Below, one piece after another: positions 1 through 64,000 of a stretch of 64,000 bases of DNA. The translations under genes were made by a program, and so were the position numbers. The stretch lies in the IMG/VR virus record IMGVR_UViG_3300008110_000044; one strand, written 5' to 3'. A model generated the notes under the pieces. That model was not told the DNA's origin. It did no database searches and saw only the letters and a list, made by a program, of their open reading frames with translations. The stretch is from an uncultured virus (IMG/VR IMGVR_UViG_3300008110_000044). Taxonomy: Duplodnaviria; Heunggongvirae; Uroviricota; Caudoviricetes. Positions within the stretch are counted from its first letter, which is position 1; each line of letters opens with the position of its first letter.

Positions 1-371
1 GTACCCTCAGCTACGGCTGTGGTATTAAGAGTTTGGAAAGACTTGTCTCCTCTCCAGTACTGAGATGTGGTACCCGCTGTAATAGCTGGTTCACCACCTA
101 GTCCAGATAATGTGTAAGTAGGTACATTAAGAGTATTAGACACAAGGGTAGCTGCTCCACTAGATCCAGTGGTAGTAAGAGTAAGTACTGATTGATACCC
201 AAGTCCAGTAACGTAAGTGCGTACCCAGCTTGTACTAGGTATCTTATTTGTGTTATCAGAACTATGCGGGTTCTCTCCTACAGTAAGAGTAGCTGGTAGC
301 ACCACGTGCCCGTTAGCATCATACTGTACTATGTTGACTATATGTGAGGTCTTCCTACCTTTGTTATTCAT
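1..371 (-). CDS. Tail fibre-like protein, N-terminal part (runs off window edge)
   Basis: Manual translation from ATG at 371: MNNKGRKTSHIVNIVQYDANGHVVLPATLTVG...GTTSQYWRGDKSFQTLNT, open to the edge; the NIVQYDA motif is shared with the fibre starting at 4833. Confidence 0.75.
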   Translation of the reverse strand, partial: MNNKGRKTSHIVNIVQYDANGHVVLPATLTVGENPHSSDNTNKIPSTSWVRTYVTGLGYQSVLTLTTTGSSGAATLVSNTLNVPTYTLSGLGGEPAITAGTTSQYWRGDKSFQTLNTTAVAEG

Positions 372-377
372 AGGTTA

Positions 378-3300
378 TTACTTATTTATCAATTGTTTTA
401 CTAGATCTTTAAGTTCTTCTATCTCACTCTTCTGTGACTCTATCTGAGATTGTTGTTCTTTAATGGCTTCTATTAACACTGCAGTAAGACCTTGATATCT
501 AACTGACATAGTTCCATCATCATTAGTTCTAGCTAATTCTGGTAAAACTTTTTCTACCTCTTGAGCTATAACTCCAATATCTTCTTTAATTTTAGTTAAG
601 TGATTAACTTCTTTCCAATCAAATCTATAAGCATTAAGTTGTAGTATAGATTGTAAAGCATTAGGTACTACTTCTTTAATATCTTTTAATCTAATATCAG
701 AAGGTGAACCAAAAGCTGTAATATCACCTGTTGCAACTATACTACCATTTGGATTAATTCTTACTCTTTCTAAACAATAACCACTTGTACTAGCTGCACC
801 AGATGGATTATAATTTGTGTAAAATGCAATAAAACCTTGGTCTGGACCATATGATGAGGTTCCACCAACAATTCTTGCATAAGGATATGGTCCTCCTTTA
901 AAGAATATACCAGTATATCTATTATCAGCACCAGTTGTGAAACTAAGTGTTAAAGCATCAGCACTTGTAGATCCTGAGAATACTTCAAGTTTTGAAGTAG
1001 GAGCATCAGTATTTATACCAAAATTACCACCGCCATTAAAATATGTATCTCCACCTCTTGAATTATTAGCTGCAATCAATACTTTATTAGTACCATTATC
1101 CATTAATCTCATGTAGCCGTCATTAACACCACTACCAGTATTACCAACATGAAATATTTCTTGTTCCGTACCTGTTAAATTTGCACGAACACCTATACTG
1201 TATGAAACATTTAAGTATCTACTTTCTCCAGTTGTTGGTCCAATTGTAACAGTACCACCACCGTATGTTTGCATTTTTACTGTTCCAACATTACCATTAT
1301 ATCCCCCAGAGGTATAACCCATACCACCATTTAAATATAATCTACCACCTTTGTAACCTACTCCATTATCAGAAGTACCACCTTTAATCATTAAGTCTTT
1401 TCCATGACCAGTTCCTTGGTCAGCTGGAGAAGCTCCTCCATTACCTTGTGGTGTAATAACAACACGTGAATCATAGTATTGACCAAGAACTAATGCAACT
1501 GTTGCACCTTGACCAGCTGTTCCAATACCATTATTTCCAGCAGTTTGAAACATGAATCTTCTTGCTTGAGTATCTAACTCAGCATCATAAACGGGCCAGC
1601 CTTTTGATGGAGCTCCAGCTGTAATACCATTTGATGCAACATGAAATGTTTCAGTTGGATCTACATTAATACCAAATCTAGCATCATAACCTCCACCTGC
1701 AGATGATTGTCTTAAATTAAAAAATATTTTATCTTCATCATCATCCCATCTTGCACCAAATCTTAAGTCACCACCAAATGAGGTACCAATATTTCTTATA
1801 TATGTACCTTCAGTGTCATTAGCATCATAAAAATTAATTCTACCTACACTATTACTAGCAGATTGAAATTGTAAAGTTGTTGCACTATTCCAACTACCAA
1901 TAACAACACTGTTACCTAGTGTTAAACTTGAAGCAACTAAATTTGGTATTGTTACTTGACCACTACTACTCCAAGATAATAAAGTATTATAACCATTATT
2001 TCCTGAATTTGGAGTAATAAAAGATGCTGCATTTTTCCATACATATTCTTGTCCCCAACCACTAAATGCACCACTTGGGTTACCACTTACATCTACACCA
2101 AAAGCTAAACTTTTATATGAGTTTGTTTCAGGTTGTCCTACAATTAATACTTTATAACTATTTTGATCATAGCCAAAACCAGAAGGTTTTAATGCTTGAT
2201 GAGCACCTATTGTAAGTGTATTATTTATAGAAAATGCCCCACCAAAGTAGTTTAATCCACCACTACTGTAAATTGAATAGTTAGTAGAACTTCCACTAGT
2301 TTGATTAGCAATATAAAGAGCGTAGTTATTTACAATTGACGCACCTGATAGCTTTTCTGCTGATGGAATATAAACTCCAAAAGTATTAGTTACTGCTGTA
2401 CTTGCTTTAATTCTAGCATTTGCAAATAATCCATAGTTATCTCCTGAACCTGCAAGTTGAGGGTCAAGTAATATAGCATATTGTGAAGTCCCTGTTGTAA
2501 TAGCACCTCCAATAAATATTGATGCGTATGTTATGTCGCCTCCTGCTGTACCAACTGCAATTCTACTATCAGCTAAAAACGGATTACCAACTCTAACATT
2601 AGATCCGTTATCTGTAATTACAGAATCATTTAATGATATACCATTTGCTGCCCATTTAGATAATCTTCCTGATGTACCACTGCCAGTATAACTAGAATAA
2701 TTGCTACTATTTAATAATGTATACCATGCAGATTGAAGAACTGAACCATTAAATCTAAATTTTCTTACAAATATATTAGCATTATTATCAAGATTTGAAG
2801 CAAATTGTAATGTATATCTTTCACCAGAACTATTACTAGTCCATAATGGTTGACTTAATACACCCCAATCTCCACTTGATTGTCCTGAAGGAATATTACT
2901 TGGATTAAATGCAGCAAAAAACCCACCTGTAGTTATAGCATTAGCATCACCAAAACTACCAGCATTAGGAGCACCATTTAATCCACTTAATGTTTGGTCA
3001 CCTGTATTTGTTCCACTTGATGAACCACTAAAATTTGTAGCAGTAATAGTACCTGCAAATGTAGCTGCTGCATTTGCTGCTAATGTTAAAGCTAATGTAC
3101 CATTTGCACCTGCTATAAAATCTGATGTTGCATTAACATAAAAATACAATGCTCCACCAACTCCTGTGTTACCTGCTACTATAAAATTACCCCCATTATT
3201 ACCTAATTGTAATACACCTTCTGCACTACTTCTTGTTCCTAAAATTGTTCTATATGAACCTGAATATCCAGAAGGAGTAAATGTAATTTTTGGATCACCA

Positions 3301-4833
3301 TCATTTAATAAAAGTTTTGTTGCAGTAATAGTTGAACTAAAAGAACCAGTACTTGCTGCTAACGCCCCCGTAAATTTACCAGCACCATTTACTTGTAATT
3401 TTTCTCCAGTATCAGATGAGCCATTTTGACCCATGTGTATTGTTCCATTTCCCTTAACTGCTATAACAGTAGAATCATCAGTTGCTACTCTAAAAGCAAC
3501 AGCATTACCTGCATATGGATCAGATGTATTAATTCTTGGAAGCTCAATAGAAACAAGAGCATTTGCTATAAAACCTATAGATGGACCATCAGATGCATAA
3601 TCGACAACTTGTAATCCATTGCTATCAGTCCATGTTCCAGGACTAGCAAGTGTACCGTGTCTTTGAATTACTACTTTATAATCAGTTTGATTAGAAGCTG
3701 CAGATAAACCTATTGATAAAGTTGGACTAGTATATGTAAATGCATTTGTACCTGAAAGTGTATTTGCACCACTCCATATTGCTATTCTTGTATCGGCACC
3801 TGTTCCAGTAACAGGATTAGTTAACAATGTTTGATAAGTACTAGCAGCACTACTTGTAGTTAAGTAAGTTGAGTTATCATAGGATACAGTAGTACCACTC
3901 ACCTTTACAAAACCTGTACCATTAAGCTGAGGCTGTTTTGTACCTATACTTGTAGCTATTGTTGTAGCAAAGTTAGGATCGTTACCCAAAGCTGCAGCTA
4001 ACTCATTAAGTGTATCTAGAGTGGCAGGAGCTGAATTAACTAGGTTACTAACCTGTGTATTAACATAAGTCTGGGTAGCATAACTATTACTAGTAAGATA
4101 TGTTCCAACTCTTGTGTCGGTATAGTATAATCTTGTTCCTTCAGTAATGTCAGAAGTAGTTAATGTTACATCTCCTGTTTTTGTATTAACAGCTGTTACA
4201 CCTCCTGTAACAGTAATTACACCTGTAGCAGAATCATATGATCCTGAACCAGTTACACTAATTGCAGCTCTAGCTCTAGCATTTGTAAACCAAAGATTTA
4301 CAGGTGAACCGTCTTCAGAAATATCATCAGTATAAAGAGTCCAAGTTCTATTTGCACTTAAATCTTGAGTAGTCCCATTAATCGTAATTGTTCTAGAAGT
4401 AGAAACACCACTAAGGTCACCTAAGGTAACTATAGCTTGTGTTGATAAAACTCCTGTTGAACTAGCTACTACCATTCTGCTTCCTGTTCCAGCAAGACTA
4501 CCTACAAGTACGTTACCGCCTTGTGGGTTTAATCTAAGAACAGTGCTACCTGTTATAGATGTACCATAATATCCTTGAATATCTGCATAAGAAGAAGCTG
4601 ATGTTCCACCAACTGTATGAACAACAAATGCATTATTACCACCAGAAGCTGGATTAGAATTTATTAATCAATCCACCATTAACATCTAATGAAAATTGAG
4701 TAGTATCATAAGGAGTAGTATTGTTAATAGCAACAGTTCCGGTAACAGCAAGCCTTGCAGGTAATGTTATATTATTACTTGCATCATATTGCACTATATT
4801 CTGTAAATATCCAGTATGTCTAGTATTGCCCAT
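378..4833 (-). CDS. Long tail fibre with C-terminal peptidase S74 chaperone; frameshifted at ~4657-4667
   Basis: 1365-aa ORF with fibre motifs (APATLDTLNELAAALGNDPNFAT, FGINTDAPTSKLEV) ending SDIRLK...LTAVLIEAIKE; its frame is open up to 4667; a 59-aa fragment starts at ATG 4833, coupled (TAATG) to the upstream stop, and ends at 4654. Confidence 0.8.
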
Positions 4834-7800
4834 TATTGTATATTATTACGTTCTAGTATTTCTTTTAGCTTATTGTTTTCTGCTGCTAGTTCCTTTACTG
4901 CTTCTATAAGGACAGCTGTAAGACCCTGGTAACGTACTGACATAAAACCGGTCTGGTTTTCTCTAGCCAGTTCAGGCAATACTTCTACAACTTCTTGAGC
5001 TATGACTCCTATATCTTCTTTGATATCAAGCTCACCACCTGGTTTTTCTTTCCAGTCAAACCTGTAACCGTTAAGTTTGTTAACTACTTGAAGAGCATTA
5101 GGAACTTTTTCTTTAATTTCTTTAAGTCTAATATCTGATGCAGAGCCATAAGCAGTAACATCACCTGTAGATACAATATCCCCTAAAAATCTGTAAGTAG
5201 CAGCATTGTTGTAGTCAGTAGCTGTTTCTGGTGCTACATAAATAGCAACTTCCTCTATACCAGTATCTTCATTTCCATCAGGATCTTGGTCTGACATTAT
5301 TCTTATTCTAATATCTCCTACAATATCTGATGATAATGTTCTTTCAAAATAGAATGTCTTAACAGGAGTTTTACCACTTCCATCATTTGTGTACAACCAT
5401 AAACCATCAATAATAGTATGATTGGTTAAAAATGTTTGATAGTTATTACCTACAAAACTTGGTTTTTGAGAAGCATTTTCAGCATTATTATAGTTATTAC
5501 ATACAATACCCCAAATCCATGTTTCATTAGCATTAGCAGTATCTACACCTGTAATTGCTATACCATCCATGAAATTACTTGAGCTAATTGAAGCAGACGC
5601 ATTATTCCAACCATCAGTACTACCACCACCTCTTACACGAATATAACCATACACCTTACGGAATGCTTTTCTATTAGGAATAGTAACTACTGCTTCACCA
5701 CCACTACCAGCAGAAAAAACACCATATTTTCTACCCATAGCAGTAACACCATTATTACTACGAACTTGTGTCAGATTACCTACTACACCATCACGAACAT
5801 GCCAACCATAAGCCAAACTATAGTTGTAACTACCTACAGTAATTGATGCAGGACTTAAAGATGAATAATTTCTACTTACGTTTAACGGCAAACTTGTTCT
5901 ATCATCTCCATATTGCTGTAAATTAAAGTTCCTAATTAATGCCCATGTATTAGGACTACTACTACTTTCATATATTGCAAAACCGATTCTACCACGAGCA
6001 ATACTTCTTGGATTCATAGTACCTCTAAATACTTCTGAACCTTCAACTTCTATAAAAATAACATTATCATTAACAGTAATTCTTATATGTCTTTCATTTC
6101 CATCAGCAAAATTTGGATTAAATGAACCTACACTATTTAGTGTTGTAGTACCTGATTGGTCTACTCTTATCTGATTATCACCAGTACTACTAACATTATG
6201 TCTAAATACTACATAGTCGTATGAACCAACAGAATCAGTATTATTTGTAGGAATACCAATAGCAAAATGTCTGTAACCACTTACCGGATTTCCTAATGTC
6301 AATTTGAAATCCATTGTAAAATTGTTTTCAACAATTTCAGAATAAACAACCATGTTACCATATCCTGCACCACTTGTCTTTGTAATTGATACCTCTGTTG
6401 TATCTCTTACACGAACAATGTTAGTAGCATCATTTATTGAATACCAATAATGTCCACTATTATTTGAGAAGGTAGTCTTTGTAGTAACAGAACCATTTAC
6501 AACATATAACTTACCTTGTGCAGTTGCTTCATCTCCTATAATTACATTACCATTACGAATCATAGCATCTGTACTAGACAAATCCCATAAAAACTTTTGT
6601 CCAATACTACCTATTGTTTCAGGTACAGTATTAATATAGCCAAATGAACCTCTAAATGAACCACTATTATTATAAAATTGAATATTACTATACCCTGATG
6701 CTGAAGTATTTTCTAATCTTAATACACCTGTACCAGACTCAGTTCTTTTAATATGTAATGCTGTTTGTGGGTTTATTTCACCAATACCTACCTTCCCACT
6801 AGGCTTCCAAGACATTATATCTGCATTGTCTTGTGGATAAGGATTAACACCATGACTTAAAGCAAACCTATCAAAAGTATTACTACCCGGATTACCCGTG
6901 TTCATGTGTGTACATAAACCATAACCTGAAACTAAATTTCCTGTTGTGGGATTAATATTCTTGAATGTCAAGATATGCCTCCAAGTAGTATCATCATCTA
7001 CACCAAACATTTCAAAAATTGCATCACTATCACATATTGCAAATGGAGTATAAGTTTTTGCAGCATAAGCACCATCAGCAGGAGTTGTCGTGCTAATCAT
7101 TCTACCTAAAAAGTTTGCTTGTATAACCTTTGCACCTGTAATAGTTTGAGCAGTTGCTAGTGTTACAAAACCTGTTACATTAGGTATATCAGAAGTTAGT
7201 GCTAAAGTACCTGTTGCACTTGGCAAAGTATATGTATATGTACCATTTCCTAATGTACTAGCAAATATAAACTGACCTGCAGGAGTTATTCTTGCAACAC
7301 TTGTATTTGTCGTATATGAATAAAAATGATAATTGTCTGTTTGACCTACTGCACTACGTAGACCTGTGTACCAATTAGGAGTTCCATTTGTTCTTACTTG
7401 TAAACCTGCTTCTTCCGAAGTACTAAATCTATTAGCATAATACCATGCTTGAACACCTGTTGGAGTTGAAATCTGCAATTGTCCTGTCATTGTACCACCT
7501 GACAATGGAAGATACGAAGTATTATCATAAGTTATTGTAGTACCACTTGCTTTTATAAAACCAGTTCCGTTTAACTGTGTTTGTGGTGTTAAGTTACCAG
7601 CATGCCATACTGTATTATCTTTATAGCTAAAATCATTAATTCCAACTTTAAGTGTTACTGTTGACCATGCATGATCTACTATTTCAAAAAACGAACTATT
7701 TGAACTGCCGCCTAGCTGCACAGTCATTGTTCCTGCACTTCTATCAGATGCTCTACCTATCCATGCTTCTCCTGTATTTGATAATGATGCAGGAAATCTA

Positions 7801-8421
7801 CCCATGATTGCCCCAACCATAAGCAGTATCCCAGTTACTTTTATTATAACCAGATATTGCATTAGCACCATTAAAAAAGTTTTGAATCTGTGCATCTGTA
7901 TAAGCATTTGTTATACCATACCCAGAAATAGTTGTTGGAGTACTTGTTATCTTAGACCAAGCAAGAGATGTAATCCAAGCAGGATTAGCATATGTACTAT
8001 CTGTACGTACATCACCTACTGTAAAAGATCTATTTGCACTAAGATCAAGAGCGGTACCATTTATAGTAAGAGTTCTAGAAGTAGGTACTTTTGCATCAAG
8101 AGCAGTCTGTAAATCAGTCTGATTAGATAGAGTACCAGTAATAGTTCCCCAGGTAGTTCCTACGGTTGGTGAAACTTCAGCATAAGCTGATCCTGTCCAA
8201 CGATAAATCTTATTAGTATCTTGGGCAACATATATAATACCAGTAGAACCTGTTGCAGGAAAACCTGCCAGGTTAGTATACTCAAGTATATCATCTACAT
8301 AAGAAGGTAACTGGGAAGAAGGTATCTTACCATCTACCAAGTCAGCTTTAGTGCTAAGATCAACACTACTGTTTGTAAGAGTGTTACCTGATATTGTTGC
8401 TATGTTACCGCTGTTAGGCAT
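4833..8421 (-). CDS. Long tail fibre with lectin-like region and S74 chaperone; split into 7798-8421 and 4833-7805/7907
   Basis: 207-aa N-terminal ORF (KADLVDGKIPSSQLPSYVDD..., ends WGNHG*) overlaps a 1024-aa ORF in the next frame carrying GKVGIGEINPQTALHI and SDIRLK...LTAVLIEAVKEL. Confidence 0.8.
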
Positions 8422-8437
8422 ATCTTAATTCATATTA

Positions 8438-10309
8438 TTAGTTTACTAAAGCTAATGCTTTCCATCCACTAGAAGTATAAGCCCAAAGACCTTCTGTACC
8501 ATCTGTCTGATAAATAATGCTACCTACAGAAGGAGATGATATAGCGGACTTTTGAGTAGCTGTCATTCTTGGAGGAACAAAAGCTTTAGTAGTAGATGTT
8601 ATAGTTAAGCTACCAGTAATAGTTTTATCACCAGTAATAGTTTCTGTTCCTGCAAGATGTACAACAGTATTATCTAGTGCATAACCTGCACTAGCGTGAT
8701 TACCCCATCCATAAGCTGTGTCCCAATTAGACTGAGAAGAAGTAGTAGGTATTGAGTATCCAGCTGTAAAAGTAACAGCAAGAGTACCTGATCCTGTAAC
8801 TGGACTATTTGCAACTGATAAACCAGTAGGTACAGAAAGACCTACTGAGGTAACAGTACCTACTGACCATGAACGATCAGCAGTAAGATCGTAAGCAGTT
8901 CCGTTTATAGTTAGCTGCCTAGCATTTGTTACAGGAGTATACCCAAGAAGTGTTGCAATAGACTTCATCTTGTATAAAGATGAAGAGTTCTCATATGAAA
9001 GAACTGTGTTGTCAGCCGGTGTAGCTGTTATCTGTACATTATGTAATTCTTGTAGCTCAAAACCGTTCTGTACTTTTACAAAAATCTCACCGTTATTTTG
9101 TTGAGCCCTTGTTACTATACCAATAAATACTAGATGAGCTGGAGCATATGGTTTATTAAGTAAACCAAATATAAGCTGACCATTGGTACCTAGCCAAACA
9201 GGATCACCAGCAGAAGCTGTAGATGTATCTATTCCTGCAACAAGTCCTTCTGTGACTACAAATACTATATCATTCTGTGCCCCACCAGATGCTAGAAGAC
9301 CCATTGTCTTACTAGATGTAGCTTCAGATGCATTAGATGCTTTACTAACAATCATGTTAGTTCCAGCATTTCCTGTACTGCTACTTACATAAACAGCAGT
9401 ACCTACTGTCATAGCTTCTCCAAGCTTTACGTAGTGTTGAATCTGACTTGTATAGTTAGGTATCCACGCTACAGCATAGTTTGTTGCAGAAGTCTTTGCT
9501 AAAATATCACCAGTGGCACCACCCGTTGGAAGAATATTCCAAGTTCTGTTAGCTGTTAAATCTTGAGTTATACCATCTATGGTAATTGTTCTGCTAGAAG
9601 ATAGACCTCCACCAGCTACCCATGATATAACTTCTACATAATCCCCAGCAACACAAGCGGTATTAAGAACTACAGTAGTTCCATTACTTGCATTAAACTC
9701 AGATCCAGAAAGCTTAGAACCGTTATAAAAAACATCAACTGCCCCTATAACGTAGGAGCAGGAAAAAGTTGTTTGACCGGCAGTTGCTGTAAAGATGCAA
9801 ATATCTCTAGAGCTAGGAGACTGCCCTACATAGTATGGAGAGTAAACAAAAACAGTAACAATATCATTTAAAGAAGCAGCATCGTCTAAGACAATAGTAC
9901 TGCTATTAGTAGCAGTATAAAGATCATCATTTATATATACACCATTGACAAAAACATCTATAAACCCAGGTGTATATCCTCCTGATACAGTGAATGTTGT
10001 CTGTCCTGCTGTTGCAGTAAATACCTGTTTAGTTCTAAATGAAGCAAGGTTTCCTGCTCCTGATGCTGTTAAAACCCCAGTAATAGCATCTATAGAAAGA
10101 CCAGAACCAACCTTTACACCTCCTAACGTACTAGCAGAGGCAATAGGTAAGCTGTAAGGTACAACGTAGCTTTGTACCCAGGCAGTTGTAGCCAGCTTGG
10201 TAGAGTTGTCATTTGCCGCAGGCGTCTGACCAGTAGCTGTATTATTTAATGTTACTACTCCATCTACCGTCAGACCAGCTTTAGCTAGTATGTCAGTTAG
10301 AAACTTCAT
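8438..10309 (-). CDS. Tail fibre / virion structural protein
   Basis: Two FTATAGQTTF...DVF.NG repeats, TINGTAYDLTADRSW and GTVTSVGLSVPTGL fibre motifs. Confidence 0.75.
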   Translation of the reverse strand: MKFLTDILAKAGLTVDGVVTLNNTATGQTPAANDNSTKLATTAWVQSYVVPYSLPIASASTLGGVKVGSGLSIDAITGVLTASGAGNLASFRTKQVFTATAGQTTFTVSGGYTPGFIDVFVNGVYINDDLYTATNSSTIVLDDAASLNDIVTVFVYSPYYVGQSPSSRDICIFTATAGQTTFSCSYVIGAVDVFYNGSKLSGSEFNASNGTTVVLNTACVAGDYVEVISWVAGGGLSSSRTITIDGITQDLTANRTWNILPTGGATGDILAKTSATNYAVAWIPNYTSQIQHYVKLGEAMTVGTAVYVSSSTGNAGTNMIVSKASNASEATSSKTMGLLASGGAQNDIVFVVTEGLVAGIDTSTASAGDPVWLGTNGQLIFGLLNKPYAPAHLVFIGIVTRAQQNNGEIFVKVQNGFELQELHNVQITATPADNTVLSYENSSSLYKMKSIATLLGYTPVTNARQLTINGTAYDLTADRSWSVGTVTSVGLSVPTGLSVANSPVTGSGTLAVTFTAGYSIPTTSSQSNWDTAYGWGNHASAGYALDNTVVHLAGTETITGDKTITGSLTITSTTKAFVPPRMTATQKSAISSPSVGSIIYQTDGTEGLWAYTSSGWKALALVN

Positions 10310-10320
10310 TAAGTATTGTA

Positions 10321-11532
10321 TTATTTCTTGATTACTACACGATATGCGTTAGAAGCTGGAGCAGTAGCAAAGCTTACTGTTACAACTGAACTAGATGTGA
10401 CATACACATCTGCAAAAACCTCTTCTTTTGTAGAGTTATCGTAGATAGCCACAAGAACATCTGCTGCATTTAAACCATGCGTAAGAGCAAATGAAGTTGC
10501 TGAACCATTACCAACGTTGGCAGCATAGCCACCAGTTCTGTTAGTAATATAAGTTACTAATTTATAAGGAGTTACAATACGTTCATCATCTAGACCAGCA
10601 TCAGTTTCTGCCTGAGTGGCAATCTCTGCAATACCTGTTCTAGTTTCAGTTGCTGTACGTCCTGCTAATTTAAGAGGAGTAACAGCTGCTGTATCGTTAG
10701 TACCAGTATTGGTTTCAGTTTGGGTAGCAATCTCTACAAGACCAAGTACAGATTCTGTAGCTTGATCACGGTTAACTTCCAAACGGATCCAGTCTGATTT
10801 CAGACTAGTGGATGCAGCATTTACTTTAGCAACAACAACGTCACCAACAGCAAAAGCTTCACTATCTACTGTACCTGCTACAGTTACGTACCAGTAGTCA
10901 CCTGCTTTAGTGCCCGCAGTAGGAGAAGATCCTACAGGGAAAGAACCAGATGAAGCATCCCAACCACCTTCAAGGTTACCAAGACTAGCTACATTAGCGT
11001 CAACGTAATCTTTAACAGCCTTAGTTGTAGGCATGTTGGTATCAGAAGCAGTACCATCAACAGCAGTTTTAATATCTACTGCTTGAACGTCTGCTGTAGA
11101 ACCAGTTACGTTAGCAAGAACTTTAAGACTTGCAATCTGTTGGATCTTACCAAGAGTAACAGCATTGTTATTGATCTTAATGGTTGTTACTGCAGAGTCA
11201 GCTAATTTAGCTGTACTTACTCCAAGATCTTTAATACGAAGAGTATCTGCGTTGATTTCAATAGTAACATTATCAACATTTACGTCAAGTGTTACTTCAT
11301 CACCATCTGCAGAATATGTAGCAGTAAGACCTGATCCTCCGATTACTGAACGAAGATCACCAGAGATGTCTACCCAAGCGGTACCATCCCAAAAATAGAT
11401 GCGAGCATCTGTTGTGTTAAAATAGATCTGACCAGAAACAGGACTACCAGGAGGTGTTCCTAGATTCTGGAGTGCTACGTTCAGAATCTGATTTTTGGTC
11501 AGGTCTAAGTTAGTTAAAAACTTTTTAGCCAT
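10321..11532 (-). CDS. Tail fibre-like structural protein
   Basis: EIATQ.ET repeats, VSTAKLADSAVTT motif, C-terminal THGLN domain. Confidence 0.7.
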   Translation of the reverse strand: MAKKFLTNLDLTKNQILNVALQNLGTPPGSPVSGQIYFNTTDARIYFWDGTAWVDISGDLRSVIGGSGLTATYSADGDEVTLDVNVDNVTIEINADTLRIKDLGVSTAKLADSAVTTIKINNNAVTLGKIQQIASLKVLANVTGSTADVQAVDIKTAVDGTASDTNMPTTKAVKDYVDANVASLGNLEGGWDASSGSFPVGSSPTAGTKAGDYWYVTVAGTVDSEAFAVGDVVVAKVNAASTSLKSDWIRLEVNRDQATESVLGLVEIATQTETNTGTNDTAAVTPLKLAGRTATETRTGIAEIATQAETDAGLDDERIVTPYKLVTYITNRTGGYAANVGNGSATSFALTHGLNAADVLVAIYDNSTKEEVFADVYVTSSSVVTVSFATAPASNAYRVVIKK

Positions 11533-11552
11533 GGGGTTTAGAATTATAGATG

Positions 11553-12104
11553 TTAATTAAAATAAGCTTTTCCACTAAAAGGTGCAGAGAACTGTAGACT
11601 AACACTGTTATTATTGTTGTATACAACTTCTCCAATAACCTCATTTCCTCCTGTATCAACAATTGATACTGCAGGATACTTACCCAAATTGTGCGTAATG
11701 TTCCACGTGGAATTAGCTACACTTTGTGTATGTATATAAGAAAACTCTACAGAGTCAGATATAAAAGTATTATCTCTATAGGTTAACTTAACTGTTTCAG
11801 TTGTTTCCGTTCTGGAAACATCTACCGCCATTACTGAACGGTTATATGCTTCTTGTATATACTGTATCTGAGTCTGAGTAAGTCCTACTTGTAACCATTG
11901 ATTACCATTCCATACGTAAAATGTATCTACTGTAGTATCATATACTGTGACACCTTCATGAGTAGAGTTTAGAGTAGACGCCATTGCTGTCCTCTCTGCT
12001 GTAGAGACAGGATGCAACCTAGCATTGAGTAATTGATTATTACCCAGGTCTATGTCGTGATAGTAGACGACAGATGTTGGTATAGATGATCCTTCTTCTG
12101 GCAT
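11553..12104 (-). CDS. Virion structural protein (short fibre-like)
   Basis: C-terminal HTQSVANSTWNITHNLGKYP...GKAYFN domain, paralogous to neighbours. Confidence 0.6.
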   Translation of the reverse strand: MPEEGSSIPTSVVYYHDIDLGNNQLLNARLHPVSTAERTAMASTLNSTHEGVTVYDTTVDTFYVWNGNQWLQVGLTQTQIQYIQEAYNRSVMAVDVSRTETTETVKLTYRDNTFISDSVEFSYIHTQSVANSTWNITHNLGKYPAVSIVDTGGNEVIGEVVYNNNNSVSLQFSAPFSGKAYFN

Positions 12105-12700
12105 TATGATAAGTAGGCTTTACCTGCTACAGGATTATTAAAGTATATTTTCATTCTGTTGTTGTCTATGATATCAATGATACCTTGTATATCATTACCA
12201 GAAATATCTTCTGTAAAGACATTTGGTATCAAATTCATACCATGATTAATATCCCATACAGTAGATGCTACTTGCTGGTTGTGTACAAAAGAACTATTCT
12301 GATTAATGTTAATAGCAGGATTAAGGTTAATCCTTGTTATACATCCACCAGAATTAATTTCTATAATGTTTGGACCAGCACTTACAGTACCATTATATCC
12401 AAGTGCAAGATCTGCACTCTTACCTTCTTCTGAGATAATATATCCGCGTCCGCCTTTAGAATAAAGAACGTCATCATAAGTAACTCCTAACCAGGTTCTA
12501 TAGTTAATTGAAGCTGTTTCAAGAGCTCCATCATCTTCATTAGCTTCCCAGTCTACTAGCTCCTTACGAATACTAGCAAGATCATCATCAATACTTGCCT
12601 TACAGGTATCTATCCCATAACGCAGTTTCTTGTACTGACGATGCATAGCTTCTGCAAAGCTCTTATAATGTTTGGACTTATGTTGTAGAAGGGTTCTCAT
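12104..12700 (-). CDS. Virion structural protein
   Basis: C-terminal HNQQVASTVWDINHGMN...GKAYLS domain, paralogous to 11553-12104. Confidence 0.6.
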   Translation of the reverse strand: MRTLLQHKSKHYKSFAEAMHRQYKKLRYGIDTCKASIDDDLASIRKELVDWEANEDDGALETASINYRTWLGVTYDDVLYSKGGRGYIISEEGKSADLALGYNGTVSAGPNIIEINSGGCITRINLNPAININQNSSFVHNQQVASTVWDINHGMNLIPNVFTEDISGNDIQGIIDIIDNNRMKIYFNNPVAGKAYLS

Positions 12701-12833
12701 TAATTATTTGCTGAGCGGTTAATTTTTGTTCGTAGGCAGTAATACAGCTGCCGCATACTAATTTTCCATCTGAAGCTACCCTGTCTTGACATCCGCAGGT
12801 AATTGTAGCTCCACAATTTTGACATGTTCTCAT
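12678..12833 (-). CDS. Small Cys-rich protein (51 aa)
   Basis: Manual translation MRTCQNCGATITCGCQDRVASDGKLVCGSCITAYEQKL...; six Cys (CxxC, CxC, CxxC); fills the operon gap. Confidence 0.65.
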   Translation of the reverse strand: MRTCQNCGATITCGCQDRVASDGKLVCGSCITAYEQKLTAQQIINENPSTT

Positions 12834-12857
12834 CTGGTTTTTGGTTTTATTTAGAAA

Positions 12858-13412
12858 TTAACAAGTGCACTGTATCTGACTTGTAATCTTATCTAGCCTT
12901 TTCTTTGCATAGATAAGAAGCTCAATACCTTCTTCAGGCTGATGAGCATATTCCACTTTTGCCTTTGCCGCCTCTATAAAACTTCTAATAAGACGAAGTT
13001 CCTTTAATTTTTCTTTAAGATCTGCATCTGGTTCACAAGCTCCTAACTCCAACTCAGCTAAAAGATTGAAGTATCTGTTCATAGTCTGAGTAACTCTTAA
13101 ATGATTATACTCAGTAAAGACAGAACTATTAGGAGAAACAGAATAACTAATAACGTAAATACCGTCAGGAAGAATTTCACTAGTTTGTCCACAACCTGTG
13201 CGTTGAAGACCCAAAGTACATGCATTTAGTACTAAGTTAAAATTAGGGAGAACCTCAATAGATCTAGGAAGGTTAAATCCTGGAGAAGTAATATTTAAAG
13301 TTCCACACTCTACGGGAAGTTCCGGAGCGTAACTACTGTTGTCAACAATACGTAAAACCTTGATATTGTTGGACTCTGGCAGCTCTAAACTTAGCTGATG
13401 TTTGCTAGCCAT
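12858..13412 (-). CDS. Putative structural protein
   Basis: 184-aa ORF in the structural operon after a promoter-like motif. Confidence 0.55.
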   Translation of the reverse strand: MASKHQLSLELPESNNIKVLRIVDNSSYAPELPVECGTLNITSPGFNLPRSIEVLPNFNLVLNACTLGLQRTGCGQTSEILPDGIYVISYSVSPNSSVFTEYNHLRVTQTMNRYFNLLAELELGACEPDADLKEKLKELRLIRSFIEAAKAKVEYAHQPEEGIELLIYAKKRLDKITSQIQCTC

Positions 13413-13454
13413 TATATTAAACTTTTATAATTTATAGATTTGTGAGTACAGGTT

Positions 13455-13470
13455 CTCAATAATAATATAC
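13455..13470 (-). promoter_or_regulatory. Candidate late promoter GTATATTATTATTGAG
   Basis: Same motif precedes minus-strand operons at 20346, 30194 and 58138. Confidence 0.5.
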
Positions 13471-13490
13471 TGATTTTTTAGGAGTTTACC

Positions 13491-13529
13491 AAAAACAAAA
13501 AGGGAGGGACCATTTGGTCCGCTCCCTTA
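13491..13529 (-). terminator. Intrinsic terminator
   Basis: Minus strand AAGGGAGCGGACC-AAAT-GGTCCCTCCCTT followed by a T-run. Confidence 0.75.
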
Positions 13530-13552
13530 TGTTTATGGTGCAGGGGAAAACC

Positions 13553-14899
13553 TTAGAATGACTCCAAAGATACCGCGTTACCAGCTGCAGTACAGCTATT
13601 TACAATGAAATCTGTAATGCTAGAAACCGCAGTTCCAGTTGGAACGTGAACTACTAACAAATACTGATCATTGTCAAAAGTGCTGGTAGGGTTGTTAAAT
13701 CTTGGCACATTGTGCAAGATCAACACTTGATCATAAAGAGCACTACGAGTTACTGTAGCCAAAGCTGGATCAGCTTCAATCTCTCTCATTCTCAAGCTAT
13801 CAACACGGCTGCTGTCAGGGTAAGCGTTCTGCAAGTAACGTCCGTCAAGGATCAAGTCACGAAGAACTGTTTCACCAAGACCAGAAGCTTGTGCAGGAGC
13901 TTGTACTTCTGATACAGAAATACACTCTACTTTACAAGGATCACCAGACTCGTCTACTACAGAAGCATAAACGAACAATGGTTCAAGATCATACTTGTCA
14001 GTTGGAGTAAAGGTACAGTTACCAAATGTAGTATCTACATATGCAGCAACAATATCCATGTGAGAGTTTACACTACCCAAGCTAGAAGTAGCAGGAGTGT
14101 AACCAGCGGTAGTTTGTGCAGTATAGATAACCGCGTTACCATCTGTAGAGCTAATAGCTGCTGCAGAAAGAACTACGTTAGCATAGCCAGAGCTAGCTGA
14201 ATCTGCTGCACCTACGCTTACTACCAAGCTATTAGGAGCTAAAGAAGCATGAACTACTTTTTCACCAGCTGAGAAGCTAGCAGCATCTGCGTTTGCTACA
14301 ACAATAGTAGCAGAGCCAGAAGTAGGATTGATTGCTACAGAAGCTGTAGTTTCTTTCCATACTTTAGCTTGAATGAAGTCCTTCAACAAAGGAGCTTCGT
14401 TGATCTGATCTGCCCATTTCAAAAGAGCCACAGTTTGATCAATAGGACTGTTAGAAGAATCACAGCATCCTGTGTAAGCATCTAAAGTCTTGTACAACTG
14501 ATGGTTCAAGAAACGAAGAGCAGGAGAACCTTTAACATCAACACGTAGACGAACTGTGCTGTCGCAAGCAAGACCTGCACAAGCAGAAGCTTCTACTTTG
14601 ATAATTTGGTTCTTAGCAGCCTTAGCAGAAACTTTGATAAGACGGCTGATGTACTTAGGGTTGATAGCCTTAGACTTCTTAGACTCTTTGTAACCACCGT
14701 GAACGGGGCCAATTTTGTCTGAAGCAAAACGACTACCTTCAGCTAGGATGAACGGAGCAGCTTGAGCTGATACAACTTGGAAAGTCTTTGCATCAAAGAA
14801 ACCAATTTGTCCTGCAGTCAAACCATCTGTACCACCAGAGCTTTTAAGAGTTGTGCTCGCAGGGAGGAAACTCTTACGAAATGCATGAGGAAAATACAT
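13553..14899 (-). CDS. Structural protein, probable auxiliary capsid/decoration protein
   Basis: 448 aa, Ala/Ser-rich; shares a 17-nt 5' leader with the MCP gene; position in the crAss-like head module. Confidence 0.55.
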   Translation of the reverse strand: MYFPHAFRKSFLPASTTLKSSGGTDGLTAGQIGFFDAKTFQVVSAQAAPFILAEGSRFASDKIGPVHGGYKESKKSKAINPKYISRLIKVSAKAAKNQIIKVEASACAGLACDSTVRLRVDVKGSPALRFLNHQLYKTLDAYTGCCDSSNSPIDQTVALLKWADQINEAPLLKDFIQAKVWKETTASVAINPTSGSATIVVANADAASFSAGEKVVHASLAPNSLVVSVGAADSASSGYANVVLSAAAISSTDGNAVIYTAQTTAGYTPATSSLGSVNSHMDIVAAYVDTTFGNCTFTPTDKYDLEPLFVYASVVDESGDPCKVECISVSEVQAPAQASGLGETVLRDLILDGRYLQNAYPDSSRVDSLRMREIEADPALATVTRSALYDQVLILHNVPRFNNPTSTFDNDQYLLVVHVPTGTAVSSITDFIVNSCTAAGNAVSLESF

Positions 14900-14938
14900 G
14901 ATTTTGCAATTTAGGGGTTAATAAATAAAAAAAAATAA

Positions 14939-15355
14939 TTAGCTTAAAAACATTAATTTATACTTTACTGAAGCTATCAAACTCTTCATCTCATCTAACT
15001 GATTAACTATCTCAGAGAAAGGCATTATTTTTTGCAAGTCTGAGATCTCGTTATACAGTTCTTTCACATGTGCGAGAGCTTCTTGTACAGAACCACATTT
15101 ATAAGGTGATACTGTAGGTATATCCAAGAGTTTTTCACGAGCTCCTTGGTATTGCTCGGTTACTGCATCTACAAGTCCAGGCATTCCTTCATAGAATTCA
15201 CCAAGAGCTTTATGTGCAGAAAATGAACCAGGTCCAGAAATCTTAAGATGCAATTGATGCATACTTATAGTCAATGCTTGAGCATGAGCTATCATAGCTG
15301 CTGTCTCTGTACAAGGACCCATTGGACCAGGTCTAGGTATTTTACTTAGTGCCAT
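14939..15355 (-). CDS. Ferritin/Dps-like protein
   Basis: HQLHLKISGPGSFSAHKALGEFYE...D...EQYQG...YKL four-helix ferroxidase-like pattern. Confidence 0.7.
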   Translation of the reverse strand: MALSKIPRPGPMGPCTETAAMIAHAQALTISMHQLHLKISGPGSFSAHKALGEFYEGMPGLVDAVTEQYQGAREKLLDIPTVSPYKCGSVQEALAHVKELYNEISDLQKIMPFSEIVNQLDEMKSLIASVKYKLMFLS

Positions 15356-16056
15356 TAGCTATTTCTTTGTGCATTTTGAACTTCTCTCTGATACTGAATC
15401 ATGCTTTCCATATCTCCAGCAAGAATAGCTGCGGCTTCGTCTATAATGATTTCACAGATATCATCCTTTAGTTCACAGATTACATCTGTGGTGTAGGCAC
15501 TACCTGTACTAGGGTTGACACAACCGTTAAACTGAACTTCTCTTGGTTTTCTATAATAAACAAGCTTTATGTCTTCAACATCAAACTTATTATTTGTATA
15601 GATCCTGATCTTATCTCCAATTATTGTACAGAATGTTTCTCCCCAATCATAAGATGGTCCTTTAAACTCATCTGATATAAGAACATCTACGTTAGCTTCT
15701 TCTGCTTGATATACAGAAAGTTTAACCTTTGGACAGCATTCAGTTTTACCATTAGCACTAACTCTTGCAAAGTGCAAGTAATTAAGTGGAATGTTAGCTG
15801 TTTCAAAGTATTTATTTCTTTTTGTGCCGGCAAGATCTGCTTCACCAAGAAGAATCTGCAAGTCATCAATAATATTAATACTTTGTTCTGCTGTCTCTTT
15901 TTTAGAATTAAGTCCGTGAATCTGTCTACGAGTCCACTCAAGCTGAGCTTTATTAAAAGCTTCTTGGATCATCCAACACTCAATGTTGTCATAATCAAAT
16001 GAAGCAAGCTTATTCAGCCTCTGCTTAAACTTAATCTGTAAAAGGTTATTATTCAT
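15355..16056 (-). CDS. Putative neck/ring (head-tail connector) protein
   Basis: FNKAQ...YYRKP...EIIIDEAA pattern; second gene downstream of MCP as in crAss-like phages. Confidence 0.55.
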   Translation of the reverse strand: MNNNLLQIKFKQRLNKLASFDYDNIECWMIQEAFNKAQLEWTRRQIHGLNSKKETAEQSINIIDDLQILLGEADLAGTKRNKYFETANIPLNYLHFARVSANGKTECCPKVKLSVYQAEEANVDVLISDEFKGPSYDWGETFCTIIGDKIRIYTNNKFDVEDIKLVYYRKPREVQFNGCVNPSTGSAYTTDVICELKDDICEIIIDEAAAILAGDMESMIQYQREVQNAQRNS

Positions 16057-16062
16057 ATCTTA

Positions 16063-17079
16063 TTATGCGTTCCAGTATTTTTCAACTTTCTTGGTTAAAT
16101 CTATCAAGATCTCTTCATTCAGAGGGTTCTTTAGATATTCTACAACATCACTCGGTGTTCTTCCAAGCATAGTAACTGTCTGCATATGATAGATAAAACC
16201 ATCAGCTTTTGTAGCTATGAACTTATAGTAAGAACAATCTTTTACAATAGCTCGGATCTTTAGCGTTTCCATATCCAGGTTAGCAGCATCCAAGAATCTT
16301 TGAGCGGTCTTACGTTTATCCTTTTCTATCAAGTCTCCATTAATATATTTATCCATGTTATCATAGATGATATCATTAGGAGTAGACTTTTTGTACTGTG
16401 CACTGTTTGGATCAAGAACCTTAGCTACATATAGTAACTTATTCTGGTTTTTATCAAACAGTTTTTGAAGTTCAGAAAGAGCTTTGTTGCGAAGCTTCTT
16501 AACTTCGGTCTGGATAGAAGCTGTTTCTTCTAGTTTGTCCAGATAAAATTTAGGAGGAACTGGCATTCTACGAGCTTCTTCTAAACTACGAGCTACAATT
16601 GAAAACCCTCCGGCATCTATTGCATAAATTCTAATAAGATCATATGGATCTTTATCAGGCTCTAAGAATACAGGTTCATTACCACATCGGATCTTAATCT
16701 TGTCCCAGAAATCCGAGTTATCTGGTTTTAGTAGTTTGCACTTGTTCCAAAATTGTTCATCTGTTGGATCAATTACATTAGAAGCAAGTTCTTTTTCAAG
16801 CTGAGCTACTACTTGTCTAATTTGTTTAATCTTAGCTTCTTGCTCATCCATTGAAAGTTCTTTTACTTCAGGAGCAAACTCATTTAAACCAGTAAGGTAT
16901 CTTTTGATACCGTTGATTTCTAAACAAGCTAATTGCTCTTCGTGAAAAGCTCCATCAAAAAGACTTAATCCGTACTTCTGAAGTCCCATGTTATCTACGA
17001 TAGGATCAAAATAAGGACGGATAGCAATGCTAGATCTTTTGTTCTGTGGATACTTCTCCACAATTGTTACTGCACTCAT
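16063..17079 (-). CDS. Conserved head-module protein downstream of MCP
   Basis: Helical ORF; likely start MSAVT at 17079 because the upstream extension lies in a structured region. Confidence 0.6.
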   Translation of the reverse strand: MSAVTIVEKYPQNKRSSIAIRPYFDPIVDNMGLQKYGLSLFDGAFHEEQLACLEINGIKRYLTGLNEFAPEVKELSMDEQEAKIKQIRQVVAQLEKELASNVIDPTDEQFWNKCKLLKPDNSDFWDKIKIRCGNEPVFLEPDKDPYDLIRIYAIDAGGFSIVARSLEEARRMPVPPKFYLDKLEETASIQTEVKKLRNKALSELQKLFDKNQNKLLYVAKVLDPNSAQYKKSTPNDIIYDNMDKYINGDLIEKDKRKTAQRFLDAANLDMETLKIRAIVKDCSYYKFIATKADGFIYHMQTVTMLGRTPSDVVEYLKNPLNEEILIDLTKKVEKYWNA

Positions 17080-17103
17080 GTTGGGTTTTTTGTTGTTAAG
17101 AAA

Positions 17104-17309
17104 GCCGGTTATACCGGTGATCTTATTTTGAACCTGTTGAGAGTTGCAAGCTCTCCATGTGATCATCATGGTTTGCGTACAACAGGTGAGACTCTAATAA
17201 ACTAGATGTTCGGAAGAGTCGGACCTAGATGCTGAGACCTAGGCGGGGTAAAATGACTCAGAGCTGATGCGGGTGTTTTAGCCAGCTGGGCTGGTAGCTG
17301 TTAACCGGC
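17104..17309 (+). ncRNA. Candidate structured ncRNA (strand uncertain)
   Basis: Closing stem GCCGGTTA/TAACCGGC with internal ACCTGTTG/CAACAGGT, GAGAGT-TGCAA-GCTCTC, GACTCT/AGAGTC, CCTAG/CTAGG. Confidence 0.5.
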
Positions 17310-17333
17310 CTGAGTACTGTTATCTTTATAAAT

Positions 17334-17359
17334 GCAGGAGAAGTTACGGCTCCTCCTGC
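17334..17359 (-). terminator. Hairpin after MCP stop (terminator or stabiliser)
   Basis: GCAGGAG...CTCCTGC stem, weak U-tract. Confidence 0.45.
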
Positions 17360-17370
17360 TTTATTATAAA

Positions 17371-18990
17371 TTAGAATGATCCACCAGTAACAGGGTTTCT
17401 CATAACGATCTTCAACACCTTGGTTGGGTCTTTAACCCAGATAGCTGGCATTGTTTGTGTCATGAACACTCTGTAACCATTGAAGGCACCAGAGCTTTGG
17501 AAACCTTGAGTACGTCCCATGTAATCCATGGTACCGTTCTGATAGAACCACTTCAATTGATTGTCCCAAGATAGCTTCAACAAGAAGATGTTGTCATTAG
17601 CGTTCTCAGTAATATCAAAGATAATGAAGTTATAAGAAGATAGAGGGAAACCATCAATGATTGGGTTCTCAATATCGTTAGTATGAATGTTATCAAACGC
17701 TGGGTTCAATACAAACTTAACGTTAGCCAAGAAAGGAATAACGTATTGAGTGTATGCAAAACCAAAGTTTAGATCCATACCTTTACCAGTGATAGCTCCA
17801 ATCTCAGAAGCATTAATAACAAGTCCGCTGTTGATAGCTTCCTTCTTAATAGCTTCGTTAACAAGCTTCATACCACCTAAGCCAGTTTGTACAACAAGCT
17901 GACGCTTAGGATCTGGTCCTTGGAATTCAACTTTACCATTGAAGAAGTTGAAGATTTCAGACTTGAACAAGTCAAGATTGAAAGAACCTTTGTTGTAGAT
18001 ACGCTTGTAAGAGTTATCCAACTGCTTCCAAAGACCTACTGACAAACGGATATCATCTGGACCGTCTTGCTTAACCTTACCACCTTGACCCCACATTAAG
18101 TAGGTTTCAATGTCGTTAGCAACTTTTGTAAGGTGAGCAGCTTCCAAAGTAGTCAAGAATGTACGAGTAAGCTGACCAGATTGGTAAGCCTTCTTTACAT
18201 AATCTTTACCCATTTTAGCAGCCATACCTTCCAAAGAAGATACTGCAGGATCTACTGATTTGTCAAAGTTTCTCCAAAGCTCAATAACAGGAACTGTTCC
18301 GTCAGCTTTCAAGCCACCTTTCATCATCAAGTCAGCACGAGAGCTGATAGAATAATGAACGTGAGCTTCAGCACCTCCTACATAGTTGTAGAATTCACGG
18401 AAACCAGCAGATACGTTACCAAGATCAGAGAACTTCTCACCGTATTCACCACGGGCAGAACCCTTACGGAATACTTTAGTTCCTACTTTCAAGTACTTGT
18501 TATCCAAATACTTAGCATTGTCATTGTTCACAAGCTGAACAGTGTAGATGAAACCGTCACCAGCTGGGATAATATCGTCAGCAGTGATGTACATTTCAAC
18601 ACCGTTGTATTTGTCATAAGTGATGATGTCACCATGTCCAAAAGAACGCTTGTTAACTTTAATTTTAAAGCTCTGTCCGTCAATACCTTTAGTGGCATTT
18701 GCGGATTCTACATCTTCAATGATGTAAGGTAGATCCTGAGCTACAGGGATCTGCCATTTGTACTCACCACGTGCATTATCTACAGAGATAATGTTCTTTC
18801 CTCCAAAGCTGGACATCTGGTACAAAGGCATTTCTACCTTTTGAGCCATTGCCCATAGATCTACGGGACCAAGATCAGTTGGTTCCGCACTCTTAAGAAG
18901 GTTTGAAAGGTGGTAAGAATCTACGTGTGAGCTAGTCTGATAGCTGGTATCTCGTAGAAATATACCATTGTTCAAAACAGGAGTTGCCAT
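17371..18990 (-). CDS. Major capsid protein (crAss-like)
   Basis: 539 aa with strongly biased codons, downstream of portal and scaffold; typical crAss-like MCP size and position. Confidence 0.8.
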   Translation of the reverse strand: MATPVLNNGIFLRDTSYQTSSHVDSYHLSNLLKSAEPTDLGPVDLWAMAQKVEMPLYQMSSFGGKNIISVDNARGEYKWQIPVAQDLPYIIEDVESANATKGIDGQSFKIKVNKRSFGHGDIITYDKYNGVEMYITADDIIPAGDGFIYTVQLVNNDNAKYLDNKYLKVGTKVFRKGSARGEYGEKFSDLGNVSAGFREFYNYVGGAEAHVHYSISSRADLMMKGGLKADGTVPVIELWRNFDKSVDPAVSSLEGMAAKMGKDYVKKAYQSGQLTRTFLTTLEAAHLTKVANDIETYLMWGQGGKVKQDGPDDIRLSVGLWKQLDNSYKRIYNKGSFNLDLFKSEIFNFFNGKVEFQGPDPKRQLVVQTGLGGMKLVNEAIKKEAINSGLVINASEIGAITGKGMDLNFGFAYTQYVIPFLANVKFVLNPAFDNIHTNDIENPIIDGFPLSSYNFIIFDITENANDNIFLLKLSWDNQLKWFYQNGTMDYMGRTQGFQSSGAFNGYRVFMTQTMPAIWVKDPTKVLKIVMRNPVTGGSF

Positions 18991-19020
18991 AGGGCATCGG
19001 ATTTAGGGGTTAATAAAATA

Positions 19021-20316
19021 TTAGCGTTTAAAAATATTCTGTGGTCTAGATATTCTTCTTGGTCTTTGTTCATCCTCTTCCTGATAAGTAGAGACGTTTT
19101 TACGACTCTGCTCAGTCTTAAGCTGGCGTACTGTTTGTTCAACAGCTGCGTTCTTTCCTTGTTTTACAAGGTTCTGACGATATTCTTCAGGATTAGATAG
19201 TAACCAAAGAGCTTCAGCAATAAGTGGGTAGTTAGGCTCAACAAACTGATACTTCTCTAAAAGATGACCTAACTGGTTAGTTGGTCTTCCACTAATAGAA
19301 GGGTAGTTTGGTTGAACTAAACCGCTATACAACTGAGCCTGTGTTTTTTTATCAAGCTTAAGACCATTAATTTCTGCTGGTCTAAGAGCTTCAAACACAT
19401 TTTGCATATAAGCTTGGGCAGCTTGTTCTTGCTGTTGTTTTCTAGATTCTTGCTCTGCAAGCTGACTCTGCACGATTTCTTCTTGCATTTGGTCAAGCTT
19501 GGGTTTGAACTGCTTAGCTTTCTTTTCCAGTACTCCAAGATCTTTCCAAGTAGTTAACTCTTCTTGGATCTCTTCATCTGTACCAAATCCTGTAGCTTGT
19601 AAATAAGACTTTACAATACCTTCCTGATCATTTTCATCAGCAGGATTTAAAGATCTAACCTGTTCAACTTGAGCTAAGGCTTGGAAAAGACCTTTAAGAT
19701 CTTGTCCGCCATCTGCTACATACTTAGCTGCATATTGCAGCTCTTCAGGTAAAGACTCAAAGAACTCTTGTGGAGTTTTAGCAGCTACCTCATTTTTAAG
19801 GTTATCTATGTTAGCCTGCCAAAGCTCCTCTATATCTTTCTCTCCAAGAGTACCTAAGTAATCTTCAAGAGATTGTTTACTTTCATCATAGTCATCAAAG
19901 GCAAACATTTCCTTTGATTCTATACGTTTTTTAAGAAACTCAACAAGACCAGACTTTTCAGTTTTAGGACGTCCGCCCTTTGACTTTTTCTGATCATCTT
20001 GATCTTCTTCATCTAACTCGTCAAAAACATCTGTTGATGTTCCACGAGAAACACTACCTTCTTTATCCTTATTTTCATCAGGATCTGGATCTGTGTCTTT
20101 TTTGTCATCTGAACTAGAATCATCTGTTTTATCAGGTTCATCTATAAAACTCAGATCAACATCTTTTTTACTAAAGATATTAGCTTTTTGTTCTGGTTTC
20201 TTAGTATCAACCCCGGTTGCGGTTACTATACTATCGGCACCTGGTGCCCCCAGCCAACTATCTATATCTAGATCTACTTGCTGTACAGAGGTCTGCACAT
20301 CTTTTTGGTTTTCCAT
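19021..20316 (-). CDS. Putative scaffolding protein
   Basis: Acidic disordered N-terminus and coiled-coil C-terminus; lies between portal and MCP. Confidence 0.65.
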   Translation of the reverse strand: MENQKDVQTSVQQVDLDIDSWLGAPGADSIVTATGVDTKKPEQKANIFSKKDVDLSFIDEPDKTDDSSSDDKKDTDPDPDENKDKEGSVSRGTSTDVFDELDEEDQDDQKKSKGGRPKTEKSGLVEFLKKRIESKEMFAFDDYDESKQSLEDYLGTLGEKDIEELWQANIDNLKNEVAAKTPQEFFESLPEELQYAAKYVADGGQDLKGLFQALAQVEQVRSLNPADENDQEGIVKSYLQATGFGTDEEIQEELTTWKDLGVLEKKAKQFKPKLDQMQEEIVQSQLAEQESRKQQQEQAAQAYMQNVFEALRPAEINGLKLDKKTQAQLYSGLVQPNYPSISGRPTNQLGHLLEKYQFVEPNYPLIAEALWLLSNPEEYRQNLVKQGKNAAVEQTVRQLKTEQSRKNVSTYQEEDEQRPRRISRPQNIFKR

Positions 20317-20345
20317 AACTTATATTGGTTTTTTATGGTGTACTT

Positions 20346-20362
20346 CTACAATAATAATATAC
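20346..20362 (-). promoter_or_regulatory. Candidate late promoter GTATATTATTATTGTAG
   Basis: Recurrent motif upstream of the scaffold/MCP genes. Confidence 0.55.
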
Positions 20363-20414
20363 AACTTTAAACTCTAAAAATTTAAAACCACCCCTCAGTA
20401 TGGACCTGAAGTAT

Positions 20415-20431
20415 GGATAATAGAGCTATAA
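20415..20431 (-). repeat. 17-bp motif TTATAGCTCTATTATCC, copy 1
   Basis: Exact copy at 39749-39765 (+); both directly follow a stop codon. Confidence 0.7.
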
Positions 20432-23170
20432 TTATTTAGATTTCTTTCCAGAATCGTACTTATTCTTATTTTCACGAGCTATTTGTAGCTGTTTGTCAGC
20501 TATTTCTTTTTGAGCCTGAAGTCTTTCTCTCTCAATATTAACCTTTTGTGTATTCTGATTATTTCTATTTACCTCTTGCTCACGCTTAAAGTTCATAGTA
20601 TCCTGGTAGTTATCCTGTTTTTGAATATTTACCATGGCATCTTGATAATCAGACATCTGATTTTGGTTTATATCTGATGAAGCTCCATATCCAGCAGACC
20701 TTATTTGAGCTACAGTAAGTTGAGCTTGACGGTCAAGTTCAGCTTGCTCAGCTTTAAACTGAATATCCATTTGCTTCTGACGTTCTTGACTAGCTAACAT
20801 TTCTTGTTGTAGCTGCTGCTGTTGTTGTTGCTCTGCTTGTTTTTGAGCAAGAGTTTTCTCTTCAGCAGACTTAAGAACACCTGTAAGTTCAGCTATAGAC
20901 TCAGACTTGATTACGTTTCCTAAATCATATATAGAAGCTCCAGTTGTATTATTATTTAGAGCAAGCTGTTTAAGCTGCTCCATTATAGCACGAGAGTTAG
21001 TCTTTGTTGTACAGAAAATATTTAGATCTCTCATTAAAAGATCTGTTCCGTTTATTTGGAAGTTTACTTTCTCATCAGCAGATGTAATATAGCTAAGTCT
21101 TACACTAGGCTTCTTTGCATGGTAATATTGGGCAAGATCAGTTCTCATTTGGTGAACTCTTGGCATCAAATTATCACTATGCTGAATAAAGTATTGTTCT
21201 GTTTGAGCATATGAAGCATTCATAGCTTGCTCTACACCAGTAGCAGTTTGTTGACCAATCTGTTGTCCCATACGTTGAGGATTCAGACCAATAACTTCAA
21301 AAGCTTGTGTCTTAAAATAAGTAGCTAGGTTAATACGAGAAAGTAAACGATTAGTCTGTTCAAGGTTAAGAACCTGATAATGCTGGAAGTTTAGAGCATT
21401 CTCTGTATTTGTAATAGAAGTATCCAGGGGTAACATCTGGAAGTTCTTCATTGCCACATAGGCTTTGGCCAGATTATTTTTACCCCAGTCTTCTCCCATA
21501 GAGTGACGAGGTAAAGTGTTCTGGTCAAAAAGAATAACTGTACCTAGCTCATCCACAAGAATGTCAGCTATTTGGTTATTCACAATATTGTAACCTATCT
21601 GGTATGGCTTCATAAGATCAACCAATGAAATACTGCGGGTGTTTCTATCACCAAATACAGAACCTTCCACTGGAAGCTTACAACCATAAAGTGTAGCATC
21701 TCCTTTAAACTGGAATGGAATACGTCCTGGTTTACCACCGTTAAGTCCAAGGTAAATAGGATTAATACCTCCAGGATTATTTTGACCCCAGAAAGCAGGA
21801 CGATTAGGTCCAATCTTAATACCTCCCCAGGTTTCGTTAATCCAGATCCAGTCAATATGTTCGCCAAAGATTAAAGTATCTTTGGTCTTTTGTTTATAAA
21901 GGCTTGTGTTATAAAGAGGCTTATCTGTTACTTTGTACTTTTCAGATACAATTTCCTGAATAGTTTCTCCTTCTTCAGTAATCTTTGTTAAGTGACCTAC
22001 TTTACGTTGAGACTTCCAATAGATTGTAGATACTCTTAGCATATGAGTCTTTCCAAAATCAATAGTATCTTCTGAGTCAGACAGTATCCACTCTACAATA
22101 TCTCCTGTGCCAAATTGGGCGTCATAAACAGATGTAAACTGGCGATAAGCTAAGCTAGGCATTTGCGTATTCCACTCATGAGATCTGGTAGGGTCATAGT
22201 AAGTACCGTCATTTTGATATCCTTGTACAGCATACCCAGCTGAACGTACCGGATAAATAGCTTCTAAAGCCTCTAACTGCTCTTGAGTCATCATCCAACC
22301 ATACTTATCAATCACGTCTGATACAGATAGTAAATCCATCTTACCTACCCAGTTACCCTGAGAGATATAACGTACATCTGGAGATTTATGATAGAATGTA
22401 AGAAGTGGGTTCCAAAGTTCTACTTCGTAATCATCTTCATTCATTCTAAAATGCCAAAACTCACGATCAGAAGTGAGCATATCTCTGAATGCTCTCTCTT
22501 CTAATTCTTGCATTTTAAATCTTTCTTCGTCTACAGACATCTGATGAGATGCCCACTCTTCTATAAGAGAACGATAATCCTTTTTAAAGAAGTCTTCTAT
22601 TTCAGGTAAAGATTTAAGATTCTGTGGATTCATAGCTTGTTGAGCCTCTTCAGAATCCATAGACACACCCTGGTTGACTAACTGAGTCATGATTTTTACC
22701 TCTGCTTGCTGAACTAAAACATCTTCAAGCATCTGACGTTTAGCTTCTAGCATCTCATTATAGGAGATATCATCAACTGCTCTAAACATAATACGTGAGC
22801 TTCTTTTAGAAAACTCATTACATAAAACATTTACAACATTTGGGATAATAGGGTAAAACTTAAGCTCAAGAGCTGACATATCCTCCTTTGTAAGAGTATC
22901 TATCAGATCTGCCATCTCATTATCTTCTTCTACAATATAGTCTGACTTGTCAATAATACCTTTGGCAAGCTTATAGTTCTTCATAAGCCTGCGAGCATTA
23001 CGTCTAAGCTGTTTCATCCCCTGAAACTCTAGCCAATCTAGGTTCCATGCTCTCCATTCTTCATCCTTTTCAGTCTCTGGTAGAAACTGAATAGGCTGGG
23101 TAAGGGTACCCATTTTGTTATAGTCGGCCTTTTTTCCAGCCTTTAAGTCAAGAGCATTATATATCTGCAT
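20432..23170 (-). CDS. Portal protein
   Basis: 912 aa, FYPIIPNVVNVL and SLVDLMKPYQIGYN motifs, Q-rich C-terminal coiled coil; downstream of TerL. Confidence 0.85.
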   Translation of the reverse strand: MQIYNALDLKAGKKADYNKMGTLTQPIQFLPETEKDEEWRAWNLDWLEFQGMKQLRRNARRLMKNYKLAKGIIDKSDYIVEEDNEMADLIDTLTKEDMSALELKFYPIIPNVVNVLCNEFSKRSSRIMFRAVDDISYNEMLEAKRQMLEDVLVQQAEVKIMTQLVNQGVSMDSEEAQQAMNPQNLKSLPEIEDFFKKDYRSLIEEWASHQMSVDEERFKMQELEERAFRDMLTSDREFWHFRMNEDDYEVELWNPLLTFYHKSPDVRYISQGNWVGKMDLLSVSDVIDKYGWMMTQEQLEALEAIYPVRSAGYAVQGYQNDGTYYDPTRSHEWNTQMPSLAYRQFTSVYDAQFGTGDIVEWILSDSEDTIDFGKTHMLRVSTIYWKSQRKVGHLTKITEEGETIQEIVSEKYKVTDKPLYNTSLYKQKTKDTLIFGEHIDWIWINETWGGIKIGPNRPAFWGQNNPGGINPIYLGLNGGKPGRIPFQFKGDATLYGCKLPVEGSVFGDRNTRSISLVDLMKPYQIGYNIVNNQIADILVDELGTVILFDQNTLPRHSMGEDWGKNNLAKAYVAMKNFQMLPLDTSITNTENALNFQHYQVLNLEQTNRLLSRINLATYFKTQAFEVIGLNPQRMGQQIGQQTATGVEQAMNASYAQTEQYFIQHSDNLMPRVHQMRTDLAQYYHAKKPSVRLSYITSADEKVNFQINGTDLLMRDLNIFCTTKTNSRAIMEQLKQLALNNNTTGASIYDLGNVIKSESIAELTGVLKSAEEKTLAQKQAEQQQQQQLQQEMLASQERQKQMDIQFKAEQAELDRQAQLTVAQIRSAGYGASSDINQNQMSDYQDAMVNIQKQDNYQDTMNFKREQEVNRNNQNTQKVNIERERLQAQKEIADKQLQIARENKNKYDSGKKSK

Positions 23171-23175
23171 GATTA

Positions 23176-23454
23176 TTAATTATTTAGATCAGTTCCAGTC
23201 TGATTACTTATTGGAGAATTATATGTTGAAAGAATACCTGATGATCCTGATGAAACGGTAATTGTTCCAATATTAGGATAAATATATGGATTAGTAACTG
23301 TCCAAGGAGTGGTTGTACTTGGAGTATATACAGGACCTTCTTCTGGCTCTTCCTCTTTTAAAAGAAGCAAAGCTTCCTCTAAAGTAAGGGAGCTTTCTTT
23401 AATTAAACGAGACAAAATAGTTACTTTCTGTGCATGTAAAGGAACATTATCCAT
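23176..23454 (-). CDS. Hypothetical protein
   Basis: 92-aa ORF coupled to the TerL stop. Confidence 0.55.
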   Translation of the reverse strand: MDNVPLHAQKVTILSRLIKESSLTLEEALLLLKEEEPEEGPVYTPSTTTPWTVTNPYIYPNIGTITVSSGSSGILSTYNSPISNQTGTDLNN

Positions 23455-25673
23455 TATCTTATATTTTTAAAAGGGTTTCTAGGTGGTCTCATACCTGCAG
23501 AACTCCCTTTTGAAGACCCCATGTGTCTAAAAGGTCCCCAATTTAATTTACTAAATTTCTGGGAGTTATCCAAGTTTTCCTTTGTAACTTCTATACGTTT
23601 AGCCAATCCTCTATTAGCTTGCTGCACTTTAGCAAAGGCTACCAAAGAGCAAAAAGCTACCAATCGGTCAACGTTCACACCATCCTGATATGCCTGCATC
23701 TCTTTTAGAAGCATTATATCAGGTATTCTTTCTACGCCATATATTGTTTTTATAATCTCTCCGTCTGGTTTTGTCTCATGATCTAACTCTTCTTTTAGGA
23801 ACTCTATACCATAAGAAAGAATATTTCCTTTAAAAAGAGTACCTACGTTCTTCCAGCCGTATTCCTGAAATACGTTTCTATTTGCTCCAAGATCTTTTAA
23901 GAACAAAATCATGTCTTTTGGTACAAGATATCTTTGCTTTTTACGGCTAATCATGTATTGTATGAATAAAGCTACGTTGTTCTCTACAATAGTCCAAGCG
24001 TTATACCACTCTATTAAAAGCTCTAATCTTTCATGAGTTTTGTTAAGATCATCAAAACGTCCACACCATGAGGCTACAATTCTATCTCTTTCTATGGTAT
24101 TTGTTACTTTACCATTACCCTCATCTTTAATTATTTCAACAGGATTCTTGTAAATATATATGGCACATAGTGATTCTGAAGTAGTAGTCTTACCTTCTCC
24201 TACAGGATCTACTGAGCCATAATACATTCCAAACTGAGGATCTTTAACAGGTCTTTCATAAATACAAACAACTCCTTCTTTGTCTTCTGTTTTCTTAGAT
24301 ATAGGAAACTCCATAATAGGAGTTTTTCTTGAAGGTTTGTCTACTATCTTTCCTTCAGAGTTTCTATATAAATCCAGATACTCAACAGAATAATCTTTAT
24401 CCTGTATTCTTTGCATTTGTTTAGAAACTAGGTGTGGAGGAAATATAGATTCTTTTCTAGTAGCAAAAGCTTCTTCTATGTTAGTTGGTTTCTGAGATAT
24501 CCTAAGCTGATATTGCTCAGGAGTTAGATCTCGCTTCCATTTTATTCTTTCTTCTTTAATAGCTTCTAAAGCTTCTTCAACTTTAGAATTACCATATTGA
24601 TCTATAAAAGGAGGCATTGACCACTGTTCAGGAATAAACAATCCTGTCTTTCCTATAGTTCCTTCTTTATCTATTAGATCAGATGGTACTGCATAAATAT
24701 CATTAGCTTCTGGTTGAAGTACCATAAGCTTAAGTGGTTCACAAGCATCAAGATCACCCACTGAACCAGCAGCTATAAACATACCTGTTGTAATCATACC
24801 ACTCTGCATAGCAGGTCTCATATACTCATAAGTAAGATCCATCTTTGGAGCAATCCCTCCTTCCTCATGAAAGAAATAAGTACAAGGACCACCTACACCA
24901 TTTGTTGGATCTTTTTCAAAAGAGGTACCTGTAAGAATAGATCTATTTCCTTTATAAGTATCTCTTCCATTTATTCTTACTTTGATACGCTGCTGCCAAG
25001 AAAATACTTTATCAGGATCACTTGGTCTATACCAAGCAGTATGTTCATTAAGAAATGTACGATACTCTGTAAGCATACGCCAAGTACCTTTCTCAGATAT
25101 ATAATCTTTTAGACTCGCTCCCATTTTAAGAACAGCACCTTCTTCAAAGACCCACATGTTAATTAGCTTAGCTGCATGAAAATAAGAGGAAGCAATCTGA
25201 CGTTTCTTTAAAATAGCAGAGTGTCTATAGTGTAGCTCAGCTAACTGTTCATAAAGAGCCATGTGATACTGAGCATCTCTTACCTTAGCAAAGTCAAACC
25301 TCTTTTCTTCTTTGTCATAAATAGGCAAGAAGTTTAACCACATATAGTAGTCTCGCGACAAATACCAAGTTTTCGTGACATTATTCACGACACTTTTTAC
25401 TATTATACCACTTCTGCATCTTTTCTTTTGCTCATTCCAATAGTTTATAAAGTCTTTTGTCTTTATAGGAGCTGGGCAATAGAAACCTTGTTGCTGAAAC
25501 TTTTTAGCTTCAGCATTAAATATTAAAGAAGTTTCGTCAAAATCATATTGACCAGGTTCTTTAAATAAAGAAAGAACAAAGTCTCTAAACTCCTCTCTGC
25601 TATAGAAAGTAGTTAGATCCCATTGACCATTTTGATAAGTTGGTACTTCTATATAAATATTAGATAAGGTCAC
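23454..25673 (-). CDS. terL: Terminase large subunit
   Basis: LKKRQIASS (Walker A variant), FFHEEGG (Walker B), nuclease GSVDPVG and C-terminal VNVDRLVA. Confidence 0.9.
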   Translation of the reverse strand: MTLSNIYIEVPTYQNGQWDLTTFYSREEFRDFVLSLFKEPGQYDFDETSLIFNAEAKKFQQQGFYCPAPIKTKDFINYWNEQKKRCRSGIIVKSVVNNVTKTWYLSRDYYMWLNFLPIYDKEEKRFDFAKVRDAQYHMALYEQLAELHYRHSAILKKRQIASSYFHAAKLINMWVFEEGAVLKMGASLKDYISEKGTWRMLTEYRTFLNEHTAWYRPSDPDKVFSWQQRIKVRINGRDTYKGNRSILTGTSFEKDPTNGVGGPCTYFFHEEGGIAPKMDLTYEYMRPAMQSGMITTGMFIAAGSVGDLDACEPLKLMVLQPEANDIYAVPSDLIDKEGTIGKTGLFIPEQWSMPPFIDQYGNSKVEEALEAIKEERIKWKRDLTPEQYQLRISQKPTNIEEAFATRKESIFPPHLVSKQMQRIQDKDYSVEYLDLYRNSEGKIVDKPSRKTPIMEFPISKKTEDKEGVVCIYERPVKDPQFGMYYGSVDPVGEGKTTTSESLCAIYIYKNPVEIIKDEGNGKVTNTIERDRIVASWCGRFDDLNKTHERLELLIEWYNAWTIVENNVALFIQYMISRKKQRYLVPKDMILFLKDLGANRNVFQEYGWKNVGTLFKGNILSYGIEFLKEELDHETKPDGEIIKTIYGVERIPDIMLLKEMQAYQDGVNVDRLVAFCSLVAFAKVQQANRGLAKRIEVTKENLDNSQKFSKLNWGPFRHMGSSKGSSAGMRPPRNPFKNIR

Positions 25674-25893
25674 TGCTTCTTGTTATTTCATGTATCATTT
25701 CTACGTCACCTTTTGATTTATGCAAAAGATCTATTAGAACGTTTAAATGTTTAGCTCTAAGAATATTATTACCCTCATAACCATTCCAATAGTTTACGTA
25801 TAAGTCTCTAGGTATGGCACTCCATACATCTGCAAACGGATTGTAATGAAATACCCAGTCGTGTAAATAGCCATTTGTAATTTCTTCTTTCAT
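25660..25893 (-). CDS. Hypothetical protein
   Basis: 77-aa ORF overlapping the TerL start. Confidence 0.55.
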   Translation of the reverse strand: MKEEITNGYLHDWVFHYNPFADVWSAIPRDLYVNYWNGYEGNNILRAKHLNVLIDLLHKSKGDVEMIHEITRSSDLI

Positions 25894-25909
25894 AGTTTAT
25901 TTTTTTTAG

Positions 25910-25991
25910 TGCCCCATAAGAGACTCGAACTCTTATACCTTGCGGCACCAGATCCTAAGTCTGGCGTGTCTACCAATTTCACCAACGGGGC
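25910..25991 (-). tRNA. tRNA-Leu(TAG)
   Basis: GCCCCGT acceptor, CCAGA-CTTAGGA-TCTGG anticodon arm, long variable arm, TTCGAGT T-loop, A73; CCA not encoded. Confidence 0.93.
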
Positions 25992-25996
25992 TATAG

Positions 25997-26067
25997 TTGC
26001 GGGGCCTAGAGTCGAACTAGGATTTCTGGGTTATGAGCCCAATGTGCTACCGTTACACCACCCCGCG
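25997..26067 (-). tRNA. tRNA-fMet(CAT), initiator type
   Basis: CGCGGGG acceptor with C1-A72 mismatch, GGG/CCC anticodon stem, CTCATAA loop. Confidence 0.93.
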
Positions 26068-26080
26068 ATAATTATTTAAG

Positions 26081-26175
26081 CTGTAGGGGGAGGATTTGAA
26101 CCTCCAAATGAGCAGGGACTCCCCGCTCCCGCCTCCGAGACTGGGAGGTGCGTCTGCCAATTTCGCCACCCTACA
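26081..26175 (-). tRNA. Atypical class-II tRNA-like RNA, nominal anticodon GTC (Asp)
   Basis: TGTAGGG/CCCTACA acceptor, D-loop GG, CCTCC-CAGTCTC-GGAGG, 8-bp variable stem, GGAGG-TTCAAAT-CCTCC, G73. Confidence 0.75.
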
Positions 26176-26688
26176 TTATTGATCATATGCTAAGTTCTGG
26201 CCACCACGTACTTGACTTTGCTGTTCTTCCTCAAGATCTCTGAGAGTTCCTTTGAAACTCTGACGTATAGCTTCAAACTTTGATGCTGCGTTAACAAGTG
26301 CCGTAATGTTACCATCTCTACCATGCTCAATCTCTGTGGTCTCCATATATTTAGCAAGACGGTCAAGCATACTTTTAATTCCCGCATATGCTCGGTACGT
26401 TGGTGTTTCATAAAGTTTACGACACATCGTAAGCCCATTGACAATAAGATCTTCATCAGTTGAAAACTCAGCACCAACCTCCTGAAGTATAATTTCTTCT
26501 TTTTCTGTTTCTGGTACATCAAAGAATGGGTTTAAATCTGGATTAGGACAAGTCATATAAAACAGATACGCATATATCTGTAAATATTCGGTAGGATATC
26601 CGATCATGATATCATGCAAAAACTTCAAAGTAAAACAGTGTTCACTTGCAGTTACTTGTCCGTTTTGTATATCAAATAGTCTAATCAT
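26176..26688 (-). CDS. Conserved hypothetical protein (possible terminase small subunit)
   Basis: 170-aa helical protein upstream of TerL; function inferred from position only. Confidence 0.45.
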   Translation of the reverse strand: MIRLFDIQNGQVTASEHCFTLKFLHDIMIGYPTEYLQIYAYLFYMTCPNPDLNPFFDVPETEKEEIILQEVGAEFSTDEDLIVNGLTMCRKLYETPTYRAYAGIKSMLDRLAKYMETTEIEHGRDGNITALVNAASKFEAIRQSFKGTLRDLEEEQQSQVRGGQNLAYDQ

Positions 26689-27304
26689 CGTTTGTCTTTA
26701 TATTGTAATAATAAGAGTCTGTATCTTCACTCACCCATTTATCAGATACTGTTTCTACACTCTTTAGTTCTGTATCAACTTTTATTTCTTTTGGTTCAAT
26801 TGGAAAAGATTTTGTTATCCAGTTAGAGTCTTTCCAAAAGATTCTATTGTTAGGTTGGCATAATAAATAACCATCATCTGCTACAAGTATATGCCCACAC
26901 TTATAATCACTTGGTTCATCTGAGTATGAGTTCTTGTACCAGTCTACTGTAAATAAATAGGTAGCCCATATTTTAGAACCATCTCTTAAAACTACTTGGC
27001 ACTTCTTCTCGTATAAATAGTCATAAGTAATAACTGATACGTTCTCACTAAAACAATCCCATAGTTGTTTAAAATGAAAAGGTACATCTGAAACAGGTTT
27101 ATGTAAATATATTTCACTAATAGGTACTCTTGATCTTAACATACCATAGTCTGTCATCAAGTGAAAGGTAAGTATCTTTCCAGAGATTGATTGTACCCCA
27201 AATAAATAAGCAGAATGAAATATATCATGATCACTCGGATCTTTTGTAAAGTATGATTGCCTTACAAGACATTTCAGATTATCTATGTTATGATTTAAAA
27301 TCAT
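26681..27304 (-). CDS. Hypothetical protein
   Basis: 207-aa ORF with QLWDCFS and QPNNRIFW motifs. Confidence 0.6.
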   Translation of the reverse strand: MILNHNIDNLKCLVRQSYFTKDPSDHDIFHSAYLFGVQSISGKILTFHLMTDYGMLRSRVPISEIYLHKPVSDVPFHFKQLWDCFSENVSVITYDYLYEKKCQVVLRDGSKIWATYLFTVDWYKNSYSDEPSDYKCGHILVADDGYLLCQPNNRIFWKDSNWITKSFPIEPKEIKVDTELKSVETVSDKWVSEDTDSYYYNIKTNDD

Positions 27305-28137
27305 TAACTCTTTGTCTTTAGTTTATGACGGTTATCTTCTAACCAATGCAAACAAGAAATAACTTCTTGCTTTAAATAAGGAAGGTCATACTGCACAATA
27401 TCTTTTACTATTGGATCACCATTTGTATCAAGAGCAGTGATTGGATTACCAAACTTATCTTTGTCTACTTCTTCAAACATAATATGATGAATTGTTAGAC
27501 TTCCAAACTTTAACTTTGGGTTGTGCTTCAGTATAATAAACATGTAAAGACTTAACTGTAATGCATAGTGATTAAGATTACAATCATCAAGGTGAGTAAC
27601 TGGTGCGGTCATCTTTTGAGTAATGCCTTCCCAGTTTGTATATCCTTCTACTTTAATTTCTTTGTTTGTCTTATAATCAGTAATGTGTACTTCTCCGTTT
27701 ACTACTTCTACCAAATCTGACTGACCACATATACCAGCTGACTTTAGATAAACCATATGTTCTGGATACACACCATTAGAAAGCTTTTGGTTTGGAGAAT
27801 ATTTTATTCCTTCTCTTTCTATTGGTTTATACACAGGTATAACAGTACCATGTCTCTCCATAGTCTCTACTTCACATATGTCTCTTTCTCTACAGTTATG
27901 ATACCAGGTTCCAAGAGTTGTTGCACGATTAGCTTCTGATTTCCATGCATCCTTTATTTCTTCAGGAGTCATACCATACCATTTGCTCTTCTTGCTCTTA
28001 CTTGATTTCTCTGCTATAATATCTGCTTCAAAAGGTTGTTTGAAGTTGGATATAAAAGAGGTTACACTTAACCAATTAATACCATCGGGTTCTACACTAC
28101 TGTACTTGTGATGTTGTGGGGTGAATGTAATTATCAT
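27304..28137 (-). CDS. PD-(D/E)XK exonuclease
   Basis: SVTSFI, GTWYH, ICGQSDLV, ITDYKT and YALQLSLY (RecB/Cas4-like) motifs. Confidence 0.85.
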   Translation of the reverse strand: MIITFTPQHHKYSSVEPDGINWLSVTSFISNFKQPFEADIIAEKSSKSKKSKWYGMTPEEIKDAWKSEANRATTLGTWYHNCRERDICEVETMERHGTVIPVYKPIEREGIKYSPNQKLSNGVYPEHMVYLKSAGICGQSDLVEVVNGEVHITDYKTNKEIKVEGYTNWEGITQKMTAPVTHLDDCNLNHYALQLSLYMFIILKHNPKLKFGSLTIHHIMFEEVDKDKFGNPITALDTNGDPIVKDIVQYDLPYLKQEVISCLHWLEDNRHKLKTKS

Positions 28138-28463
28138 ATACCTAGTTTACTGTTTAACATATCCTCTTCGCTCTGATCCATCTCTGCTTTCCAATGACCC
28201 TTTGGACATTCTGAACTAAGTGATCTGGTTTTAAATTTTAAAGAGCATCCGCATCCACCAAGTTCTTGATTGCAACATGGAGTAGTGCCAGGTACCATAC
28301 ATCCTTTATCATTCTCTGTATAAAGATCACAAAAGAAACATATCTTCATTCTTTCTTCTGCAATGGCTTCAACATCTTCTTTCTTAAATACAGAATTAGT
28401 GATCCCCTCCAGTATCTGGTTCTTGCTCTTCCATATTCTGATCACGTTGTCTCGTAGACTCAT
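28134..28463 (-). CDS. Cys-rich Zn-binding protein
   Basis: RMKICFFC...GCGC...KTRSLSSECPKGHW. Confidence 0.65.
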   Translation of the reverse strand: MSLRDNVIRIWKSKNQILEGITNSVFKKEDVEAIAEERMKICFFCDLYTENDKGCMVPGTTPCCNQELGGCGCSLKFKTRSLSSECPKGHWKAEMDQSEEDMLNSKLGI

Positions 28464-28827
28464 ATGCTGTTCTTTTGTGCATTTTAATAAATTCAGCTCT
28501 TTGGTTTTCTTCTTCCATGATCTTCTTTAGATTCCTAAGATCGTAGAGAGTCTCTGCTGTTTTATAACGAGCTGTCATCTGCTGTAAACCTTTTTGTCTG
28601 TTGTTCTCTTCAAACTTTTCAAGCATTTCTATCTTGTCATCTAACTTCCAATGTTTAATTGTAAAGTCACCAAGATTTGTTAAATGTACTCTTGAGTGTT
28701 TGAGACTACTCAGACTTTTTCTTACTTCTTGCCAGTAGTAGGAGATAATAGCTTCGGTGGCTTCTTTTGAAAGATTTGTTTCCTTGGCTACTTCTGGTAT
28801 AAACTCTTTTGATTTTTTAGGACGCAA
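28396..28827 (-). CDS. HU/IHF-like DNA-binding protein
   Basis: FIPEVAKETNLSK...RVHLTNLGDF resembles the HU/IHF N-terminal fold. Confidence 0.6.
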   Translation of the reverse strand: MRPKKSKEFIPEVAKETNLSKEATEAIISYYWQEVRKSLSSLKHSRVHLTNLGDFTIKHWKLDDKIEMLEKFEENNRQKGLQQMTARYKTAETLYDLRNLKKIMEEENQRAEFIKMHKRTAYESTRQRDQNMEEQEPDTGGDH

Positions 28828-29179
28828 CGCATAAGAATTTATAATCCAGTAATATATTTCCAGAAGAGCTAACCTTCATTTCAGGATTAATATAAATTTT
28901 CTTCTTATTCTTTCCTTCCTTTTTTATCAGATTCTTTTTCTCAGCCTTGGTCAAACAATTACGCACAGACTGGGTTGAGGAAAATATCTTTTTATCAAAA
29001 GCTTTATTACAAAAACTTGTTAACTCTTGGTCTCCTTCTATAGCAAGTAGTGTGAGGCAGTTTAAGTCTGCCTCACTTACAGGTATATCATACAGATAGC
29101 AGTGCGTAAGAATCTGATACTTGACAACCTGCCAAGTATTCATTCTTACTCTTTTATCTACCTGATTAACTATTGCCAT
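28817..29179 (-). CDS. Winged-helix DNA-binding protein
   Basis: QSVRNCLTKAEKKNLIKK...IYINP. Confidence 0.5.
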   Translation of the reverse strand: MAIVNQVDKRVRMNTWQVVKYQILTHCYLYDIPVSEADLNCLTLLAIEGDQELTSFCNKAFDKKIFSSTQSVRNCLTKAEKKNLIKKEGKNKKKIYINPEMKVSSSGNILLDYKFLCVAS

Positions 29180-29610
29180 TATAAATCTATTTTAAAGCTC
29201 ATATAATCTTCCCCTGTCTTACCCCAGTTTTTGTAGAGTAATATAGGTTCTGCTCCCAGATTTTCAAAGATGTGCCAGGATGCTCCCTTTCTTGCTTCTC
29301 CTATAAGATGTTCGTACTTCATATCCTTTGCCCACTCTAAGACGGTAGAGACAAGTTCATATCCCAAACCTTTTCCTCGGTGTGCCGGTAGTACGGTAAA
29401 ACTATCTATATGAGCTACGTTGTCTGAACTCCAAGTCATAATAGCTTCTGCCATAAGTCCCTTCTTATCTCGGAACCATATACCTTGACATTCTTTATTT
29501 TCTTGGAGCATGAAAAGTTTATACTTCTCATCCCAGCGTAGTTCTTTGGGATGCTCCCGTTCAAAGACAACTGTTTCCTTGTAATCTCTGAGCTTATAGA
29601 GCGTATTCAT
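29179..29610 (-). CDS. GNAT acetyltransferase
   Basis: TVLPAHRGKGLGYELV acetyl-CoA motif and IFENLG. Confidence 0.85.
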   Translation of the reverse strand: MNTLYKLRDYKETVVFEREHPKELRWDEKYKLFMLQENKECQGIWFRDKKGLMAEAIMTWSSDNVAHIDSFTVLPAHRGKGLGYELVSTVLEWAKDMKYEHLIGEARKGASWHIFENLGAEPILLYKNWGKTGEDYMSFKIDL

Positions 29611-29862
29611 TTATTTTTCTTTTTTAAGACTTCTAGAAGTTTTTGGTTCCTCGTCTTCTTCCTCTTCTTTTGGAGGAGCTGTAATTTGGGCTATGAATGA
29701 AAGAGCCTTAAGTTCCTCAGCTCTACCCACAGCTAAAGCGGTGTTTAGTTCCTGAAGCTCAAGCTGTACTCTCTTAACCTCAATTTGTTCTTGGAAGAAG
29801 TTAATGACCTCTTCTTTGCTTGGGGCCTTTTGTTCTTCTTGTTCTAAATTTTCTGTGCTCAT
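29611..29862 (-). CDS. Hypothetical coiled-coil protein
   Basis: 83-aa ORF in operon. Confidence 0.55.
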   Translation of the reverse strand: MSTENLEQEEQKAPSKEEVINFFQEQIEVKRVQLELQELNTALAVGRAEELKALSFIAQITAPPKEEEEDEEPKTSRSLKKEK

Positions 29863-29881
29863 TGTTCTTTGGTTTTAATTA

Positions 29882-30172
29882 TTAAAGACTAATATCCCCC
29901 GCGTCCGTATCAGACGGACCCGCGTGATAAAGTTGAAACATAGTTAGGAATTCTTCATAGGGAGTATCAATAACATAAGTATCCCCATGGTCGGTAAATA
30001 TAGTCGTACAATTATACACCATCTCTTCCTCGTCATCCGTGGTGAGCTTACAGGCAATAACTACATCTATATGAAAAGCAAAAGACAGCCACTTACCTTT
30101 ATCAGGTATACCCATTAGATCAGCTTTCTCTATATCTATCGTGTGGCAATGGATGTTACAAGTGTGTATCAT
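29882..30172 (-). CDS. Hypothetical protein
   Basis: First gene of the minus-strand block; likely ATG at 30172. Confidence 0.55.
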   Translation of the reverse strand: MIHTCNIHCHTIDIEKADLMGIPDKGKWLSFAFHIDVVIACKLTTDDEEEMVYNCTTIFTDHGDTYVIDTPYEEFLTMFQLYHAGPSDTDAGDISL

Positions 30173-30193
30173 AGACTTTGGTTTTATGTCAGG

Positions 30194-30209
30194 GTACAAT
30201 TAAATATAC
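30194..30209 (-). promoter_or_regulatory. Candidate late promoter GTATATTTAATTGTAC
   Basis: Variant of the recurrent motif; flanking TTTAAACTCT..AAATTTA also shared with the 20346 site. Confidence 0.5.
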
Positions 30210-30267
30210 CTAAAAAGTTTAAACTCTCCAAATTTACTTATTATTACCTATTACTCTATACCCCCAT

Positions 30268-30287
30268 TTATCAACAGCTGTGCATAA
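30268..30287. promoter_or_regulatory. Inverted pair of DnaA-box-like 9-mers
   Basis: TTATCAACA-GC-TGTGCATAA, each within one mismatch of TTATCCACA, at the divergent strand switch. Confidence 0.45.
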
Positions 30288-30433
30288 CCCCCCCCGGTAC
30301 TATATATCCAGTATGCTAGAGGTAGTGATGGGTACTTCATGGGTTTGACCCCGACTAGAACTTGGCACTGTGGTACCCCTATGGGTTCACGGTTGCAGTT
30401 ACTTATTTTCTAACGCCTTAAAATCTTTATGTC

Positions 30434-30733
30434 ATGGCAAAAGTTAAAGTAAAAGTTCTGAAAGTTTCAGACAAGACCACAAACGGTAATTTCATTCACA
30501 CTCTGAAAACAGACGGTGAAACAATCAAAGTCCTTGGACAGGATATGGTTGGTAACGGATTAACTTACTATGCAGCACTTAAAGGTGCAGCAAAAGTAGG
30601 TACCGAAGAAATCGTAGACCTATCTAGGTTTGACGTTGTGGAAAGACCTTATGAAGTTACAGACGAAGAGTCTGGCGAACTTCGTACGCTCATGTTGAAA
30701 TGGCTCTATCCAAAGAGACCAAGTTCAAACTAA
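30434..30733 (+). CDS. Hypothetical early protein (beta-rich)
   Basis: 99 aa, first plus-strand gene, followed by a terminator. Confidence 0.65.
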   Translation: MAKVKVKVLKVSDKTTNGNFIHTLKTDGETIKVLGQDMVGNGLTYYAALKGAAKVGTEEIVDLSRFDVVERPYEVTDEESGELRTLMLKWLYPKRPSSN

Positions 30734-30736
30734 TTA

Positions 30737-30764
30737 AAGGCGGGACGCAAGTCCCCCTTTTTTA
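30737..30764 (+). terminator. Intrinsic terminator
   Basis: GGGAC-GCAA-GTCCC followed by a T-run. Confidence 0.8.
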
Positions 30765-30832
30765 CTTTCCCTTTTGATTGTCAATCAGTCAATCAGCATT
30801 CTTAATCATTTATAAACCAAACATCCCTAATC

Positions 30833-30982
30833 ATGAAAAGATCTAAACGCCTCATGTTCCCATCTTGGGACTTCTTTAAAGCCTGGTATCTATCTATGAA
30901 AGACAGATTCTCCAAGCTTACTCTTAATCTTGTCCGCTATATCAGTGGCTCACACCACGTAAGAGTAGAGATAAGCTATTAA
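30833..30982 (+). CDS. Small hypothetical protein (49 aa)
   Basis: MKRSKRLMFPSWDFFKAWYLSMKDRF...; A/C-rich leader. Confidence 0.45.
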   Translation: MKRSKRLMFPSWDFFKAWYLSMKDRFSKLTLNLVRYISGSHHVRVEISY

Positions 30983-31248
30983 GAGCGTTATAACTCGTTG
31001 ATAATCAGGTGTGTCTGTGTGGTAGTTCAACAGACACCCTTTTCTTATCCTTTTAAGTACTCTGTATTCCAAAGTACTTTTGCCGCGGATGAGATAGCTA
31101 TAACTCATTATCCCTGGAGAATAGGCTATGTAGGAACCACAGTTAACGTTCATATTGTCTGATGTATCAGAAACGTTCTGCCTCTTACCTATTCTTACGG
31201 ATATACAGACAGGGGGAGCAGTCTATAAAAGGGCTCCCACCAATAATA

Positions 31249-31719
31249 CTTTCTCCGAGTAATACACTATCGGTTGCAAACGGTGTGTATCATAAACCTA
31301 CTGTCTCTTTGAAGACAGCTTGATTAACCACCTAGTACGTGGAGGGGCTTGGAGAGAGTATTCAATGACATGCATGAGTTCCTATGTCTAATAGTCAATT
31401 AGGAGATGAAAACGTCCACCTACACTATTAGCACCTCTTGAAGGTTAGGAACATGCATGTTTTATACTTGTCGGGTGTATATAACCGTCTTGTGTGTACC
31501 AATTGTACATCTCTTTCCGAGCTTCCTGGTTGTTAGGCTATAAAGAGTATTGTAACTAGGTTTCTGTTGGGCCACAGATACAGCCCACAGACAGTCGTCT
31601 TTATGACGGTTGCAAACGGTAGACATAGAGATGACTTCTGTTATCCTCTATGATGGAGAGATGTCTGGACCGCAAGGTCAGATCGGACAGCCTCAATGAT
31701 ATCATAGACCAAGGTATAA
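31249..31719 (+). ncRNA. Candidate large structured ncRNA or ncRNA cluster
   Basis: Three contiguous multi-branch domains in an ~890-nt ORF-free region; repeated loop CGGTTGCAAACGGT. Confidence 0.55.
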
Positions 31720-31872
31720 GATTTTTCTTATTATCTTATTATGTACCATTATGTATCCATTAGCCAAGCTGTATAGCTGGCAGTTTTCAACCCAAGCCTT
31801 GAGCAAGCTGGGCCATTTTACATAAACTACAAGCTCTCTTTACTAATTATTAACCACCTAAATACTCAAAAC

Positions 31873-32061
31873 ATGAAGTATCTAATCAGCATTTTGTTAC
31901 TCTCCATAGCCTTCATACCCTTTTTGCTATGGTTCTCTCTTGTTTATTTATGGACCTTTGATCCCACGCCAGTCAGACAACTTTGTCATGATTTTAGTGA
32001 GACCATAGAGTCTAACTACCGCAAAGCATTTCGTAGAAAACCTAAACGTAGAACCTTTTAA
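31873..32061 (+). CDS. Small membrane protein
   Basis: N-terminal TM helix, basic tail. Confidence 0.6.
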   Translation: MKYLISILLLSIAFIPFLLWFSLVYLWTFDPTPVRQLCHDFSETIESNYRKAFRRKPKRRTF

Positions 32062-32071
32062 ATCATCCTGT

Positions 32072-32275
32072 ATGAAAGCAACAAAAACAATGTTGGCCTT
32101 TGTAGTCACAAGTCTTATTACCTGGCTTTTTCTTGGCTCTCTCTTTTACTTATGCTCTGGCGATCTTTCCTTCCGAGAGGCTTGCACTCACGGTGGCGTA
32201 GCTATGCTTATGCTACTATTTGGATGGATACCTGCCGTAATCGTAAGTATGGACGTAGACGAGAAGATTGCTTAA
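32072..32275 (+). CDS. Small two-TM membrane protein
   Basis: Two hydrophobic segments. Confidence 0.6.
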   Translation: MKATKTMLAFVVTSLITWLFLGSLFYLCSGDLSFREACTHGGVAMLMLLFGWIPAVIVSMDVDEKIA

Positions 32276-32278
32276 CAA

Positions 32279-32356
32279 GTATCACCAGAGATACTACATA
32301 ACATAGTTCTATATAGTTATTATATTATACTATGTTATAGATATCACTGGTGATAC
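32279..32356. repeat. 78-bp imperfect inverted repeat with AT-rich core
   Basis: GTATCACCAG...ATAACATAGT / ACTATGTTAT...CTGGTGATAC. Confidence 0.75.
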
Positions 32357-32374
32357 CTCTTACACTATCATATT

Positions 32375-32986
32375 ATGAAAAAGATATATTTCACAGCTGT
32401 TTTACTGGTATCTGTACTGATACTTATTAGCGTCCAAGCAATGAATATAACCCAAACAATCTATATTCAACCGCTTGGCAAGGTTAAATTCGAGTATCTA
32501 ACAGCAGTAAAACGTTCATTAGAGTCTTTTTATAAGGTAAAATGTGTAATCATGAGTCAAATAGATCCAACCGAAGATGTTATATCTAAACCTAGAAGAC
32601 GTATTGATGCCTCTATGGCACTTAATAAGTACAATTCTAGCAATCACACCATCATTGTGACTGAACGAGATATATCACACTTTAAATCAGTCTCTCAACC
32701 AGACTGGGGCATCTTTGGCCTTGCTACTAAACCTGGTAAAATAGCAATAGTATCAAGTTATAGATTACATAACCCTGATAAAAAACTCATAATCACTAGA
32801 TTACAAAAGATAGCTATCCACGAACTTGGTCATAATCTTGGTCTTGCTCACTGTAATAAAGATATCAAATGCTTGATGTCAGCAGCTGGCGGGACAATAA
32901 AACAAGTAGATCAAGAAGATATATACTTCTGTACATCTTGTAAAAGAAACCTCATTCATTCAACCTTATTAAATCTTGAAAGATGA
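32375..32986 (+). CDS. Archaemetzincin-like (M54) zinc metalloprotease with signal/TM N-terminus
   Basis: HELGHNLGLAHC...CLM...FCTSC: HExxHxxGxxHC, Met-turn and Cys4 site. Confidence 0.85.
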   Translation: MKKIYFTAVLLVSVLILISVQAMNITQTIYIQPLGKVKFEYLTAVKRSLESFYKVKCVIMSQIDPTEDVISKPRRRIDASMALNKYNSSNHTIIVTERDISHFKSVSQPDWGIFGLATKPGKIAIVSSYRLHNPDKKLIITRLQKIAIHELGHNLGLAHCNKDIKCLMSAAGGTIKQVDQEDIYFCTSCKRNLIHSTLLNLER

Positions 32987-33147
32987 AATCATCAAAAGAT
33001 CTCACGCCTTCACAAGTAATACTAATCATGATTATATTCATGAGTATACTGTCTGGGCTTACCAGTTGTTCTTCTACCAGAAACGGCTATGGCTGTAAAG
33101 GTAAAGAATCATGGGAAAAACTAGTTAGAAGGATAAATAGTCCTTAA
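32983..33147 (+). CDS. Small putative lipoprotein (54 aa)
   Basis: Hydrophobic stretch then LTSC lipobox; ATGA overlap with the protease stop. Confidence 0.55.
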   Translation: MKSSKDLTPSQVILIMIIFMSILSGLTSCSSTRNGYGCKGKESWEKLVRRINSP

Positions 33148-33176
33148 ACAGGGTGTTTAATGGTTAAGTAAAGCAA

Positions 33177-33207
33177 GCCCGCTGACGTAACGTTGGCGGG
33201 TTTTTTT
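33177..33207 (+). terminator. Intrinsic terminator
   Basis: CCCGCTGACG-TAA-CGTTGGCGGG followed by T7. Confidence 0.85.
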
Positions 33208-33239
33208 CTCTATTTTTTTATCTTTAAATATAATTCCAC

Positions 33240-33386
33240 ATGGAAAAAACTCTAATCATGGGTAAAAGACATACCCTAAAATTTATTAAGAACACTATAT
33301 TCTTTGGTTTCAGTTATGATAAACCAAAGCTATACTTAGTATTCTTCTGCTTTATAATAGAATTAGACTTTCGTAAAAGCAAATAA
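33240..33386 (+). CDS. Small hypothetical protein (48 aa)
   Basis: MEKTLIMGKRHTLKFIKNTIFFGFSYDK... Confidence 0.45.
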   Translation: MEKTLIMGKRHTLKFIKNTIFFGFSYDKPKLYLVFFCFIIELDFRKSK

Positions 33387-33420
33387 GTTTTAATATTTCT
33401 AACCACCTAAATTCATTAAC

Positions 33421-33831
33421 GTGAAAACATTTCAGATTTCTCTAAATGGTATGGACCCTAGTAAGGTGTACATCCAACAAAAACGCTATGCAAACGGAAG
33501 AGTTCGTTTAGATCTATTAGATCTTATGGATGGTTTTCCTCACAGTATAGCAACAGTAAACTTACCAGATGTACTTCTGGAAGACAATGAGATTCTTGTA
33601 AAAGACTACTCAGAAAATGAAGGCATGCTTGATTTCCTTACAGCAAACAATATTGTAATCCCAACAGATAAGGGAGTACATTCAGGTTTTGTATGGATAC
33701 CAGTATGTAAATTAAATCCTGAATCTGAGTGGGGATATGATCAAAGAGACTATCTTGATTATGTTATAGAAAAACATAACAAAGAACAAGAAGGTCTTGA
33801 CGCAGTCATGTCTCAGTATGATCCGTCTTAA
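33421..33831 (+). CDS. Hypothetical protein (DUF4313-like)
   Basis: ATVNLPD...VKDYSENEGMLDFL...SGFV. Confidence 0.6.
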   Translation: MKTFQISLNGMDPSKVYIQQKRYANGRVRLDLLDLMDGFPHSIATVNLPDVLLEDNEILVKDYSENEGMLDFLTANNIVIPTDKGVHSGFVWIPVCKLNPESEWGYDQRDYLDYVIEKHNKEQEGLDAVMSQYDPS

Positions 33832-33843
33832 AATCATAATTAT

Positions 33844-34005
33844 ATGATACTAAGAATCATCTATTGGATATTAGACATTAAAAAGTCTGAGCCTTTCCAA
33901 TTAAAAGAACGTAAACATGAACCTCCTGCACCAGGCTTTTATGAATGGTGCAAAGAGTTCAAAGTAGGAATCTTACATAATAAGAATTCTTATTTCCCGG
34001 ATTAA
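33844..34005 (+). CDS. Small hypothetical protein (53 aa)
   Basis: MILRIIYW...FYEWCKEFKVG. Confidence 0.45.
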   Translation: MILRIIYWILDIKKSEPFQLKERKHEPPAPGFYEWCKEFKVGILHNKNSYFPD

Positions 34006-34107
34006 AATCCCCCAAGAAAGAGGTGTTGGACCTATTCTACTTCACAGAACGGGCAGTTGATGGTAAGCTCTAAACCATTACTTTTTTACTTAACTAATCT
34101 TAATTCT

Positions 34108-34710
34108 ATGGGTAAGTTTACACAACATGCCTCACAAGAAAAGCAAAAAACCAGACAGTATATTCTGGAACAGATTCCAAAGTTAAAAAAGCGTAAGCCA
34201 CGTCTTCTTACTTTACCAGCAGATAATTTCATCTTTGAAAAAATGGTACTCAAACGTTATCCTAATGCAATCATTGATTGTATGGAGATAGACCGTGTGT
34301 TATACCGTCAAGTAAAAGATAATCTTTCCTGTAAAGTAAACTATGAGTATGGTGATATCTTTGATAAGCTACAGGCAAATCCAAACACGTATGATGTTAT
34401 ATGGTTAGACCTTTGCGGCAACCTATCTACTACAAACCTGTATAGTCTTATATCAGTAGCACAGACCTCTATTAAGAAGAACTGCATATTTGCATTTACT
34501 TTATCCTCACATCGTGAGCAAAGAGGACAGATCTTTACAGAACTGTACAATTGTACAGATATTGATCAGTTCAGATATAAAGTATTTCCAGATATGCTTA
34601 CAAAAATGGCCCGTATTTTTAATCCAAAGTTCAGTCTTCAAAAAATTCTGAGGTATCAGAACGAAGGTTGTCCTATTCCTATGTCTCTTTATTTATTTAC
34701 CAATTCTTAA
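34108..34710 (+). CDS. Class I SAM-dependent methyltransferase-like protein
   Basis: IDCMEID, YGDIF and YDVIWLDLCG Rossmann-type motifs. Confidence 0.6.
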   Translation: MGKFTQHASQEKQKTRQYILEQIPKLKKRKPRLLTLPADNFIFEKMVLKRYPNAIIDCMEIDRVLYRQVKDNLSCKVNYEYGDIFDKLQANPNTYDVIWLDLCGNLSTTNLYSLISVAQTSIKKNCIFAFTLSSHREQRGQIFTELYNCTDIDQFRYKVFPDMLTKMARIFNPKFSLQKILRYQNEGCPIPMSLYLFTNS

Positions 34711-34720
34711 AAAATCATTT

Positions 34721-35086
34721 ATGAAATTTCCAGTTGCACAAGTACGCGAAAACTTTATCAAAGATTGTATGTCAGGTAACTTTAAAACCCAAGAGCTTAT
34801 TAAGAAATATAAGTTCCCAAATGCTCAGGATTACTATCTGACAACTAGCATGTTAAGAAAGAAAGGATTACTTCCTAAATCTAAATTGTCTGAATCTATT
34901 AAAAAGTATTGGGCTAAGAAAAAAGCTGAAACACAGGCTCCTATACAGACTAAGGTTACAAAAGATCAACCTTTATCTGATTTTAGAACTGTATACTTTA
35001 AAGACTTTACTGTTCAGATCCATAAGAAAGCTATGGCAAGACTTGTTGTAGATCACAACAATAACTTGCATATCTTGAACAGTTAA
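34721..35086 (+). CDS. Basic hypothetical protein (possible HTH)
   Basis: 121 aa, Lys-rich. Confidence 0.55.
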   Translation: MKFPVAQVRENFIKDCMSGNFKTQELIKKYKFPNAQDYYLTTSMLRKKGLLPKSKLSESIKKYWAKKKAETQAPIQTKVTKDQPLSDFRTVYFKDFTVQIHKKAMARLVVDHNNNLHILNS

Positions 35087-35088
35087 AC

Positions 35089-35268
35089 TCGGTGAAGCTA
35101 GCGGCAGCTAGTATGGGCATGCTCATGCTCTAATCTTGAAAACAGGAATTGATCAACCATGAGCTACTACAGATGATATGGCTGTCGTGAGGGGGGCTTA
35201 CGAAAAAGACTGCTGCTTTGATTAAGTTCATATTAGTCAGTTTGTCAGAGTAGTAAATAAAACACCGA
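35089..35268 (+). ncRNA. Candidate structured ncRNA
   Basis: TCGGTG/CACCGA closing stem plus several internal hairpins; terminator-like hairpin at 35311-35338. Confidence 0.45.
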
Positions 35269-35356
35269 CACTAGCAGCTTAGCTGACTAGAATTAGGAAA
35301 CACCAACCACAATCAGTACGTCAAGCTGATTATTTTTTAACCTTAATTCATTAAAC

Positions 35357-35929
35357 ATGAAAAGTATTTGCTTAAACCACGATGGAGAAAACGCTGTTGA
35401 GATGTTTGATCTCACAAGAGAAGACGGCCATCGTATCAAAAACCTTATAACCTTTGAAACACTAAAAGGTTATTTATTATCTGATGAGTTATATACAGAT
35501 GATACAGCTCCAAGAATTCTAACAACCAAATCAGGTTGTATAGAAAGATGCTTAGATCGTTTGTATACAGATTCTGAAAAAGCCTTTTTCTTTATGATAT
35601 TTATTAATACTCATGAAGGCATTGGTAAAGCTTATTCTATATATAAGCATTTAGATGAACACATTGAAAGAATGACACAGAGCGATGATTATAATAATCT
35701 TGATGACGGTATTGATGGTCAACTTAAAAAGCTTATTGTCAAGAAGATAAGTCAAGATATAAAAAAAAAGTTTGCTCTTATTGGTGAAGTTCTTGAATGT
35801 ATAAAGAACAACAATTATAACTATGAGCTCTTTATGGATGAATTCAGCGAAAAGTATGATGATTTAACTGATGCTATTGCTGAAAATTTAACAGAGCTCA
35901 GAAGAAGAATGAATAATGATGAGGATTAG
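35357..35929 (+). CDS. Hypothetical protein
   Basis: 190-aa helical acidic ORF. Confidence 0.65.
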   Translation: MKSICLNHDGENAVEMFDLTREDGHRIKNLITFETLKGYLLSDELYTDDTAPRILTTKSGCIERCLDRLYTDSEKAFFFMIFINTHEGIGKAYSIYKHLDEHIERMTQSDDYNNLDDGIDGQLKKLIVKKISQDIKKKFALIGEVLECIKNNNYNYELFMDEFSEKYDDLTDAIAENLTELRRRMNNDED

Positions 35930-35940
35930 GGTTGGTAAAG

Positions 35941-35982
35941 TACCAGGAAGTCCCAGTAATGGGGCTTTCTTGGTATATTTTT
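35941..35982 (+). terminator. Intrinsic terminator
   Basis: TACCAGGAAGTCCCA-GTAA-TGGGGCTTTCTTGGTA followed by a T-run. Confidence 0.7.
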
Positions 35983-36011
35983 GTAGAACATAAAATAATT
36001 ACATAAATTTG
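35980..36011 (+). promoter_or_regulatory. Bacteroidota primary-sigma promoter
   Basis: TTTG (35980-83), N20, TAAATTTG (36004-11): matches the -33/-7 consensus. Confidence 0.7.
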
Positions 36012-36019
36012 TTCACATT

Positions 36020-36307
36020 ATGACAGTCCTTAATCAAAGATTAAACGGTGGGTTTGGTCAGTGCACAACTACAGTAATGAGAGATCCGGCTATTAGTCTG
36101 AGAGATAAAGCGTTGTATGCATATCTGTCAACATTTGCAGATAGTAGAAATAATCAGCTACGGGTCAGTGTGTATAAAATGGCAGCAGAATTAAACGTGA
36201 GTAAGATTACTGTAATAAGATCATTAAAAGCTCTGGAAGATAGTAATATTATAAAGAGAATGTCAATTGGAAAAGGTAAGTCAAAAGTTACTATTCTTTT
36301 AAAATAA
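36020..36307 (+). CDS. Winged-helix (HTH_36-like) DNA-binding protein
   Basis: RDPAISLRDKALYAYL...MAAELNVSKITVIRSLKALED. Confidence 0.75.
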   Translation: MTVLNQRLNGGFGQCTTTVMRDPAISLRDKALYAYLSTFADSRNNQLRVSVYKMAAELNVSKITVIRSLKALEDSNIIKRMSIGKGKSKVTILLK

Positions 36308-36308
36308 C

Positions 36309-36663
36309 TGACTGATTGTAATAGACTTATGTAAGTCGTAACGCCTTCGGGTAGCATTAACCTGTTATGATAGTCACAAACAAAGAAGGTCTGATCTTAG
36401 GAGCTATGTAGCGTATTAAATATAATTACCAGGACGAGTATCGGCAAAAGGTTCGTTTATACTTAGTAGTACGACATGAAGATAGAGCTCCGTCAAACGA
36501 ACAGTATATCAACTGAGTAGCAGGATCAAGGACAGCGTGGACCCATAAGAACTATTGAACCCTGAGGTAGACCTTTTTTTAACTAATTCAGTCTAGCTAA
36601 TAGACTTAAACTAGATGCCGGCATACCGTATCTGTGGCGTCACAGCAGATGGGATCTGGTATG
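36309..36663 (+). ncRNA. Candidate structured ncRNA(s) with pseudoknot upstream of tmRNA
   Basis: Domains 36309-36376 (UUCG hairpin), 36382-36579 (pseudoknot) and 36620-36664. Confidence 0.5.
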
Positions 36664-36696
36664 CATCACAAGTATACCAACTTTTTAAACTTTTAT

Positions 36697-36852
36697 ATGA
36701 AATTAAAACTGAGTAGTCACTTTGATACTTATTACATTCTGCCAGGATTACGTATCTATTATGATACTTTTTATGAAGGAGGACTATCACGTTTTTCCTT
36801 AGAAGTATTCTGGCTTAAATGGAGTATAGATCTGGTCTTTATAGACCGATAA
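36697..36852 (+). CDS. Small hypothetical protein
   Basis: MKLKLSSHFDTYYILPG...FWLKWSIDL. Confidence 0.5.
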   Translation: MKLKLSSHFDTYYILPGLRIYYDTFYEGGLSRFSLEVFWLKWSIDLVFIDR

Positions 36853-36858
36853 GTATAT

Positions 36859-37539
36859 GGGGGTGCCTGGTTTTGACAGACATGTAGAGAGTTAGTAAAC
36901 ATGCGGACCTTTGGTAGAAGTGGTCCTTAAATAAACTGCAAACGATAAACGGCAAGACACAGTCTGACCGTGTAGCAGAAGGAGAAGCTATCTTGGCTTC
37001 TATCTTCGGTGAAGTAGCAGTAGCTGCCTAACCCTACGGGGGATCTATCCCTGGCAACAGAAAATAGTAAACTGACATGCCTTAAGGTTGGAACCCTGGA
37101 TAGGCCCAGGAGAAAGGAGCTATAAACAGAGTTAGCCTTCGCATTAAGAACTACGTTCCCAAAGCGTAAATCTTTCCAGTTGCTCCCGACATGTCAACGA
37201 ATAGACAGAGTCCTATGATGGTAGTTTACTACCGGATACTTATGGCGTGCTGATATTCAAAACCGCTCCGCACTGGAAGTTAGAATAGTTATAAAAGGTT
37301 CTAACGAAGGGAGGATAAAAAGCAGCCTAATGATATTAAGAGCTATGCTCCCAAAATCACGAACCATCCTCCAGTACTCCCGAGCAACAACTAAAACTGA
37401 AGTTGTAAATAGACAGTTAACTCTACGGTGCAGGCTGTCACAATTCTTCAAAGATTTGTGACATATCAGTACTAAGCATGTGATACGTTTTACTTTCTTG
37501 TCTCTTGTTTGGACGCGGGTTCGACTCCCGCCACCTCCA
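36859..37539 (+). ncRNA. ssrA: tmRNA, unusually large (~681 nt)
   Basis: 5' GGGGGTG...TTTTGAC; 3' CTAAGCATGT...GGAC-GCGGG-TTCGACT-CCCGC-CACCTCC-A with G3.U70; PK1 GGACC/GGTCC; tag 36951-37031 ends VAVAA*. Confidence 0.93.
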
Positions 37540-37569
37540 CTGCCTCATATGGCAAGCAAGCAATCGTTA

Positions 37570-37601
37570 ACCCTGGCGTTTCTACGCTGGGGGTATTTTT
37601 T
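37570..37601 (+). terminator. Terminator after tmRNA
   Basis: ACCCTGGCGT-TTCT-ACGCTGGGGT followed by ATTTTTT. Confidence 0.8.
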
Positions 37602-37614
37602 AAATTAGTAGCTT

Positions 37615-37809
37615 ATGAATATATGCCCTATTTGTAATCAACAGTATACACCTGTAGATGTTCATGGACACGTACAATGTAGTGTCTGTAAGACAAACAT
37701 ACAGCCATGTTGTCAAGGAGACACTTGTAACATGACTTATTTAGAAGACAAAGGACCACAGTATGACTCTGCTGGGTTCCAAGAAACAGACAGAGATGTC
37801 ACAGAATAA
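37615..37809 (+). CDS. Small Zn-finger protein
   Basis: CPIC...HGHVQCSVC...PCC. Confidence 0.6.
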   Translation: MNICPICNQQYTPVDVHGHVQCSVCKTNIQPCCQGDTCNMTYLEDKGPQYDSAGFQETDRDVTE

Positions 37810-38089
37810 TCACCTTTTAATCTGTAGCTGTCATAGTACAGAACATCAAATGGTATTTTACAAATCTGATGGTACTGATTGGTATCCTCCAGAAGTTTAT
37901 GTGCATGTACACCTAGTAAAAAGATCATTCTGGTACCGTTTAAAGTATGGACTAAAATATATCTTTGGACATACATCTAAATACGGTGCATGGGATGAGT
38001 TTATTATGGATAACTCACATATAAATGATTTAGAGAACATCATTAAACATCTAAAAGATGAAGAAGTACCAACAGCTCCCAATCCCTAA
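37796..38089 (+). CDS. Hypothetical protein
   Basis: ICSCHSTEH...FWYRLKYGLKYIFG. Confidence 0.6.
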   Translation: MSQNNHLLICSCHSTEHQMVFYKSDGTDWYPPEVYVHVHLVKRSFWYRLKYGLKYIFGHTSKYGAWDEFIMDNSHINDLENIIKHLKDEEVPTAPNP

Positions 38090-38642
38090 GGATTCAGCAT
38101 GGAGCAGAAACAAATGGCTCAGATATGTGCCAACAAGTATTAAACAGTTCTTTCAAGGACTGAGAAACATTCTTAGATGGATGCCTACAATCTATAGAGA
38201 TAAGCACTGGGATCATTCTTTTCTTAACGATATACTGCAAAAGAAGTTAGAGTTCATGAGAGAAGAACTTGTTACAGCTAACCGTTTTGTTGGTGTAGAA
38301 AAAGTAAATAAAGATATAACCCTTGCTCTTAATCTATTAGAACGTATAAAACATGACTATTATGCCCTAGAAATGTATGAGTACATCAAAAACTCTCATG
38401 AGTTTGTACCAGCAGACGTAACGGGTGATTACTTTGTCATGCAAGACACAATCCTAGAAGATAATCTAGAGGAATACTTAGCTAAATATAAACATACAGC
38501 TAAGAAACTTCGTAAAAAGTATAAACTAAAACTTTATCAAACAGAAAAGCTAGCATTTAGAGTATCTGATTATAATCAGCAAAAGTGCGAGCGTATATTC
38601 TGGAAACTATTAAACTATAAACTTACCCATTGGTGGGACTAA
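38058..38642 (+). CDS. Hypothetical protein
   Basis: 194-aa ORF with WMPTIYRDKHWD and C-terminal WWD. Confidence 0.65.
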   Translation: MKKYQQLPIPKDSAWSRNKWLRYVPTSIKQFFQGLRNILRWMPTIYRDKHWDHSFLNDILQKKLEFMREELVTANRFVGVEKVNKDITLALNLLERIKHDYYALEMYEYIKNSHEFVPADVTGDYFVMQDTILEDNLEEYLAKYKHTAKKLRKKYKLKLYQTEKLAFRVSDYNQQKCERIFWKLLNYKLTHWWD

Positions 38643-38652
38643 AATTAAAAGT

Positions 38653-39192
38653 ATGATGACAGAAGAACGTTATAATGATATCAAAGAAGGATACATTAAT
38701 AACATTAAAAGATTTATTGTTGAGGTAGGCGACATCTTTCCTCACGTAACTGTATTTGGTCTACATAAAGATGACCAGACTAAAAATGCTATCATTCATA
38801 TTCCTATTGATGATGAATTTATGAAGTCTGAAGAACGTAAAGAAACTTTTATCAATGATGTTGTACCTGAAGTAGCAAGAAAGATAAAAGAGCAGTTCAT
38901 ACCTGAAGGTGTAGCATGGACTTCTGAAGCATGGTTAAGAGAATCACCTGTTGATAAAGGTATACTCAATGACTGGAAGGAACTGCCAGTAAAAAAAGAA
39001 GTTCTCTTCATAAATATGGAGTTTGAGCACAAAAAAGAGATGATTGTATATGAGATCAAGAGACTTGGTAAGCAGGTTACTGAAGATGGAGAAATTGTAG
39101 ACCAAGTAGAACTTATAGAACAAGACTTCTCTAAAGGAGAATCATCTGGCGGTAGACTTACCGGCCTATACGAAAAGTTTATAAATGCCTAA
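38653..39192 (+). CDS. Hypothetical protein
   Basis: 179 aa with SEAW motif. Confidence 0.65.
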   Translation: MMTEERYNDIKEGYINNIKRFIVEVGDIFPHVTVFGLHKDDQTKNAIIHIPIDDEFMKSEERKETFINDVVPEVARKIKEQFIPEGVAWTSEAWLRESPVDKGILNDWKELPVKKEVLFINMEFEHKKEMIVYEIKRLGKQVTEDGEIVDQVELIEQDFSKGESSGGRLTGLYEKFINA

Positions 39193-39225
39193 GGCATATT
39201 TTTTAATCCCTTAATAAAAAAAACC

Positions 39226-39567
39226 ATGTTTAAACCGAAACTGGAAGACAAGAAGCTACAGCAGATCAATAAAGATTTGTTAGATGGTAGCTCTCTTAAA
39301 ATTGTAGCTGAAAAAAATGACGTTAGTTATCAGCACGTATGTTATTATCGTAAAAAGCTTGTTAAAGCTGGTGTATTAACACCATTATATGAGAAAAGAA
39401 AGACAAGTAGAAAAAAAACAACTAACTTTAGCGTTAGAAAAACCTTGAAAAAAGTAACTGTTCCTACACCTCACACATTTAAAGTGGTTGTAAATGGTAC
39501 AGAAGTAAACATTTCAGGTGCAAAGTACGTTCACGTACATCCTGACAAACTTGATGTTAAATATTAA
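39226..39567 (+). CDS. HTH-containing basic protein
   Basis: GSSLKIVAEKNDVSYQHVCYYRKKL HTH pattern. Confidence 0.6.
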   Translation: MFKPKLEDKKLQQINKDLLDGSSLKIVAEKNDVSYQHVCYYRKKLVKAGVLTPLYEKRKTSRKKTTNFSVRKTLKKVTVPTPHTFKVVVNGTEVNISGAKYVHVHPDKLDVKY

Positions 39568-39571
39568 TACT

Positions 39572-39748
39572 ATGTTTTTAAATTGGTTAAAAAAGCTTTT
39601 ATCTTCTAAAAAGATTGAAGAGCTAGAACGAGAGAACAGTGAGTTAAAAGAGAAATTGGTAGAAAGGCAAGAGCATATAAACAAAACCAATGCTTACTGG
39701 AAGAAGAAAATGAACGATATCAATCGTACAAAGAAAGCAGAAAACTAG
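39572..39748 (+). CDS. Small coiled-coil protein
   Basis: MFLNWLKKLL...IEELERENSELKEKL. Confidence 0.55.
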   Translation: MFLNWLKKLLSSKKIEELERENSELKEKLVERQEHINKTNAYWKKKMNDINRTKKAEN

Positions 39749-39765
39749 TTATAGCTCTATTATCC
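39749..39765 (+). repeat. 17-bp motif TTATAGCTCTATTATCC, copy 2
   Basis: Exact match to 20415-20431 (-); followed by a TTTG-N19-TAGCTTTA promoter-like site. Confidence 0.7.
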
Positions 39766-39836
39766 GGAAATCTTGGTCAGAACTATTTGAAAATCAGTAC
39801 ATATAGGTTAGCTTTATACTATATAAAGCAAGCCCT

Positions 39837-40100
39837 ATGTTATACCAGTTACCAAATGGTAAGGTAATTGAGATAAGCACAGAGCAGTACGTAGAAATGT
39901 CTGATGAAGAATTTGAGTATCTTATTGCATATAATTACGGAGACACTGTGGAAGATCCATGGTTTGGTTCCGTTCTTAGCAAAAGAGAACCCATTGTCTT
40001 TACAGAAGAAGTACCTGATGTACTACCTGACTTAACTAATATACCTGATGAAGACAAGATTACTTATTCCGATATAGATTATAAACCGGAAGACGAATAA
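39837..40100 (+). CDS. Acidic hypothetical protein
   Basis: MLYQLPNGKVIEIS...DPWFGS. Confidence 0.65.
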   Translation: MLYQLPNGKVIEISTEQYVEMSDEEFEYLIAYNYGDTVEDPWFGSVLSKREPIVFTEEVPDVLPDLTNIPDEDKITYSDIDYKPEDE

Positions 40101-40137
40101 TTATTGCGTCCCCCTTACTTTGAAACAATACACTTAT

Positions 40138-40171
40138 CCCCTGAGATTTCTATCTCGGGGGTTTTTTATTT
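40138..40171 (+). terminator. Intrinsic terminator
   Basis: CCCCTGAGAT-TTCT-ATCTCGGGGG followed by a T-run. Confidence 0.75.
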
Positions 40172-40190
40172 ACATTTTAAACTTTTACTT

Positions 40191-40658
40191 ATGGGTAAAG
40201 TAGTAGTAAGTGCCGATAAGAACGGCAACATTGTCGGTGTATCCGAGAATAATCCTGAGTACGGTTACGTACGAGTAGAACAAACTGGTAGTTTTATCAA
40301 TGATCAAGGTTGGTTACGTATTAGCAGACGTTCTGCATTGATCAAAGGTCTTGTTAAAGATCTTATTGAAACTAATTTCACAGAGGGTCAAGAACTTCCT
40401 GGCAGAATTGTGGTAATAGAGTCCTTAGAAGCTTTTAACACAGAGAACCCAGATAGAGATTTAAAGATTGCTGGTGACACAGGAGTAGTATGTAGAATAG
40501 ATGATCAACCTATTTATCGTCAAAGCTTCTATACTACAAATGGTTCTATGCAAGACATACTTATCACTCATACAAATAGTGAAGAAATACGTGAAGTACA
40601 AGCTGCTCAAAAAGCAGTTTCCTCATTAAGTATGAGAAGAAAAGAAGCTGAATTATAA
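40191..40658 (+). CDS. Hypothetical protein
   Basis: MGKVVV...NPEYGYVRVEQ...KIAGDTGVVC...QPIYR; start moved past the terminator. Confidence 0.65.
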   Translation: MGKVVVSADKNGNIVGVSENNPEYGYVRVEQTGSFINDQGWLRISRRSALIKGLVKDLIETNFTEGQELPGRIVVIESLEAFNTENPDRDLKIAGDTGVVCRIDDQPIYRQSFYTTNGSMQDILITHTNSEEIREVQAAQKAVSSLSMRRKEAEL

Positions 40659-40683
40659 GTCACTTATATTTAGTTTATAGTTA

Positions 40684-40713
40684 AACCCAGTGCTGAAAAG
40701 CCTGGGTTTTTTT
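40684..40713 (+). terminator. Intrinsic terminator
   Basis: AACCCAG...CTGGGTT followed by a T-run. Confidence 0.75.
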
Positions 40714-40748
40714 ACTTTATTTACTTATCTTTATAAACCGGTAACACC

Positions 40749-41270
40749 ATGCCAAACAACCCTAACAAAACCATTACTGCAAACTCTAAAGGTATAGTTA
40801 TATCTTTCAGAGACGAGTGTAAGCCTAGATATATAGCTTATAAATCCCCTGCTGTAGAAAAAATACAGCTTTACGGGAAGGTAAGGTATCAAGTGCTTGA
40901 CAAACCTGAATTCAACAGGATACAGCAGAAGTTATATACTGAAGCTATTTATGGTCTTAATGTCTATGATAAAGAACAGCTATCTAAACTACCTACAAAG
41001 GAAACGTCTAGAATATTCTCTTTAAATAAGAGAGTACAGCACTTCTTAAATAGATGGAAACAAGAAATCATAGAGCTTGAAGTAAACAATTTCTTATCAT
41101 CCTTATTTCCCAACTCTAAAGTAGTCAAACACATGTGTGCTATAAACGGTTATAACCGAGCATATACAGACAGACATACTTTTAAAGAACTTGGTTTATC
41201 CCAAGACAAAATTGCAACCAAGCTTGTAGAAGCTGGATTATTACCTAAAAACTTTTTTCAGTTAACTTAA
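40749..41270 (+). CDS. Hypothetical protein
   Basis: 173-aa ORF. Confidence 0.6.
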   Translation: MPNNPNKTITANSKGIVISFRDECKPRYIAYKSPAVEKIQLYGKVRYQVLDKPEFNRIQQKLYTEAIYGLNVYDKEQLSKLPTKETSRIFSLNKRVQHFLNRWKQEIIELEVNNFLSSLFPNSKVVKHMCAINGYNRAYTDRHTFKELGLSQDKIATKLVEAGLLPKNFFQLT

Positions 41271-41274
41271 AATT

Positions 41275-41496
41275 ATGAAACACGTATTCGTTACAGATAG
41301 TAATACTCAACTTATCCTTGTACCTGAATCTGAAACAGACAGATTATTATTAGACAGTGTTATGTCATCAGGTGCATCAACAGAAATAGAATGGATCAGA
41401 CAACCTGTTAGTGTTCTTGGCATAAGCGTCAAAGATAGTATTGTTATTCGTAAGAAAACATATAAACCAATAACTGAAGATGCAGAACAAGCTTAA
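41275..41496 (+). CDS. Hypothetical protein
   Basis: 73-aa ORF in operon. Confidence 0.5.
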   Translation: MKHVFVTDSNTQLILVPESETDRLLLDSVMSSGASTEIEWIRQPVSVLGISVKDSIVIRKKTYKPITEDAEQA

Positions 41497-41863
41497 AACA
41501 TGTAACGGCTGCAATCAGCCCAAGCACATTTGGAAGTCTCACGGTAAAGAAAAATATTGTAAGGATTGCTGGTATAGTATGGAGCCACCCAAGAAAATCT
41601 CACCTGTCTCTAAAAAGATGCGTGAGACAATGGATGAATACTCTAAAAGACGTGCTGCATATCTTATAATACATCCTAACTGTGAAGCTAAACTCATGGG
41701 TTGTTCTACTAAAGCCACAGATATACATCATAAAGCAGGAAGAGGAGAAAATCATTTAAAGATATCTACTTGGATTGCTGTATGTAGACAGTGTCATCAA
41801 TGGATAGAAGAAAACCCAACTGAGGCTAAAGAACTTGGTTATTCTGAAACTAGAATAAAATAA
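41480..41863 (+). CDS. HNH-like Zn-finger nuclease
   Basis: CxxC...CxxC, then ATDIHHKAGR...AVCRQCHQWI. Confidence 0.7.
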   Translation: MQNKLKTCNGCNQPKHIWKSHGKEKYCKDCWYSMEPPKKISPVSKKMRETMDEYSKRRAAYLIIHPNCEAKLMGCSTKATDIHHKAGRGENHLKISTWIAVCRQCHQWIEENPTEAKELGYSETRIK

Positions 41864-41867
41864 TAAT

Positions 41868-42746
41868 ATGCAAAATAAAAAAATTAAAAAGAATCCTATA
41901 CTTAGCATTCTAAGTGGGCCTATGAATTTTACTTGTTTTAAAGAAGCACCTTATATAGCTTTTAAAAATCCAGATGGAACTTTGAGTAAAGAAAACACTC
42001 TTGTATGGAAGCTAGAAGATATCAAAAAGTTTCTTAAAGACAACATGAGTGAATTTCGTAAAAACATTTTTGCTCCAGCTGATTCATTTATACAAGCTGT
42101 TAAAATGTCCCAACACTCAATAGCACATGCTTTTAATAAAGAACCTGATTATATGTTTGCTAATTTAAAACATACAGCTGGTATAATGATTTCAGATGAT
42201 ATAACTATATTCTTTAAAATTAATAAAGAAGAATATTTATTTACAGCAGTTTGTTTTGTGGATGATATATTAGCCTCAGGTTTTTATGAAGTAGCTCTTC
42301 ATAAAACATCTTTAGATAAGTCTAGATATAGAGCCTACGTACCTATACAGCTATCACAATCAAATAAAGAAGATGTTGAAACCATTCAACAAATGAGAGC
42401 TAAAATTGATTCTACATTTATAATAACAGCGTTTAGGAACTATGCCGATCATGAACTTAAAATAGTAGCTGGTAAAAGTACAAGTAAACTTAATAATATT
42501 ACTTATAATAATCTAAATAAACAAAGTATTCAAATTATTGATTCTAGCTGGTATACTACTATTACAAGAACAGAAGGCTTTTTAGTAAAAGGACATCTTC
42601 GCATGCAACCCTGTGGTCCAAATATGTCTGAGCGTAAACTTATTTATATAGATAGCTTTGAAAAACATGGGTATACAAGAAAAGCAAAAATGCTTCCCCG
42701 AGATAATGCTTCTATTTCTACTATAACAGAAACTTTATATTCATAA
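41868..42746 (+). CDS. Hypothetical protein
   Basis: C-terminal VKGHLRMQPCG...YIDSFEKHGY motif. Confidence 0.65.
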   Translation: MQNKKIKKNPILSILSGPMNFTCFKEAPYIAFKNPDGTLSKENTLVWKLEDIKKFLKDNMSEFRKNIFAPADSFIQAVKMSQHSIAHAFNKEPDYMFANLKHTAGIMISDDITIFFKINKEEYLFTAVCFVDDILASGFYEVALHKTSLDKSRYRAYVPIQLSQSNKEDVETIQQMRAKIDSTFIITAFRNYADHELKIVAGKSTSKLNNITYNNLNKQSIQIIDSSWYTTITRTEGFLVKGHLRMQPCGPNMSERKLIYIDSFEKHGYTRKAKMLPRDNASISTITETLYS

Positions 42747-42755
42747 AACAAGATT

Positions 42756-43235
42756 ATGCACACAAAACTTATTGGTCACGTAGGTGTAGACTCAGGTCAA
42801 CTTATGTTATGTGATCCATGCTATATTGACTCAGAATGGAAAGATGAAGACTTTGAAGATGTCCGTGTATACAGACATAAAACTACTGGGGATATTCTTC
42901 AGTACAGAGTTGACTTTCCTCATTATGAAGCAGTTATACCAGAATATGGTAAAACTATGAATGAACTAAATGCTACAGGTGAGTGGATAATGGAAACTGA
43001 TTATCATACTCCTGTTAACTCATTTAGTTATAATGCTTGTGCTAAAGCAACATTATCAAAACAAGGCTACGGTCAGTTAAACTATGCTCTTGGTCATCCT
43101 GGCGTAGGTGTAGCTTTTAGTACTGCTCATGGTGATGGTATATACCCTGTATATGCTACATATGATAAAAATGGTCTATTATTAAAAGTAGAAGTCCATC
43201 TAGGTTCATCCTTAGATGATGACTCTGAATCTTAA
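42756..43235 (+). CDS. Hypothetical protein (DUF4241-like)
   Basis: VGVDSGQLMLCDP...STAHGDGIYPVYA. Confidence 0.6.
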   Translation: MHTKLIGHVGVDSGQLMLCDPCYIDSEWKDEDFEDVRVYRHKTTGDILQYRVDFPHYEAVIPEYGKTMNELNATGEWIMETDYHTPVNSFSYNACAKATLSKQGYGQLNYALGHPGVGVAFSTAHGDGIYPVYATYDKNGLLLKVEVHLGSSLDDDSES

Positions 43236-43240
43236 TTAGT

Positions 43241-44377
43241 ATGAATAAAAGAGAAGAAATCCAGCAACAAGCCCTGGATGTAGCTAAGAAGTACAAACGT
43301 TGTGGTTTAGGTATTTCTATGGGTGTTGGTAAAACTCTCATAGGATTAAGATATCTTGAAGATCTACAACAACAAAACATGCATAAGCTTAATGTGTTAG
43401 TCGTAGCACCCAAGCTTAGCATATTTGATACATGGAAAGATGATGCTGCAAAGTTTGATATCTCTGACAAAGTCATGGATAAAATAACTTATACAACTTA
43501 TCTCTCTTTAAACAAATACAACCCACACAGCTATGATGTAGTTGTGCTGGATGAATGCCACAGTCTTCTTGACTCACATGAAGTCTTTCTTACAAGTTAT
43601 CAGGGTAAAATATTAGGTCTTACAGGTACTCCTCCTAGATATACAAACACAGAGAAAGGTAAAATAGTAATGAAATACTGTCCTATCCTGTATAAGTATA
43701 TTACAGATGACGCTATTGATGATGATATTCTTAATGATTATAGAATCATAGTACACAAAATGCCACTATCTAAAGACAATACTATTCCAGTGTCTCTTAA
43801 AAATAGTAACTTCTACACATCAGAACAAAAGAGTTATGCATATTGGTCTAAGAGAATTATGGATGCACAAACAAAAAAACAGGAGCAAATAGCCTCTGTT
43901 ATGAGAATGCGGGTGCTAATGGATTTCAAGACAAAAGAAGAATATGCAAAATATCTAGTAAAAGAAATAGAAGACAAGTGTATAGTATTCTGTAATACCC
44001 AAGCTCAAGCAGATAGAATATGTAAGTATAGTGTGCACTCAGAGAATCCTGATGCAGAACATAACTTAGATATGTTTAAACGTGATAAGATTACTGAGCT
44101 ATCATGTGTACTACAACTTAATGAAGGTGTAAACATACCAAATTTAAGAGCCGGTATTATCATGCATGCATATGGTAATGAGCGTAAGTCATCTCAAAGA
44201 ATAGGAAGACTATTAAGACTAAATCCTGATGATACAGCATATGTACATATTCTTTGTTACAAAGATACTGTAGATGAGAGATGGGTAGCTGAGGCATTAA
44301 AGGATCTAGATCCAAGAAAAATTAAGTATCACGATGTAAATATGTCAACGTATGATGAATCTTCACTTTACAGGTAA
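43241..44377 (+). CDS. Superfamily 2 DNA helicase
   Basis: MGVGKT, LDECH, LTGTP, EGVNIP and QRIGRLLR motifs. Confidence 0.9.
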   Translation: MNKREEIQQQALDVAKKYKRCGLGISMGVGKTLIGLRYLEDLQQQNMHKLNVLVVAPKLSIFDTWKDDAAKFDISDKVMDKITYTTYLSLNKYNPHSYDVVVLDECHSLLDSHEVFLTSYQGKILGLTGTPPRYTNTEKGKIVMKYCPILYKYITDDAIDDDILNDYRIIVHKMPLSKDNTIPVSLKNSNFYTSEQKSYAYWSKRIMDAQTKKQEQIASVMRMRVLMDFKTKEEYAKYLVKEIEDKCIVFCNTQAQADRICKYSVHSENPDAEHNLDMFKRDKITELSCVLQLNEGVNIPNLRAGIIMHAYGNERKSSQRIGRLLRLNPDDTAYVHILCYKDTVDERWVAEALKDLDPRKIKYHDVNMSTYDESSLYR

Positions 44378-44750
44378 ATATATTAAACGTAATGGTAGGT
44401 TAGAGTTTTCTACACTAGCTGCATCAAAACAGTTTGAAATGTTTGTATCATATATTCCTGATGGACAAATAGTAGAAGTATTCTATGAGCAACAGCATGA
44501 TGATGGTACATTACCTCAGCTTGCTAAGCTGCACGTAATTATAAAGCAACTGGCTATGCATACTGGTGAGACTGTAGAAAACATGAAACTACTTGTTAAA
44601 GACAAAGCAGGTTTATGTATAGCAAGAGAAGTATCTGGTAAAGAATACTTCTTAGCTAAAAGTTTTGCAGAGTGCTCCAAAGATGAGTTAAGTCTTGCTA
44701 TACAAGCAGCAATGGAAATAGGTCAGGATATTAACTTTCCTGTGTGGTAG
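44352..44750 (+). CDS. NinB-like protein
   Basis: QLAKLH...GET...MK...KSFAECSKDELS pattern. Confidence 0.45.
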   Translation: MMNLHFTGKYIKRNGRLEFSTLAASKQFEMFVSYIPDGQIVEVFYEQQHDDGTLPQLAKLHVIIKQLAMHTGETVENMKLLVKDKAGLCIAREVSGKEYFLAKSFAECSKDELSLAIQAAMEIGQDINFPVW

Positions 44751-45018
44751 GAGCATCATCAATGTTTTCCTCTACAACTAACCCTTTTTCTTGTGCGGTT
44801 GTTTCAATAGCAGTTATCATTAGTGATAAGAATGCTACGTGTTCATACCAGTCTTCTGTAAATTCCTTCTTCATTATTTTTTCCTGAGCTTCTAATATCT
44901 CTTCTTCTGTTTTATCAGCAAGAATAAAGAGTAGTAGTTTTTGGAAGTTAATAAGAGTATTACCACCAATAGTAATTGGGAATACAGAATCTCTTTTTAT
45001 AGACTTATAGACTGGCAT
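44731..45018 (-). CDS. Hypothetical protein (counter-oriented)
   Basis: 95-aa ORF with TAAATTTG just upstream on the minus strand. Confidence 0.55.
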   Translation of the reverse strand: MPVYKSIKRDSVFPITIGGNTLINFQKLLLFILADKTEEEILEAQEKIMKKEFTEDWYEHVAFLSLMITAIETTAQEKGLVVEENIDDAPTTQES

Positions 45019-45051
45019 AAAATAATTATTTGTACAAATTTATAAAACTTT

Positions 45052-45768
45052 ATGATACAAACTGTAGATCTTGCAGAAATAAAAAGCAAGTTAATAGAAA
45101 AACTTGGACCATCAGGTTGGGCAACAAAGCTAAGAGGGTTCATTCAGTCTAGTGATTTTGATAAAATACTAGACAAATTACTGGAAGAAAGAGATAGTGG
45201 TAAAAGATTTACTCCTCCTCTTAAAGCCGTATTCAGAGCCTTTGAAGAGTGTCCAGAGAAAGATCTTAAAATCATTATGATTGGTCAGGACCCATACCCT
45301 CACATGGGTGTAGCTGATGGTATAGCATTTTCTTGTGGTCTCACACAAAAACCTCAGCCTAGTCTGAAGAATATGTTTGAAGCAATAGAAAAAACTGTAC
45401 ATCAAGAATGGCCTACTCATCAAGATCCAGATCTTACAAGATGGTCTAACCAAGGTATACTAATGCTTAATACAGCATTAACTACCCAAATTGATAAAGT
45501 AGGAACTCACTATCATATCTGGCAGGACTTCATTATGTATGTGCTTGATATGCTTAGTCTTACAAACTCTGGTCTAATATTTATGCTATTCGGGGCAAAA
45601 GCTCATGAACTAGAATCAGTAATAGGACAGAACCATTATATTCTAAAAGCTAGTCATCCAGCATCAGCTGCGTATACAAAGACTACTTGGGATTGTAATG
45701 ATGTATTTAATAAAGCCAACGAGATTATTGAAAAAAACAACGGGGTTTTATATAAAATAAACTGGTAA
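45052..45768 (+). CDS. ung: Uracil-DNA glycosylase family 1
   Basis: GQDPY, ADGIAFS, QGILMLNTALT and SHPAS motifs. Confidence 0.92.
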   Translation: MIQTVDLAEIKSKLIEKLGPSGWATKLRGFIQSSDFDKILDKLLEERDSGKRFTPPLKAVFRAFEECPEKDLKIIMIGQDPYPHMGVADGIAFSCGLTQKPQPSLKNMFEAIEKTVHQEWPTHQDPDLTRWSNQGILMLNTALTTQIDKVGTHYHIWQDFIMYVLDMLSLTNSGLIFMLFGAKAHELESVIGQNHYILKASHPASAAYTKTTWDCNDVFNKANEIIEKNNGVLYKINW

Positions 45769-45797
45769 TCAATTCTTAATTATTAATAACTACTACT

Positions 45798-46196
45798 ATG
45801 GCAGTAAACAAAGTAGATCTGTATGTATCACAGATCTTAGAAGACCTTAACAATGGTCTTACATGGTTAAAACGTGATGACATCGGTTACGGTAACATCC
45901 AAGAAAAGTACAATGCAAAAGATCAGCAGATTGCTATGATCCGTAAACATCCAGCTCTAAAAGATGCTGAGACAAACATCACCGTATTTAATATCATAGA
46001 CGACACTAAAGATGAAAGAAACACCACCGTATCCGATAGAGAACGACATGAGACTAATGAGTCTGTGGAACGCTTATCTAGCACTAGTACAAACAACACC
46101 ACGTCTTCAGATGATTCTATACGAGAATACAAAGTTACTAATGGAGAAACATCTGTCACAGCAGATGAAGAACTCTCAGCCTTCATCAACCTCTAG
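45798..46196 (+). CDS. Hypothetical protein
   Basis: 132-aa ORF. Confidence 0.55.
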   Translation: MAVNKVDLYVSQILEDLNNGLTWLKRDDIGYGNIQEKYNAKDQQIAMIRKHPALKDAETNITVFNIIDDTKDERNTTVSDRERHETNESVERLSSTSTNNTTSSDDSIREYKVTNGETSVTADEELSAFINL

Positions 46197-46200
46197 TACT

Positions 46201-47616
46201 ATGCATCCAAGACCAAGTCCAACAGATAGTGCCACACTTTATAACGTAGGCACGCAAATGACAGGTAATGATGGTAATATATGGGAAGTAAGAGCTTCTG
46301 CTACAGGTGTACAACGCTGGGTAAAAGCAAACTATGGTTTCTCACAAACACCTGTCAGAATAAATACTGTTCATTCTCATGGTATGAGTGCAACAACAGT
46401 AACTAATCCAGATGGTTCTCAACAATGGGTAGATACTACTATAGACCCAAATGCTCTACAAACTTTTAAACACACAAAAATGTCTAAATTAAAGACTATT
46501 ACAAAGAAAACTACGCAGGAAGTGCGTCAGATTGAAACTTCTTTAATCAATAAAGAAGAAGTATTTAAAATGCTAGCCTTAGCAGAATCAACAGGTTTAC
46601 CCTGTCTGCTAATTGGTGAACCCGGTGTTGCAAAGACAAAAACTGTATTAGAGTATGCCAAAGCTTGGCTGAACAAAGACGGTAAAATGACCGCTCAAGA
46701 TTTTGCTAATAAAGTTTATATCCTTGAAACAGATGAGGGTACTAAAGCGTCAGAAATTAAGGGTATGCCTGATCTAGGTAGATTATTTACTGAGAATAAG
46801 TATGAACTTAATGCACCTATTGCAGATGCAGAGATCGTAATTATCAACGAGGTAGATAAAGCTGGTTCAGCTATCCGTAACGCCATGCTTGGTGTTATGA
46901 ACGAGAAGTTCTTATTCAACGGTAAGAATAAGATCCCATGTAAATGGAAACTGTTCATTGCAACCTGTAATGAAATCCCTAAAGATGAGCAAGACTCTCC
47001 ATTCTGGGACCGTTTCATGTTAAAGATGACAGTAAACCGTGTATCTGCTGGTGAGCTTGTAAAGTATTACCAGAAGGGTGCACGTAACTATCGTGAGAAG
47101 TTTAGTATTGGTGTACCTAATAGCACTGAAATAGAGCAAGTAGAAGTACCAGTAAATAAACTAGAAAAATATCTTGAAGTAGGCTACCAACATAGCTCAG
47201 ACCGTACATTGACCTTTGTACCAAAGTTAACAAAGGCCATTAGTTATATCTGGGATATCAGTGTAGATAAAGCTTTGGTTAAAACAGCCCAGATAATGAT
47301 CGGACAATCAGCAGGTTCTGAACTTCAGAATAAACTAATGAGTCCAGAGGTTAAGGCTGTTATGTCTAAAGTAGAAATGCTACACAGCTATACTACAAAC
47401 GAACAACTTGAGCTTTCTATTGCAGATATAGAATCTCTTATCAATACTTATGTAAGCCGTGGTATCATGGATGAAACACAAGTAGAAGAAATAGAGCTTT
47501 CTATGCAGTATATTCTATCTAATCATCCTGCTCGTAAAGACTATCAAACTTCAGAAGAGTTTGATGTAATGATGGAAGCTGAAATGCCAGTACAAGAAGC
47601 ATCAAACCCTTTTTAA
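46201..47616 (+). CDS. MoxR/RavA-like AAA+ ATPase with N-terminal extension
   Basis: GEPGVAKT, IINEVDKA, ATCNE, FWDRF; likely start 46201 (alternative 46480). Confidence 0.85.
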   Translation: MHPRPSPTDSATLYNVGTQMTGNDGNIWEVRASATGVQRWVKANYGFSQTPVRINTVHSHGMSATTVTNPDGSQQWVDTTIDPNALQTFKHTKMSKLKTITKKTTQEVRQIETSLINKEEVFKMLALAESTGLPCLLIGEPGVAKTKTVLEYAKAWLNKDGKMTAQDFANKVYILETDEGTKASEIKGMPDLGRLFTENKYELNAPIADAEIVIINEVDKAGSAIRNAMLGVMNEKFLFNGKNKIPCKWKLFIATCNEIPKDEQDSPFWDRFMLKMTVNRVSAGELVKYYQKGARNYREKFSIGVPNSTEIEQVEVPVNKLEKYLEVGYQHSSDRTLTFVPKLTKAISYIWDISVDKALVKTAQIMIGQSAGSELQNKLMSPEVKAVMSKVEMLHSYTTNEQLELSIADIESLINTYVSRGIMDETQVEEIELSMQYILSNHPARKDYQTSEEFDVMMEAEMPVQEASNPF

Positions 47617-47642
47617 AAACAGGTCATAGTAGAAATCCTAAA

Positions 47643-47671
47643 AAGATCCCGGTAATCACTCCGGGGTCTTT
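47643..47671 (+). terminator. Hairpin between MoxR and VWA genes
   Basis: AAGATCCCGG...CCGGGGTCTT. Confidence 0.45.
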
Positions 47672-47706
47672 GCAGGAATTTTATGATCTATTAATTAAGT
47701 TATAAC

Positions 47707-49215
47707 ATGGCTTCAAGTAAACAATACAAGAACGTATATACGATTCTTGAAAAAGTAAAGAAAGGTGAAATACAATCACACTATAAAACTAGTGATGGTT
47801 TATTCGGTAAGCTTAACTTTTATAAAAAAGCAGATCTTATCAAGCCCTATATTCACTACATAGATGAAGATAAACTTGATAATATTATAGATTCAGCTAT
47901 GAATAATCAAGCAAAAGTTAAGCAAGAGTATGACTACTTTTCTAAGAACAATAGTTTCAAATCTATCCCTGATGATAAAAAGCCAGATTTTCAAGCTTAT
48001 CAACAGAAGATAAGGGATAATTATAAGAAGATCCCTGAACATCTTAAGTATGACATCTTCAAAATGTACTACCATAAGATGAATAAACTTGAGTTTACAG
48101 AGCGTACAGATTCTAACCATACAAGATTTAGATTTCTTGAGAAAGCAAATAATCCTGTAGGTAAAATTATGACAGAAGGTGGAAACCTTAAATCATCAGT
48201 ATTTACTCGTAACATGATGATGTATTATCTAATGCAGCTTACTCAGCTAGAATATGTAGATCCAGATGCAGCACAAGACATTATGAATGGTCTTAATGGT
48301 CAATCTGCCTTTGATAATGAAGCAGCTGATAAAGCTTTAGATAAGATGTTTGGCTCTCAGACTAGTAAAAATGCACTAGAAAGAGCTATGCAAGATGCTC
48401 AAGATACTTGTAAAATGATGGATGATAATCTTAGTAAAGATATTCAAGAGCAGATGTTTGATGAGGCTTATAAAGAAAGAGGAGGAGGAGAAGCAGGAAA
48501 GTTAAGCCCTGATTATATGCGTCAGATAGCAGGAAGACTTGATAATATTAAAATGTCAATGTCATCTCTTAAAGAAAAGCTGAAAAAGCTTTTGGATAAG
48601 TCAGCTAGTTATTTCTCATCAAGAAGAATAACAACATATGATGACTTGTTTAATGCAGAGAGTATAGCTGGGCTAGAAGACTTTGAACTTCTACATCCAA
48701 AGTTGAGAAAAATCTTTGCTGAAGACTTACAAGTAAAGGATACAAAAGCTGTGGGTAAGATAGATGTGTATGTAGATATATCCGGATCAATGTCATCTAA
48801 TTGTGGATCACAAACAGATGATGGTCAGAGTATTTCTCGTATCAGCTTTGCTAAATCTATGTTAGCAAAGATGAAAGAAATGGATATGTTAAACGATGTA
48901 TATCTTTTTGATACCAGAGTAAAGAAGTATCGTAATGATTTAGTATCTATTTCTATGATAGACTGTAACGGTGGTACAAGCATTGATGTAGCCGTAAATA
49001 ACATCATGAGAACAGATAAAAATGCTATCATTATTACAGATGCCGAAGATAGATGTAGAGTCTTTACAGAGAAAGCATTCTTTATTGGATTAGAAGGAGC
49101 AAGATTTACTTCTTTTGACTCAGAAGTAATTAAACAATACTCAAATAGAGGCCAAGTAGTAGTATTTGATGGAACTAAAATTCACAAAGTTGATCAAGAC
49201 GGAGTAACATTATAA
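47707..49215 (+). CDS. VWA (MIDAS) domain protein, ViaA-like partner
   Basis: YVDISGSM, GGT and IITDA motifs. Confidence 0.85.
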   Translation: MASSKQYKNVYTILEKVKKGEIQSHYKTSDGLFGKLNFYKKADLIKPYIHYIDEDKLDNIIDSAMNNQAKVKQEYDYFSKNNSFKSIPDDKKPDFQAYQQKIRDNYKKIPEHLKYDIFKMYYHKMNKLEFTERTDSNHTRFRFLEKANNPVGKIMTEGGNLKSSVFTRNMMMYYLMQLTQLEYVDPDAAQDIMNGLNGQSAFDNEAADKALDKMFGSQTSKNALERAMQDAQDTCKMMDDNLSKDIQEQMFDEAYKERGGGEAGKLSPDYMRQIAGRLDNIKMSMSSLKEKLKKLLDKSASYFSSRRITTYDDLFNAESIAGLEDFELLHPKLRKIFAEDLQVKDTKAVGKIDVYVDISGSMSSNCGSQTDDGQSISRISFAKSMLAKMKEMDMLNDVYLFDTRVKKYRNDLVSISMIDCNGGTSIDVAVNNIMRTDKNAIIITDAEDRCRVFTEKAFFIGLEGARFTSFDSEVIKQYSNRGQVVVFDGTKIHKVDQDGVTL

Positions 49216-50517
49216 GTTCATCTTAGAACCTATTACCCCAAAGAATAACATAGGAATCTCAGGATTAGTACTAAAACTAGTCCTGAGTCCTATGTTAAAT
49301 TTAAAGCGTTTGGTTAAAGAATAATCCAATGCTGCTCCAGACATGAATGCCATGTCTGATGATTCAACGAACTTACCTTGCCTGGTTAAGTATGTTAAAG
49401 GAGAACCTGACATATAGATATCAGGTGATATAGAAAGCTTTTTATTTATAGTAAAAGGCTTAGTATAAAATAGAAGTATAGAAGACGTAACTGTGTATTC
49501 TTTATCTGCTGTAGCTACTGCTACGGTAGCATTGGCACCAGATACACCCCATTTACCTAATGGCCGGATGTATGCATATGTACCAAAACCAAAATAACTG
49601 CCAAAGGCGTAAGCTCCTGTGGCACCAAAGTTAGAAATAGACTTAAGCTTACCATCATCAAAGTGCATTTTAGTATAACGTGCACTTAGAGCAAACTGTT
49701 TTAAGTTGCTCCAAACCATCCCAGTTAGTCCCCAAGAGGACGCTCCTGTCATAGAAGACTGGGACATACCAAAAGTTGCAATAATATTCACTGACTTATC
49801 TAGAGATTGACCTCCGGTAAAGTCTGAATTAAATAATATTGGGTTTACTCTGGCTGCGGCCTTAGAGCCACCCTTAGATCCCTTCCCTCCACCTTTGGAG
49901 CTTTGTTTGCTTTCACTCTTTTTATCTTCTGATTTAGATTCTGAACTACTTTCAGAACTGCTTTCGGAACTACTTTCATTAGATGAGCTTTCATTAGAAG
50001 AAGAACTTTCACTGCTAGAGCTGCTACTACTAGATTCTGAGCTTGATCCCTGAGAACTGCTTGAACTACTGGCAGAGCTACTAGCAGCTGAAGAACTTGC
50101 AGAAGAAGCTGCAGTACTAGAAGCAGAAGATGCTGCACTTGAAGCAGCTGCAGATGCCGCAGAAGCACTTGCTTGACTGGCAGCAGCTGAAGCAGCCGAA
50201 CTTACGGCAGCAGATACAGCAGTGGCTGTAACTTGAGTAGTAGTCTGAGCAGTTTGAGCCTGAGAACAAGGAGATAATTTACGATATTCTTCATAAACTT
50301 GATTAAGCCATTGATTAAATACGCCATTGCGTACATCAGCGGCAGTAAAAGTACGAGACTTATTGTAGAAAATAATAGTAGTACTACCTGTAATAGGAAT
50401 AACAAAAGTTGAAGTAACTTTTGTACACGGGTCCGTGAATGTTTGGACGATAGTTTGAGAAAAAGCATATATTGGTACTATTAGTACTAATATTGACACA
50501 ATAATAAACTGTTTCAT
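49210..50517 (-). CDS. Secreted protein with Ser/Ala linker and C-terminal outer-membrane beta-barrel
   Basis: Signal peptide, long S/A/E linker, alternating aromatic/hydrophobic strands to the C-terminus. Confidence 0.65.
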   Translation of the reverse strand: MKQFIIVSILVLIVPIYAFSQTIVQTFTDPCTKVTSTFVIPITGSTTIIFYNKSRTFTAADVRNGVFNQWLNQVYEEYRKLSPCSQAQTAQTTTQVTATAVSAAVSSAASAAASQASASAASAAASSAASSASSTAASSASSSAASSSASSSSSSQGSSSESSSSSSSSESSSSNESSSNESSSESSSESSSESKSEDKKSESKQSSKGGGKGSKGGSKAAARVNPILFNSDFTGGQSLDKSVNIIATFGMSQSSMTGASSWGLTGMVWSNLKQFALSARYTKMHFDDGKLKSISNFGATGAYAFGSYFGFGTYAYIRPLGKWGVSGANATVAVATADKEYTVTSSILLFYTKPFTINKKLSISPDIYMSGSPLTYLTRQGKFVESSDMAFMSGAALDYSLTKRFKFNIGLRTSFSTNPEIPMLFFGVIGSKMNL

Positions 50518-51251
50518 TACTTTACAAAGATTCCTTTCTTGATCATACGGTCTAGAATTCTAGCACACGCTATATCAAGAGCTTTCTTTGTAGCAATAGA
50601 AATAGTAGATTGATTAAACTTAACGGGGTCCATAGCAGCATCAGATGTTATCCCAGCCACTTCTTTAGTAGTTTTTGCATCCCCAAGTCCAGAACCACTA
50701 AATACAACACCAGTTTCAGCATCAGTGAATCTAACCTGTAAACCAATGCGTGTGACCATAAGCTGCTTTGTACCATCCTTAAGAGAAATAGTTTCATCTT
50801 CTGATATAGAGTAATCATAACATTCTATAGTAACAAAGTACTTAGCTAAATTAATTTTGCCTCTACCATCTAGTTTGTTCTCTGAAATGCCAGCCTGGCT
50901 AGCCTGAAACTGCTTAACCATACGGTTCTTGATTTCAGTCTTATCTTCAGTAAACTTGAACCTATTAAGGTTCTCTAAATACTCCATTGAAATATTAGCC
51001 ACACCAAGACCTACACGTTTCTCTTTAAGTTCAGGATACATCTCATACATTTCATCTGAGATACCACACTTAAGAATTTGTATAGGAATCTGTGGACCAT
51101 CATAGTCCAAGAAATCTGATATATCTATGGCTTTTTCAAAGCTAGCCTTATACTGTTCAGTAGAAGTCTTAGCAATTTGAGAAAAGCCTACATTAACAAG
51201 CAAGAACATCGTTATAAAAAATAACAAGACGTATACAAATGTCTTTTTCAT
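50517..51251 (-). CDS. CsgG/FlgT-like exported protein
   Basis: Signal peptide; GLGVANI...LENLNRF..., AKYFVT, RIGLQVRFTDAETG. Confidence 0.65.
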   Translation of the reverse strand: MKKTFVYVLLFFITMFLLVNVGFSQIAKTSTEQYKASFEKAIDISDFLDYDGPQIPIQILKCGISDEMYEMYPELKEKRVGLGVANISMEYLENLNRFKFTEDKTEIKNRMVKQFQASQAGISENKLDGRGKINLAKYFVTIECYDYSISEDETISLKDGTKQLMVTRIGLQVRFTDAETGVVFSGSGLGDAKTTKEVAGITSDAAMDPVKFNQSTISIATKKALDIACARILDRMIKKGIFVK

Positions 51252-51252
51252 A

Positions 51253-51474
51253 CTACTGTAGTTTATTAGAATATTTGGACAATGCCCAATATAAAAGCCA
51301 GAAGACCCCTGATGTACAGTAAAATATCATATCTGTAATCCAAAAGCTCCCCGTAACATCTAAGAGTGTTTTGAATAGCATGTCGTAGCCTAACGGCAGG
51401 AAGAACATGGCTGCCATCAAACTTGCATCCCGAAAGGAACGTACCGTCTTTAGTCTTCTTCTTTTGTTCATCAA
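51253..51474 (-). CDS. Small two-TM membrane protein
   Basis: Basic N-terminus and two hydrophobic segments. Confidence 0.55.
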   Translation of the reverse strand: MMNKRRRLKTVRSFRDASLMAAMFFLPLGYDMLFKTLLDVTGSFWITDMIFYCTSGVFWLLYWALSKYSNKLQ

Positions 51475-51504
51475 TATCCATGTTATTGGATTAAGTGAAT
51501 AATA

Positions 51505-52122
51505 TTATTCAGGGTCTTTGATCTTACCACATTTAAGGCATTCAAGATCACCGTCCCCATCAGCGTCACCCCAAACGTGCTCACACTGTCTGTGTGCAAA
51601 GTACTCGTCTATCTTTCCGTCACCGTCAAAGTCTAGACCGTCCATGATACCGTCACCGTCTTCATCTATCTCTGTACCTTTTTTAGAAATTGTTGCTGTA
51701 TCAGATTTAGAATCTTCTGCTGTGCGGTGATTATCATCTTTATTCTCCGCAGCTTTTGCAGCAAATGCAGCAAAGGTTGGGTCAACTAATGAAGTCTGAG
51801 GTTTATTAGACTCTTTCATATCATTAGTATGACTTAGAGTAACACCATCTTCTTCATCCATCTTCTGTACAAGCATTTTATCTTTGTCAGTATCAGAGAA
51901 CCAGTAGTCTATAATCTTACCATAAGAACCAATAAAGGCACCTAGTAAAAGAAGTAGTAGTTCTTTCCACTCTCCTTGAATCTGAGTACCGTAATTAATA
52001 GCAACGAATATTCCACCAATAATAAGCATAAATGATCCAAGAACTAACGCTGTAATAAACCAGCGTCTTAGCATCATTGCATTCAATAAGGCCTGAAAGC
52101 CTGAAGGTTGTTTATTTTCCAT
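51505..52122 (-). CDS. Two-TM protein with DxDxDG Ca-binding loops and C-terminal Cys/His motif
   Basis: DEDGDG, DFDGDG, DADGDG; CEHVW...CLKC. Confidence 0.65.
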   Translation of the reverse strand: MENKQPSGFQALLNAMMLRRWFITALVLGSFMLIIGGIFVAINYGTQIQGEWKELLLLLLGAFIGSYGKIIDYWFSDTDKDKMLVQKMDEEDGVTLSHTNDMKESNKPQTSLVDPTFAAFAAKAAENKDDNHRTAEDSKSDTATISKKGTEIDEDGDGIMDGLDFDGDGKIDEYFAHRQCEHVWGDADGDGDLECLKCGKIKDPE

Positions 52123-52222
52123 ACTTGTTCAATATTTGTAGGTTTTGTTTTATTAGCTTAGCTTTTTTAAGACCAGAACGTCTACTACGCCTAGCTTTAG
52201 GTTTAGGTTGTGCGTTTGCCAT
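52112..52222 (-). CDS. Small basic protein (36 aa)
   Basis: MANAQPKPKARRSRRSGLKKAKLIKQNLQILNKYGK. Confidence 0.45.
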   Translation of the reverse strand: MANAQPKPKARRSRRSGLKKAKLIKQNLQILNKYGK

Positions 52223-52225
52223 AGT

Positions 52226-52534
52226 TTACCACTTTGGTGCTTCTTCTTTAAACTCATCACCTTCTTTCTTTTTAGGCTTAGGTGCTGGAGCAGCTGGTTT
52301 TTCAACCACTCTTTCAATCACTTTAGTGCCACCACCAGACTGAGCTTGCTGATTAGAGTTAGTAATATTAATAACAGGTGCTGGAGCTGCAACAGGAGCT
52401 GCTTCTTTATCACCACCACCAAGTAATGTAGATACCCAAACGCCACCGGCTGTTACTACAGTACCTAATACACCTACAATAGTCTTCTTAAGACTAGACC
52501 AAGTGCCTTCATTTTGTACATTTTCTTCTGACAT
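52226..52534 (-). CDS. Single-TM protein with Pro/Ala-rich tail
   Basis: TIVGVLGTVVTAGGVWV then APVAAPAP. Confidence 0.6.
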   Translation of the reverse strand: MSEENVQNEGTWSSLKKTIVGVLGTVVTAGGVWVSTLLGGGDKEAAPVAAPAPVINITNSNQQAQSGGGTKVIERVVEKPAAPAPKPKKKEGDEFKEEAPKW

Positions 52535-52541
52535 AGTGTTT

Positions 52542-52928
52542 TTATTTAATTGTTATTGGATACTTAACCTCATTACCGTCAACATCTATAAAAATAAGAT
52601 CATAATCTCTCTTAGACAGTGTCTTAAGATTATACGTCTTACTAGTAATGCTATCGGATGCAGTAAAACCATCTTTTACAGAAGGTTCATCTGATCCAAA
52701 CGGTAATACCTGCACAGAGTATTTAGCTCCAGCAGTAGTTTGAAACTTTACTGATACTACATTGTCTACTACTGAAATAGTTTTTATAGCAGTAGATGTA
52801 GATTTTTTACCAAGATCTACTACAGGAATTGGTTGTATTTCAATCTTTGTACAACCATTCAAGAAATAGATAATACCGACAAGCAGTATCATAAGGGCAA
52901 GCAATAATCCAAAGTCTTTGTTTTTCAT
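52542..52928 (-). CDS. Lipoprotein with Ig-like/T9SS-CTD-like C-terminus
   Basis: LNGC lipobox; ends YNLKTLSKRDYDLIFIDVDGNEVKYPITIK. Confidence 0.55.
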   Translation of the reverse strand: MKNKDFGLLLALMILLVGIIYFLNGCTKIEIQPIPVVDLGKKSTSTAIKTISVVDNVVSVKFQTTAGAKYSVQVLPFGSDEPSVKDGFTASDSITSKTYNLKTLSKRDYDLIFIDVDGNEVKYPITIK

Positions 52929-52932
52929 AGTT

Positions 52933-55065
52933 TTAGAAGTTGTTATAACCGGTTAATTTAATTTTGTCTGAGTTCAGCTTGATACCTAATTGCACACCTT
53001 TGTTATTACTAGCATCCATAGTAGGAGAAACTCTTATTACTGTAAGAATATCAAGTCCATTTACAAGGCTAGAAAACTTAAGCTTAAAAGGAACTAAAGA
53101 AGTACCGTTTATAGCTTCAGTGTTGTTTTTATCAAGAGAACCAAACTTTACTCTTCCTGTTGTGGTATTCACAAAAGTGTACCAAGTATTAGGTAGGGTT
53201 AAGGCAACCTCTTCAAACTTTAACTTTGTTGGGTCATACTTAAATTCAAACTGAAGACCACTTACAGGATTTCCGTTTGTATTTATACCCACTGGTATTT
53301 CTATATTATTAGAAGTTACCGTTATATTAGATAGATTTACATCTATTGATCCAGATTCTGTACTTGCCTGTGCTGTACTCATTGTAGTATTAGCCATGCT
53401 TACAAATGCCTCATTCTTAAATAGACTATTAGCAGCATTTGTCTGTACAGTAGTAGTTGTACCATCAAAAGTAACAACCTGAGAAGAATGTGATCTATTC
53501 ACATCTCCCCATAAAATATACTTAAGATTCAGCTGAGCATTTGTACCAAGAGCACCTGTTCTAAAATAAGATTTTGGTGCAGTAATAGTATTCCAGTTAG
53601 CTGGAGTAATAGCACCCCAAACATTATTAGGACTATTATTAAATTCATACTCACACTTAAGAGCATATTCACCTGATTGTGCAGTAGCTCTTATATACTG
53701 ACTGTAGATTGATGTTTCAACATTGGAAAATGAAGAAGGAACTTTATATACAGCCCAGGTATTATCTGATAAACCAGCATCATACTGTACAGGACCAGCA
53801 TATAAATCAAAAACTTGTACAGATTTAATCTGATCTGCAGTAGGACCTCCTTGTACAAATTCACGTTTATCTATATGTAGTCTACTTACACCAGAAGAAT
53901 ATCCATTTACAACAAAGTATGCAAACTCTACAGCTCCAGGAATACTAGTAGCTTGTGTTGCATGCCAGCTTGGTAAACTAATATACCCACCTGATCCAAT
54001 AGTATACCCTGATGGTAAATTAACCAAGGTATCTATACCGGCTACCTGTGCAAGAAGCATAGGTAAGTCACCACCATTGAAAGATCTATCTTTATTTATA
54101 TCGGCAGCGTAGCTTGACTGTCCAGTTTTGATTGTAGTATTAGACATACTTCCATCAAGATTAGCTGAAGTAAATTCAGCCTGAGCTGAAGTAAAGTCTG
54201 AAATAGTTATGGCTGAGTTCATAATAGAATAGAATGTATCCATTCTTGCCATTACACTTACATCATATACTTTATTAGCTGCTAACAAGGACTGATTAAT
54301 ATTTACAGTACCATCTGAGTTAACATCAAATAACACGCCTGTATTAGTAACAGTATCTCTGAAAGATACTTTTAAAGGAGATATAGTATGCAGATTAGAG
54401 TTAAGATCAACCTTTGCAGATACATACTTACCAAAGTTTTGGTTCATCTGAACTGTAGAACTAAGAGGAGACTCTTGAATAGTATTATTATAAGCACCAT
54501 TTACATCCCAACCTGCTACAAAGTTTAGCTTTATAGGATTGAATGTATAAGCTGTGGAAGCATCTCTTAACTTAAATCTAAGTACAATTAATCTATCATA
54601 GCTACTATACGGCATTGCATTATTAGTAGCCCAGTTAAGGTTAACTCTTAAAATAGCATTAGGGCCACCTTGTGTATAAGAGTAAGCAGAATTTTGATAG
54701 TTACTAGTACCGTTTGATGTAGTATTTAACTGACTAGAGTTAAAACTATAACCAGGATAAACATAATGAGATATACTAATAGTTGATTGTTGTGGTAGTA
54801 CACCACCGTTTCCGCCAGTACCTGTATGGTTAGCAGAAATTAATTCAAAGTTAGCATTGTCAAACTGTAGATCAAAGAGCAACTGTCTTGTTGTGTTATT
54901 ACCGTTACCATTTGCGTCTATCCAAAGTTCAAACTGGTCACCACGGTTAATAACAGTACCTCCAATATTAGATGTTATGCTAGATTGTCTAAGTTTAAAT
55001 TTAATCTGTGCATAACTAAACATTGTTATAAAAGATAACAAAGCAAGCAAAAATAGTTTTTTCAT
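52933..55065 (-). CDS. Secreted cohesin-dockerin-cohesin-like protein
   Basis: Signal peptide; FDLQFDNANFEL and GLQFEFKYDPTKLKF cohesin-like; AADINKDRSFNGGDL dockerin/EF-like. Confidence 0.65.
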   Translation of the reverse strand: MKKLFLLALLSFITMFSYAQIKFKLRQSSITSNIGGTVINRGDQFELWIDANGNGNNTTRQLLFDLQFDNANFELISANHTGTGGNGGVLPQQSTISISHYVYPGYSFNSSQLNTTSNGTSNYQNSAYSYTQGGPNAILRVNLNWATNNAMPYSSYDRLIVLRFKLRDASTAYTFNPIKLNFVAGWDVNGAYNNTIQESPLSSTVQMNQNFGKYVSAKVDLNSNLHTISPLKVSFRDTVTNTGVLFDVNSDGTVNINQSLLAANKVYDVSVMARMDTFYSIMNSAITISDFTSAQAEFTSANLDGSMSNTTIKTGQSSYAADINKDRSFNGGDLPMLLAQVAGIDTLVNLPSGYTIGSGGYISLPSWHATQATSIPGAVEFAYFVVNGYSSGVSRLHIDKREFVQGGPTADQIKSVQVFDLYAGPVQYDAGLSDNTWAVYKVPSSFSNVETSIYSQYIRATAQSGEYALKCEYEFNNSPNNVWGAITPANWNTITAPKSYFRTGALGTNAQLNLKYILWGDVNRSHSSQVVTFDGTTTTVQTNAANSLFKNEAFVSMANTTMSTAQASTESGSIDVNLSNITVTSNNIEIPVGINTNGNPVSGLQFEFKYDPTKLKFEEVALTLPNTWYTFVNTTTGRVKFGSLDKNNTEAINGTSLVPFKLKFSSLVNGLDILTVIRVSPTMDASNNKGVQLGIKLNSDKIKLTGYNNF

Positions 55066-55066
55066 T

Positions 55067-55714
55067 TTAGTCTAGAAGTTTATTTACTAATGAAACAGAT
55101 GTTTTCTTCAAAGCAGAACTAAGATTCTGTTGGTTGAATTTACCTCCTTGATCTATGACAATCGTAGACATAGATACTTCATCAGCTGACTCTTCAACGA
55201 TAGCTTTCTTTTTAACCTTTCCGTTTTCAATAAGCTGTCCTTTGAGTCTAATAACGACTGACTCTTTATTTTTATGAAGAACAGACAAACTTGTCTGTGT
55301 CTTAAGTACATCTAAATAAACAATCTCTGCAGTAATTTTAAGAGATGCATTAGGATCTAACTCATACTCTTTATCCTGTAGAGCTTCTTCGATAACACTT
55401 TTAACACCAAACTCAAGATTACGGTTGCCTGCCAAAGAGCCTACAACTACTTTGTTTGTAACAGAAGATACATCTATCTTCTTAGGTTCTTCATAAAAGA
55501 TGTTTCTTGGGTCATGTGCCCATCGTCCATCAAATGTTACATCAAACCAGGTAATAATTTGTTTTATGGTTTCATCTCTACCTGAAAACTCCAAGTAAAC
55601 CATATATACTTGGAAGCATAAGGCTAGTGTTACCCATGTTAATGCACAGATAAGAAAAAACCATACAATCTTTTCTTTTACCCAGCCGTAAAAGTTTACA
55701 ATGTGTGCTCTCAT
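55067..55714 (-). CDS. Membrane-anchored CsgG/LptE-like protein
   Basis: TM helix, then FGVKSVIEEALQDKEYEL...ITAEIVYLD...LSSALKK. Confidence 0.5.
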   Translation of the reverse strand: MRAHIVNFYGWVKEKIVWFFLICALTWVTLALCFQVYMVYLEFSGRDETIKQIITWFDVTFDGRWAHDPRNIFYEEPKKIDVSSVTNKVVVGSLAGNRNLEFGVKSVIEEALQDKEYELDPNASLKITAEIVYLDVLKTQTSLSVLHKNKESVVIRLKGQLIENGKVKKKAIVEESADEVSMSTIVIDQGGKFNQQNLSSALKKTSVSLVNKLLD

Positions 55715-55750
55715 ATTAATAAATTTTGAGAGCTCAGAAATAAGCCAAAC

Positions 55751-55882
55751 TTATCTACCTTGCCCTCTATACTTTGAAACTTGTTTATCCTTAGGACCGC
55801 TGGTTTTCTTTGCGGAGCCTCCCTTTCTTTTACCAAATGATATTTTACGGGACTCTCCTCCTTTTGCTTTACCTTTTGCCAT
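55751..55882 (-). CDS. Small basic protein (43 aa)
   Basis: MAKGKAKGGESRKISFGKRKGG...KYRGQGR; coupled to the endolysin stop. Confidence 0.55.
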   Translation of the reverse strand: MAKGKAKGGESRKISFGKRKGGSAKKTSGPKDKQVSKYRGQGR

Positions 55883-56481
55883 TACACTAGAAGATTATGA
55901 TATTCTTTAAAATGTTTAATACGATCTGCTAGGCCAATAGTACCGCCATTTACACGTTTTGTAATTTTAGTTACTACTTCAGTAGAACTTCCAGTGTCAG
56001 CAATAGTGTTTAGACCGTTCTTATTCCAGAACCATGCTGCAGATGCCAAAGGATACTTAGTAGCTACTAAGTCCGGGTTATCTACAATACTTTCTGGCAC
56101 AGAAGCATCAAAGGCAGTATAATTCTGCTTACCGGTCAATTGGATAAATCCACGACCTCTAAACTTGAATCCCTCACCACTAGCTTCTGGTCCATTACCC
56201 ATACGAGAAGCATATACTTTATTAGCAATCTTCTGTGGTTGTCTAGCATAAGCATTAGCTAAAGCTTCTGTAGGAAAATACTTCTTGAAGATTCCCATCA
56301 GACCTTTAGCTGAATAGTTAAGATTTTCTTGAGTAAGCTTAAAACCACCAGACTCATGTCCACACTGAGCTAGAAAATGAGCTACACGCAAAGGAGTGTT
56401 AACATTAAACTTCTCCATTACACCTGGAATCTGTGCAATAACTGAATCTGGTACGTGGCCTTTTAGTTTCTCTAGGTTCAT
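55882..56481 (-). CDS. Endolysin, glycoside hydrolase family 19
   Basis: AHFLAQCGHES, ENLNYS, FRGRGFIQLTG and ITKRVNGG motifs. Confidence 0.93.
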   Translation of the reverse strand: MNLEKLKGHVPDSVIAQIPGVMEKFNVNTPLRVAHFLAQCGHESGGFKLTQENLNYSAKGLMGIFKKYFPTEALANAYARQPQKIANKVYASRMGNGPEASGEGFKFRGRGFIQLTGKQNYTAFDASVPESIVDNPDLVATKYPLASAAWFWNKNGLNTIADTGSSTEVVTKITKRVNGGTIGLADRIKHFKEYHNLLV

Positions 56482-56639
56482 AGTGAATTACTCTTAGGTT
56501 TAGACTTGTAATACGTTTTTTTAGGTTTAGGTTTGCTTTCCTGCTTTGGTGCAGGCATAGCAGTTTCCTTTACTTCTTCAACCTTTTTTTCAATTTTTTT
56601 CTTGAAAAGGTTGAGAAGCATCTTGATCATGCTTTTCAT
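56478..56639 (-). CDS. Small Lys/Pro-rich protein (53 aa)
   Basis: MKSMIKMLLNLFKKK...PKPKKTYYKSKPK; ATGA overlap with the endolysin start. Confidence 0.5.
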   Translation of the reverse strand: MKSMIKMLLNLFKKKIEKKVEEVKETAMPAPKQESKPKPKKTYYKSKPKSNSL

Positions 56640-56650
56640 GTTGTTAAGTT

Positions 56651-57292
56651 TTATTTATCCTTCTTACCGATTTTCCAGTAGGACTGGAAACCATATGTAA
56701 CATTGCCGTTAATATCAGTTCCGGCTTTCAAGCCATAGATCTGATCTCTTTTGGTTTTAAGAATCAAGCCAGCTTCTGCTGCTTGAGGCATGAGGGTTTT
56801 TGATGTATTGATACCAGCACCAATATAAAGCTGGTTTCTTTTAGGGGCTTGCTTAGTAATAGTCACTGTCTCTTTTACAATAGGAATGACATAGTCTGCA
56901 TTAATTGATCTTCCTGCTAGTCTATTAAACTGTACTGTATCTTTTATATAAAATCCACCCTTAAGCTGAGGTACTTTAATTGTATCAAAGAAGATAGCTT
57001 TTGCTGCATGTTCTCTAACTAAAGCTTCAAACTGAAGTTTTAATGCTGCATAGTTAGTATCAGCAATCATCTGAGGAGGTAGTGTAAGAGTATCTATATC
57101 ATAGATAATCTCTTTTACTGGTACCTTCTTTACAATAGTAGTATCATGTTGCTCCCATAGAGTATCAATTACTCTTACTGTATCTGCCTTGGGTTTATCA
57201 AAAAATCCCAGACCGTTATTACATCCCATGCGGGAAATTACCAGAACACCAATTACTACTAAAACAATAATCGCATATTTACTAAGCTTCAT
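56651..57292 (-). CDS. Putative spanin-like envelope protein
   Basis: N-terminal TM/lipobox-like MGC, DTV repeats, C-terminal beta-strands; in the lysis module. Confidence 0.5.
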   Translation of the reverse strand: MKLSKYAIIVLVVIGVLVISRMGCNNGLGFFDKPKADTVRVIDTLWEQHDTTIVKKVPVKEIIYDIDTLTLPPQMIADTNYAALKLQFEALVREHAAKAIFFDTIKVPQLKGGFYIKDTVQFNRLAGRSINADYVIPIVKETVTITKQAPKRNQLYIGAGINTSKTLMPQAAEAGLILKTKRDQIYGLKAGTDINGNVTYGFQSYWKIGKKDK

Positions 57293-57530
57293 CTTCTTTC
57301 TTTTTCTTGTGAGAGAATTTATCTACGCTGTCCGCACCAATACCTACACAGGTCATGATTAAAACAGCATCTACAAGAGCGTCAGAAGGTTTAATATCAC
57401 CATGAGTAAAGGAATTAGCAGTAAGCGTTATACATAAAAACAATGCTCCCATAAATCCAACTACTGGCTTAATAGAAGTAGATCCCCGTTCATCTTTGAA
57501 CAAATCAGTTATCCATTGCTTAAAAGTCAT
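57282..57530 (-). CDS. Putative holin
   Basis: Two TM helices, basic C-terminus, near the endolysin. Confidence 0.6.
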   Translation of the reverse strand: MTFKQWITDLFKDERGSTSIKPVVGFMGALFLCITLTANSFTHGDIKPSDALVDAVLIMTCVGIGADSVDKFSHKKKKEDEA

Positions 57531-57816
57531 ACGCTATCTTTTTAGGTTTAAACTTTATTTCATTAGGAAGTACTGCAAAAGTCTGATAGTGATCCATCTG
57601 AGGATCATTAGACTTCTGAGGTAAGCTTGCCTGCTTATACATCTGTCTTTCTAAATTATCAATCCGCGTCTTATCTATATTAGACTGAGCCATAAGAGCC
57701 TTAACGTCAGCTTTTATTTCGTTGACGTCATTCCATATAAGGAGGCTTACAATAGATACAAGACTGGGAAACACCCAGACTTTGAATGCTGCTATAGCTG
57801 GACTTTCTCTTTGCAT
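57520..57816 (-). CDS. TM plus coiled-coil protein (holin/antiholin-like)
   Basis: N-terminal TM then heptads ending RIDNLE. Confidence 0.5.
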   Translation of the reverse strand: MQRESPAIAAFKVWVFPSLVSIVSLLIWNDVNEIKADVKALMAQSNIDKTRIDNLERQMYKQASLPQKSNDPQMDHYQTFAVLPNEIKFKPKKIAYDF

Positions 57817-57818
57817 AA

Positions 57819-58091
57819 TTAGCTAGCCTTTACAAGTTTGAACTCAAACGTATCACCAATTGGCTTTTTAAAGCTGATAATCAATGAGTTAGGAATGATG
57901 TTACCTTTCTTGTCTTTTCGTACAAAATATCTAAGCTTCTCAGGATGAGATACTTCTACTTCACCAGCTCCAGCAGCAACATTTTCTGCAGGAATCTCAA
58001 GTAGATTAGCAGGAACCTTAGCTCCAGCCATCATTGTACCAGGGATAGGCCAGCCCAATGCATCTTTTTGGGCGTAAAACTTCTTAGCCAT
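57819..58091 (-). CDS. Hypothetical protein
   Basis: Internal repeat FYAQKDALGWPIPGT / YFVRKDKKGNIIPNS. Confidence 0.6.
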   Translation of the reverse strand: MAKKFYAQKDALGWPIPGTMMAGAKVPANLLEIPAENVAAGAGEVEVSHPEKLRYFVRKDKKGNIIPNSLIISFKKPIGDTFEFKLVKAS

Positions 58092-58137
58092 TGTATAAAG
58101 ATTTATAAATCTAAAATATGTAGTGTCTATATAAACT

Positions 58138-58153
58138 CTACAATATAATATAC
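58138..58153 (-). promoter_or_regulatory. Candidate late promoter GTATATTATATTGTAG
   Basis: Recurrent motif at the head of the lysis/envelope operon. Confidence 0.55.
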
Positions 58154-58202
58154 GAAATATTCACGAACTTACCTACATTTGCTTTTAAAACCTCTCCAAC
58201 AT

Positions 58203-58703
58203 ATGAACGAACAACTCTATGCCGCACGTCTTGAAAAAAAACTGATAGATGAATTTGTAAAGAACTTCTACGAAAAGCTTGGTTATAAGCCTGTTGTCAT
58301 TTCAAAGACCACAGGAATGCCAGCTGATGAGAGCATTCCCTTTATGAGTCTTGAAACCTTAAAAGAACATTTCCGCCCTTTCTTACCTATCGTATATGGT
58401 AAGATCAAAGAACTTTCTTGTAGAGAAAGAGTAAGAGAAATTGTAGAACTAAGAAACATGTACTGTTATTTGTCCAAGAAAATGGGCTATTCTCTCAAAA
58501 CTATAGGATTAGTAATTGGAGACAGGGATCATACTACTGTCATCCATAACATTAGAAGTTATAATAATCTGATGGAAACCAATCAAACCTACCGTGAAAA
58601 GTATATTAAAATTTTAAACCATATAAAGAAACAGTATGAATCACCAAGTCTGGACGACACTGATAAAGTACAATGTGAGTCCCAACCAGTTGTACTTCCT
58701 TGA
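58203..58703 (+). CDS. DnaA domain IV-like HTH protein
   Basis: R.REIVELRNMYCYL...SLKTIGLVIGDRDHTTVIH DnaA C-terminal signature; TACATTTG at 58174. Confidence 0.8.
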   Translation: MNEQLYAARLEKKLIDEFVKNFYEKLGYKPVVISKTTGMPADESIPFMSLETLKEHFRPFLPIVYGKIKELSCRERVREIVELRNMYCYLSKKMGYSLKTIGLVIGDRDHTTVIHNIRSYNNLMETNQTYREKYIKILNHIKKQYESPSLDDTDKVQCESQPVVLP

Positions 58704-59214
58704 TTGCTGCAGGTACAAGATTAAACCTACCCATCTTATAGATGAAGACAAAGAGAGACAAGTAGCTTTAGAAAGAGAACATCTTACTGAAGACAATAAA
58801 CTAACCCCGGGAGCAATATTTATCCTGGATGAATTTGAGACATTACTGGCAAAGACAAAAAAGAAAGTCATGTCAGAAGTATTGGGTATTAATGCTTTAC
58901 AGTCTATCAAGACATATAGAGAAATGTTTCCAGCTCAGAAGCTACCAAGTGGAGAACTGGCTAGACAGACCGTTCAGGAACTTAAAGACAAGTTTGTATG
59001 GTTTTTCAAGACCTATCCTGAATTTGACTGGAATCTAGTACTGGATGCAACAGACTATTATATCTATACAAAGCAGAAGGACGGTTATAATTTTATGATT
59101 AACAGCTCATATTTTATACAGAAGACTGATCCGCGTACTAGAGTTAGTAGATCAGCTCTTGCCGATCATTGCCAGATGATTCTAGATAATCCAGAAATAT
59201 TAAAAGCTGGCTAA
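58636..59214 (+). CDS. Replication-module hypothetical protein
   Basis: 192 aa upstream of DnaB. Confidence 0.6.
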   Translation: MNHQVWTTLIKYNVSPNQLYFLDCCRYKIKPTHLIDEDKERQVALEREHLTEDNKLTPGAIFILDEFETLLAKTKKKVMSEVLGINALQSIKTYREMFPAQKLPSGELARQTVQELKDKFVWFFKTYPEFDWNLVLDATDYYIYTKQKDGYNFMINSSYFIQKTDPRTRVSRSALADHCQMILDNPEILKAG

Positions 59215-59240
59215 AATTTAGTAAATTAATATGTAAACCT

Positions 59241-59272
59241 TTTGGTAGTTTACAAACAGTTTCATAAATTTA
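59241..59272 (+). promoter_or_regulatory. Bacteroidota-type promoter
   Basis: TTTG-N20-TAAATTTA (one mismatch to consensus). Confidence 0.5.
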
Positions 59273-59293
59273 CATCTACAAAACTCAAACAAC

Positions 59294-59509
59294 ATGTTTA
59301 CACAAGAACACGAAGAAATGGTCAAAAAAGTGTTTGACCAGCTTCCCTCAGCAAGACTCAGCGGTGACTTTAAAGATGAAGTAAAGTACATTAATCTAGG
59401 TCTCCTAACCTCTCTAGTAGAAAGAATGATGACACAAGCTTACCATGATGGTAAGATGTCAGGGCTTACTGATGCTGAAATAGCAATCAGTACAGCATTT
59501 TCTCATTAA
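59294..59509 (+). CDS. Hypothetical protein
   Basis: 71-aa ORF. Confidence 0.55.
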   Translation: MFTQEHEEMVKKVFDQLPSARLSGDFKDEVKYINLGLLTSLVERMMTQAYHDGKMSGLTDAEIAISTAFSH

Positions 59510-59529
59510 TCATTTTTTACTAGAACACC

Positions 59530-60588
59530 ATGAGTACTCAACCAAAAAAGTTTGGACGTAAAAGTTATCTCTCTGTATTAGAGAAAGGCGTTAAGTATGT
59601 AGAAAAACGCAGATCTGGAGATATTAAATCTCTCCGCACTCCTTGGCCTGGCTTCAACGCAGCAGGCATTGCCGGTTTAGAATGGGGCTCAATGCTTACC
59701 ATTGGTGCACGACCAGGTGCCGGTAAAACCATGATTGTATCACAAATCTTACGGGAAGCTCATAGGCTTAATCCAGACCAGAAATTCAATATCTTAGAGT
59801 TTCAGTTTGAGATGGGTGATGAGCAGTATGCAGCTAGACAATTTGCTGGTGAAACAGCACTTGACTATGGTGTAATACTTAGTACAAACAGACAGCTTGA
59901 GCAGTTTGTTATGGACCGTATTGACGTGTACGTACAAGATGTAAAGTATGCTCAAAGCCAAGGTATTATTCGTGAGCTTATTTCTCAACCTCTTACTTAT
60001 TCCGAGATGGAAGAAGCTATCAAAGAAACTTACATAGAAGGTGGTAGTAAACCTTTGATTGTAACTATTGACCATAGCTGGCTTATCAAGAAGAGTGCAG
60101 GTGAGAAAGATAAGTTTGACGTACTATACAACACAGCAGAAATGCTAATGAAGCTAAAGAATCAGATACCTATTATTGTTATCATGGTTACACAGCTAAA
60201 CAGATCTATTGACGAGGCAGCTCGTAAGACTCCTGGATCAATAGCAAACTATCCTACTTCTTCAGATATATTTGGCGGTGATGCTCTTATGCAGAGTTCT
60301 GATATGGTTGGCGTATTAGCTAGACCATTCAAGTCTGATATTAGAGTATACGGTCCTTATGGATATGAAGTAAAGAAAGAAGATGTATTCTTACATCTAC
60401 TTAAAGTAAGAAACGGTAATGAAGATAAAGGTATCATCTTCCTTAAAATGGATGGTCCTAGTCAAAGAATGATAGAAGTACCTGACTTTACCGCAACAAG
60501 AGCACCAGGTTCCTACACACCTTTCTCACAAAGAACTGGAAGAACTGGTAGGCAAGATACATCGGCCCCTATAGGCACAGAATTATAA
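59530..60588 (+). CDS. dnaB: DnaB-like replicative helicase
   Basis: IGARPGAGKT, FEM, TIDH, TQLNR and LKVRNG motifs. Confidence 0.9.
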   Translation: MSTQPKKFGRKSYLSVLEKGVKYVEKRRSGDIKSLRTPWPGFNAAGIAGLEWGSMLTIGARPGAGKTMIVSQILREAHRLNPDQKFNILEFQFEMGDEQYAARQFAGETALDYGVILSTNRQLEQFVMDRIDVYVQDVKYAQSQGIIRELISQPLTYSEMEEAIKETYIEGGSKPLIVTIDHSWLIKKSAGEKDKFDVLYNTAEMLMKLKNQIPIIVIMVTQLNRSIDEAARKTPGSIANYPTSSDIFGGDALMQSSDMVGVLARPFKSDIRVYGPYGYEVKKEDVFLHLLKVRNGNEDKGIIFLKMDGPSQRMIEVPDFTATRAPGSYTPFSQRTGRTGRQDTSAPIGTEL

Positions 60589-60599
60589 AATACAATAAC

Positions 60600-61214
60600 A
60601 TGTTTACAACATCACAAACCCGCACAGAAAGACAGTTTCTTTCTTATGAAGAGTACAAAACTCTACCTAAGGATCAACAAAATCACTACAAGGCTGAAAT
60701 CCTAGAAGACATGAGAGATTATCACAGTAATCTTTTAGAGAACTTGGAGGCTAGCCGTAATGATTTTCAAATGAAGATGGCTTTTTATGATAAGCAAGCC
60801 AGAAATGTGGTTGGTATATTTCCTAATGAGTTCAGAAAAGAAGGAGGCTTCTACTTTGAACTTATTACTAGAGAATTTAAACCAGCTGATCCTAATCGTA
60901 CAGTATATCGTATACCATACAACCCATCCTTTGAAGAAGAATATGAAATGAATGAGAAAGGATCTTACTTAGTACCTTTAGAAGAACTAAGAATTGCTGA
61001 TCCACATGCTGTAGCTATTAGCGGACGCTCTGCTATTCTTGAAACACAGAAAAAGCAAACAGCTTCTAAGTCAGTTGTATCTTACAAAGCACCAGAACCT
61101 ATGGAAGATGCTCCTTATAGTGAAATGACTATTAGAGACTTCTACGCTATTCATACAGGTAAACCTGTAAGTACAAAAATCTGGCTTAATGAACTTATAA
61201 AATCAACAAAGTAA
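60600..61214 (+). CDS. Hypothetical protein
   Basis: 204 aa, C-terminal MTIRDFYAI motif. Confidence 0.6.
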   Translation: MFTTSQTRTERQFLSYEEYKTLPKDQQNHYKAEILEDMRDYHSNLLENLEASRNDFQMKMAFYDKQARNVVGIFPNEFRKEGGFYFELITREFKPADPNRTVYRIPYNPSFEEEYEMNEKGSYLVPLEELRIADPHAVAISGRSAILETQKKQTASKSVVSYKAPEPMEDAPYSEMTIRDFYAIHTGKPVSTKIWLNELIKSTK

Positions 61215-61215
61215 T

Positions 61216-61899
61216 ATGGCACACGGTATTTTAATTATCGCAGAATCCGGTGCTGGTAAGTCTACTAGTATTGAAAACTTAGACCCAGCAGAAACGTTTA
61301 TCATTAACGTTGCAAATAAACCTTTACCATTTAAAGGTTGGAAGAAAAAGTATATCTTGTGGAGCAAAGATAATCCAACAGGTAATCTTTACACAGGTTC
61401 TTCTGCTCAACAGATAGAAGCATGTCTTACTTACATCAATAGTAAACGTCCTGAAATAAAGACTATTGTGATTGATGACTTTCAGTATATGTCAAGCTTT
61501 GAGTTCTTTGATAGATCAGATGAAAAAGGTTATGAAAAGTTTACGCAGATTGGTGCTAACTTAGCACGAATTGCTCGTATGCCTAAAGATCTAAGAGATG
61601 ATCTAACAATCTTCTTCCTTACTCATGCTGAAGAGTCTACAGATCTAGAAGGTAAACGCAAGTTCAAAGCTAAAACTATTGGCCGTATGGTTGATGAAAA
61701 GCTAAGTCTTGAAGGTTTATTTTCTATTGTACTTTTTGGTAAAGTAAAGAAGGATAAAGATGGAACAATACGTTACGTGTTTGAGACACAGAATAACGGT
61801 GAAAACACTTGCAAGAGCCCTAAAGGTATGTTTACAGACTTTGAGATAGTAAACGATCTTGCAACAGTAAAGCAGTCTATTTATTTATATGAAAATTAA
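61216..61899 (+). CDS. Sak4-like / AAA_24 ATPase
   Basis: AESGAGKSTS, IVIDD, FLTH, KTIG and CKSP motifs. Confidence 0.85.
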   Translation: MAHGILIIAESGAGKSTSIENLDPAETFIINVANKPLPFKGWKKKYILWSKDNPTGNLYTGSSAQQIEACLTYINSKRPEIKTIVIDDFQYMSSFEFFDRSDEKGYEKFTQIGANLARIARMPKDLRDDLTIFFLTHAEESTDLEGKRKFKAKTIGRMVDEKLSLEGLFSIVLFGKVKKDKDGTIRYVFETQNNGENTCKSPKGMFTDFEIVNDLATVKQSIYLYEN

Positions 61900-61931
61900 T
61901 TCCTCATTTTTAAATCACAAAAACACAGCGT

Positions 61932-62543
61932 ATGTTTAGTACAAACGGACAGGAAGTAAAACAAACAGGTGGTACTTCTAAGTCATTTCAACCAGGAGTA
62001 GTTTATGCTCACATTTTAAGAGGTCAGTTAAGAACATCAAACAAAGGAGACAAGAAGACTCTGGAACTGTTTATCTCAGGTCCAGCTCTTGATAACTTTG
62101 AAGGATGGCCTATTGACAAAGACAACCCAACTGGACCTAAGTATTCAGGTCAAACCGCACGCGTAGGTGCCACTATGTGGACTGATGAATTTAGTAACGT
62201 AAATGTATCTCGTAATGAGATCATGTACAAGTTATCTATCATTGCTACAGAACTTGGTCTTAAGCATGAGCTTGATTCTATCAATGCAACAACTATTGAA
62301 GACTGGGTAGCTCAAGTAATTGATCTTGTAAAAGGTAACAATCTTTACTGGTTCCTTAAAGGTACAGAAGAAGAATACAATGGTAAGACTATTGTAAAGT
62401 TATCTTTACCAAAATATAAGTTTGTTTCTATTGAAGAAGACAAACTAGAAAAGTTTGATAAGAACAATAAGTACCACTACAAAGCTTTAAATACTAAACC
62501 AGTATCTAGCTTTGAACCAGCTACTGATGAGTTCCAGATGTAA
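61932..62543 (+). CDS. Putative single-stranded DNA-binding protein
   Basis: Follows the Sak4-like gene, beta-rich, acidic/aromatic C-tail (ATDEFQM). Confidence 0.5.
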   Translation: MFSTNGQEVKQTGGTSKSFQPGVVYAHILRGQLRTSNKGDKKTLELFISGPALDNFEGWPIDKDNPTGPKYSGQTARVGATMWTDEFSNVNVSRNEIMYKLSIIATELGLKHELDSINATTIEDWVAQVIDLVKGNNLYWFLKGTEEEYNGKTIVKLSLPKYKFVSIEEDKLEKFDKNNKYHYKALNTKPVSSFEPATDEFQM

Positions 62544-62561
62544 TCAATTTTTCATAAAGTC

Positions 62562-62597
62562 GGGGGCTGGTTTTTACTAGCCCCCTTTTATTTTTTA
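62562..62597 (+). terminator. Intrinsic terminator
   Basis: GGGGGCTGGT-TTTT-ACTAGCCCCC followed by a T-run. Confidence 0.85.
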
Positions 62598-62613
62598 TTT
62601 CATAACCGAGTAT

Positions 62614-63594
62614 ATGTTTAAGACAAAAAATCTCGTACATGATGTCAAGGACGTACCGGTTTCTTGGATATTTGAACACTTTTGTAAGCTAAAAGAAAAG
62701 CTTAATGGTCATGATATAAAGATCAAAAGCTTGTTCAATGCTAAGGAGAGGACTCCGTCAATGTGCATATACCTTGATAAAAATAAAGTTTATAAATATA
62801 AAGACTTCTCATCAGGTAAAGGTGGATCTGCCATAGATCTGGTGAAAGAAATAACTCAAGCATCATATCATAAAGCTGCTAGTCTAGTAGTAGAAAAATA
62901 TAATGACTATGTTCTACACAATAACGGAGGATACGATGTTCAAGAGTTCAAGCTCGCAAGTAGATACAAAGTATCAAAGCACGTTTTCAGATCTTGGAAT
63001 ACTTCTGATCAATACTTCTGGACCCAGTTTAACATTGGCTCCAGACTCTTGGAAGAGCACCATGTCCGTCCTCTTGAATATTACGTTCTGGTACGCACCG
63101 AAGATGGACGAGATATAGAACTAGTAATACGTGGTAATTATCTCTATGGTTACTTTAAGAAAGATGGTACACTGTATAAGATTTATCAGCCTAAAACGCT
63201 TGATAAGAAATTTATCAAAGTATCAGATTTCGTACAGGGATCTGAGCAGCTTAAAGATTATCCCTATCTAATTATAACTAGCTCTCTAAAGGACATAATG
63301 GCTCTAAAAAGCCTCAAGCTTTCTATTGACTATGTTGCTCCTGACTCAGAGAATTCTCTTATAAAGAAAGAACAAATGACCGAGTATCTTAAAAAATACA
63401 AAAAGGTTATTATTCTTTTTGATTATGATGAAGCTGGTATAAAAGCCATGGATAAATACAAAGAAGTATATCCTGATGTACGTACATGTATTTTACCTAT
63501 GAGTAAAGACCCATCTGATTCTATAAAAGATCATGGGCCCAAGGAAGTTTTTACAAGAATTGTTCCAATCATAAATAAAAAGTTGGATGAGTAA
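62614..63594 (+). CDS. dnaG: DNA primase (TOPRIM)
   Basis: ERTPS...YKDFSSG, ITSSLKD, FDYDEAG and KDPSD motifs. Confidence 0.85.
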   Translation: MFKTKNLVHDVKDVPVSWIFEHFCKLKEKLNGHDIKIKSLFNAKERTPSMCIYLDKNKVYKYKDFSSGKGGSAIDLVKEITQASYHKAASLVVEKYNDYVLHNNGGYDVQEFKLASRYKVSKHVFRSWNTSDQYFWTQFNIGSRLLEEHHVRPLEYYVLVRTEDGRDIELVIRGNYLYGYFKKDGTLYKIYQPKTLDKKFIKVSDFVQGSEQLKDYPYLIITSSLKDIMALKSLKLSIDYVAPDSENSLIKKEQMTEYLKKYKKVIILFDYDEAGIKAMDKYKEVYPDVRTCILPMSKDPSDSIKDHGPKEVFTRIVPIINKKLDE

Positions 63595-63635
63595 TCAATG
63601 TTCTATATTATATTTGTAGAACAGAATATCTACTT

Positions 63636-64000
63636 ATGAAACTTTGGCAATATCAAGACAGACCTATTACATGCATAGAAGACTTTCAAGGATACAACGG
63701 CCTATTTGGTTTTGTATACCTTATACACAATACAATGAATGGTCAGTTCTATGTAGGTAAGAAAGTTTTCCGTAACAACCGTAAGAAAAAGATAACCCAG
63801 AAAGTAAAGAAAGCTACTGGTACTCGTAAAACATACGAGCGTACCATCACCGAGTCAGACTGGAAAGACTATTATGGATCATCAAAGGAACTGTCAGCTG
63901 ATATTCAGAGATATGGAAAGGATAAGTTTAAAAGAACTATTCTTGAGCTATGCTGCACAAAAAAATACTTATCGTATGCTGAGGTAGCGTGGCAAATTAA
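63636..64000 (+). CDS. GIY-YIG nuclease (partial)
   Basis: GFVYLIHN...FYVGKK...ESDWKDYYGSS...FKRTIL. Confidence 0.8.
   Translation, partial: MKLWQYQDRPITCIEDFQGYNGLFGFVYLIHNTMNGQFYVGKKVFRNNRKKKITQKVKKATGTRKTYERTITESDWKDYYGSSKELSADIQRYGKDKFKRTILELCCTKKYLSYAEVAWQI

What the first reader, a model, noticed from the sequence alone, without database searches (positions are those of the whole stretch)
26081..26175. Class-II tRNA-like RNA with a non-canonical anticodon loop
Seen: perfect acceptor, anticodon and T stems and G73, but the loop is CAGTCTC (A33 instead of U, pyrimidine at 37) and there is a 26-nt variable region with an 8-bp stem. Known: tRNA-Asp is class I; long arms belong to Leu, Ser, Tyr and Sec. 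Intact stems argue against decay. Inference: a decoy for anticodon nucleases, a Ser-charged tRNA (long arm plus G73), or a non-decoding tRNA mimic. It abuts the upstream stop codon and heads the fMet/Leu cluster before terL.
Basis: partly seen in the sequence, partly recalled or inferred. Interest (0 to 1): 0.7.

Follow-up and report, generated by a model that had tools for sequence, protein, structure and literature searches.

The report
tRNA-like carrier for asparagine synthesis
A lake-type phage carries an odd tRNA-shaped RNA from a widespread family that bacteria keep beside their asparagine regulator, where others keep an asparagine-making enzyme, so the RNA probably serves as a reusable carrier on which aspartate is turned into asparagine rather than as a decoder of codons.

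Summary
It belongs to a family of tRNA-shaped RNAs in crAss-like phages and Bacteroidota chromosomes. In 93 distinct phage copies found without using the loop, GUC and G73 are invariant, U1:A72 is in 92, but U33 only in 56 and a purine at 37 in 2. Variable arms across the family run from 17 to about 120 nt. In chromosomes the RNA lies divergent from an AsnC-like regulator in 31 of 42 genomes, occurs only with GatB (39 of 39) and never with true asparagine synthetase B (0 of 37). Two RNA-less genomes have asnB in that place. Best reading (0.6): a discriminating AspRS loads Asp, GatCAB amidates it, and the non-decoding RNA releases free asparagine; the phage carries a copy. No charging, amidation or expression was shown. 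Many GatB genomes lack it, the D-loop has a GatCAB anti-determinant, and one genome has UUC. Ser-charging and nuclease decoy are unlikely.

The parts
26081..26175 (-). tRNA-like RNA gene, 95 nt, short-arm member of the family; no encoded CCA
   Evidence: family model R1 scores it 82.7 bits against at most 48.4 for ordinary tRNAs
26169..26175 (-). Acceptor stem 5' strand (U1, G2); pairs with 26082-26088
   Evidence: U1:A72 and G2:C71 in 40 of 40 and 92 of 93
26150..26166 (-). Leu-type D arm (3 bp, A14 A15, G18 G19, extra base 20a); many relatives carry an inserted hairpin here
   Evidence: the label 'Leu-type' is recalled
26132..26148 (-). Anticodon arm; loop CAGUCUC at 26143-26137, GUC at 26141-26139
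26106..26131 (-). 26-nt variable region, 8-bp stem 26128-26121 with 26117-26110; long relatives hold nested helices and a GGGUWGACCAC hairpin here
26089..26105 (-). T arm with G49:C65 and A51:U63, the pairs that keep Asp-tRNA off EF-Tu
   Evidence: PMC1904265 passages; G51:C63 in 0 of 93
26081..26088 (-). Acceptor 3' strand ending C71 A72 and discriminator G73
26176..26688 (-). 170-aa ORF of unknown function whose stop codon abuts U1; syntenic in relatives
   Evidence: no family
25996..26067 (-). tRNA-Met(CAT), initiator-like (first pair unpaired)
25909..25991 (-). tRNA-Leu(TAG)
23454..25673 (-). Terminase large subunit of a crAss-like phage (context)
   Evidence: phrog_6681, E 3e-65; 24-26% identical to crAss-like phage terminases

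Best explanation
The RNA is a dedicated, non-decoding carrier for making asparagine. In its bacterial home it is transcribed from its own promoter next to an AsnC-like regulator. The cell's discriminating AspRS charges it with Asp (GUC, C38, G73, G2:C71). GatCAB recognises U1:A72 and amidates Asp to Asn. The RNA is poor for the ribosome (free position 33, pyrimidine 37, big insertions, weak T stem), so Asn is not put at Asp codons; the ester hydrolyses and AsnRS uses the free Asn. It fills the place of AsnA/AsnB. The phage carries a trimmed copy in its late transcript, presumably to raise Asn supply outside AsnC control. Shown: sequence, family, conservation pattern, gene neighbourhood, gene-content links. 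Inferred: expression, CCA addition, charging, amidation, release, and the benefit to the phage.
For: (1) Conservation is the union of two identity sets: GUC 93/93, G73 93/93, C38 89/93, U1:A72 92/93, against U33 56/93 and purine 37 2/93. Asp identity is G73, G34, U35, C36, C38; amidation needs U1-A72 (PMC9976931 sections 29 and 48). An engineered tRNA-Asp with U1-A72 and no U20A is amidated at half the wild-type rate (PMC1635274 Table 1). (2) G49:C65 and A51:U63 keep Asp-tRNA off EF-Tu, and free Asn-tRNA has a 7-min half-life (PMC1904265); the window has both pairs. (3) AsnC-like gene divergent within 1.5 kb in 31 of 42 genomes (11 of 16; 17 of 21; 3 of 5 more). In RNA-less G112 and G120 an AsnC-like gene is divergent from asnB instead. 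(4) GatB in 39 of 39 RNA-bearing genomes not picked for it; RNA in 0 of 25 and 0 of 50 GatB-less genomes. True AsnB in 0 of 37, AsnA over cut-off in 0 of 20. (5) In the first sample all 13 genomes with Bacteroidia-type AsnRS, GlnRS and GatB have the RNA; none of 22 with the other AsnRS type, GlnRS and GatB has it. AspRS: 15 of 16 RNA-bearing genomes have the short loop seen in 20 of 20 GatB-less Bacteroidia; 10 of 10 examined of those 22 have the long loop, 9 with the Gly seen in solved non-discriminating enzymes. (6) A TAnnTTTG promoter-like word lies within 70 nt upstream in 28 of 41 chromosomal loci; shuffles give 2.1 on average, 7 at most.
Against: No expression, charging or amidation was measured. 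In the second sample 115 of 141 GatB genomes lack the RNA by pattern. Of 5 such genomes rechecked, 2 had it; the other 3 show no GlnRS and no true AsnB, and the two whose AspRS was read have the short loop, so their Asn source is open and a short-loop AspRS may be non-discriminating. If so, the ordinary tRNA-Asn route is open in RNA-bearing genomes too: their tRNA-Asn keeps U1:A72 (5 of 5). The D-loop has an extra base, which lowered amidation 7- to 120-fold in N. meningitidis; no GatB change specific to RNA-bearing genomes was found. G1:C72 helps E. coli AspRS and is absent. Both copies in G140 read UUC (45 of 47 chromosomal copies read GUC). G129 has a Gly in the AspRS loop. Asn-tRNA with these T-stem pairs does bind EF-Tu. 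All 5 + 5 RNA-bearing genomes tested have long AsnB-like amidotransferases over the TIGR01536 cut-off; the two scored fail the true-AsnB model, but one of them could make Asn. On the 168 genomes new to the second sample the links are modest (GatB p 0.014, AsnB p 0.22), and no test corrects for kinship. The pattern misses members, so absence in GatB-less genomes is not proven either.
Confidence: 0.6

Rival explanations
1. The RNA is part of the asparagine regulon but is not turned over as a carrier: it binds AspRS or GatCAB as a scaffold, activator or sensor, and Asn is made on ordinary tRNA-Asn.
For: Same AsnC, GatB and AsnB links. Long copies hold a conserved variable-arm module (helices 5-8) that looks like a binding site. 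Host tRNA-Asn keeps U1:A72.
Against: The module is dispensable: 48 of 53 distinct short-arm viral hits are real members with unrelated arm sequences. What stays invariant is the aminoacylation end (U1:A72, G73) and GUC, as expected of a substrate.
Confidence: 0.17
2. It is a decoding tRNA that carries Asn (or Asp) to GAC/GAU codons, giving regulated Asp-to-Asn mistranslation.
For: Intact cloverleaf and GUC; U33 is still the commonest base (56 of 93); Asn-tRNA with G49:C65 and A51:U63 binds EF-Tu.
Against: A, C or G at 33, pyrimidine at 37 in 91 of 93, D regions up to 47 nt and variable regions up to 95 nt (117 nt in L301) fit the ribosome badly (general tRNA knowledge, recalled). It does not explain exclusion with AsnB.
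Confidence: 0.08
3. It is an Asp-RNA donor for some non-ribosomal transferase (lipid, wall or protein modification).
For: Asp identity set with EF-Tu-avoiding T stem, as in staphylococcal wall tRNA-Gly (passage).
Against: The only recurring neighbour is AsnC; no transferase among 31 window ORFs scanned; U1:A72 and the GatB link are unexplained.
Confidence: 0.06
4. It is a decoy that soaks up anticodon nucleases during infection.
For: Common in phage tRNA clusters; GUC is kept.
Against: Chromosomal copies under an AsnC-like gene with their own promoter-like word; loop unlike real tRNA-Asp; acceptor end invariant.
Confidence: 0.05
5. It is a Ser-charged long-arm tRNA, like allo-tRNAs with GUC.
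For: Long arm and G73; GUC is a common allo-tRNA anticodon (PMC5389517 passage).
Against: A72 not C72; 7/5 fold, not 8/4 or 9/3; arm length and sequence vary widely; no reason for the asparagine context.
Confidence: 0.04

Closest known systems
Indirect Asn-tRNA(Asn) pathway: ND-AspRS + GatCAB (PMC4206432, PMC1635274, passages)
   Same: Same proposed chemistry and the same GatCAB determinant U1:A72; same gene content (AsnRS, GlnRS, GatCAB, no AsnA/AsnB) that PMC4206432 noted for some Bacteroidetes.
   Different: The carrier is not tRNA-Asn; it has the Asp anticodon, so a discriminating AspRS would do; the product would be free Asn; the gene sits under AsnC.
Bacterial tRNA-Asp(GUC)
   Same: G34 U35 C36, C38, G73, G2:C71.
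   Different: U1:A72 instead of G1:C72; no fixed U33 or purine 37; long variable arm; Leu-type D arm; never G51:C63.
Non-elongator tRNA-Gly of staphylococci (passage in PMC1904265)
   Same: A tRNA-shaped RNA apparently kept off EF-Tu by its T stem and used outside translation.
   Different: That one donates Gly to the cell wall; this one would serve amino-acid biosynthesis and has large insertions.
allo-tRNAs (PMC5389517, passages)
   Same: Long arm, frequent GUC anticodon.
   Different: allo-tRNAs are 8/4 or 9/3 with diverse anticodons; this family is 7/5 with one anticodon.
asnC-asnA / asnC-asnB divergent pair (E. coli arrangement recalled; asnC-like/asnB seen in G112, G120)
   Same: AsnC-like regulator divergent from the presumed asparagine-making gene.
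   Different: The regulated gene is an RNA, not a protein.

Membership tests
tRNA (RF00005) fold | Cloverleaf with 7-bp acceptor, D, anticodon and T arms | tested here: met
   long copies keep the stems but score below Rfam's cut-off
Elongator tRNA-Asp | G34 U35 C36, C38, G73 | tested here: met
Elongator tRNA-Asp | G1:C72 first pair | tested here: not met
   U1:A72 in 92 of 93; rule
Elongator tRNA-Asp | U33, purine 37, short variable loop (recalled) | tested here: not met
   A33, U37, 26 nt in the window; U33 56/93, purine 37 2/93
Elongator tRNA-Asp | G49:U65 and G51:C63 for EF-Tu | tested here: not met
   G49:C65 83/93, G51:C63 0/93; rule
GatCAB substrate | U1:A72 | tested here: met
   rule
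GatCAB substrate | No extra base at 20a in the D-loop | tested here: not met
   extra base in the window; the hosts' own tRNA-Asn also has one (sequences)
GatCAB substrate | Amidation of the charged RNA | not testable with these tools
   needs biochemistry
tRNA-Ser | G73 and long variable arm | tested here: met
tRNA-Ser | C72 (G1:C72) | tested here: not met
   A72; rule
tRNA-Leu | A73 | tested here: not met
   G73 93/93; rule
allo-tRNA | 8/4 or 9/3 acceptor/T stems | tested here: not met
   7/5
tRNA-Sec, tmRNA, Y RNA (YrlA) and other Rfam families | Match to the family model | tested here: not met
   only RF00005 matches the RNA
AsnC regulator (NF008384), for the neighbour gene | Score over the curated cut-off of 227 bits | tested here: not met
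   best family for 4 of 4 at 146-172 bits, next family at most 80; hence 'AsnC-like'

The most novel reading that the evidence does not exclude
A tRNA-derived RNA acts as a recyclable cofactor of an amino-acid biosynthetic pathway: with AspRS and GatCAB it is the asparagine synthetase of a large part of the Bacteroidota, under AsnC control, and their phages have captured it as an RNA-only auxiliary metabolic gene.
Probability: 0.5. Interest if true: 0.93.

Novelty: new variant of a known kind. Interest (0 to 1): 0.85.

Why it matters
It offers a testable answer to why many Bacteroidota keep GatCAB although they have AsnRS and GlnRS, and how they make asparagine without AsnA or true AsnB (PMC4206432 assumed a non-discriminating AspRS). 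If right, an RNA stands where a biosynthetic enzyme gene stands, tRNA-dependent amidation yields a free amino acid on a purpose-built carrier, and phages carry an RNA as a metabolic gene. The family is largely invisible to annotation: ARAGORN and Rfam miss the long copies and call the short ones tRNA-Asp. The scaffold also shows that a tRNA fold tolerates very large D-loop and variable-arm insertions.

Tried and rejected
No whole genome is held for the window. No RNA holder was listed for the window stretch; no reads were laid. BLASTN of the window copy and one long copy against 50,697 phage records and of one chromosomal copy against 72,556 plasmids found nothing. No promoter or terminator signal above chance near the window copy; it is probably cut from the late transcript. 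Y-RNA idea: no Rfam match, and no Ro60 or RtcB among the 15 neighbour ORFs scanned; dropped. An 8-bp acceptor (pyrimidine at -1, C74 in 93 of 93) was rejected because host tRNA-Asn genes show the same flanks. Low GatB scores in RNA-bearing genomes looked like co-adaptation but are general for Bacteroidia; no separating column in 9 versus 4 GatB sequences, two more failed to translate out. tRNA-Asn first pair does not separate RNA-bearing from control genomes. The near-perfect RNA/GatB match of the first sample (15 of 16 versus 0 of 22, p 1e-9) was not reproduced as an equivalence. The AsnRS search has false negatives (G129). The metagenome scan was swamped by an unrelated repeat: 22 of 117 distinct hits passed the filter. 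G011 was dropped from the AspRS counts (wrong frame); 13 of 120 loci could not be parsed. Paper searches listed no paper on this RNA; the library lacks most subscription journals, and no supplements were read (Table S1 of PMC4206432 may bear on gene content).

Full report
What is there. The window is a crAss-like phage: terminase, portal and major head protein by PHROGs, with the terminase 24-26% identical to those of crAss-like phages.

It is a family. A pattern on the D arm and loop found 15 viral loci, all of this kind, three identical to the window. Many have variable regions of 70-95 nt that ARAGORN and Rfam miss. GUC 93, G73 93, U1:A72 92, G2:C71 92, C38 89, U33 56 (C 30, A 7), purine at 37 2, G51:C63 0. 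On 40 chosen members the structure covaries strongly. A short-arm scan gave 79 viral loci, 53 distinct, 48 real; many lie beside homologues of the window's 170-aa gene and terminase, with loops differing at 32 and 33 and arms of 17-41 nt. So the odd loop is a family trait and the arm is replaceable.

Chromosomal copies. A scan of 185,579 species genomes gave 53 hits, 8 real: two Ignavibacteriae, five Bacteroidota (one on a phage-like contig syntenic with the window) and one in a phage-like tRNA cluster. Four of the six chromosomal ones lie divergent from a gene whose best family is AsnC (below the curated cut-off, so AsnC-like). A covariance model separates members (74-145 bits) from ordinary tRNAs (at most 48).

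First sample, 151 genomes of the phylum. Model (15 genomes at 66 bits or more, only 19 candidates scored per genome) and a pattern with a free anticodon (16 genomes; built from these members) agree. All 16 have GatB, AsnRS and an AsnC-like gene, adjacent and divergent in 11; 13 have GlnRS; none has AsnA over cut-off or true AsnB. All 18 genomes with true AsnB lack GatB. Among 38 genomes with the high-scoring AsnRS type, which I take to be Bacteroidia, the RNA is in 15 of 16 with GatB and 0 of 22 without; the exception shows no GlnRS; 17 of those 22 have AsnA or AsnB. Over all 151 the RNA/GatB link alone is weak (16 of 126 versus 0 of 25, p 0.075). On an AspRS tree RNA-bearing and GatB-less genomes alternate in about five places (41 rows, weak support at deep nodes, no formal test). 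In RNA-less G112 and G120 an AsnC-like gene is divergent from asnB (the G120 asnB scores just under the cut-off); the top AsnC-like genes of 14 other RNA-less genomes have no asparagine synthetase beside them.

AspRS type. 15 of 16 RNA-bearing genomes share the short anticodon-domain loop of 20 of 20 GatB-less Bacteroidia, and none has His at the 31-equivalent site. Two solved non-discriminating enzymes show His and a long loop with Gly; the discriminating Thermus enzyme has the short loop. The 22 genomes with the other AsnRS type, GlnRS and GatB have no RNA, and 10 of 10 examined have the long loop, 9 with Gly. The role of these two residues is recalled; my search for it listed no paper. Kinship confounds all of this.

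Second sample, 191 genomes of the class, 168 new. RNA 26, GatB 141, true AsnB 25. All 26 have GatB, none has AsnB, none of 50 GatB-less genomes has the RNA (p 2.3e-4; new genomes only 0.014; AsnB 0.029 and 0.22). But 115 GatB genomes lack it by pattern. Of five rechecked, the model found it in two; the other three show a single full class Ic synthetase, as does one of the two with the RNA. The RNA is therefore a subset of GatB genomes, not an equivalent, and the pattern undercounts on both sides. AsnC-like genes are divergent beside it in 17 of 21 new loci. One genome of this sample (G237) is unpublished; it enters only the tallies. A Bacteroidetes-type promoter word (consensus recalled) precedes 28 of 41 chromosomal loci against 2.1 by shuffling.

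Mechanism. Asp identity rests on G73, G34, U35, C36, C38 (PMC9976931, sections 29 and 48 and passages). GatCAB reads U1-A72 and ignores the anticodon; a tRNA-Asp given U1-A72 and lacking U20A is amidated at half the wild-type rate, and 120-fold less well with U20A (PMC1635274, passages and Table 1). G49:C65 and A51:U63 keep aspartylated tRNA off EF-Tu, Asn-tRNA with them still binds, and free Asn-tRNA has a half-life of 7 min (PMC1904265, passages). The family conserves what AspRS and GatCAB read and lets go what the ribosome reads. An Asn-loaded RNA with GUC would corrupt Asp codons if it decoded, which gives a reason for the broken loop. I infer a carrier cycle: charge, amidate, release. How Asn is released, and whether the conserved arm module of long copies binds a partner, is unknown. 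The GatB tail reads the D-loop and lies near the variable loop (PMC2811023, passages); I found no adaptation there. The phage has no synthetase, amidotransferase or AsnC among 31 + 13 ORFs scanned and would rely on host enzymes; Asn is 6.6% of 8,649 residues in 19 late ORFs, with no comparison made. The host is not known.

Against. No expression or biochemistry; the extra D-loop base; loss of G1:C72; UUC in both G140 copies; GatB genomes with short-loop AspRS but neither RNA nor AsnB; host tRNA-Asn still has U1:A72; long AsnB-like amidotransferases are present in 10 of 10 RNA-bearing genomes tested, and only two were scored against the true-AsnB model.

Known or new. PMC4206432 (passages) lists Bacteroidetes among genera with AsnRS, GlnRS and GatCAB and proposes synthesis on tRNA-Asn. 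PMC5389517 (passages) covers 8/4 and 9/3 allo-tRNAs. PMC8007984 (passages) had nothing on this. Searches listed no description; subscription journals and supplements were not seen. Rfam 15 has no family beyond the general tRNA model. Five look-ups of this scan's earlier notes returned three notes, none describing this RNA in the lines shown.

Verdict. A real, widespread, apparently undescribed family of tRNA-like RNAs tied to asparagine metabolism. Carrier for asparagine synthesis 0.6; some role in the asparagine regulon about 0.85. Interest 0.85.

Noticed in passing
L320 (G140:C1:3852069-3852399): Two tandem copies of the RNA both read UUC (a Glu anticodon) instead of GUC; this genome's GatB scored lowest among full GatB hits of the first sample.
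   Followed up: partly
L274:2746-3044, L318, L320, L538: Tandem duplicate copies of the RNA with different variable arms in several chromosomes.
   Followed up: no
G288, G316, G260, G192, G228: GatB domain lies in open frames of about 1110 aa, suggesting fused GatCAB subunits.
   Followed up: no
G106, G110, G102, G046, G058, G062, G150: A second, weaker GatB-family hit in frames of about 645 aa, perhaps GatE-like, in bacteria.
   Followed up: no
L005, L013, L009: Short-arm copies sit near tmRNA genes in other phages; their hosts may lie outside Bacteroidota.
   Followed up: no
L484 (G060:C1:1063004-1063566): In an RNA-less genome the AsnC-like gene ends next to the tRNA-Asn gene.
   Followed up: no
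L436-L446: tRNA-Asn of 10 Bacteroidia genomes appears to carry an extra D-loop base, a GatCAB anti-determinant elsewhere.
   Followed up: partly
L321 (G064:C10:19113-19285): A second, degenerate copy with a broken 5' end, apart from the AsnC-linked copy on another contig.
   Followed up: no
L640-L758: Most metagenome hits are one tRNA-derived dispersed repeat with varied flanks, probably a eukaryotic SINE.
   Followed up: no
window 26176-26688: The conserved 170-aa ORF upstream of the RNA cluster and terL has no PHROG or Pfam family; by position it could be the small terminase.
   Followed up: no

What the first reader, a model, noticed from the sequence alone, without database searches (positions are those of the whole stretch)
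30983..31872. ~890-nt ORF-free region packed with multi-branch RNA structures
Seen: domain A 31249-31358 (CTTTCTCCGAGT/GCTTGGAGAGAG enclosing three hairpins); domain B 31368-31460 (ACATGCATG..GTTCCTA/TAGGAACATGCATGT with CTAATAGT/ACTATTAG); domain C 31461-31719 (TTATACTTG/CAAGGTATAA, ACATCTCTTT/GGAGAGATGT, 13-bp AGTCGTCTTTATG/CATAGAGATGACT, GACC-GCAA-GGTC); then two CCAAGC..GCTGG hairpins. G-U pairs favour the plus strand. It lies at the start of the early region. Inference: an undescribed large ncRNA in the ROOL/GOLLD/OLE size class or a tandem of sRNAs, possibly anti-defence. I recognise no known family.
Basis: partly seen in the sequence, partly recalled or inferred. Interest (0 to 1): 0.78.

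Follow-up and report, generated by a model that had tools for sequence, protein, structure and literature searches.

The report
Shuffled small-RNA array in lake phage
This stretch of a lake virus that infects bacteria is not one giant RNA but a row of about six separately folding small RNAs that related viruses gain, lose and swap (some carry known self-cutting RNAs in the same slot); four match no catalogued family and two look built to pair up with copies of themselves.

Summary
The folding is real (z about -5), but the region is not one large ncRNA. In this crAss-related phage, 30983-31102 holds a terminator-like hairpin and a 17-nt motif conserved across relatives, probably the early promoter. 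Behind it lie six modules: S3, PK, A, B, C and T. Relatives carry S3, A, T and PK alone or in other combinations; C was always followed by T. S3, A, C and T show compensatory changes, and nothing here matches Rfam. In relatives the same slot holds Rfam hatchet ribozymes and twister-fold RNAs, and A is sometimes nested inside a twister stem. Loops of A and C switch between 6-nt palindromes (UUGCAA, UCUAGA, CUCGAG), the signature used for self-kissing loops in OLE and GOLLD. RNA-library contigs from four studies cover the block, three of them only the non-coding part. Best reading: an exchangeable cassette of stable small RNAs on the early transcript, with A and C dimerising and acting in trans and T acting as a gene leader. 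That S3 or T is a new self-cleaving ribozyme class remains open. No function is shown.

The parts
30833..30982 (+). Small ORF (49 aa) that ends just before the region
   Evidence: similar DNA at the same place in several related loci
31011..31048 (+). Hairpin followed by a pyrimidine tract; terminator-like or promoter-associated, not part of the array
   Evidence: a GT-rich hairpin plus pyrimidine tract recurs at this distance from the motif in most of 28 distinct loci; function inferred
31086..31102 (+). Conserved 17-nt motif CGGATRAGATRGCTATA; inferred early promoter with start at about A31103
   Evidence: On the early strand in 28 of 31 loci with a full 5-kb flank (up to 2 mismatches; 7 of 31 also have a match on the other strand); conservation ends at +1. 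Hatchets start 4 nt after it. A near-identical strain has a gene and hairpin in place of the motif, joined at exactly 31103. Promoter activity not shown.
31112..31202 (+). Module S3: long irregular hairpin with three 5'-side bulges (5, 2 and 7 nt) and an invariant apical hairpin
   Evidence: 20 distinct copies from 25 viral hits plus earlier loci. On 19 aligned copies 14 of 26 pairs change on both sides; 0 of 500 shuffles reach the paired share or covariation score. The apical core was the search pattern, so its invariance is partly built in.
31207..31238 (+). Module PK: small H-type pseudoknot with an A-rich linker
   Evidence: Also in L229 with both stems kept and in another context in an RNA contig of run X5; only two lineages compared
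31249..31358 (+). Module A: outer stem, hairpin with palindromic loop (31273-31280), core CCU-A-stem-CUUG-A-rich-stem-GGG
   Evidence: 17 distinct copies (9 of 25 distinct pattern hits dropped by eye as chance). Outer stem, loop stem and third stem differ in sequence but still pair. Nested in twister P5 in L298 and L320, and by eye in L304 and L321.
31368..31460 (+). Module B: stem-loop bounded by a 9-bp self-complementary direct repeat
   Evidence: z -5.08 plus, -4.16 minus; found only in near-identical strains among the loci held; covariation untestable
31464..31757 (+). Module C: about 290-nt multi-stem RNA with palindromic loop at 31609-31616 and an invariant ACAGAUACA loop that could pair with GUAUC near 31753
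   Evidence: Four lineages: window, L136, L233, L282; 4 of 102 records searched by BLAST. 22 of 88 predicted pairs of C+T change on both sides; central arm 92 of 92 cells paired. The loop-GUAUC pairing shows almost no variation and is untested.
31763..31836 (+). Module T: variable hairpin, then a conserved core (31779-31836) with two predicted pseudoknots, 36 nt before the next start codon
   Evidence: 11 distinct contexts, 6 without C; next ATG 25-41 nt away in 9 of 11. Compensatory G-C to U-A in the stem and GAGC/GCUC to AAGC/GCUU in the loop-tail pairing.
31873..32061 (+). First downstream ORF (62 aa, hydrophobic N-terminus, no PHROG match)

Best explanation
An exchangeable cassette of small structured RNAs at the 5' end of the phage's early transcript. 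SHOWN: six modules, at least four of them separate RNA families with compensatory changes, gained, lost and reordered among related phages, and sharing their slot with hatchet and twister-fold RNAs. INFERRED: (1) the 17-nt motif starts transcription at about 31103, right after infection; (2) the long transcript is cut and trimmed (by neighbouring ribozymes in relatives; by host RNases or an unrecognised cleaving module here), and the compact folds outlast the mRNA; (3) A and C self-associate through palindromic kissing loops, and since both carry UUGCAA in this phage they could also join each other; (4) the resulting stable dimers act in trans as protein-binding decoys or scaffolds, most plausibly against a host RNA-binding defence or decay factor, which would explain the patchy, host-specific distribution; (5) T acts in cis on the stability or translation of the next gene. 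Odds: array of separate RNAs 0.9; kissing dimers of A or C 0.6; trans-acting decoy role 0.4.
For: Modularity. Covariation. Slot shared with ribozymes: five distinct Rfam hatchets at 66-80 bits, 4 of 5 starting 4 nt after the motif; 18 distinct twister-fold RNAs by my descriptor, with the T1 pseudoknot switching CCC/GGG to UCC/GGA and CAC/GUG. A as cargo in twister P5. Palindromes: the C loop switches TTGCAA to CTCGAG, four changes that keep self-complementarity including two adjacent bases; 9 of 17 A copies have TTGCAA or TCTAGA in the loop against 15 of 409 background loops. Kretsch et al. use this palindrome-switch criterion for OLE and GOLLD kissing loops (10.1101/2024.12.08.627333, passages). 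RNA: contigs from 4 studies cover the block; X5, X7 and X8 cover only the non-coding part although the query included flanking genes. Precedent: abundant, lasting early intergenic RNAs of unknown function in phi14:2 (10.1101/2020.03.07.982082, passages).
Against: No function, binding partner or host is known. 8 of 17 A copies lack a perfect loop palindrome, including all 5 of one subfamily; only three palindromes and few independent lineages were seen, and the test was post hoc. RNA evidence is assembled contigs: no strand, no true ends, no level, no DNA control laid. The X1 contig runs from an upstream gene through the array into the next gene, which fits plain mRNA. phi14:2 early transcripts had no common upstream motif, so the promoter reading has no direct precedent there. 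No hatchet or twister lies in this genome record. B has no independent support.
Confidence: 0.5

Rival explanations
1. One or more modules (most likely T or S3) are new classes of self-cleaving ribozyme that cut the early transcript, doing the job that hatchet and twister do in relatives. This can coexist with A and C being cargo.
For: Same slots: S3 begins within about 10 nt of the inferred start in three lineages, like hatchet at +4; T ends 25-41 nt before a start codon in 9 of 11 contexts, as 12 of 24 twister-fold copies do at 32-46 nt. Both have invariant unpaired bases; T has a double pseudoknot and its conservation starts abruptly at GG with free sequence upstream. RNA contigs of three studies stop at 31744-31759, just before T, a weak hint. 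Twister sister, hatchet and pistol were found by looking beside known ribozymes (PMC6765202, passages and section 13).
Against: No match to any Rfam ribozyme. I could not fit S3, A or T by eye to recalled hammerhead, HDV, pistol, hairpin or twister-sister cores. The same review says other RNAs found beside ribozymes did not cleave. The X1 contig spans T unbroken.
Confidence: 0.25
2. All modules act only in cis, as 5'-leader structures that tune the stability, termination or translation of the early mRNA.
For: T always precedes a gene; the array is bridged to flanking genes in one RNA contig; many S3 and A copies lie within about 60 nt of a start codon.
Against: The downstream genes differ from copy to copy; A sits inside twister P5 and, in L319 and L322, upstream of the promoter motif; palindrome switching is not needed for a cis leader; three runs hold the block without the flanking genes.
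Confidence: 0.17
3. The modules are selfish or neutral mobile cassettes that pile up in a tolerant, recombination-prone spot behind the promoter.
For: Patchy distribution: S3 in 1 of 12 near-complete records, hatchet in 1 of 11; 5-nt microhomology at the ends of the PK-A-B block and a 9-bp direct repeat around B; a gene inserted exactly at +1 in a near-identical strain.
Against: One copy per record; all copies seen near the motif lie on the early strand; no reverse transcriptase, transposase or homing nuclease family among 35 window proteins scanned against Pfam (not all ORFs, and the genome is incomplete).
Confidence: 0.06
4. One large ncRNA of the ROOL/GOLLD/OLE size class covering the whole region.
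For: The whole 890 nt folds well, z -4.9; one RNA contig spans it; palindromic loops recall these RNAs.
Against: No relative outside the near-identical strains keeps the whole set; modules occur singly and in other orders; no Rfam hit.
Confidence: 0.03

Closest known systems
Ribozyme-rich intergenic neighbourhoods of bacteria and phages (hatchet RF02678, twister RF03160)
   Same: Clusters of small structured RNAs near phage genes; in relatives this very slot holds hatchet and twister-fold RNAs. Processing of polycistronic RNA is the suggested, unproven role (PMC6765202 section 13).
   Different: This copy holds no known ribozyme; its modules match no Rfam family; one module is carried inside a twister stem in other phages.
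Early intergenic long non-coding RNAs of crAss-like phage phi14:2
   Same: Long non-coding stretches at the head of the early region, abundant and lasting, function unknown.
   Different: No sequence or S3-model match to phi14:2 1-9000; no common early promoter motif was found there.
OLE, GOLLD and ROOL ornate RNAs
   Same: Multi-stem RNAs, GOLLD and ROOL in phages, that self-assemble through symmetric kissing loops recognised by palindrome switching.
   Different: No model match; A is about 110 nt and C about 290 nt, well below GOLLD's often more than 800 nt; the array is a mosaic, not one conserved RNA.
HIV-1 dimerisation initiation site (recalled, not from a call)
   Same: A six-base palindrome flanked by purines in a hairpin loop, with alternative palindromes in different lineages.
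   Different: Unrelated virus and sequence; analogy of mechanism only.

Membership tests
ROOL / GOLLD / OLE | Match to the family covariance model | tested here: not met
   No hit at gathering score or at E up to 10
ROOL / GOLLD / OLE | One conserved unit of several hundred nt kept together across genomes | tested here: not met
   Modules separate and reorder
ROOL / GOLLD / OLE | Symmetric kissing loops shown by palindrome-to-palindrome change at adjacent loop bases (works-like feature) | tested here: met
   C: TTGCAA to CTCGAG; A: TTGCAA to TCTAGA in 9 of 17 copies; few lineages
ROOL / GOLLD / OLE | Protein-free multimers | not testable with these tools
   Needs native gels, mass photometry or cryo-EM
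Hatchet ribozyme RF02678 | Model match in this region | tested here: not met
   None in the window or G001; 3 of 25 related records do match
Twister ribozyme (type P1 with P5) | UAA, P2, P4, T1 and T2 pseudoknots and GA-NNN strand (consensus recalled) | tested here: not met
   Descriptor finds 18 distinct copies in related loci and none in the window. Rfam RF03160 misses these copies as well, so their twister label rests on my descriptor.
Twister-sister RF02681 and pistol RF02679 | Model match | tested here: not met
   0 of 5 records each at E up to 5; no positive control, and diverged copies can be missed
Self-cleaving ribozymes in general | Site-specific self-cleavage | not testable with these tools
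   Only assembled contigs were available; no read ends
phi14:2-type early non-coding RNAs | Sequence or structure homology | tested here: not met
phi14:2-type early non-coding RNAs | Transcribed above coding genes and lasting through infection | tested here: inconclusive
   Three of four runs cover only the block, but contigs give no level, strand or time
Crassvirales (the phage itself) | Related capsid, portal and terminase block | tested here: inconclusive
   Major capsid hits cr10_1, csAssE-Sib and Cellulophaga phi4:1/phi17:2 at 22-26% and Leptolyngbya phage Lbo-JY46 at 28%; no tree built
Crassvirales (the phage itself) | Virion RNA polymerase gene | not tested
   No search for it was run; G001 is about 50% complete

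The most novel reading that the evidence does not exclude
These phages run a modular RNA programme from their earliest promoter: at least one of S3 and T is a new class of self-cleaving ribozyme that cuts the transcript, ribozymes double as scaffolds that display cargo RNAs (A in twister P5), and the cargo RNAs A and C assemble through matched palindromic loops into homo- or hetero-oligomers that neutralise a host factor. C would then be a new mid-sized self-assembling phage RNA class.
Probability: 0.2. Interest if true: 0.88.

Novelty: new variant of a known kind. Interest (0 to 1): 0.62.

Why it matters
[quoted passage not shown] This locus links them in one slot and gives four short, well-bounded RNA families (60-290 nt) that can be tested in vitro in days for cleavage and dimerisation. 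A positive cleavage result would add a ribozyme class; a positive dimer result would add small natural self-assembling RNAs; the natural twister-with-cargo design is of interest for RNA scaffolds.

Tried and rejected
No whole genome was held; nearest record G001, about 50% complete. GenBank phages: no real match to the region or to S3. GTDB genomes: no exact match to the S3 or T patterns, so no host clue. In the metagenome scan for T, 4 of 16 loci were chance. The S3 model found nothing new in 69 held sources and, in 50 records, only 12 copies already known. BLAST for C in 77 more records gave only three 15-20 nt chance hits. B has no outside homolog. Fixed 120-nt window z-scores did not single out the region because the windows cut through modules. 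DnaA-box-like sites are not clearly enriched in the window: 9 found, 7 of 100 shuffles as many (motif recalled). Sigma-70 scan uninformative. Fits by eye to hammerhead, HDV, hairpin, pistol, twister-sister, TPP and preQ1 cores (all recalled) failed. Literature: searches (listings) showed no paper on these motifs. Fremin et al. 2023 (PMC10690425; passages and 6 of 9 supplementary files) had no hit for three core motifs, but three files were not searched; the supplement of Weinberg et al. 2017 (PMC5737381; passages only) could not be read. Either could hold one of these motifs under an anonymous name. PMC8375218 (passages) gave nothing relevant.

Full report
Setting. The window is a phage genome piece: terminase, portal and major capsid genes on the minus strand, early and replication genes on the plus strand from 30434. 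The capsid protein is distantly related (22-28%) to crAss-like and Cellulophaga phages and to Leptolyngbya phage Lbo-JY46, so I call it crAss-related; a Bacteroidota host is inference. RNA runs that hold it are from lake and freshwater samples.

Observation. The region folds far better than shuffles: z -5.07 for 31240-31730 on the plus strand against -2.45 on the minus strand, A -4.85, B -5.08, C -2.78, tail +0.39. Rfam has nothing here. Short ORFs overlap it but are not conserved. A 14-nt stretch is shared exactly by the loops of A and C (0 of 100 shuffles give two copies).

The first 120 nt are a control region. Loci anchored on a conserved minus-strand gene carry a 17-nt motif, window 31086-31102, on the early strand in 28 of 31 loci with a full flank; conservation stops at the following A. 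What follows differs from phage to phage: a gene, a hatchet ribozyme 4 nt later (4 of 5 distinct hatchets), a twister-fold RNA, or one of our modules. A near-identical strain has a gene and hairpin joined at exactly 31103. I infer an early promoter starting at about 31103. The 17-nt length ending in CTATA recalls T7 and SP6 promoters (from memory); phi14:2 early transcripts had no common motif, so this is not established.

The rest is a mosaic. L136 has S3 joined to C+T with PK, A and B missing, and an RNA contig in run X8 shows the same join with T-like sequence in front. L233 has only C+T. L229 has PK+A after two other elements. S3 occurs in 20 distinct copies, most far from the motif; T occurs without C in 6 of 11 contexts; A occurs in 17 copies, two of them demonstrably inside twister P5. 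Each is accessory: S3 in 1 of 12 near-complete records, C in 4 of 102 records. This rules out a single large RNA.

The modules are real structures. S3: 14 of 26 pairs change on both sides, inner helices 95-100% paired, slid controls 40-51%; its apical hairpin was the search seed. C+T: 22 of 88 predicted pairs change on both sides among four lineages; the central arm is paired in 92 of 92 cells, 4 of 500 shuffles as high. The tool warns that related sequences can beat such shuffles without structure, so the slid controls and helix-level changes matter more than the counts. A: the third stem takes many sequences and stays paired (my parser chose another register in four copies of the second subfamily), and each of 16 folded copies closes an outer stem. 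T: one compensatory stem pair and one in the loop-tail pseudoknot. PK has two lineages. B has none outside this species.

Palindromic loops. The loop of C reads GTTGCAAA in two lineages and GCTCGAGA in two others: four changes, all keeping a 6-nt palindrome, two of them at adjacent positions that cannot pair within one strand. In A the equivalent loop has TTGCAA (4 copies) or TCTAGA (5 copies); 3 copies of the same subfamily and all 5 of a second subfamily lack a perfect palindrome. Background is 15 of 409 loops. Kretsch et al. used this same argument for kissing loops confirmed by cryo-EM in OLE and GOLLD. I put dimerisation of A or C at about 0.6.

Ribozyme neighbours. Hatchets are Rfam hits. 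The twister-fold RNAs are not; my descriptor, built on the recalled consensus, finds 18 distinct copies with long, varied P5 inserts and covarying T1 pairs, none in the window. An earlier AI note of this scan reports the same enlarged twisters in lake crAss-like phages, and two others describe shuffled RNA islands in rumen crAss-like phages; I treat them as leads that agree, not as support.

Expression. Nine RNA runs from four studies hold part of 29600-33000; I laid four, one per study. X1 has a contig over 31103-31893 and shorter ones on flanking genes; X5, X7 and X8 cover only the non-coding block and stop at 31746, 31759 and 31744. These are contigs: strand, ends and level are not shown and DNA carry-over was not controlled.

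Mechanism. Shown: modularity, structure, shared slot with ribozymes, presence in RNA libraries. Inferred: start at 31103, processing into stable pieces, kissing dimers of A and C acting in trans as decoys or scaffolds, T as a cis leader (0.5 for this whole picture). The main rival, that T or S3 self-cleaves (0.25), is compatible with much of it and is the cheapest to test. Cis-only leaders 0.17, selfish cassettes 0.06, one large RNA 0.03.

Novelty. RNA islands beside phage ribozymes and unexplained early non-coding RNAs of crAss-like phages are known kinds. The four families S3, A, C and T, the cargo-in-twister arrangement and the palindrome switching were not found in Rfam 15 or in my paper searches, but unread supplements of PMC10690425 and PMC5737381 could list them anonymously. 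Verdict: new variant of a known kind, interest 0.62.

Noticed in passing
window 36859-37542 (+): tmRNA of 684 nt, about 310 nt longer than the Rfam model, with expansions in the pseudoknot loops and before the 3' stem; ARAGORN misses it.
   Followed up: partly
L132, L134, L159, L162, L126, L193, L289 (early region): Another recurrent unclassified RNA, up to about 210 nt, ending in a pseudoknot-like element with ATGCGAAGTGAAAC; no Rfam hit. Absent from the window.
   Followed up: no
L280, after the promoter motif: More than 900 nt of apparently non-coding sequence directly behind the motif; a better candidate for a large RNA or intron than this locus.
   Followed up: no
L271, at the promoter motif: A twister-fold RNA whose UAA overlaps the end of the motif, so the transcript would begin as if already cleaved; its P5 insert is about 250 nt.
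   Followed up: no
L319 and L322: Module A sits upstream of the promoter motif inside a stem flanked by parS-like palindromes (label recalled).
   Followed up: no
L059, L124, L126, L128, L132, L134, L148, L159, L172, L202, L210, L225, L282, L289: Twister-fold RNAs with 49-134 nt P5 inserts of many kinds, missed by Rfam RF03160; the inserts may be further cargo RNAs.
   Followed up: partly
window 30268-30287 and 58179-58703: One exact and one near DnaA-box-like site at the strand switch (motif recalled; not enriched window-wide) and a gene with a DnaA C-terminal DNA-binding domain; possible origin region.
   Followed up: partly
window 32276-32374 (+): Long intergenic hairpin, z about -4.6, with look-alikes after early genes in relatives.
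   Followed up: no
window 25909-26175 (-): Three tRNA genes (Leu, Met, Asp) next to the terminase; Rfam confirms two.
   Followed up: no

Follow-up and report, generated by a model that had tools for sequence, protein, structure and literature searches.

The size of tmRNAs is given as 230-400 nt in a review (PMC3968760) and as 250-425 nt, with ~350 nt as typical, in an older survey (PMC1168896). The review describes PK2 to PK4 as replaceable or interchangeable without serious loss of function and the pseudoknot ring as wrapping around the outside of the 30S beak (PMC3968760); in some cyanobacteria two tandem pseudoknots replace pk4 (Burks et al. 2005, PMC1168896). According to its description, a tmRNA database from 2025 holds 97,179 sequences in three gene forms, with 79 of the sequences coming from phages; the same description places all known tmRNA introns in the T-loop, gives 10 codons as the most frequent tag length and names genes of 1152 bp (permuted) and 1116 bp (intron-bearing) as the longest (PMC11915505). 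An ARAGORN survey reports a tmRNA in 402 of 18,146 phages (PMC9004378).

Here, we describe a tmRNA gene of 684 nt in a stretch of 64,000 nucleotides from an uncultured virus (IMG/VR record IMGVR_UViG_3300008110_000044). This whole stretch is referred to as the window.

A one-piece tmRNA gene in a tailed phage

Using Infernal, the tmRNA model RF00023 is matched in full length (model positions 1-374) at 64.3 bits against a gathering score of 47 and with an E-value of 9.1e-23 (Table 1). This agrees with the sequence-only reading, which had proposed a one-piece phage tmRNA of ~681 nt, and the helices that it had named (acceptor, P2, TGACATG/CATGTCA and GTGCTGATAT/ATATCAGTAC) lie where it had placed them, within 1-2 bases. 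Both halves of P2 are found in one gene and in standard order, and the permuted tmRNA model scores only 21.5 and 19.3 bits against the cut-off of 47. In the acceptor stem, G36861:T37536 corresponds to the G3:U70 alanine identity pair. PK1 lies upstream of the resume codon and has a 21-nt core that is identical in six viral loci, and the tag frame reads GGC AAG ACA ... GCT GCC TAA, with GGC being aligned to the GCA of the model. CCA is not encoded and CTG is present at that position; many bacterial tmRNA genes likewise lack an encoded CCA. Judged by its sequence and structure, the 684-nt gene is a standard tmRNA gene. ARAGORN or Infernal had been named as a check on the gene, and the Infernal search was positive, but ARAGORN called no tmRNA in the window, only three tRNAs (Leu, Met and Asp at 25909-26175). 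We regard this miss as a limit of the tool and not as evidence for the absence of a tmRNA.

From the tag stop to GCATGT (37476), the 3' strand of the inner part of P2, we counted 444 nt, where ~445 nt had been claimed. PK3 and PK4 as in the shorter relatives described below are not recognisable in the window, and four modules, referred to as A to D, stand there instead. In particular, the CAGGTGGTGG motif of the shorter relatives is not present in the window. Given that PK3 and PK4 are not recognisable and that this motif is absent, the arc may fold quite differently.

Table 1. Features of the tmRNA gene, three phage genes and matching RNA contigs, in positions of the window
Feature	Position	Strand	Details
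Major head protein	17371-18990	-	
Portal	20432-23170	-	
Large terminase	23454-25673	-	
tmRNA gene, standard one-piece form	36859-37542	+	684 nt up to the CCA-equivalent position; RF00023
Acceptor stem	36859-36865 / 37532-37538	+	GGGGGTG / CACCTCC; sequence, Infernal alignment
P2, outer part	36877-36882 / 37506-37511	+	CAGACA / TGTTTG; sequence
P2, inner part	36899-36904 / 37476-37481	+	ACATGC / GCATGT; sequence
PK1	36905-36940	+	GGACC 36905-36909 / GGTCC 36922-36926 and the loop after it; Infernal alignment
Tag reading frame	36951-37031	+	Resume codon GGC; 26 codons (GKTQSDRVAEGEAILASIFGEVAVAA); stop TAA 37029-37031
PK2	37032-37072	+	Common to the whole family
Module A	37073-37198	+	126 nt; closed by TGACATG 37073-37079 / CATGTCA 37190-37196
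Module A, inner helices	37086-37092 / 37175-37181; 37095-37110; 37116-37120 / 37182-37186; 37140-37142 / 37164-37166	+	H1'; H2; H3; H4
Module B	37199-37263	+	Hairpin GGTAG / CTACC at 37220-37233
Module C	37264-37387	+	Diverged second copy of A by alignment; offset 192 nt
Module D	37388-37465	+	Family-wide CTACGGTGCAG (37423-37433) and hairpin 37436-37463; fold z -2.4
P2 3' strand, T-arm, acceptor 3' strand, discriminator A	37476-37539	+	T-arm 37515-37531; Infernal alignment
Intrinsic terminator-like hairpin and T-run	37571-37602	+	30 nt past the tmRNA
RNA contigs, run X1	36866-37041; 37012-37228; 37199-37627		0 mismatches
RNA contigs, run X2	36870-37216; 37199-37482		0 mismatches
RNA contigs, run X5	36867-37062; 37074-37480		0 mismatches
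RNA contig, run X8	37033-37487		0 mismatches

The window belongs to a tailed phage with a G+C content of ~36% and contains genes for tail fibres and replication in addition to the phage genes in Table 1. The nearest cultured terminases (~25% identity) are those of crAss-like, Flavobacterium and Cellulophaga phages, and relatives of the terminase are encoded on more than 599 viral contigs. Among 25 records with a TerL relative, a profile search with RF00023 found a tmRNA in one (G011, terminase 88% identical) and none in G002 and G003 (96% and 92% complete; terminase 78%). This search sees long forms poorly, as in G001, a 65-kb IMG/VR record of the same phage, where it recovered an 86-nt piece at 30 bits, and the negative results for 23 of the 25 records are of limited weight. 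In a BLAST search of the tmRNA against 50,697 phage records, the match was confined to 35 nt at the 3' end, from an Alcaligenes phage, and no cultured relative with this tmRNA emerged.

The tag pattern had no match in 185,579 species genomes and gave no host or donor. The host is probably a member of the Bacteroidota on the basis of three observations: the terminase relatives, the tags of some relatives, which begin with Gly or end in YALAA, and the intron site of relatives after the second T of the T-loop, a subsite reported in the tmRNA database only from the class Bacteroidia (PMC11915505). SmpB (PF01668) was not found in G001 or in any of three relatives (88%, 97% and 100% complete), and the earlier observation that no smpB is visible in the window thus extends to these genomes.

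Related tmRNAs and the modules of the arc

Pattern scans for PK1 and for the tag region identified 6 and 7 viral loci and 45 metagenome loci. From the window and 53 loci, 40 complete genes were extracted by script; six further genes (L215, L225, L228, L234, L245 and L248) were resolved using cmscan, with L245 scoring 44.2 bits, below the RF00023 cut-off, and L260 and L262 were added from a later loop-pattern scan. L227, L240, L254 and L258 were left out because they are cut by contig ends, and L207, L224, L226 and L236, whose genes contain a group I intron, are likewise not among the complete genes. The 48 complete rows represent 42 distinct tmRNA sequences with lengths of 351-684 nt, all of which were taken from cmscan on individual loci. 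At least 500 nt is reached by 12 of the 42 distinct sequences and at least 643 nt by five, and the longest forms are those of 684 nt (window and L231), 659 nt (L234) and 643 nt, the last in two variants (L232 with L262; L260). L234 has none of modules A to D, so the family must have reached a large size on more than one occasion. In the sequence-only reading the tmRNA was called giant; it is the longest form, but it stands at the end of a graded series.

Positions 1 to ~210 and ~608 to 684 of the window RNA are common to all members, with the tRNA-like domain, PK1, the 26-codon tag and PK2 as the common family parts, and the RNAs are mosaic in between. The stretch between the common parts measures 83 nt in the 358-nt forms versus 397 nt in the window. 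By sequence comparison, then, the 684-nt tmRNA marks the upper end of a graded family, the members of which carry modules in shuffled combinations.

In the nine codons past the core of the tag, which can be compared in the 36 of 42 sequences of equal length, there are 33, 25 and 77 changes at codon positions 1, 2 and 3, respectively; the core itself, RVAEG(E/D)AILAS, was fixed by the search pattern and is uninformative on conservation. Every relative has a GNN resume codon (Gly, Ala, Val or Asp), and the tag peptide keeps IF..E.A(V/I)AA with the endings AVAA, AIAA or ALAA. These data fit a tag that is under peptide-level constraint and evolves like a translated frame. In the second stem of PK2 both sides change, giving CTAT/ATAG, GTAAC/GTTAC, GCTAT/ATAGC, GTCAT/ATGAC, TGCTC/GAGCA, GTTCC/GGAAC and more; a single match of 4 bp is common by chance, and the evidence for this stem is the co-variation at one homologous place.

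Compared across the family, the arc is an array of stem-closed modules, A to D, and the expansion grew by such modules. Module A is common to L232/L258/L260/L262, L218 and L207 at 92-98% identity; its closing stem is kept in the MFE fold, its helix H4 encloses a conserved 21-nt loop at 37143-37163, and in a hand-fitted helix model H3 crosses H1' to form a pseudoknot. Module B is common to L229/L249, L218, L232 and L200-L203, and its 3' end, GTGCTGATAT (37247-37256), is complementary to ATATCAGTAC (37463-37472), with the corresponding helix appearing in the MFE fold of the 444-nt arc. Module C was seen only in this phage (window and L231) and module D is common to L229/L249 at 95%. The window RNA corresponds to an L229-type RNA (474 nt) in which A is inserted after PK2 and C replaces a short linker.

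The description of the expansion as structured is upheld for the stem-closed modules, which are supported by comparison, but folding energies relative to shuffles are only modestly low: z is -2.5 for the complete RNA and -2.2 for the arc of 444 nt, and modules folded singly lie between -1.4 and -2.4. Because thermodynamics is weak by itself, the case for structure rests on comparison. As had been claimed, the expansion contains no credible ORF: none is common to the relatives, and ORFs of 43 aa and 64 aa lie mainly in C and run into D. When 36700-37700 was compared with Rfam at a permissive setting (E up to 10), tmRNA alone among seven matches was above the cut-off, and no other Rfam family or intron was found in the expansion. 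The extra RNA domains that had been suggested are, thus, present in the form of the non-coding, stem-closed modules A to D; that they are functional and remodel host trans-translation, as had also been proposed, is speculative.

By alignment and covariance, A and C are diverged duplicates of one pseudoknotted module of ~110-125 nt. Global alignment of the two gives a z of 6.0 and a score that was reached by 0 of 1000 shuffles. A 21-nt stretch is alike at 18 of 21 letters between A and C at an offset of 192 nt, and the rest is ~60% alike. A covariance model for which only four variants of A were used matches 37264-37388 end to end at 27.2 bits (E 6.5e-5); the runner-up across 15 kb (window positions 30000-45000) reaches 12.2 bits, and nothing else was found. 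A hand-made helix model (outer stem, H1', H2, the H3 knot and H4) fits every A variant and also C, where the letters differ: H4 contains C:G, T:A or T:G in the variants of A, whereas C has TGAT/ATCA. Of 20,000 shuffles of the 5' part of C, 4 reproduce this order of helices. This model was fitted by eye to five distinct sequences, four of which are >92% alike, and is tentative.

The duplication also bears on two cross-domain complements to which attention had been drawn. Both are present, but the pair TTTCCAGT/ACTGGAAG is explained by A and C being copies, because the 3' strand of a helix in A complements the 5' strand of its counterpart in C. The pair GTTGCTC/GAGCAAC is found in the sequence, with module C being known from one sequence type only.

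The loop pattern of module A has three matches in viral sequences, all three inside tmRNA genes, and eight in bacterial genomes, which extend for only 21-26 nt and are chance matches. The A-type module is missing from 30 of 30 other family loci. A mobile element or repeat was considered for module A and rejected, as no copies were found outside tmRNA genes among the viral and bacterial matches of the loop pattern or, with the covariance model, in window positions 30000-45000; together with the lack of an Rfam match this also answers the earlier reservation that the expansion could be a known intron or mobile element.

Read by eye, this position is occupied in other relatives by cassettes of another kind, each with a closing stem of its own (GTAAGG/CCTTAC in L200, GAACAG/CTGTTC in L246 and GTCTTATA/TATAAGAC in L234).

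Expression in lakes and readings of the enlarged arc

The 684-nt form recurs in three independent assemblies that agree at 99.9%, i.e. the window, G001, which has the same 1400 bases at 99.93% identity, and the metagenome contig L231, which carries the 684 nt at 99.85% identity. Words of 31 letters from the tmRNA were found in 20 metatranscriptome runs from nine freshwater studies. In four of four runs, from four studies, that were mapped to 36400-38000, the tmRNA and all borders of its modules are covered by RNA contigs free of mismatches (Table 1); contigs cannot reveal RNA ends, amounts or minor and rare processed forms. The flanking phage genes (36400-36831 and 37642-38000) have zero cover by RNA contigs in any of the four runs. 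Since the flanks are uncovered and the tmRNA is covered, the signal is RNA and not carried-over DNA, and the modules belong to the RNA. In total, these data demonstrate that the tmRNA is expressed in lakes together with its modules.

Combining the comparative data with the RNA data, we think it likely that the gene gives rise to an expressed, probably functional tmRNA of a tailed freshwater phage, the arc of which is enlarged by tolerated modules that behave like expansion segments. In rRNA, expansion segments and intervening sequences are stem-closed inserts that are located at tolerated surface sites and vary between close relatives. In our model, the tmRNA would be cut out like a tRNA by host RNase P and CCA would be added by a host enzyme. 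Given the G3:U70 pair, we suggest that the tmRNA would be charged with alanine by host AlaRS and, given that the phage has no SmpB, that host SmpB together with EF-Tu would bring it to stalled ribosomes, on which stalled chains would be tagged with Ala and 26 residues ending in AVAA. The extra length lies entirely in the arc from PK2 to the P2 3' strand, and its modules would protrude from the pseudoknot ring; they would be tolerated and kept in the RNA, perhaps aiding folding or stability, and a function of their own would not be required.

Alternatively, the modules could be functional RNA domains, i.e. binders of a protein or ligand or decoys for a host factor, that are displayed on an abundant and stable tmRNA scaffold and exchanged as cassettes between phages. 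The conservation of the 21-nt loop between two copies that are otherwise ~60% alike is poorly explained by a passive spacer and hints at a specific contact. Moreover, the module was duplicated with both copies being retained, modules are conserved at 92-98% across tmRNAs that differ more elsewhere, and different stem-closed cassettes, as read by eye, occupy the same site. However, no module matches an Rfam family, the A-type module occurs only inside tmRNA genes in the viral matches, its bacterial matches are chance stretches, 30 other family loci are without it, and many relatives manage with ~110 nt in the arc. On balance, we consider functional domains unlikely, while taking them more seriously than any of the alternatives that follow. 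The broader idea that phages use the tmRNA as a carrier of exchangeable accessory cassettes, with the A/C module as a new motif binding a host or phage factor, is a speculative one to which we give a similarly low weight; candidate factors could be a ribosomal protein, a nuclease, a protease adaptor or a defence component.

A second alternative is that the expansion is removed or cut after transcription, either as an unrecognised intron or as an intervening sequence processed by an RNase, leaving a normal-sized or two-piece tmRNA; an embedded or excised RNA had also been proposed in the sequence-only reading. The modules are stem-closed, as are rRNA intervening sequences. Four relatives (L207, L224, L226 and L236) carry a group I intron (RF00028, 74-86 bits) in the tmRNA gene, their 3' exons not being found within the DNA of those loci, and introns outside the T-loop may have been missed according to the database authors (PMC11915505). 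However, the introns of the relatives follow the second T of the T-loop and are not in the arc, no intron model matches in the permissive scan, and the RNA contigs from four studies run uninterrupted from core through modules to core. Also, no joint of exact sequence removes the modules. Two joints were seen: in X1, 37042-37198 (157 letters) is swapped for 112 other letters, and in X5, 37072-37464 is skipped in a contig with 5 mismatches. Both joints fit co-occurring relatives with other or no modules rather than splicing of the 684-nt RNA, and the one in X1 is a replacement. We therefore find removal of the expansion improbable.

Even less probable, in our opinion, is a decaying and disused tmRNA relic with a middle part in which junk could accumulate freely. 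The arc varies strongly with PK3 and PK4 not being recognisable, and shorter relatives score higher (up to 90 bits) than the 64 bits obtained here, but the tRNA-like domain, PK1, PK2 and the tag are conserved, the changes in the tag are synonymous in pattern, the RNA is found in lakes while neighbouring genes are uncovered, and the same 684-nt form is present in three assemblies. Finally, a misassembly or a chimera of several tmRNA genes, which had been named as a possible objection and is conceivable in so far as the samples also contain related tmRNAs with other modules, which assemblers could mix, can practically be dismissed given the agreement of the three assemblies and the overlap of mismatch-free RNA contigs of four studies across every module border.

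Comparison with known tmRNAs

To place the length of the tmRNA, we considered other viral tmRNAs that share a 29-nt 3' end, a partial sample and no census of at least 118 stretches, 80 of which have full flanks. By end-matching, they measure 246-483 nt, apart from two short forms (82 and 132 nt), with 483 nt being the maximum among the matches listed. Using Infernal on 44 of these viral records, 16 were above the cut-off with 82-483 nt, and the remaining records gave sub-threshold pieces of at most 382 nt, many of which are split as in permuted genes. A literature search for unusually long or large tmRNAs returned nothing relevant. Set against the reviews and this partial viral sample, the 684-nt tmRNA is unusual but not categorically new.

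Few small RNAs have been studied as thoroughly as tmRNA. A natural, expressed tmRNA of 684 nt shows how much RNA the pseudoknot arc can carry and provides a natural test of the purpose of the arc. The family, with its range of 351-684 nt and its swappable modules, is suited for structure probing, cryo-EM and complementation. Given that ARAGORN misses the long forms and that a first-pass profile search recovered only an 86-nt piece, such forms are probably under-represented in surveys of phage tmRNAs. Should the duplicated module have a binding partner, it would represent a new RNA motif that has so far been found only in phages and, if tmRNAs are indeed carriers of cassettes, the abundance and stability of a rescue RNA would have been harnessed for a second job during infection.

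The tolerated modules of our preferred model resemble rRNA expansion segments; here, the RNA is a different one, and conservation and duplication are seen for at least one of the inserted modules. Compared to the standard tmRNA (SsrA of E. coli), the phage RNA has the tRNA-like domain with G3:U70, P2, PK1, a tag ending in a hydrophobic residue followed by AA, and PK2 in common. It differs in its length of 684 nt, with ~400 nt of modules where the standard form has PK3 and PK4, in its tag of 26 codons versus the most frequent 10 (PMC11915505), and in that the phage is without SmpB. The tandem pk4a/pk4b of cyanobacteria is a parallel in that the pseudoknot arc is altered by a doubled element (PMC1168896). 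In that case, however, two small pseudoknots replace one and the RNA is normal-sized (PMC1168896), whereas the phage has a module of ~125 nt twice together with two further modules, and the length is doubled. The intron form of tmRNA genes is similar in that the gene is much longer than 500 bp, and L207, L224, L226 and L236 among the relatives are of this form; in the phage of the window, by contrast, the extra sequence is located in the pseudoknot arc, is not matched by any intron model and is retained in the RNA. Among phages, the OM43 phage Melnitz has a tmRNA without a phage SmpB and with extra RNA elements attached, as described by its authors (PMC9004378). The Melnitz tmRNA is of the two-piece permuted form and its glutamine riboswitch lies outside the mature RNA (PMC9004378), whereas the tmRNA described here is one-piece and carries its modules within the RNA.

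Cassettes behind tmRNA size

The RNA modules A-D, which occupy the arc after PK2 in the window tmRNA, are all missing from a second large tmRNA of the same family, encoded at locus L234 (Table), in which PK2 and the tag core are the same as in the window family. Because none of the four modules is found there, the large size of the L234 tmRNA must have arisen independently, via other cassettes. In an RNA contig of the lake metatranscriptome run X1 (record 3), from the same lake sample as the window's RNA, 37012-37041 is linked to 37199-37228 by 112 different letters, replacing window 37042-37198. Since these other letters stand in the place of module A, a relative with a different cassette at this site is expressed alongside the window phage.

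Interrupted and possibly permuted or missing tmRNA genes

Group I introns (RF00028, scores of 74-86 bits; Table) interrupt the tmRNA gene in four relatives, and in the three with a readable junction (L207, L224 and L236) the intron directly follows the second T in the T-loop. No 3' exon was found in the DNA covered in the intron-bearing relatives, which amounts to a minimum of 765 nt for L207 and 1100 nt for L236. These introns are therefore long, and they could encode a homing endonuclease.

Among the matches listed, many viral contigs with the window's 29-nt tmRNA 3' end give split, sub-threshold matches to the Rfam tmRNA model RF00023, in which one piece, with an alignment over the full model (1-374), adjoins another that matches model positions 84-140. 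Examples are the viral records G040, G037, G056 and G055 (loci L028, L019, L066 and L063, respectively). This layout is the one that would be expected for permuted two-piece tmRNA genes.

The tmRNA gene seems to be patchy in the window's phage group, given that no tmRNA match was obtained in G002 and G003 (the records of L160 and L162) with a search whose initial stage is weak on long forms. These two genomes are near-complete (96% and 92%), and their terminase is 78% identical to that of the window phage.

Surroundings and tag of the window tmRNA

Features in the window and its relatives
Feature	Location	Strand	Detail
Terminator-like hairpin upstream of tmRNA	window 36657-36679		
Small ORF upstream of tmRNA	window, ends at 36852		
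tmRNA tag frame	window 36951-37031		26 codons, GKTQSDRVAEGEAILASIFGEVAVAA
tRNA-Asp (GTC)	window 26080-26175	-	96 nt, ARAGORN
tmRNA, same family	L234:1194-1852		659 nt, on 135.6-kb metagenome contig
Group I intron match	L207:1646-1862		RF00028
Group I intron match	L224:341-555		RF00028
Group I intron match	L226:299-515	-	RF00028
Group I intron match	L236:1516-1757		RF00028

Elsewhere in the window, the tRNA-Asp call is far above normal tRNA-Asp length, and the Rfam tRNA model does not report it at the gathering score; it may contain an insertion or be a miscall.

The gap between the upstream hairpin and the tmRNA (36680-36858), in which the small ORF lies, has zero cover by RNA contigs from the four lake metatranscriptome runs. 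It spans ~178 nt, whereas at the related locus L260 the homologous hairpin lies only 5 nt upstream of the tmRNA. Within the tmRNA, the tag core RVAEG(E/D)AILASIF is present in all 42 distinct relatives, a core that is partly fixed by the search pattern, and the window's tag, at 26 codons, contrasts with the usual tmRNA tag of ~10.
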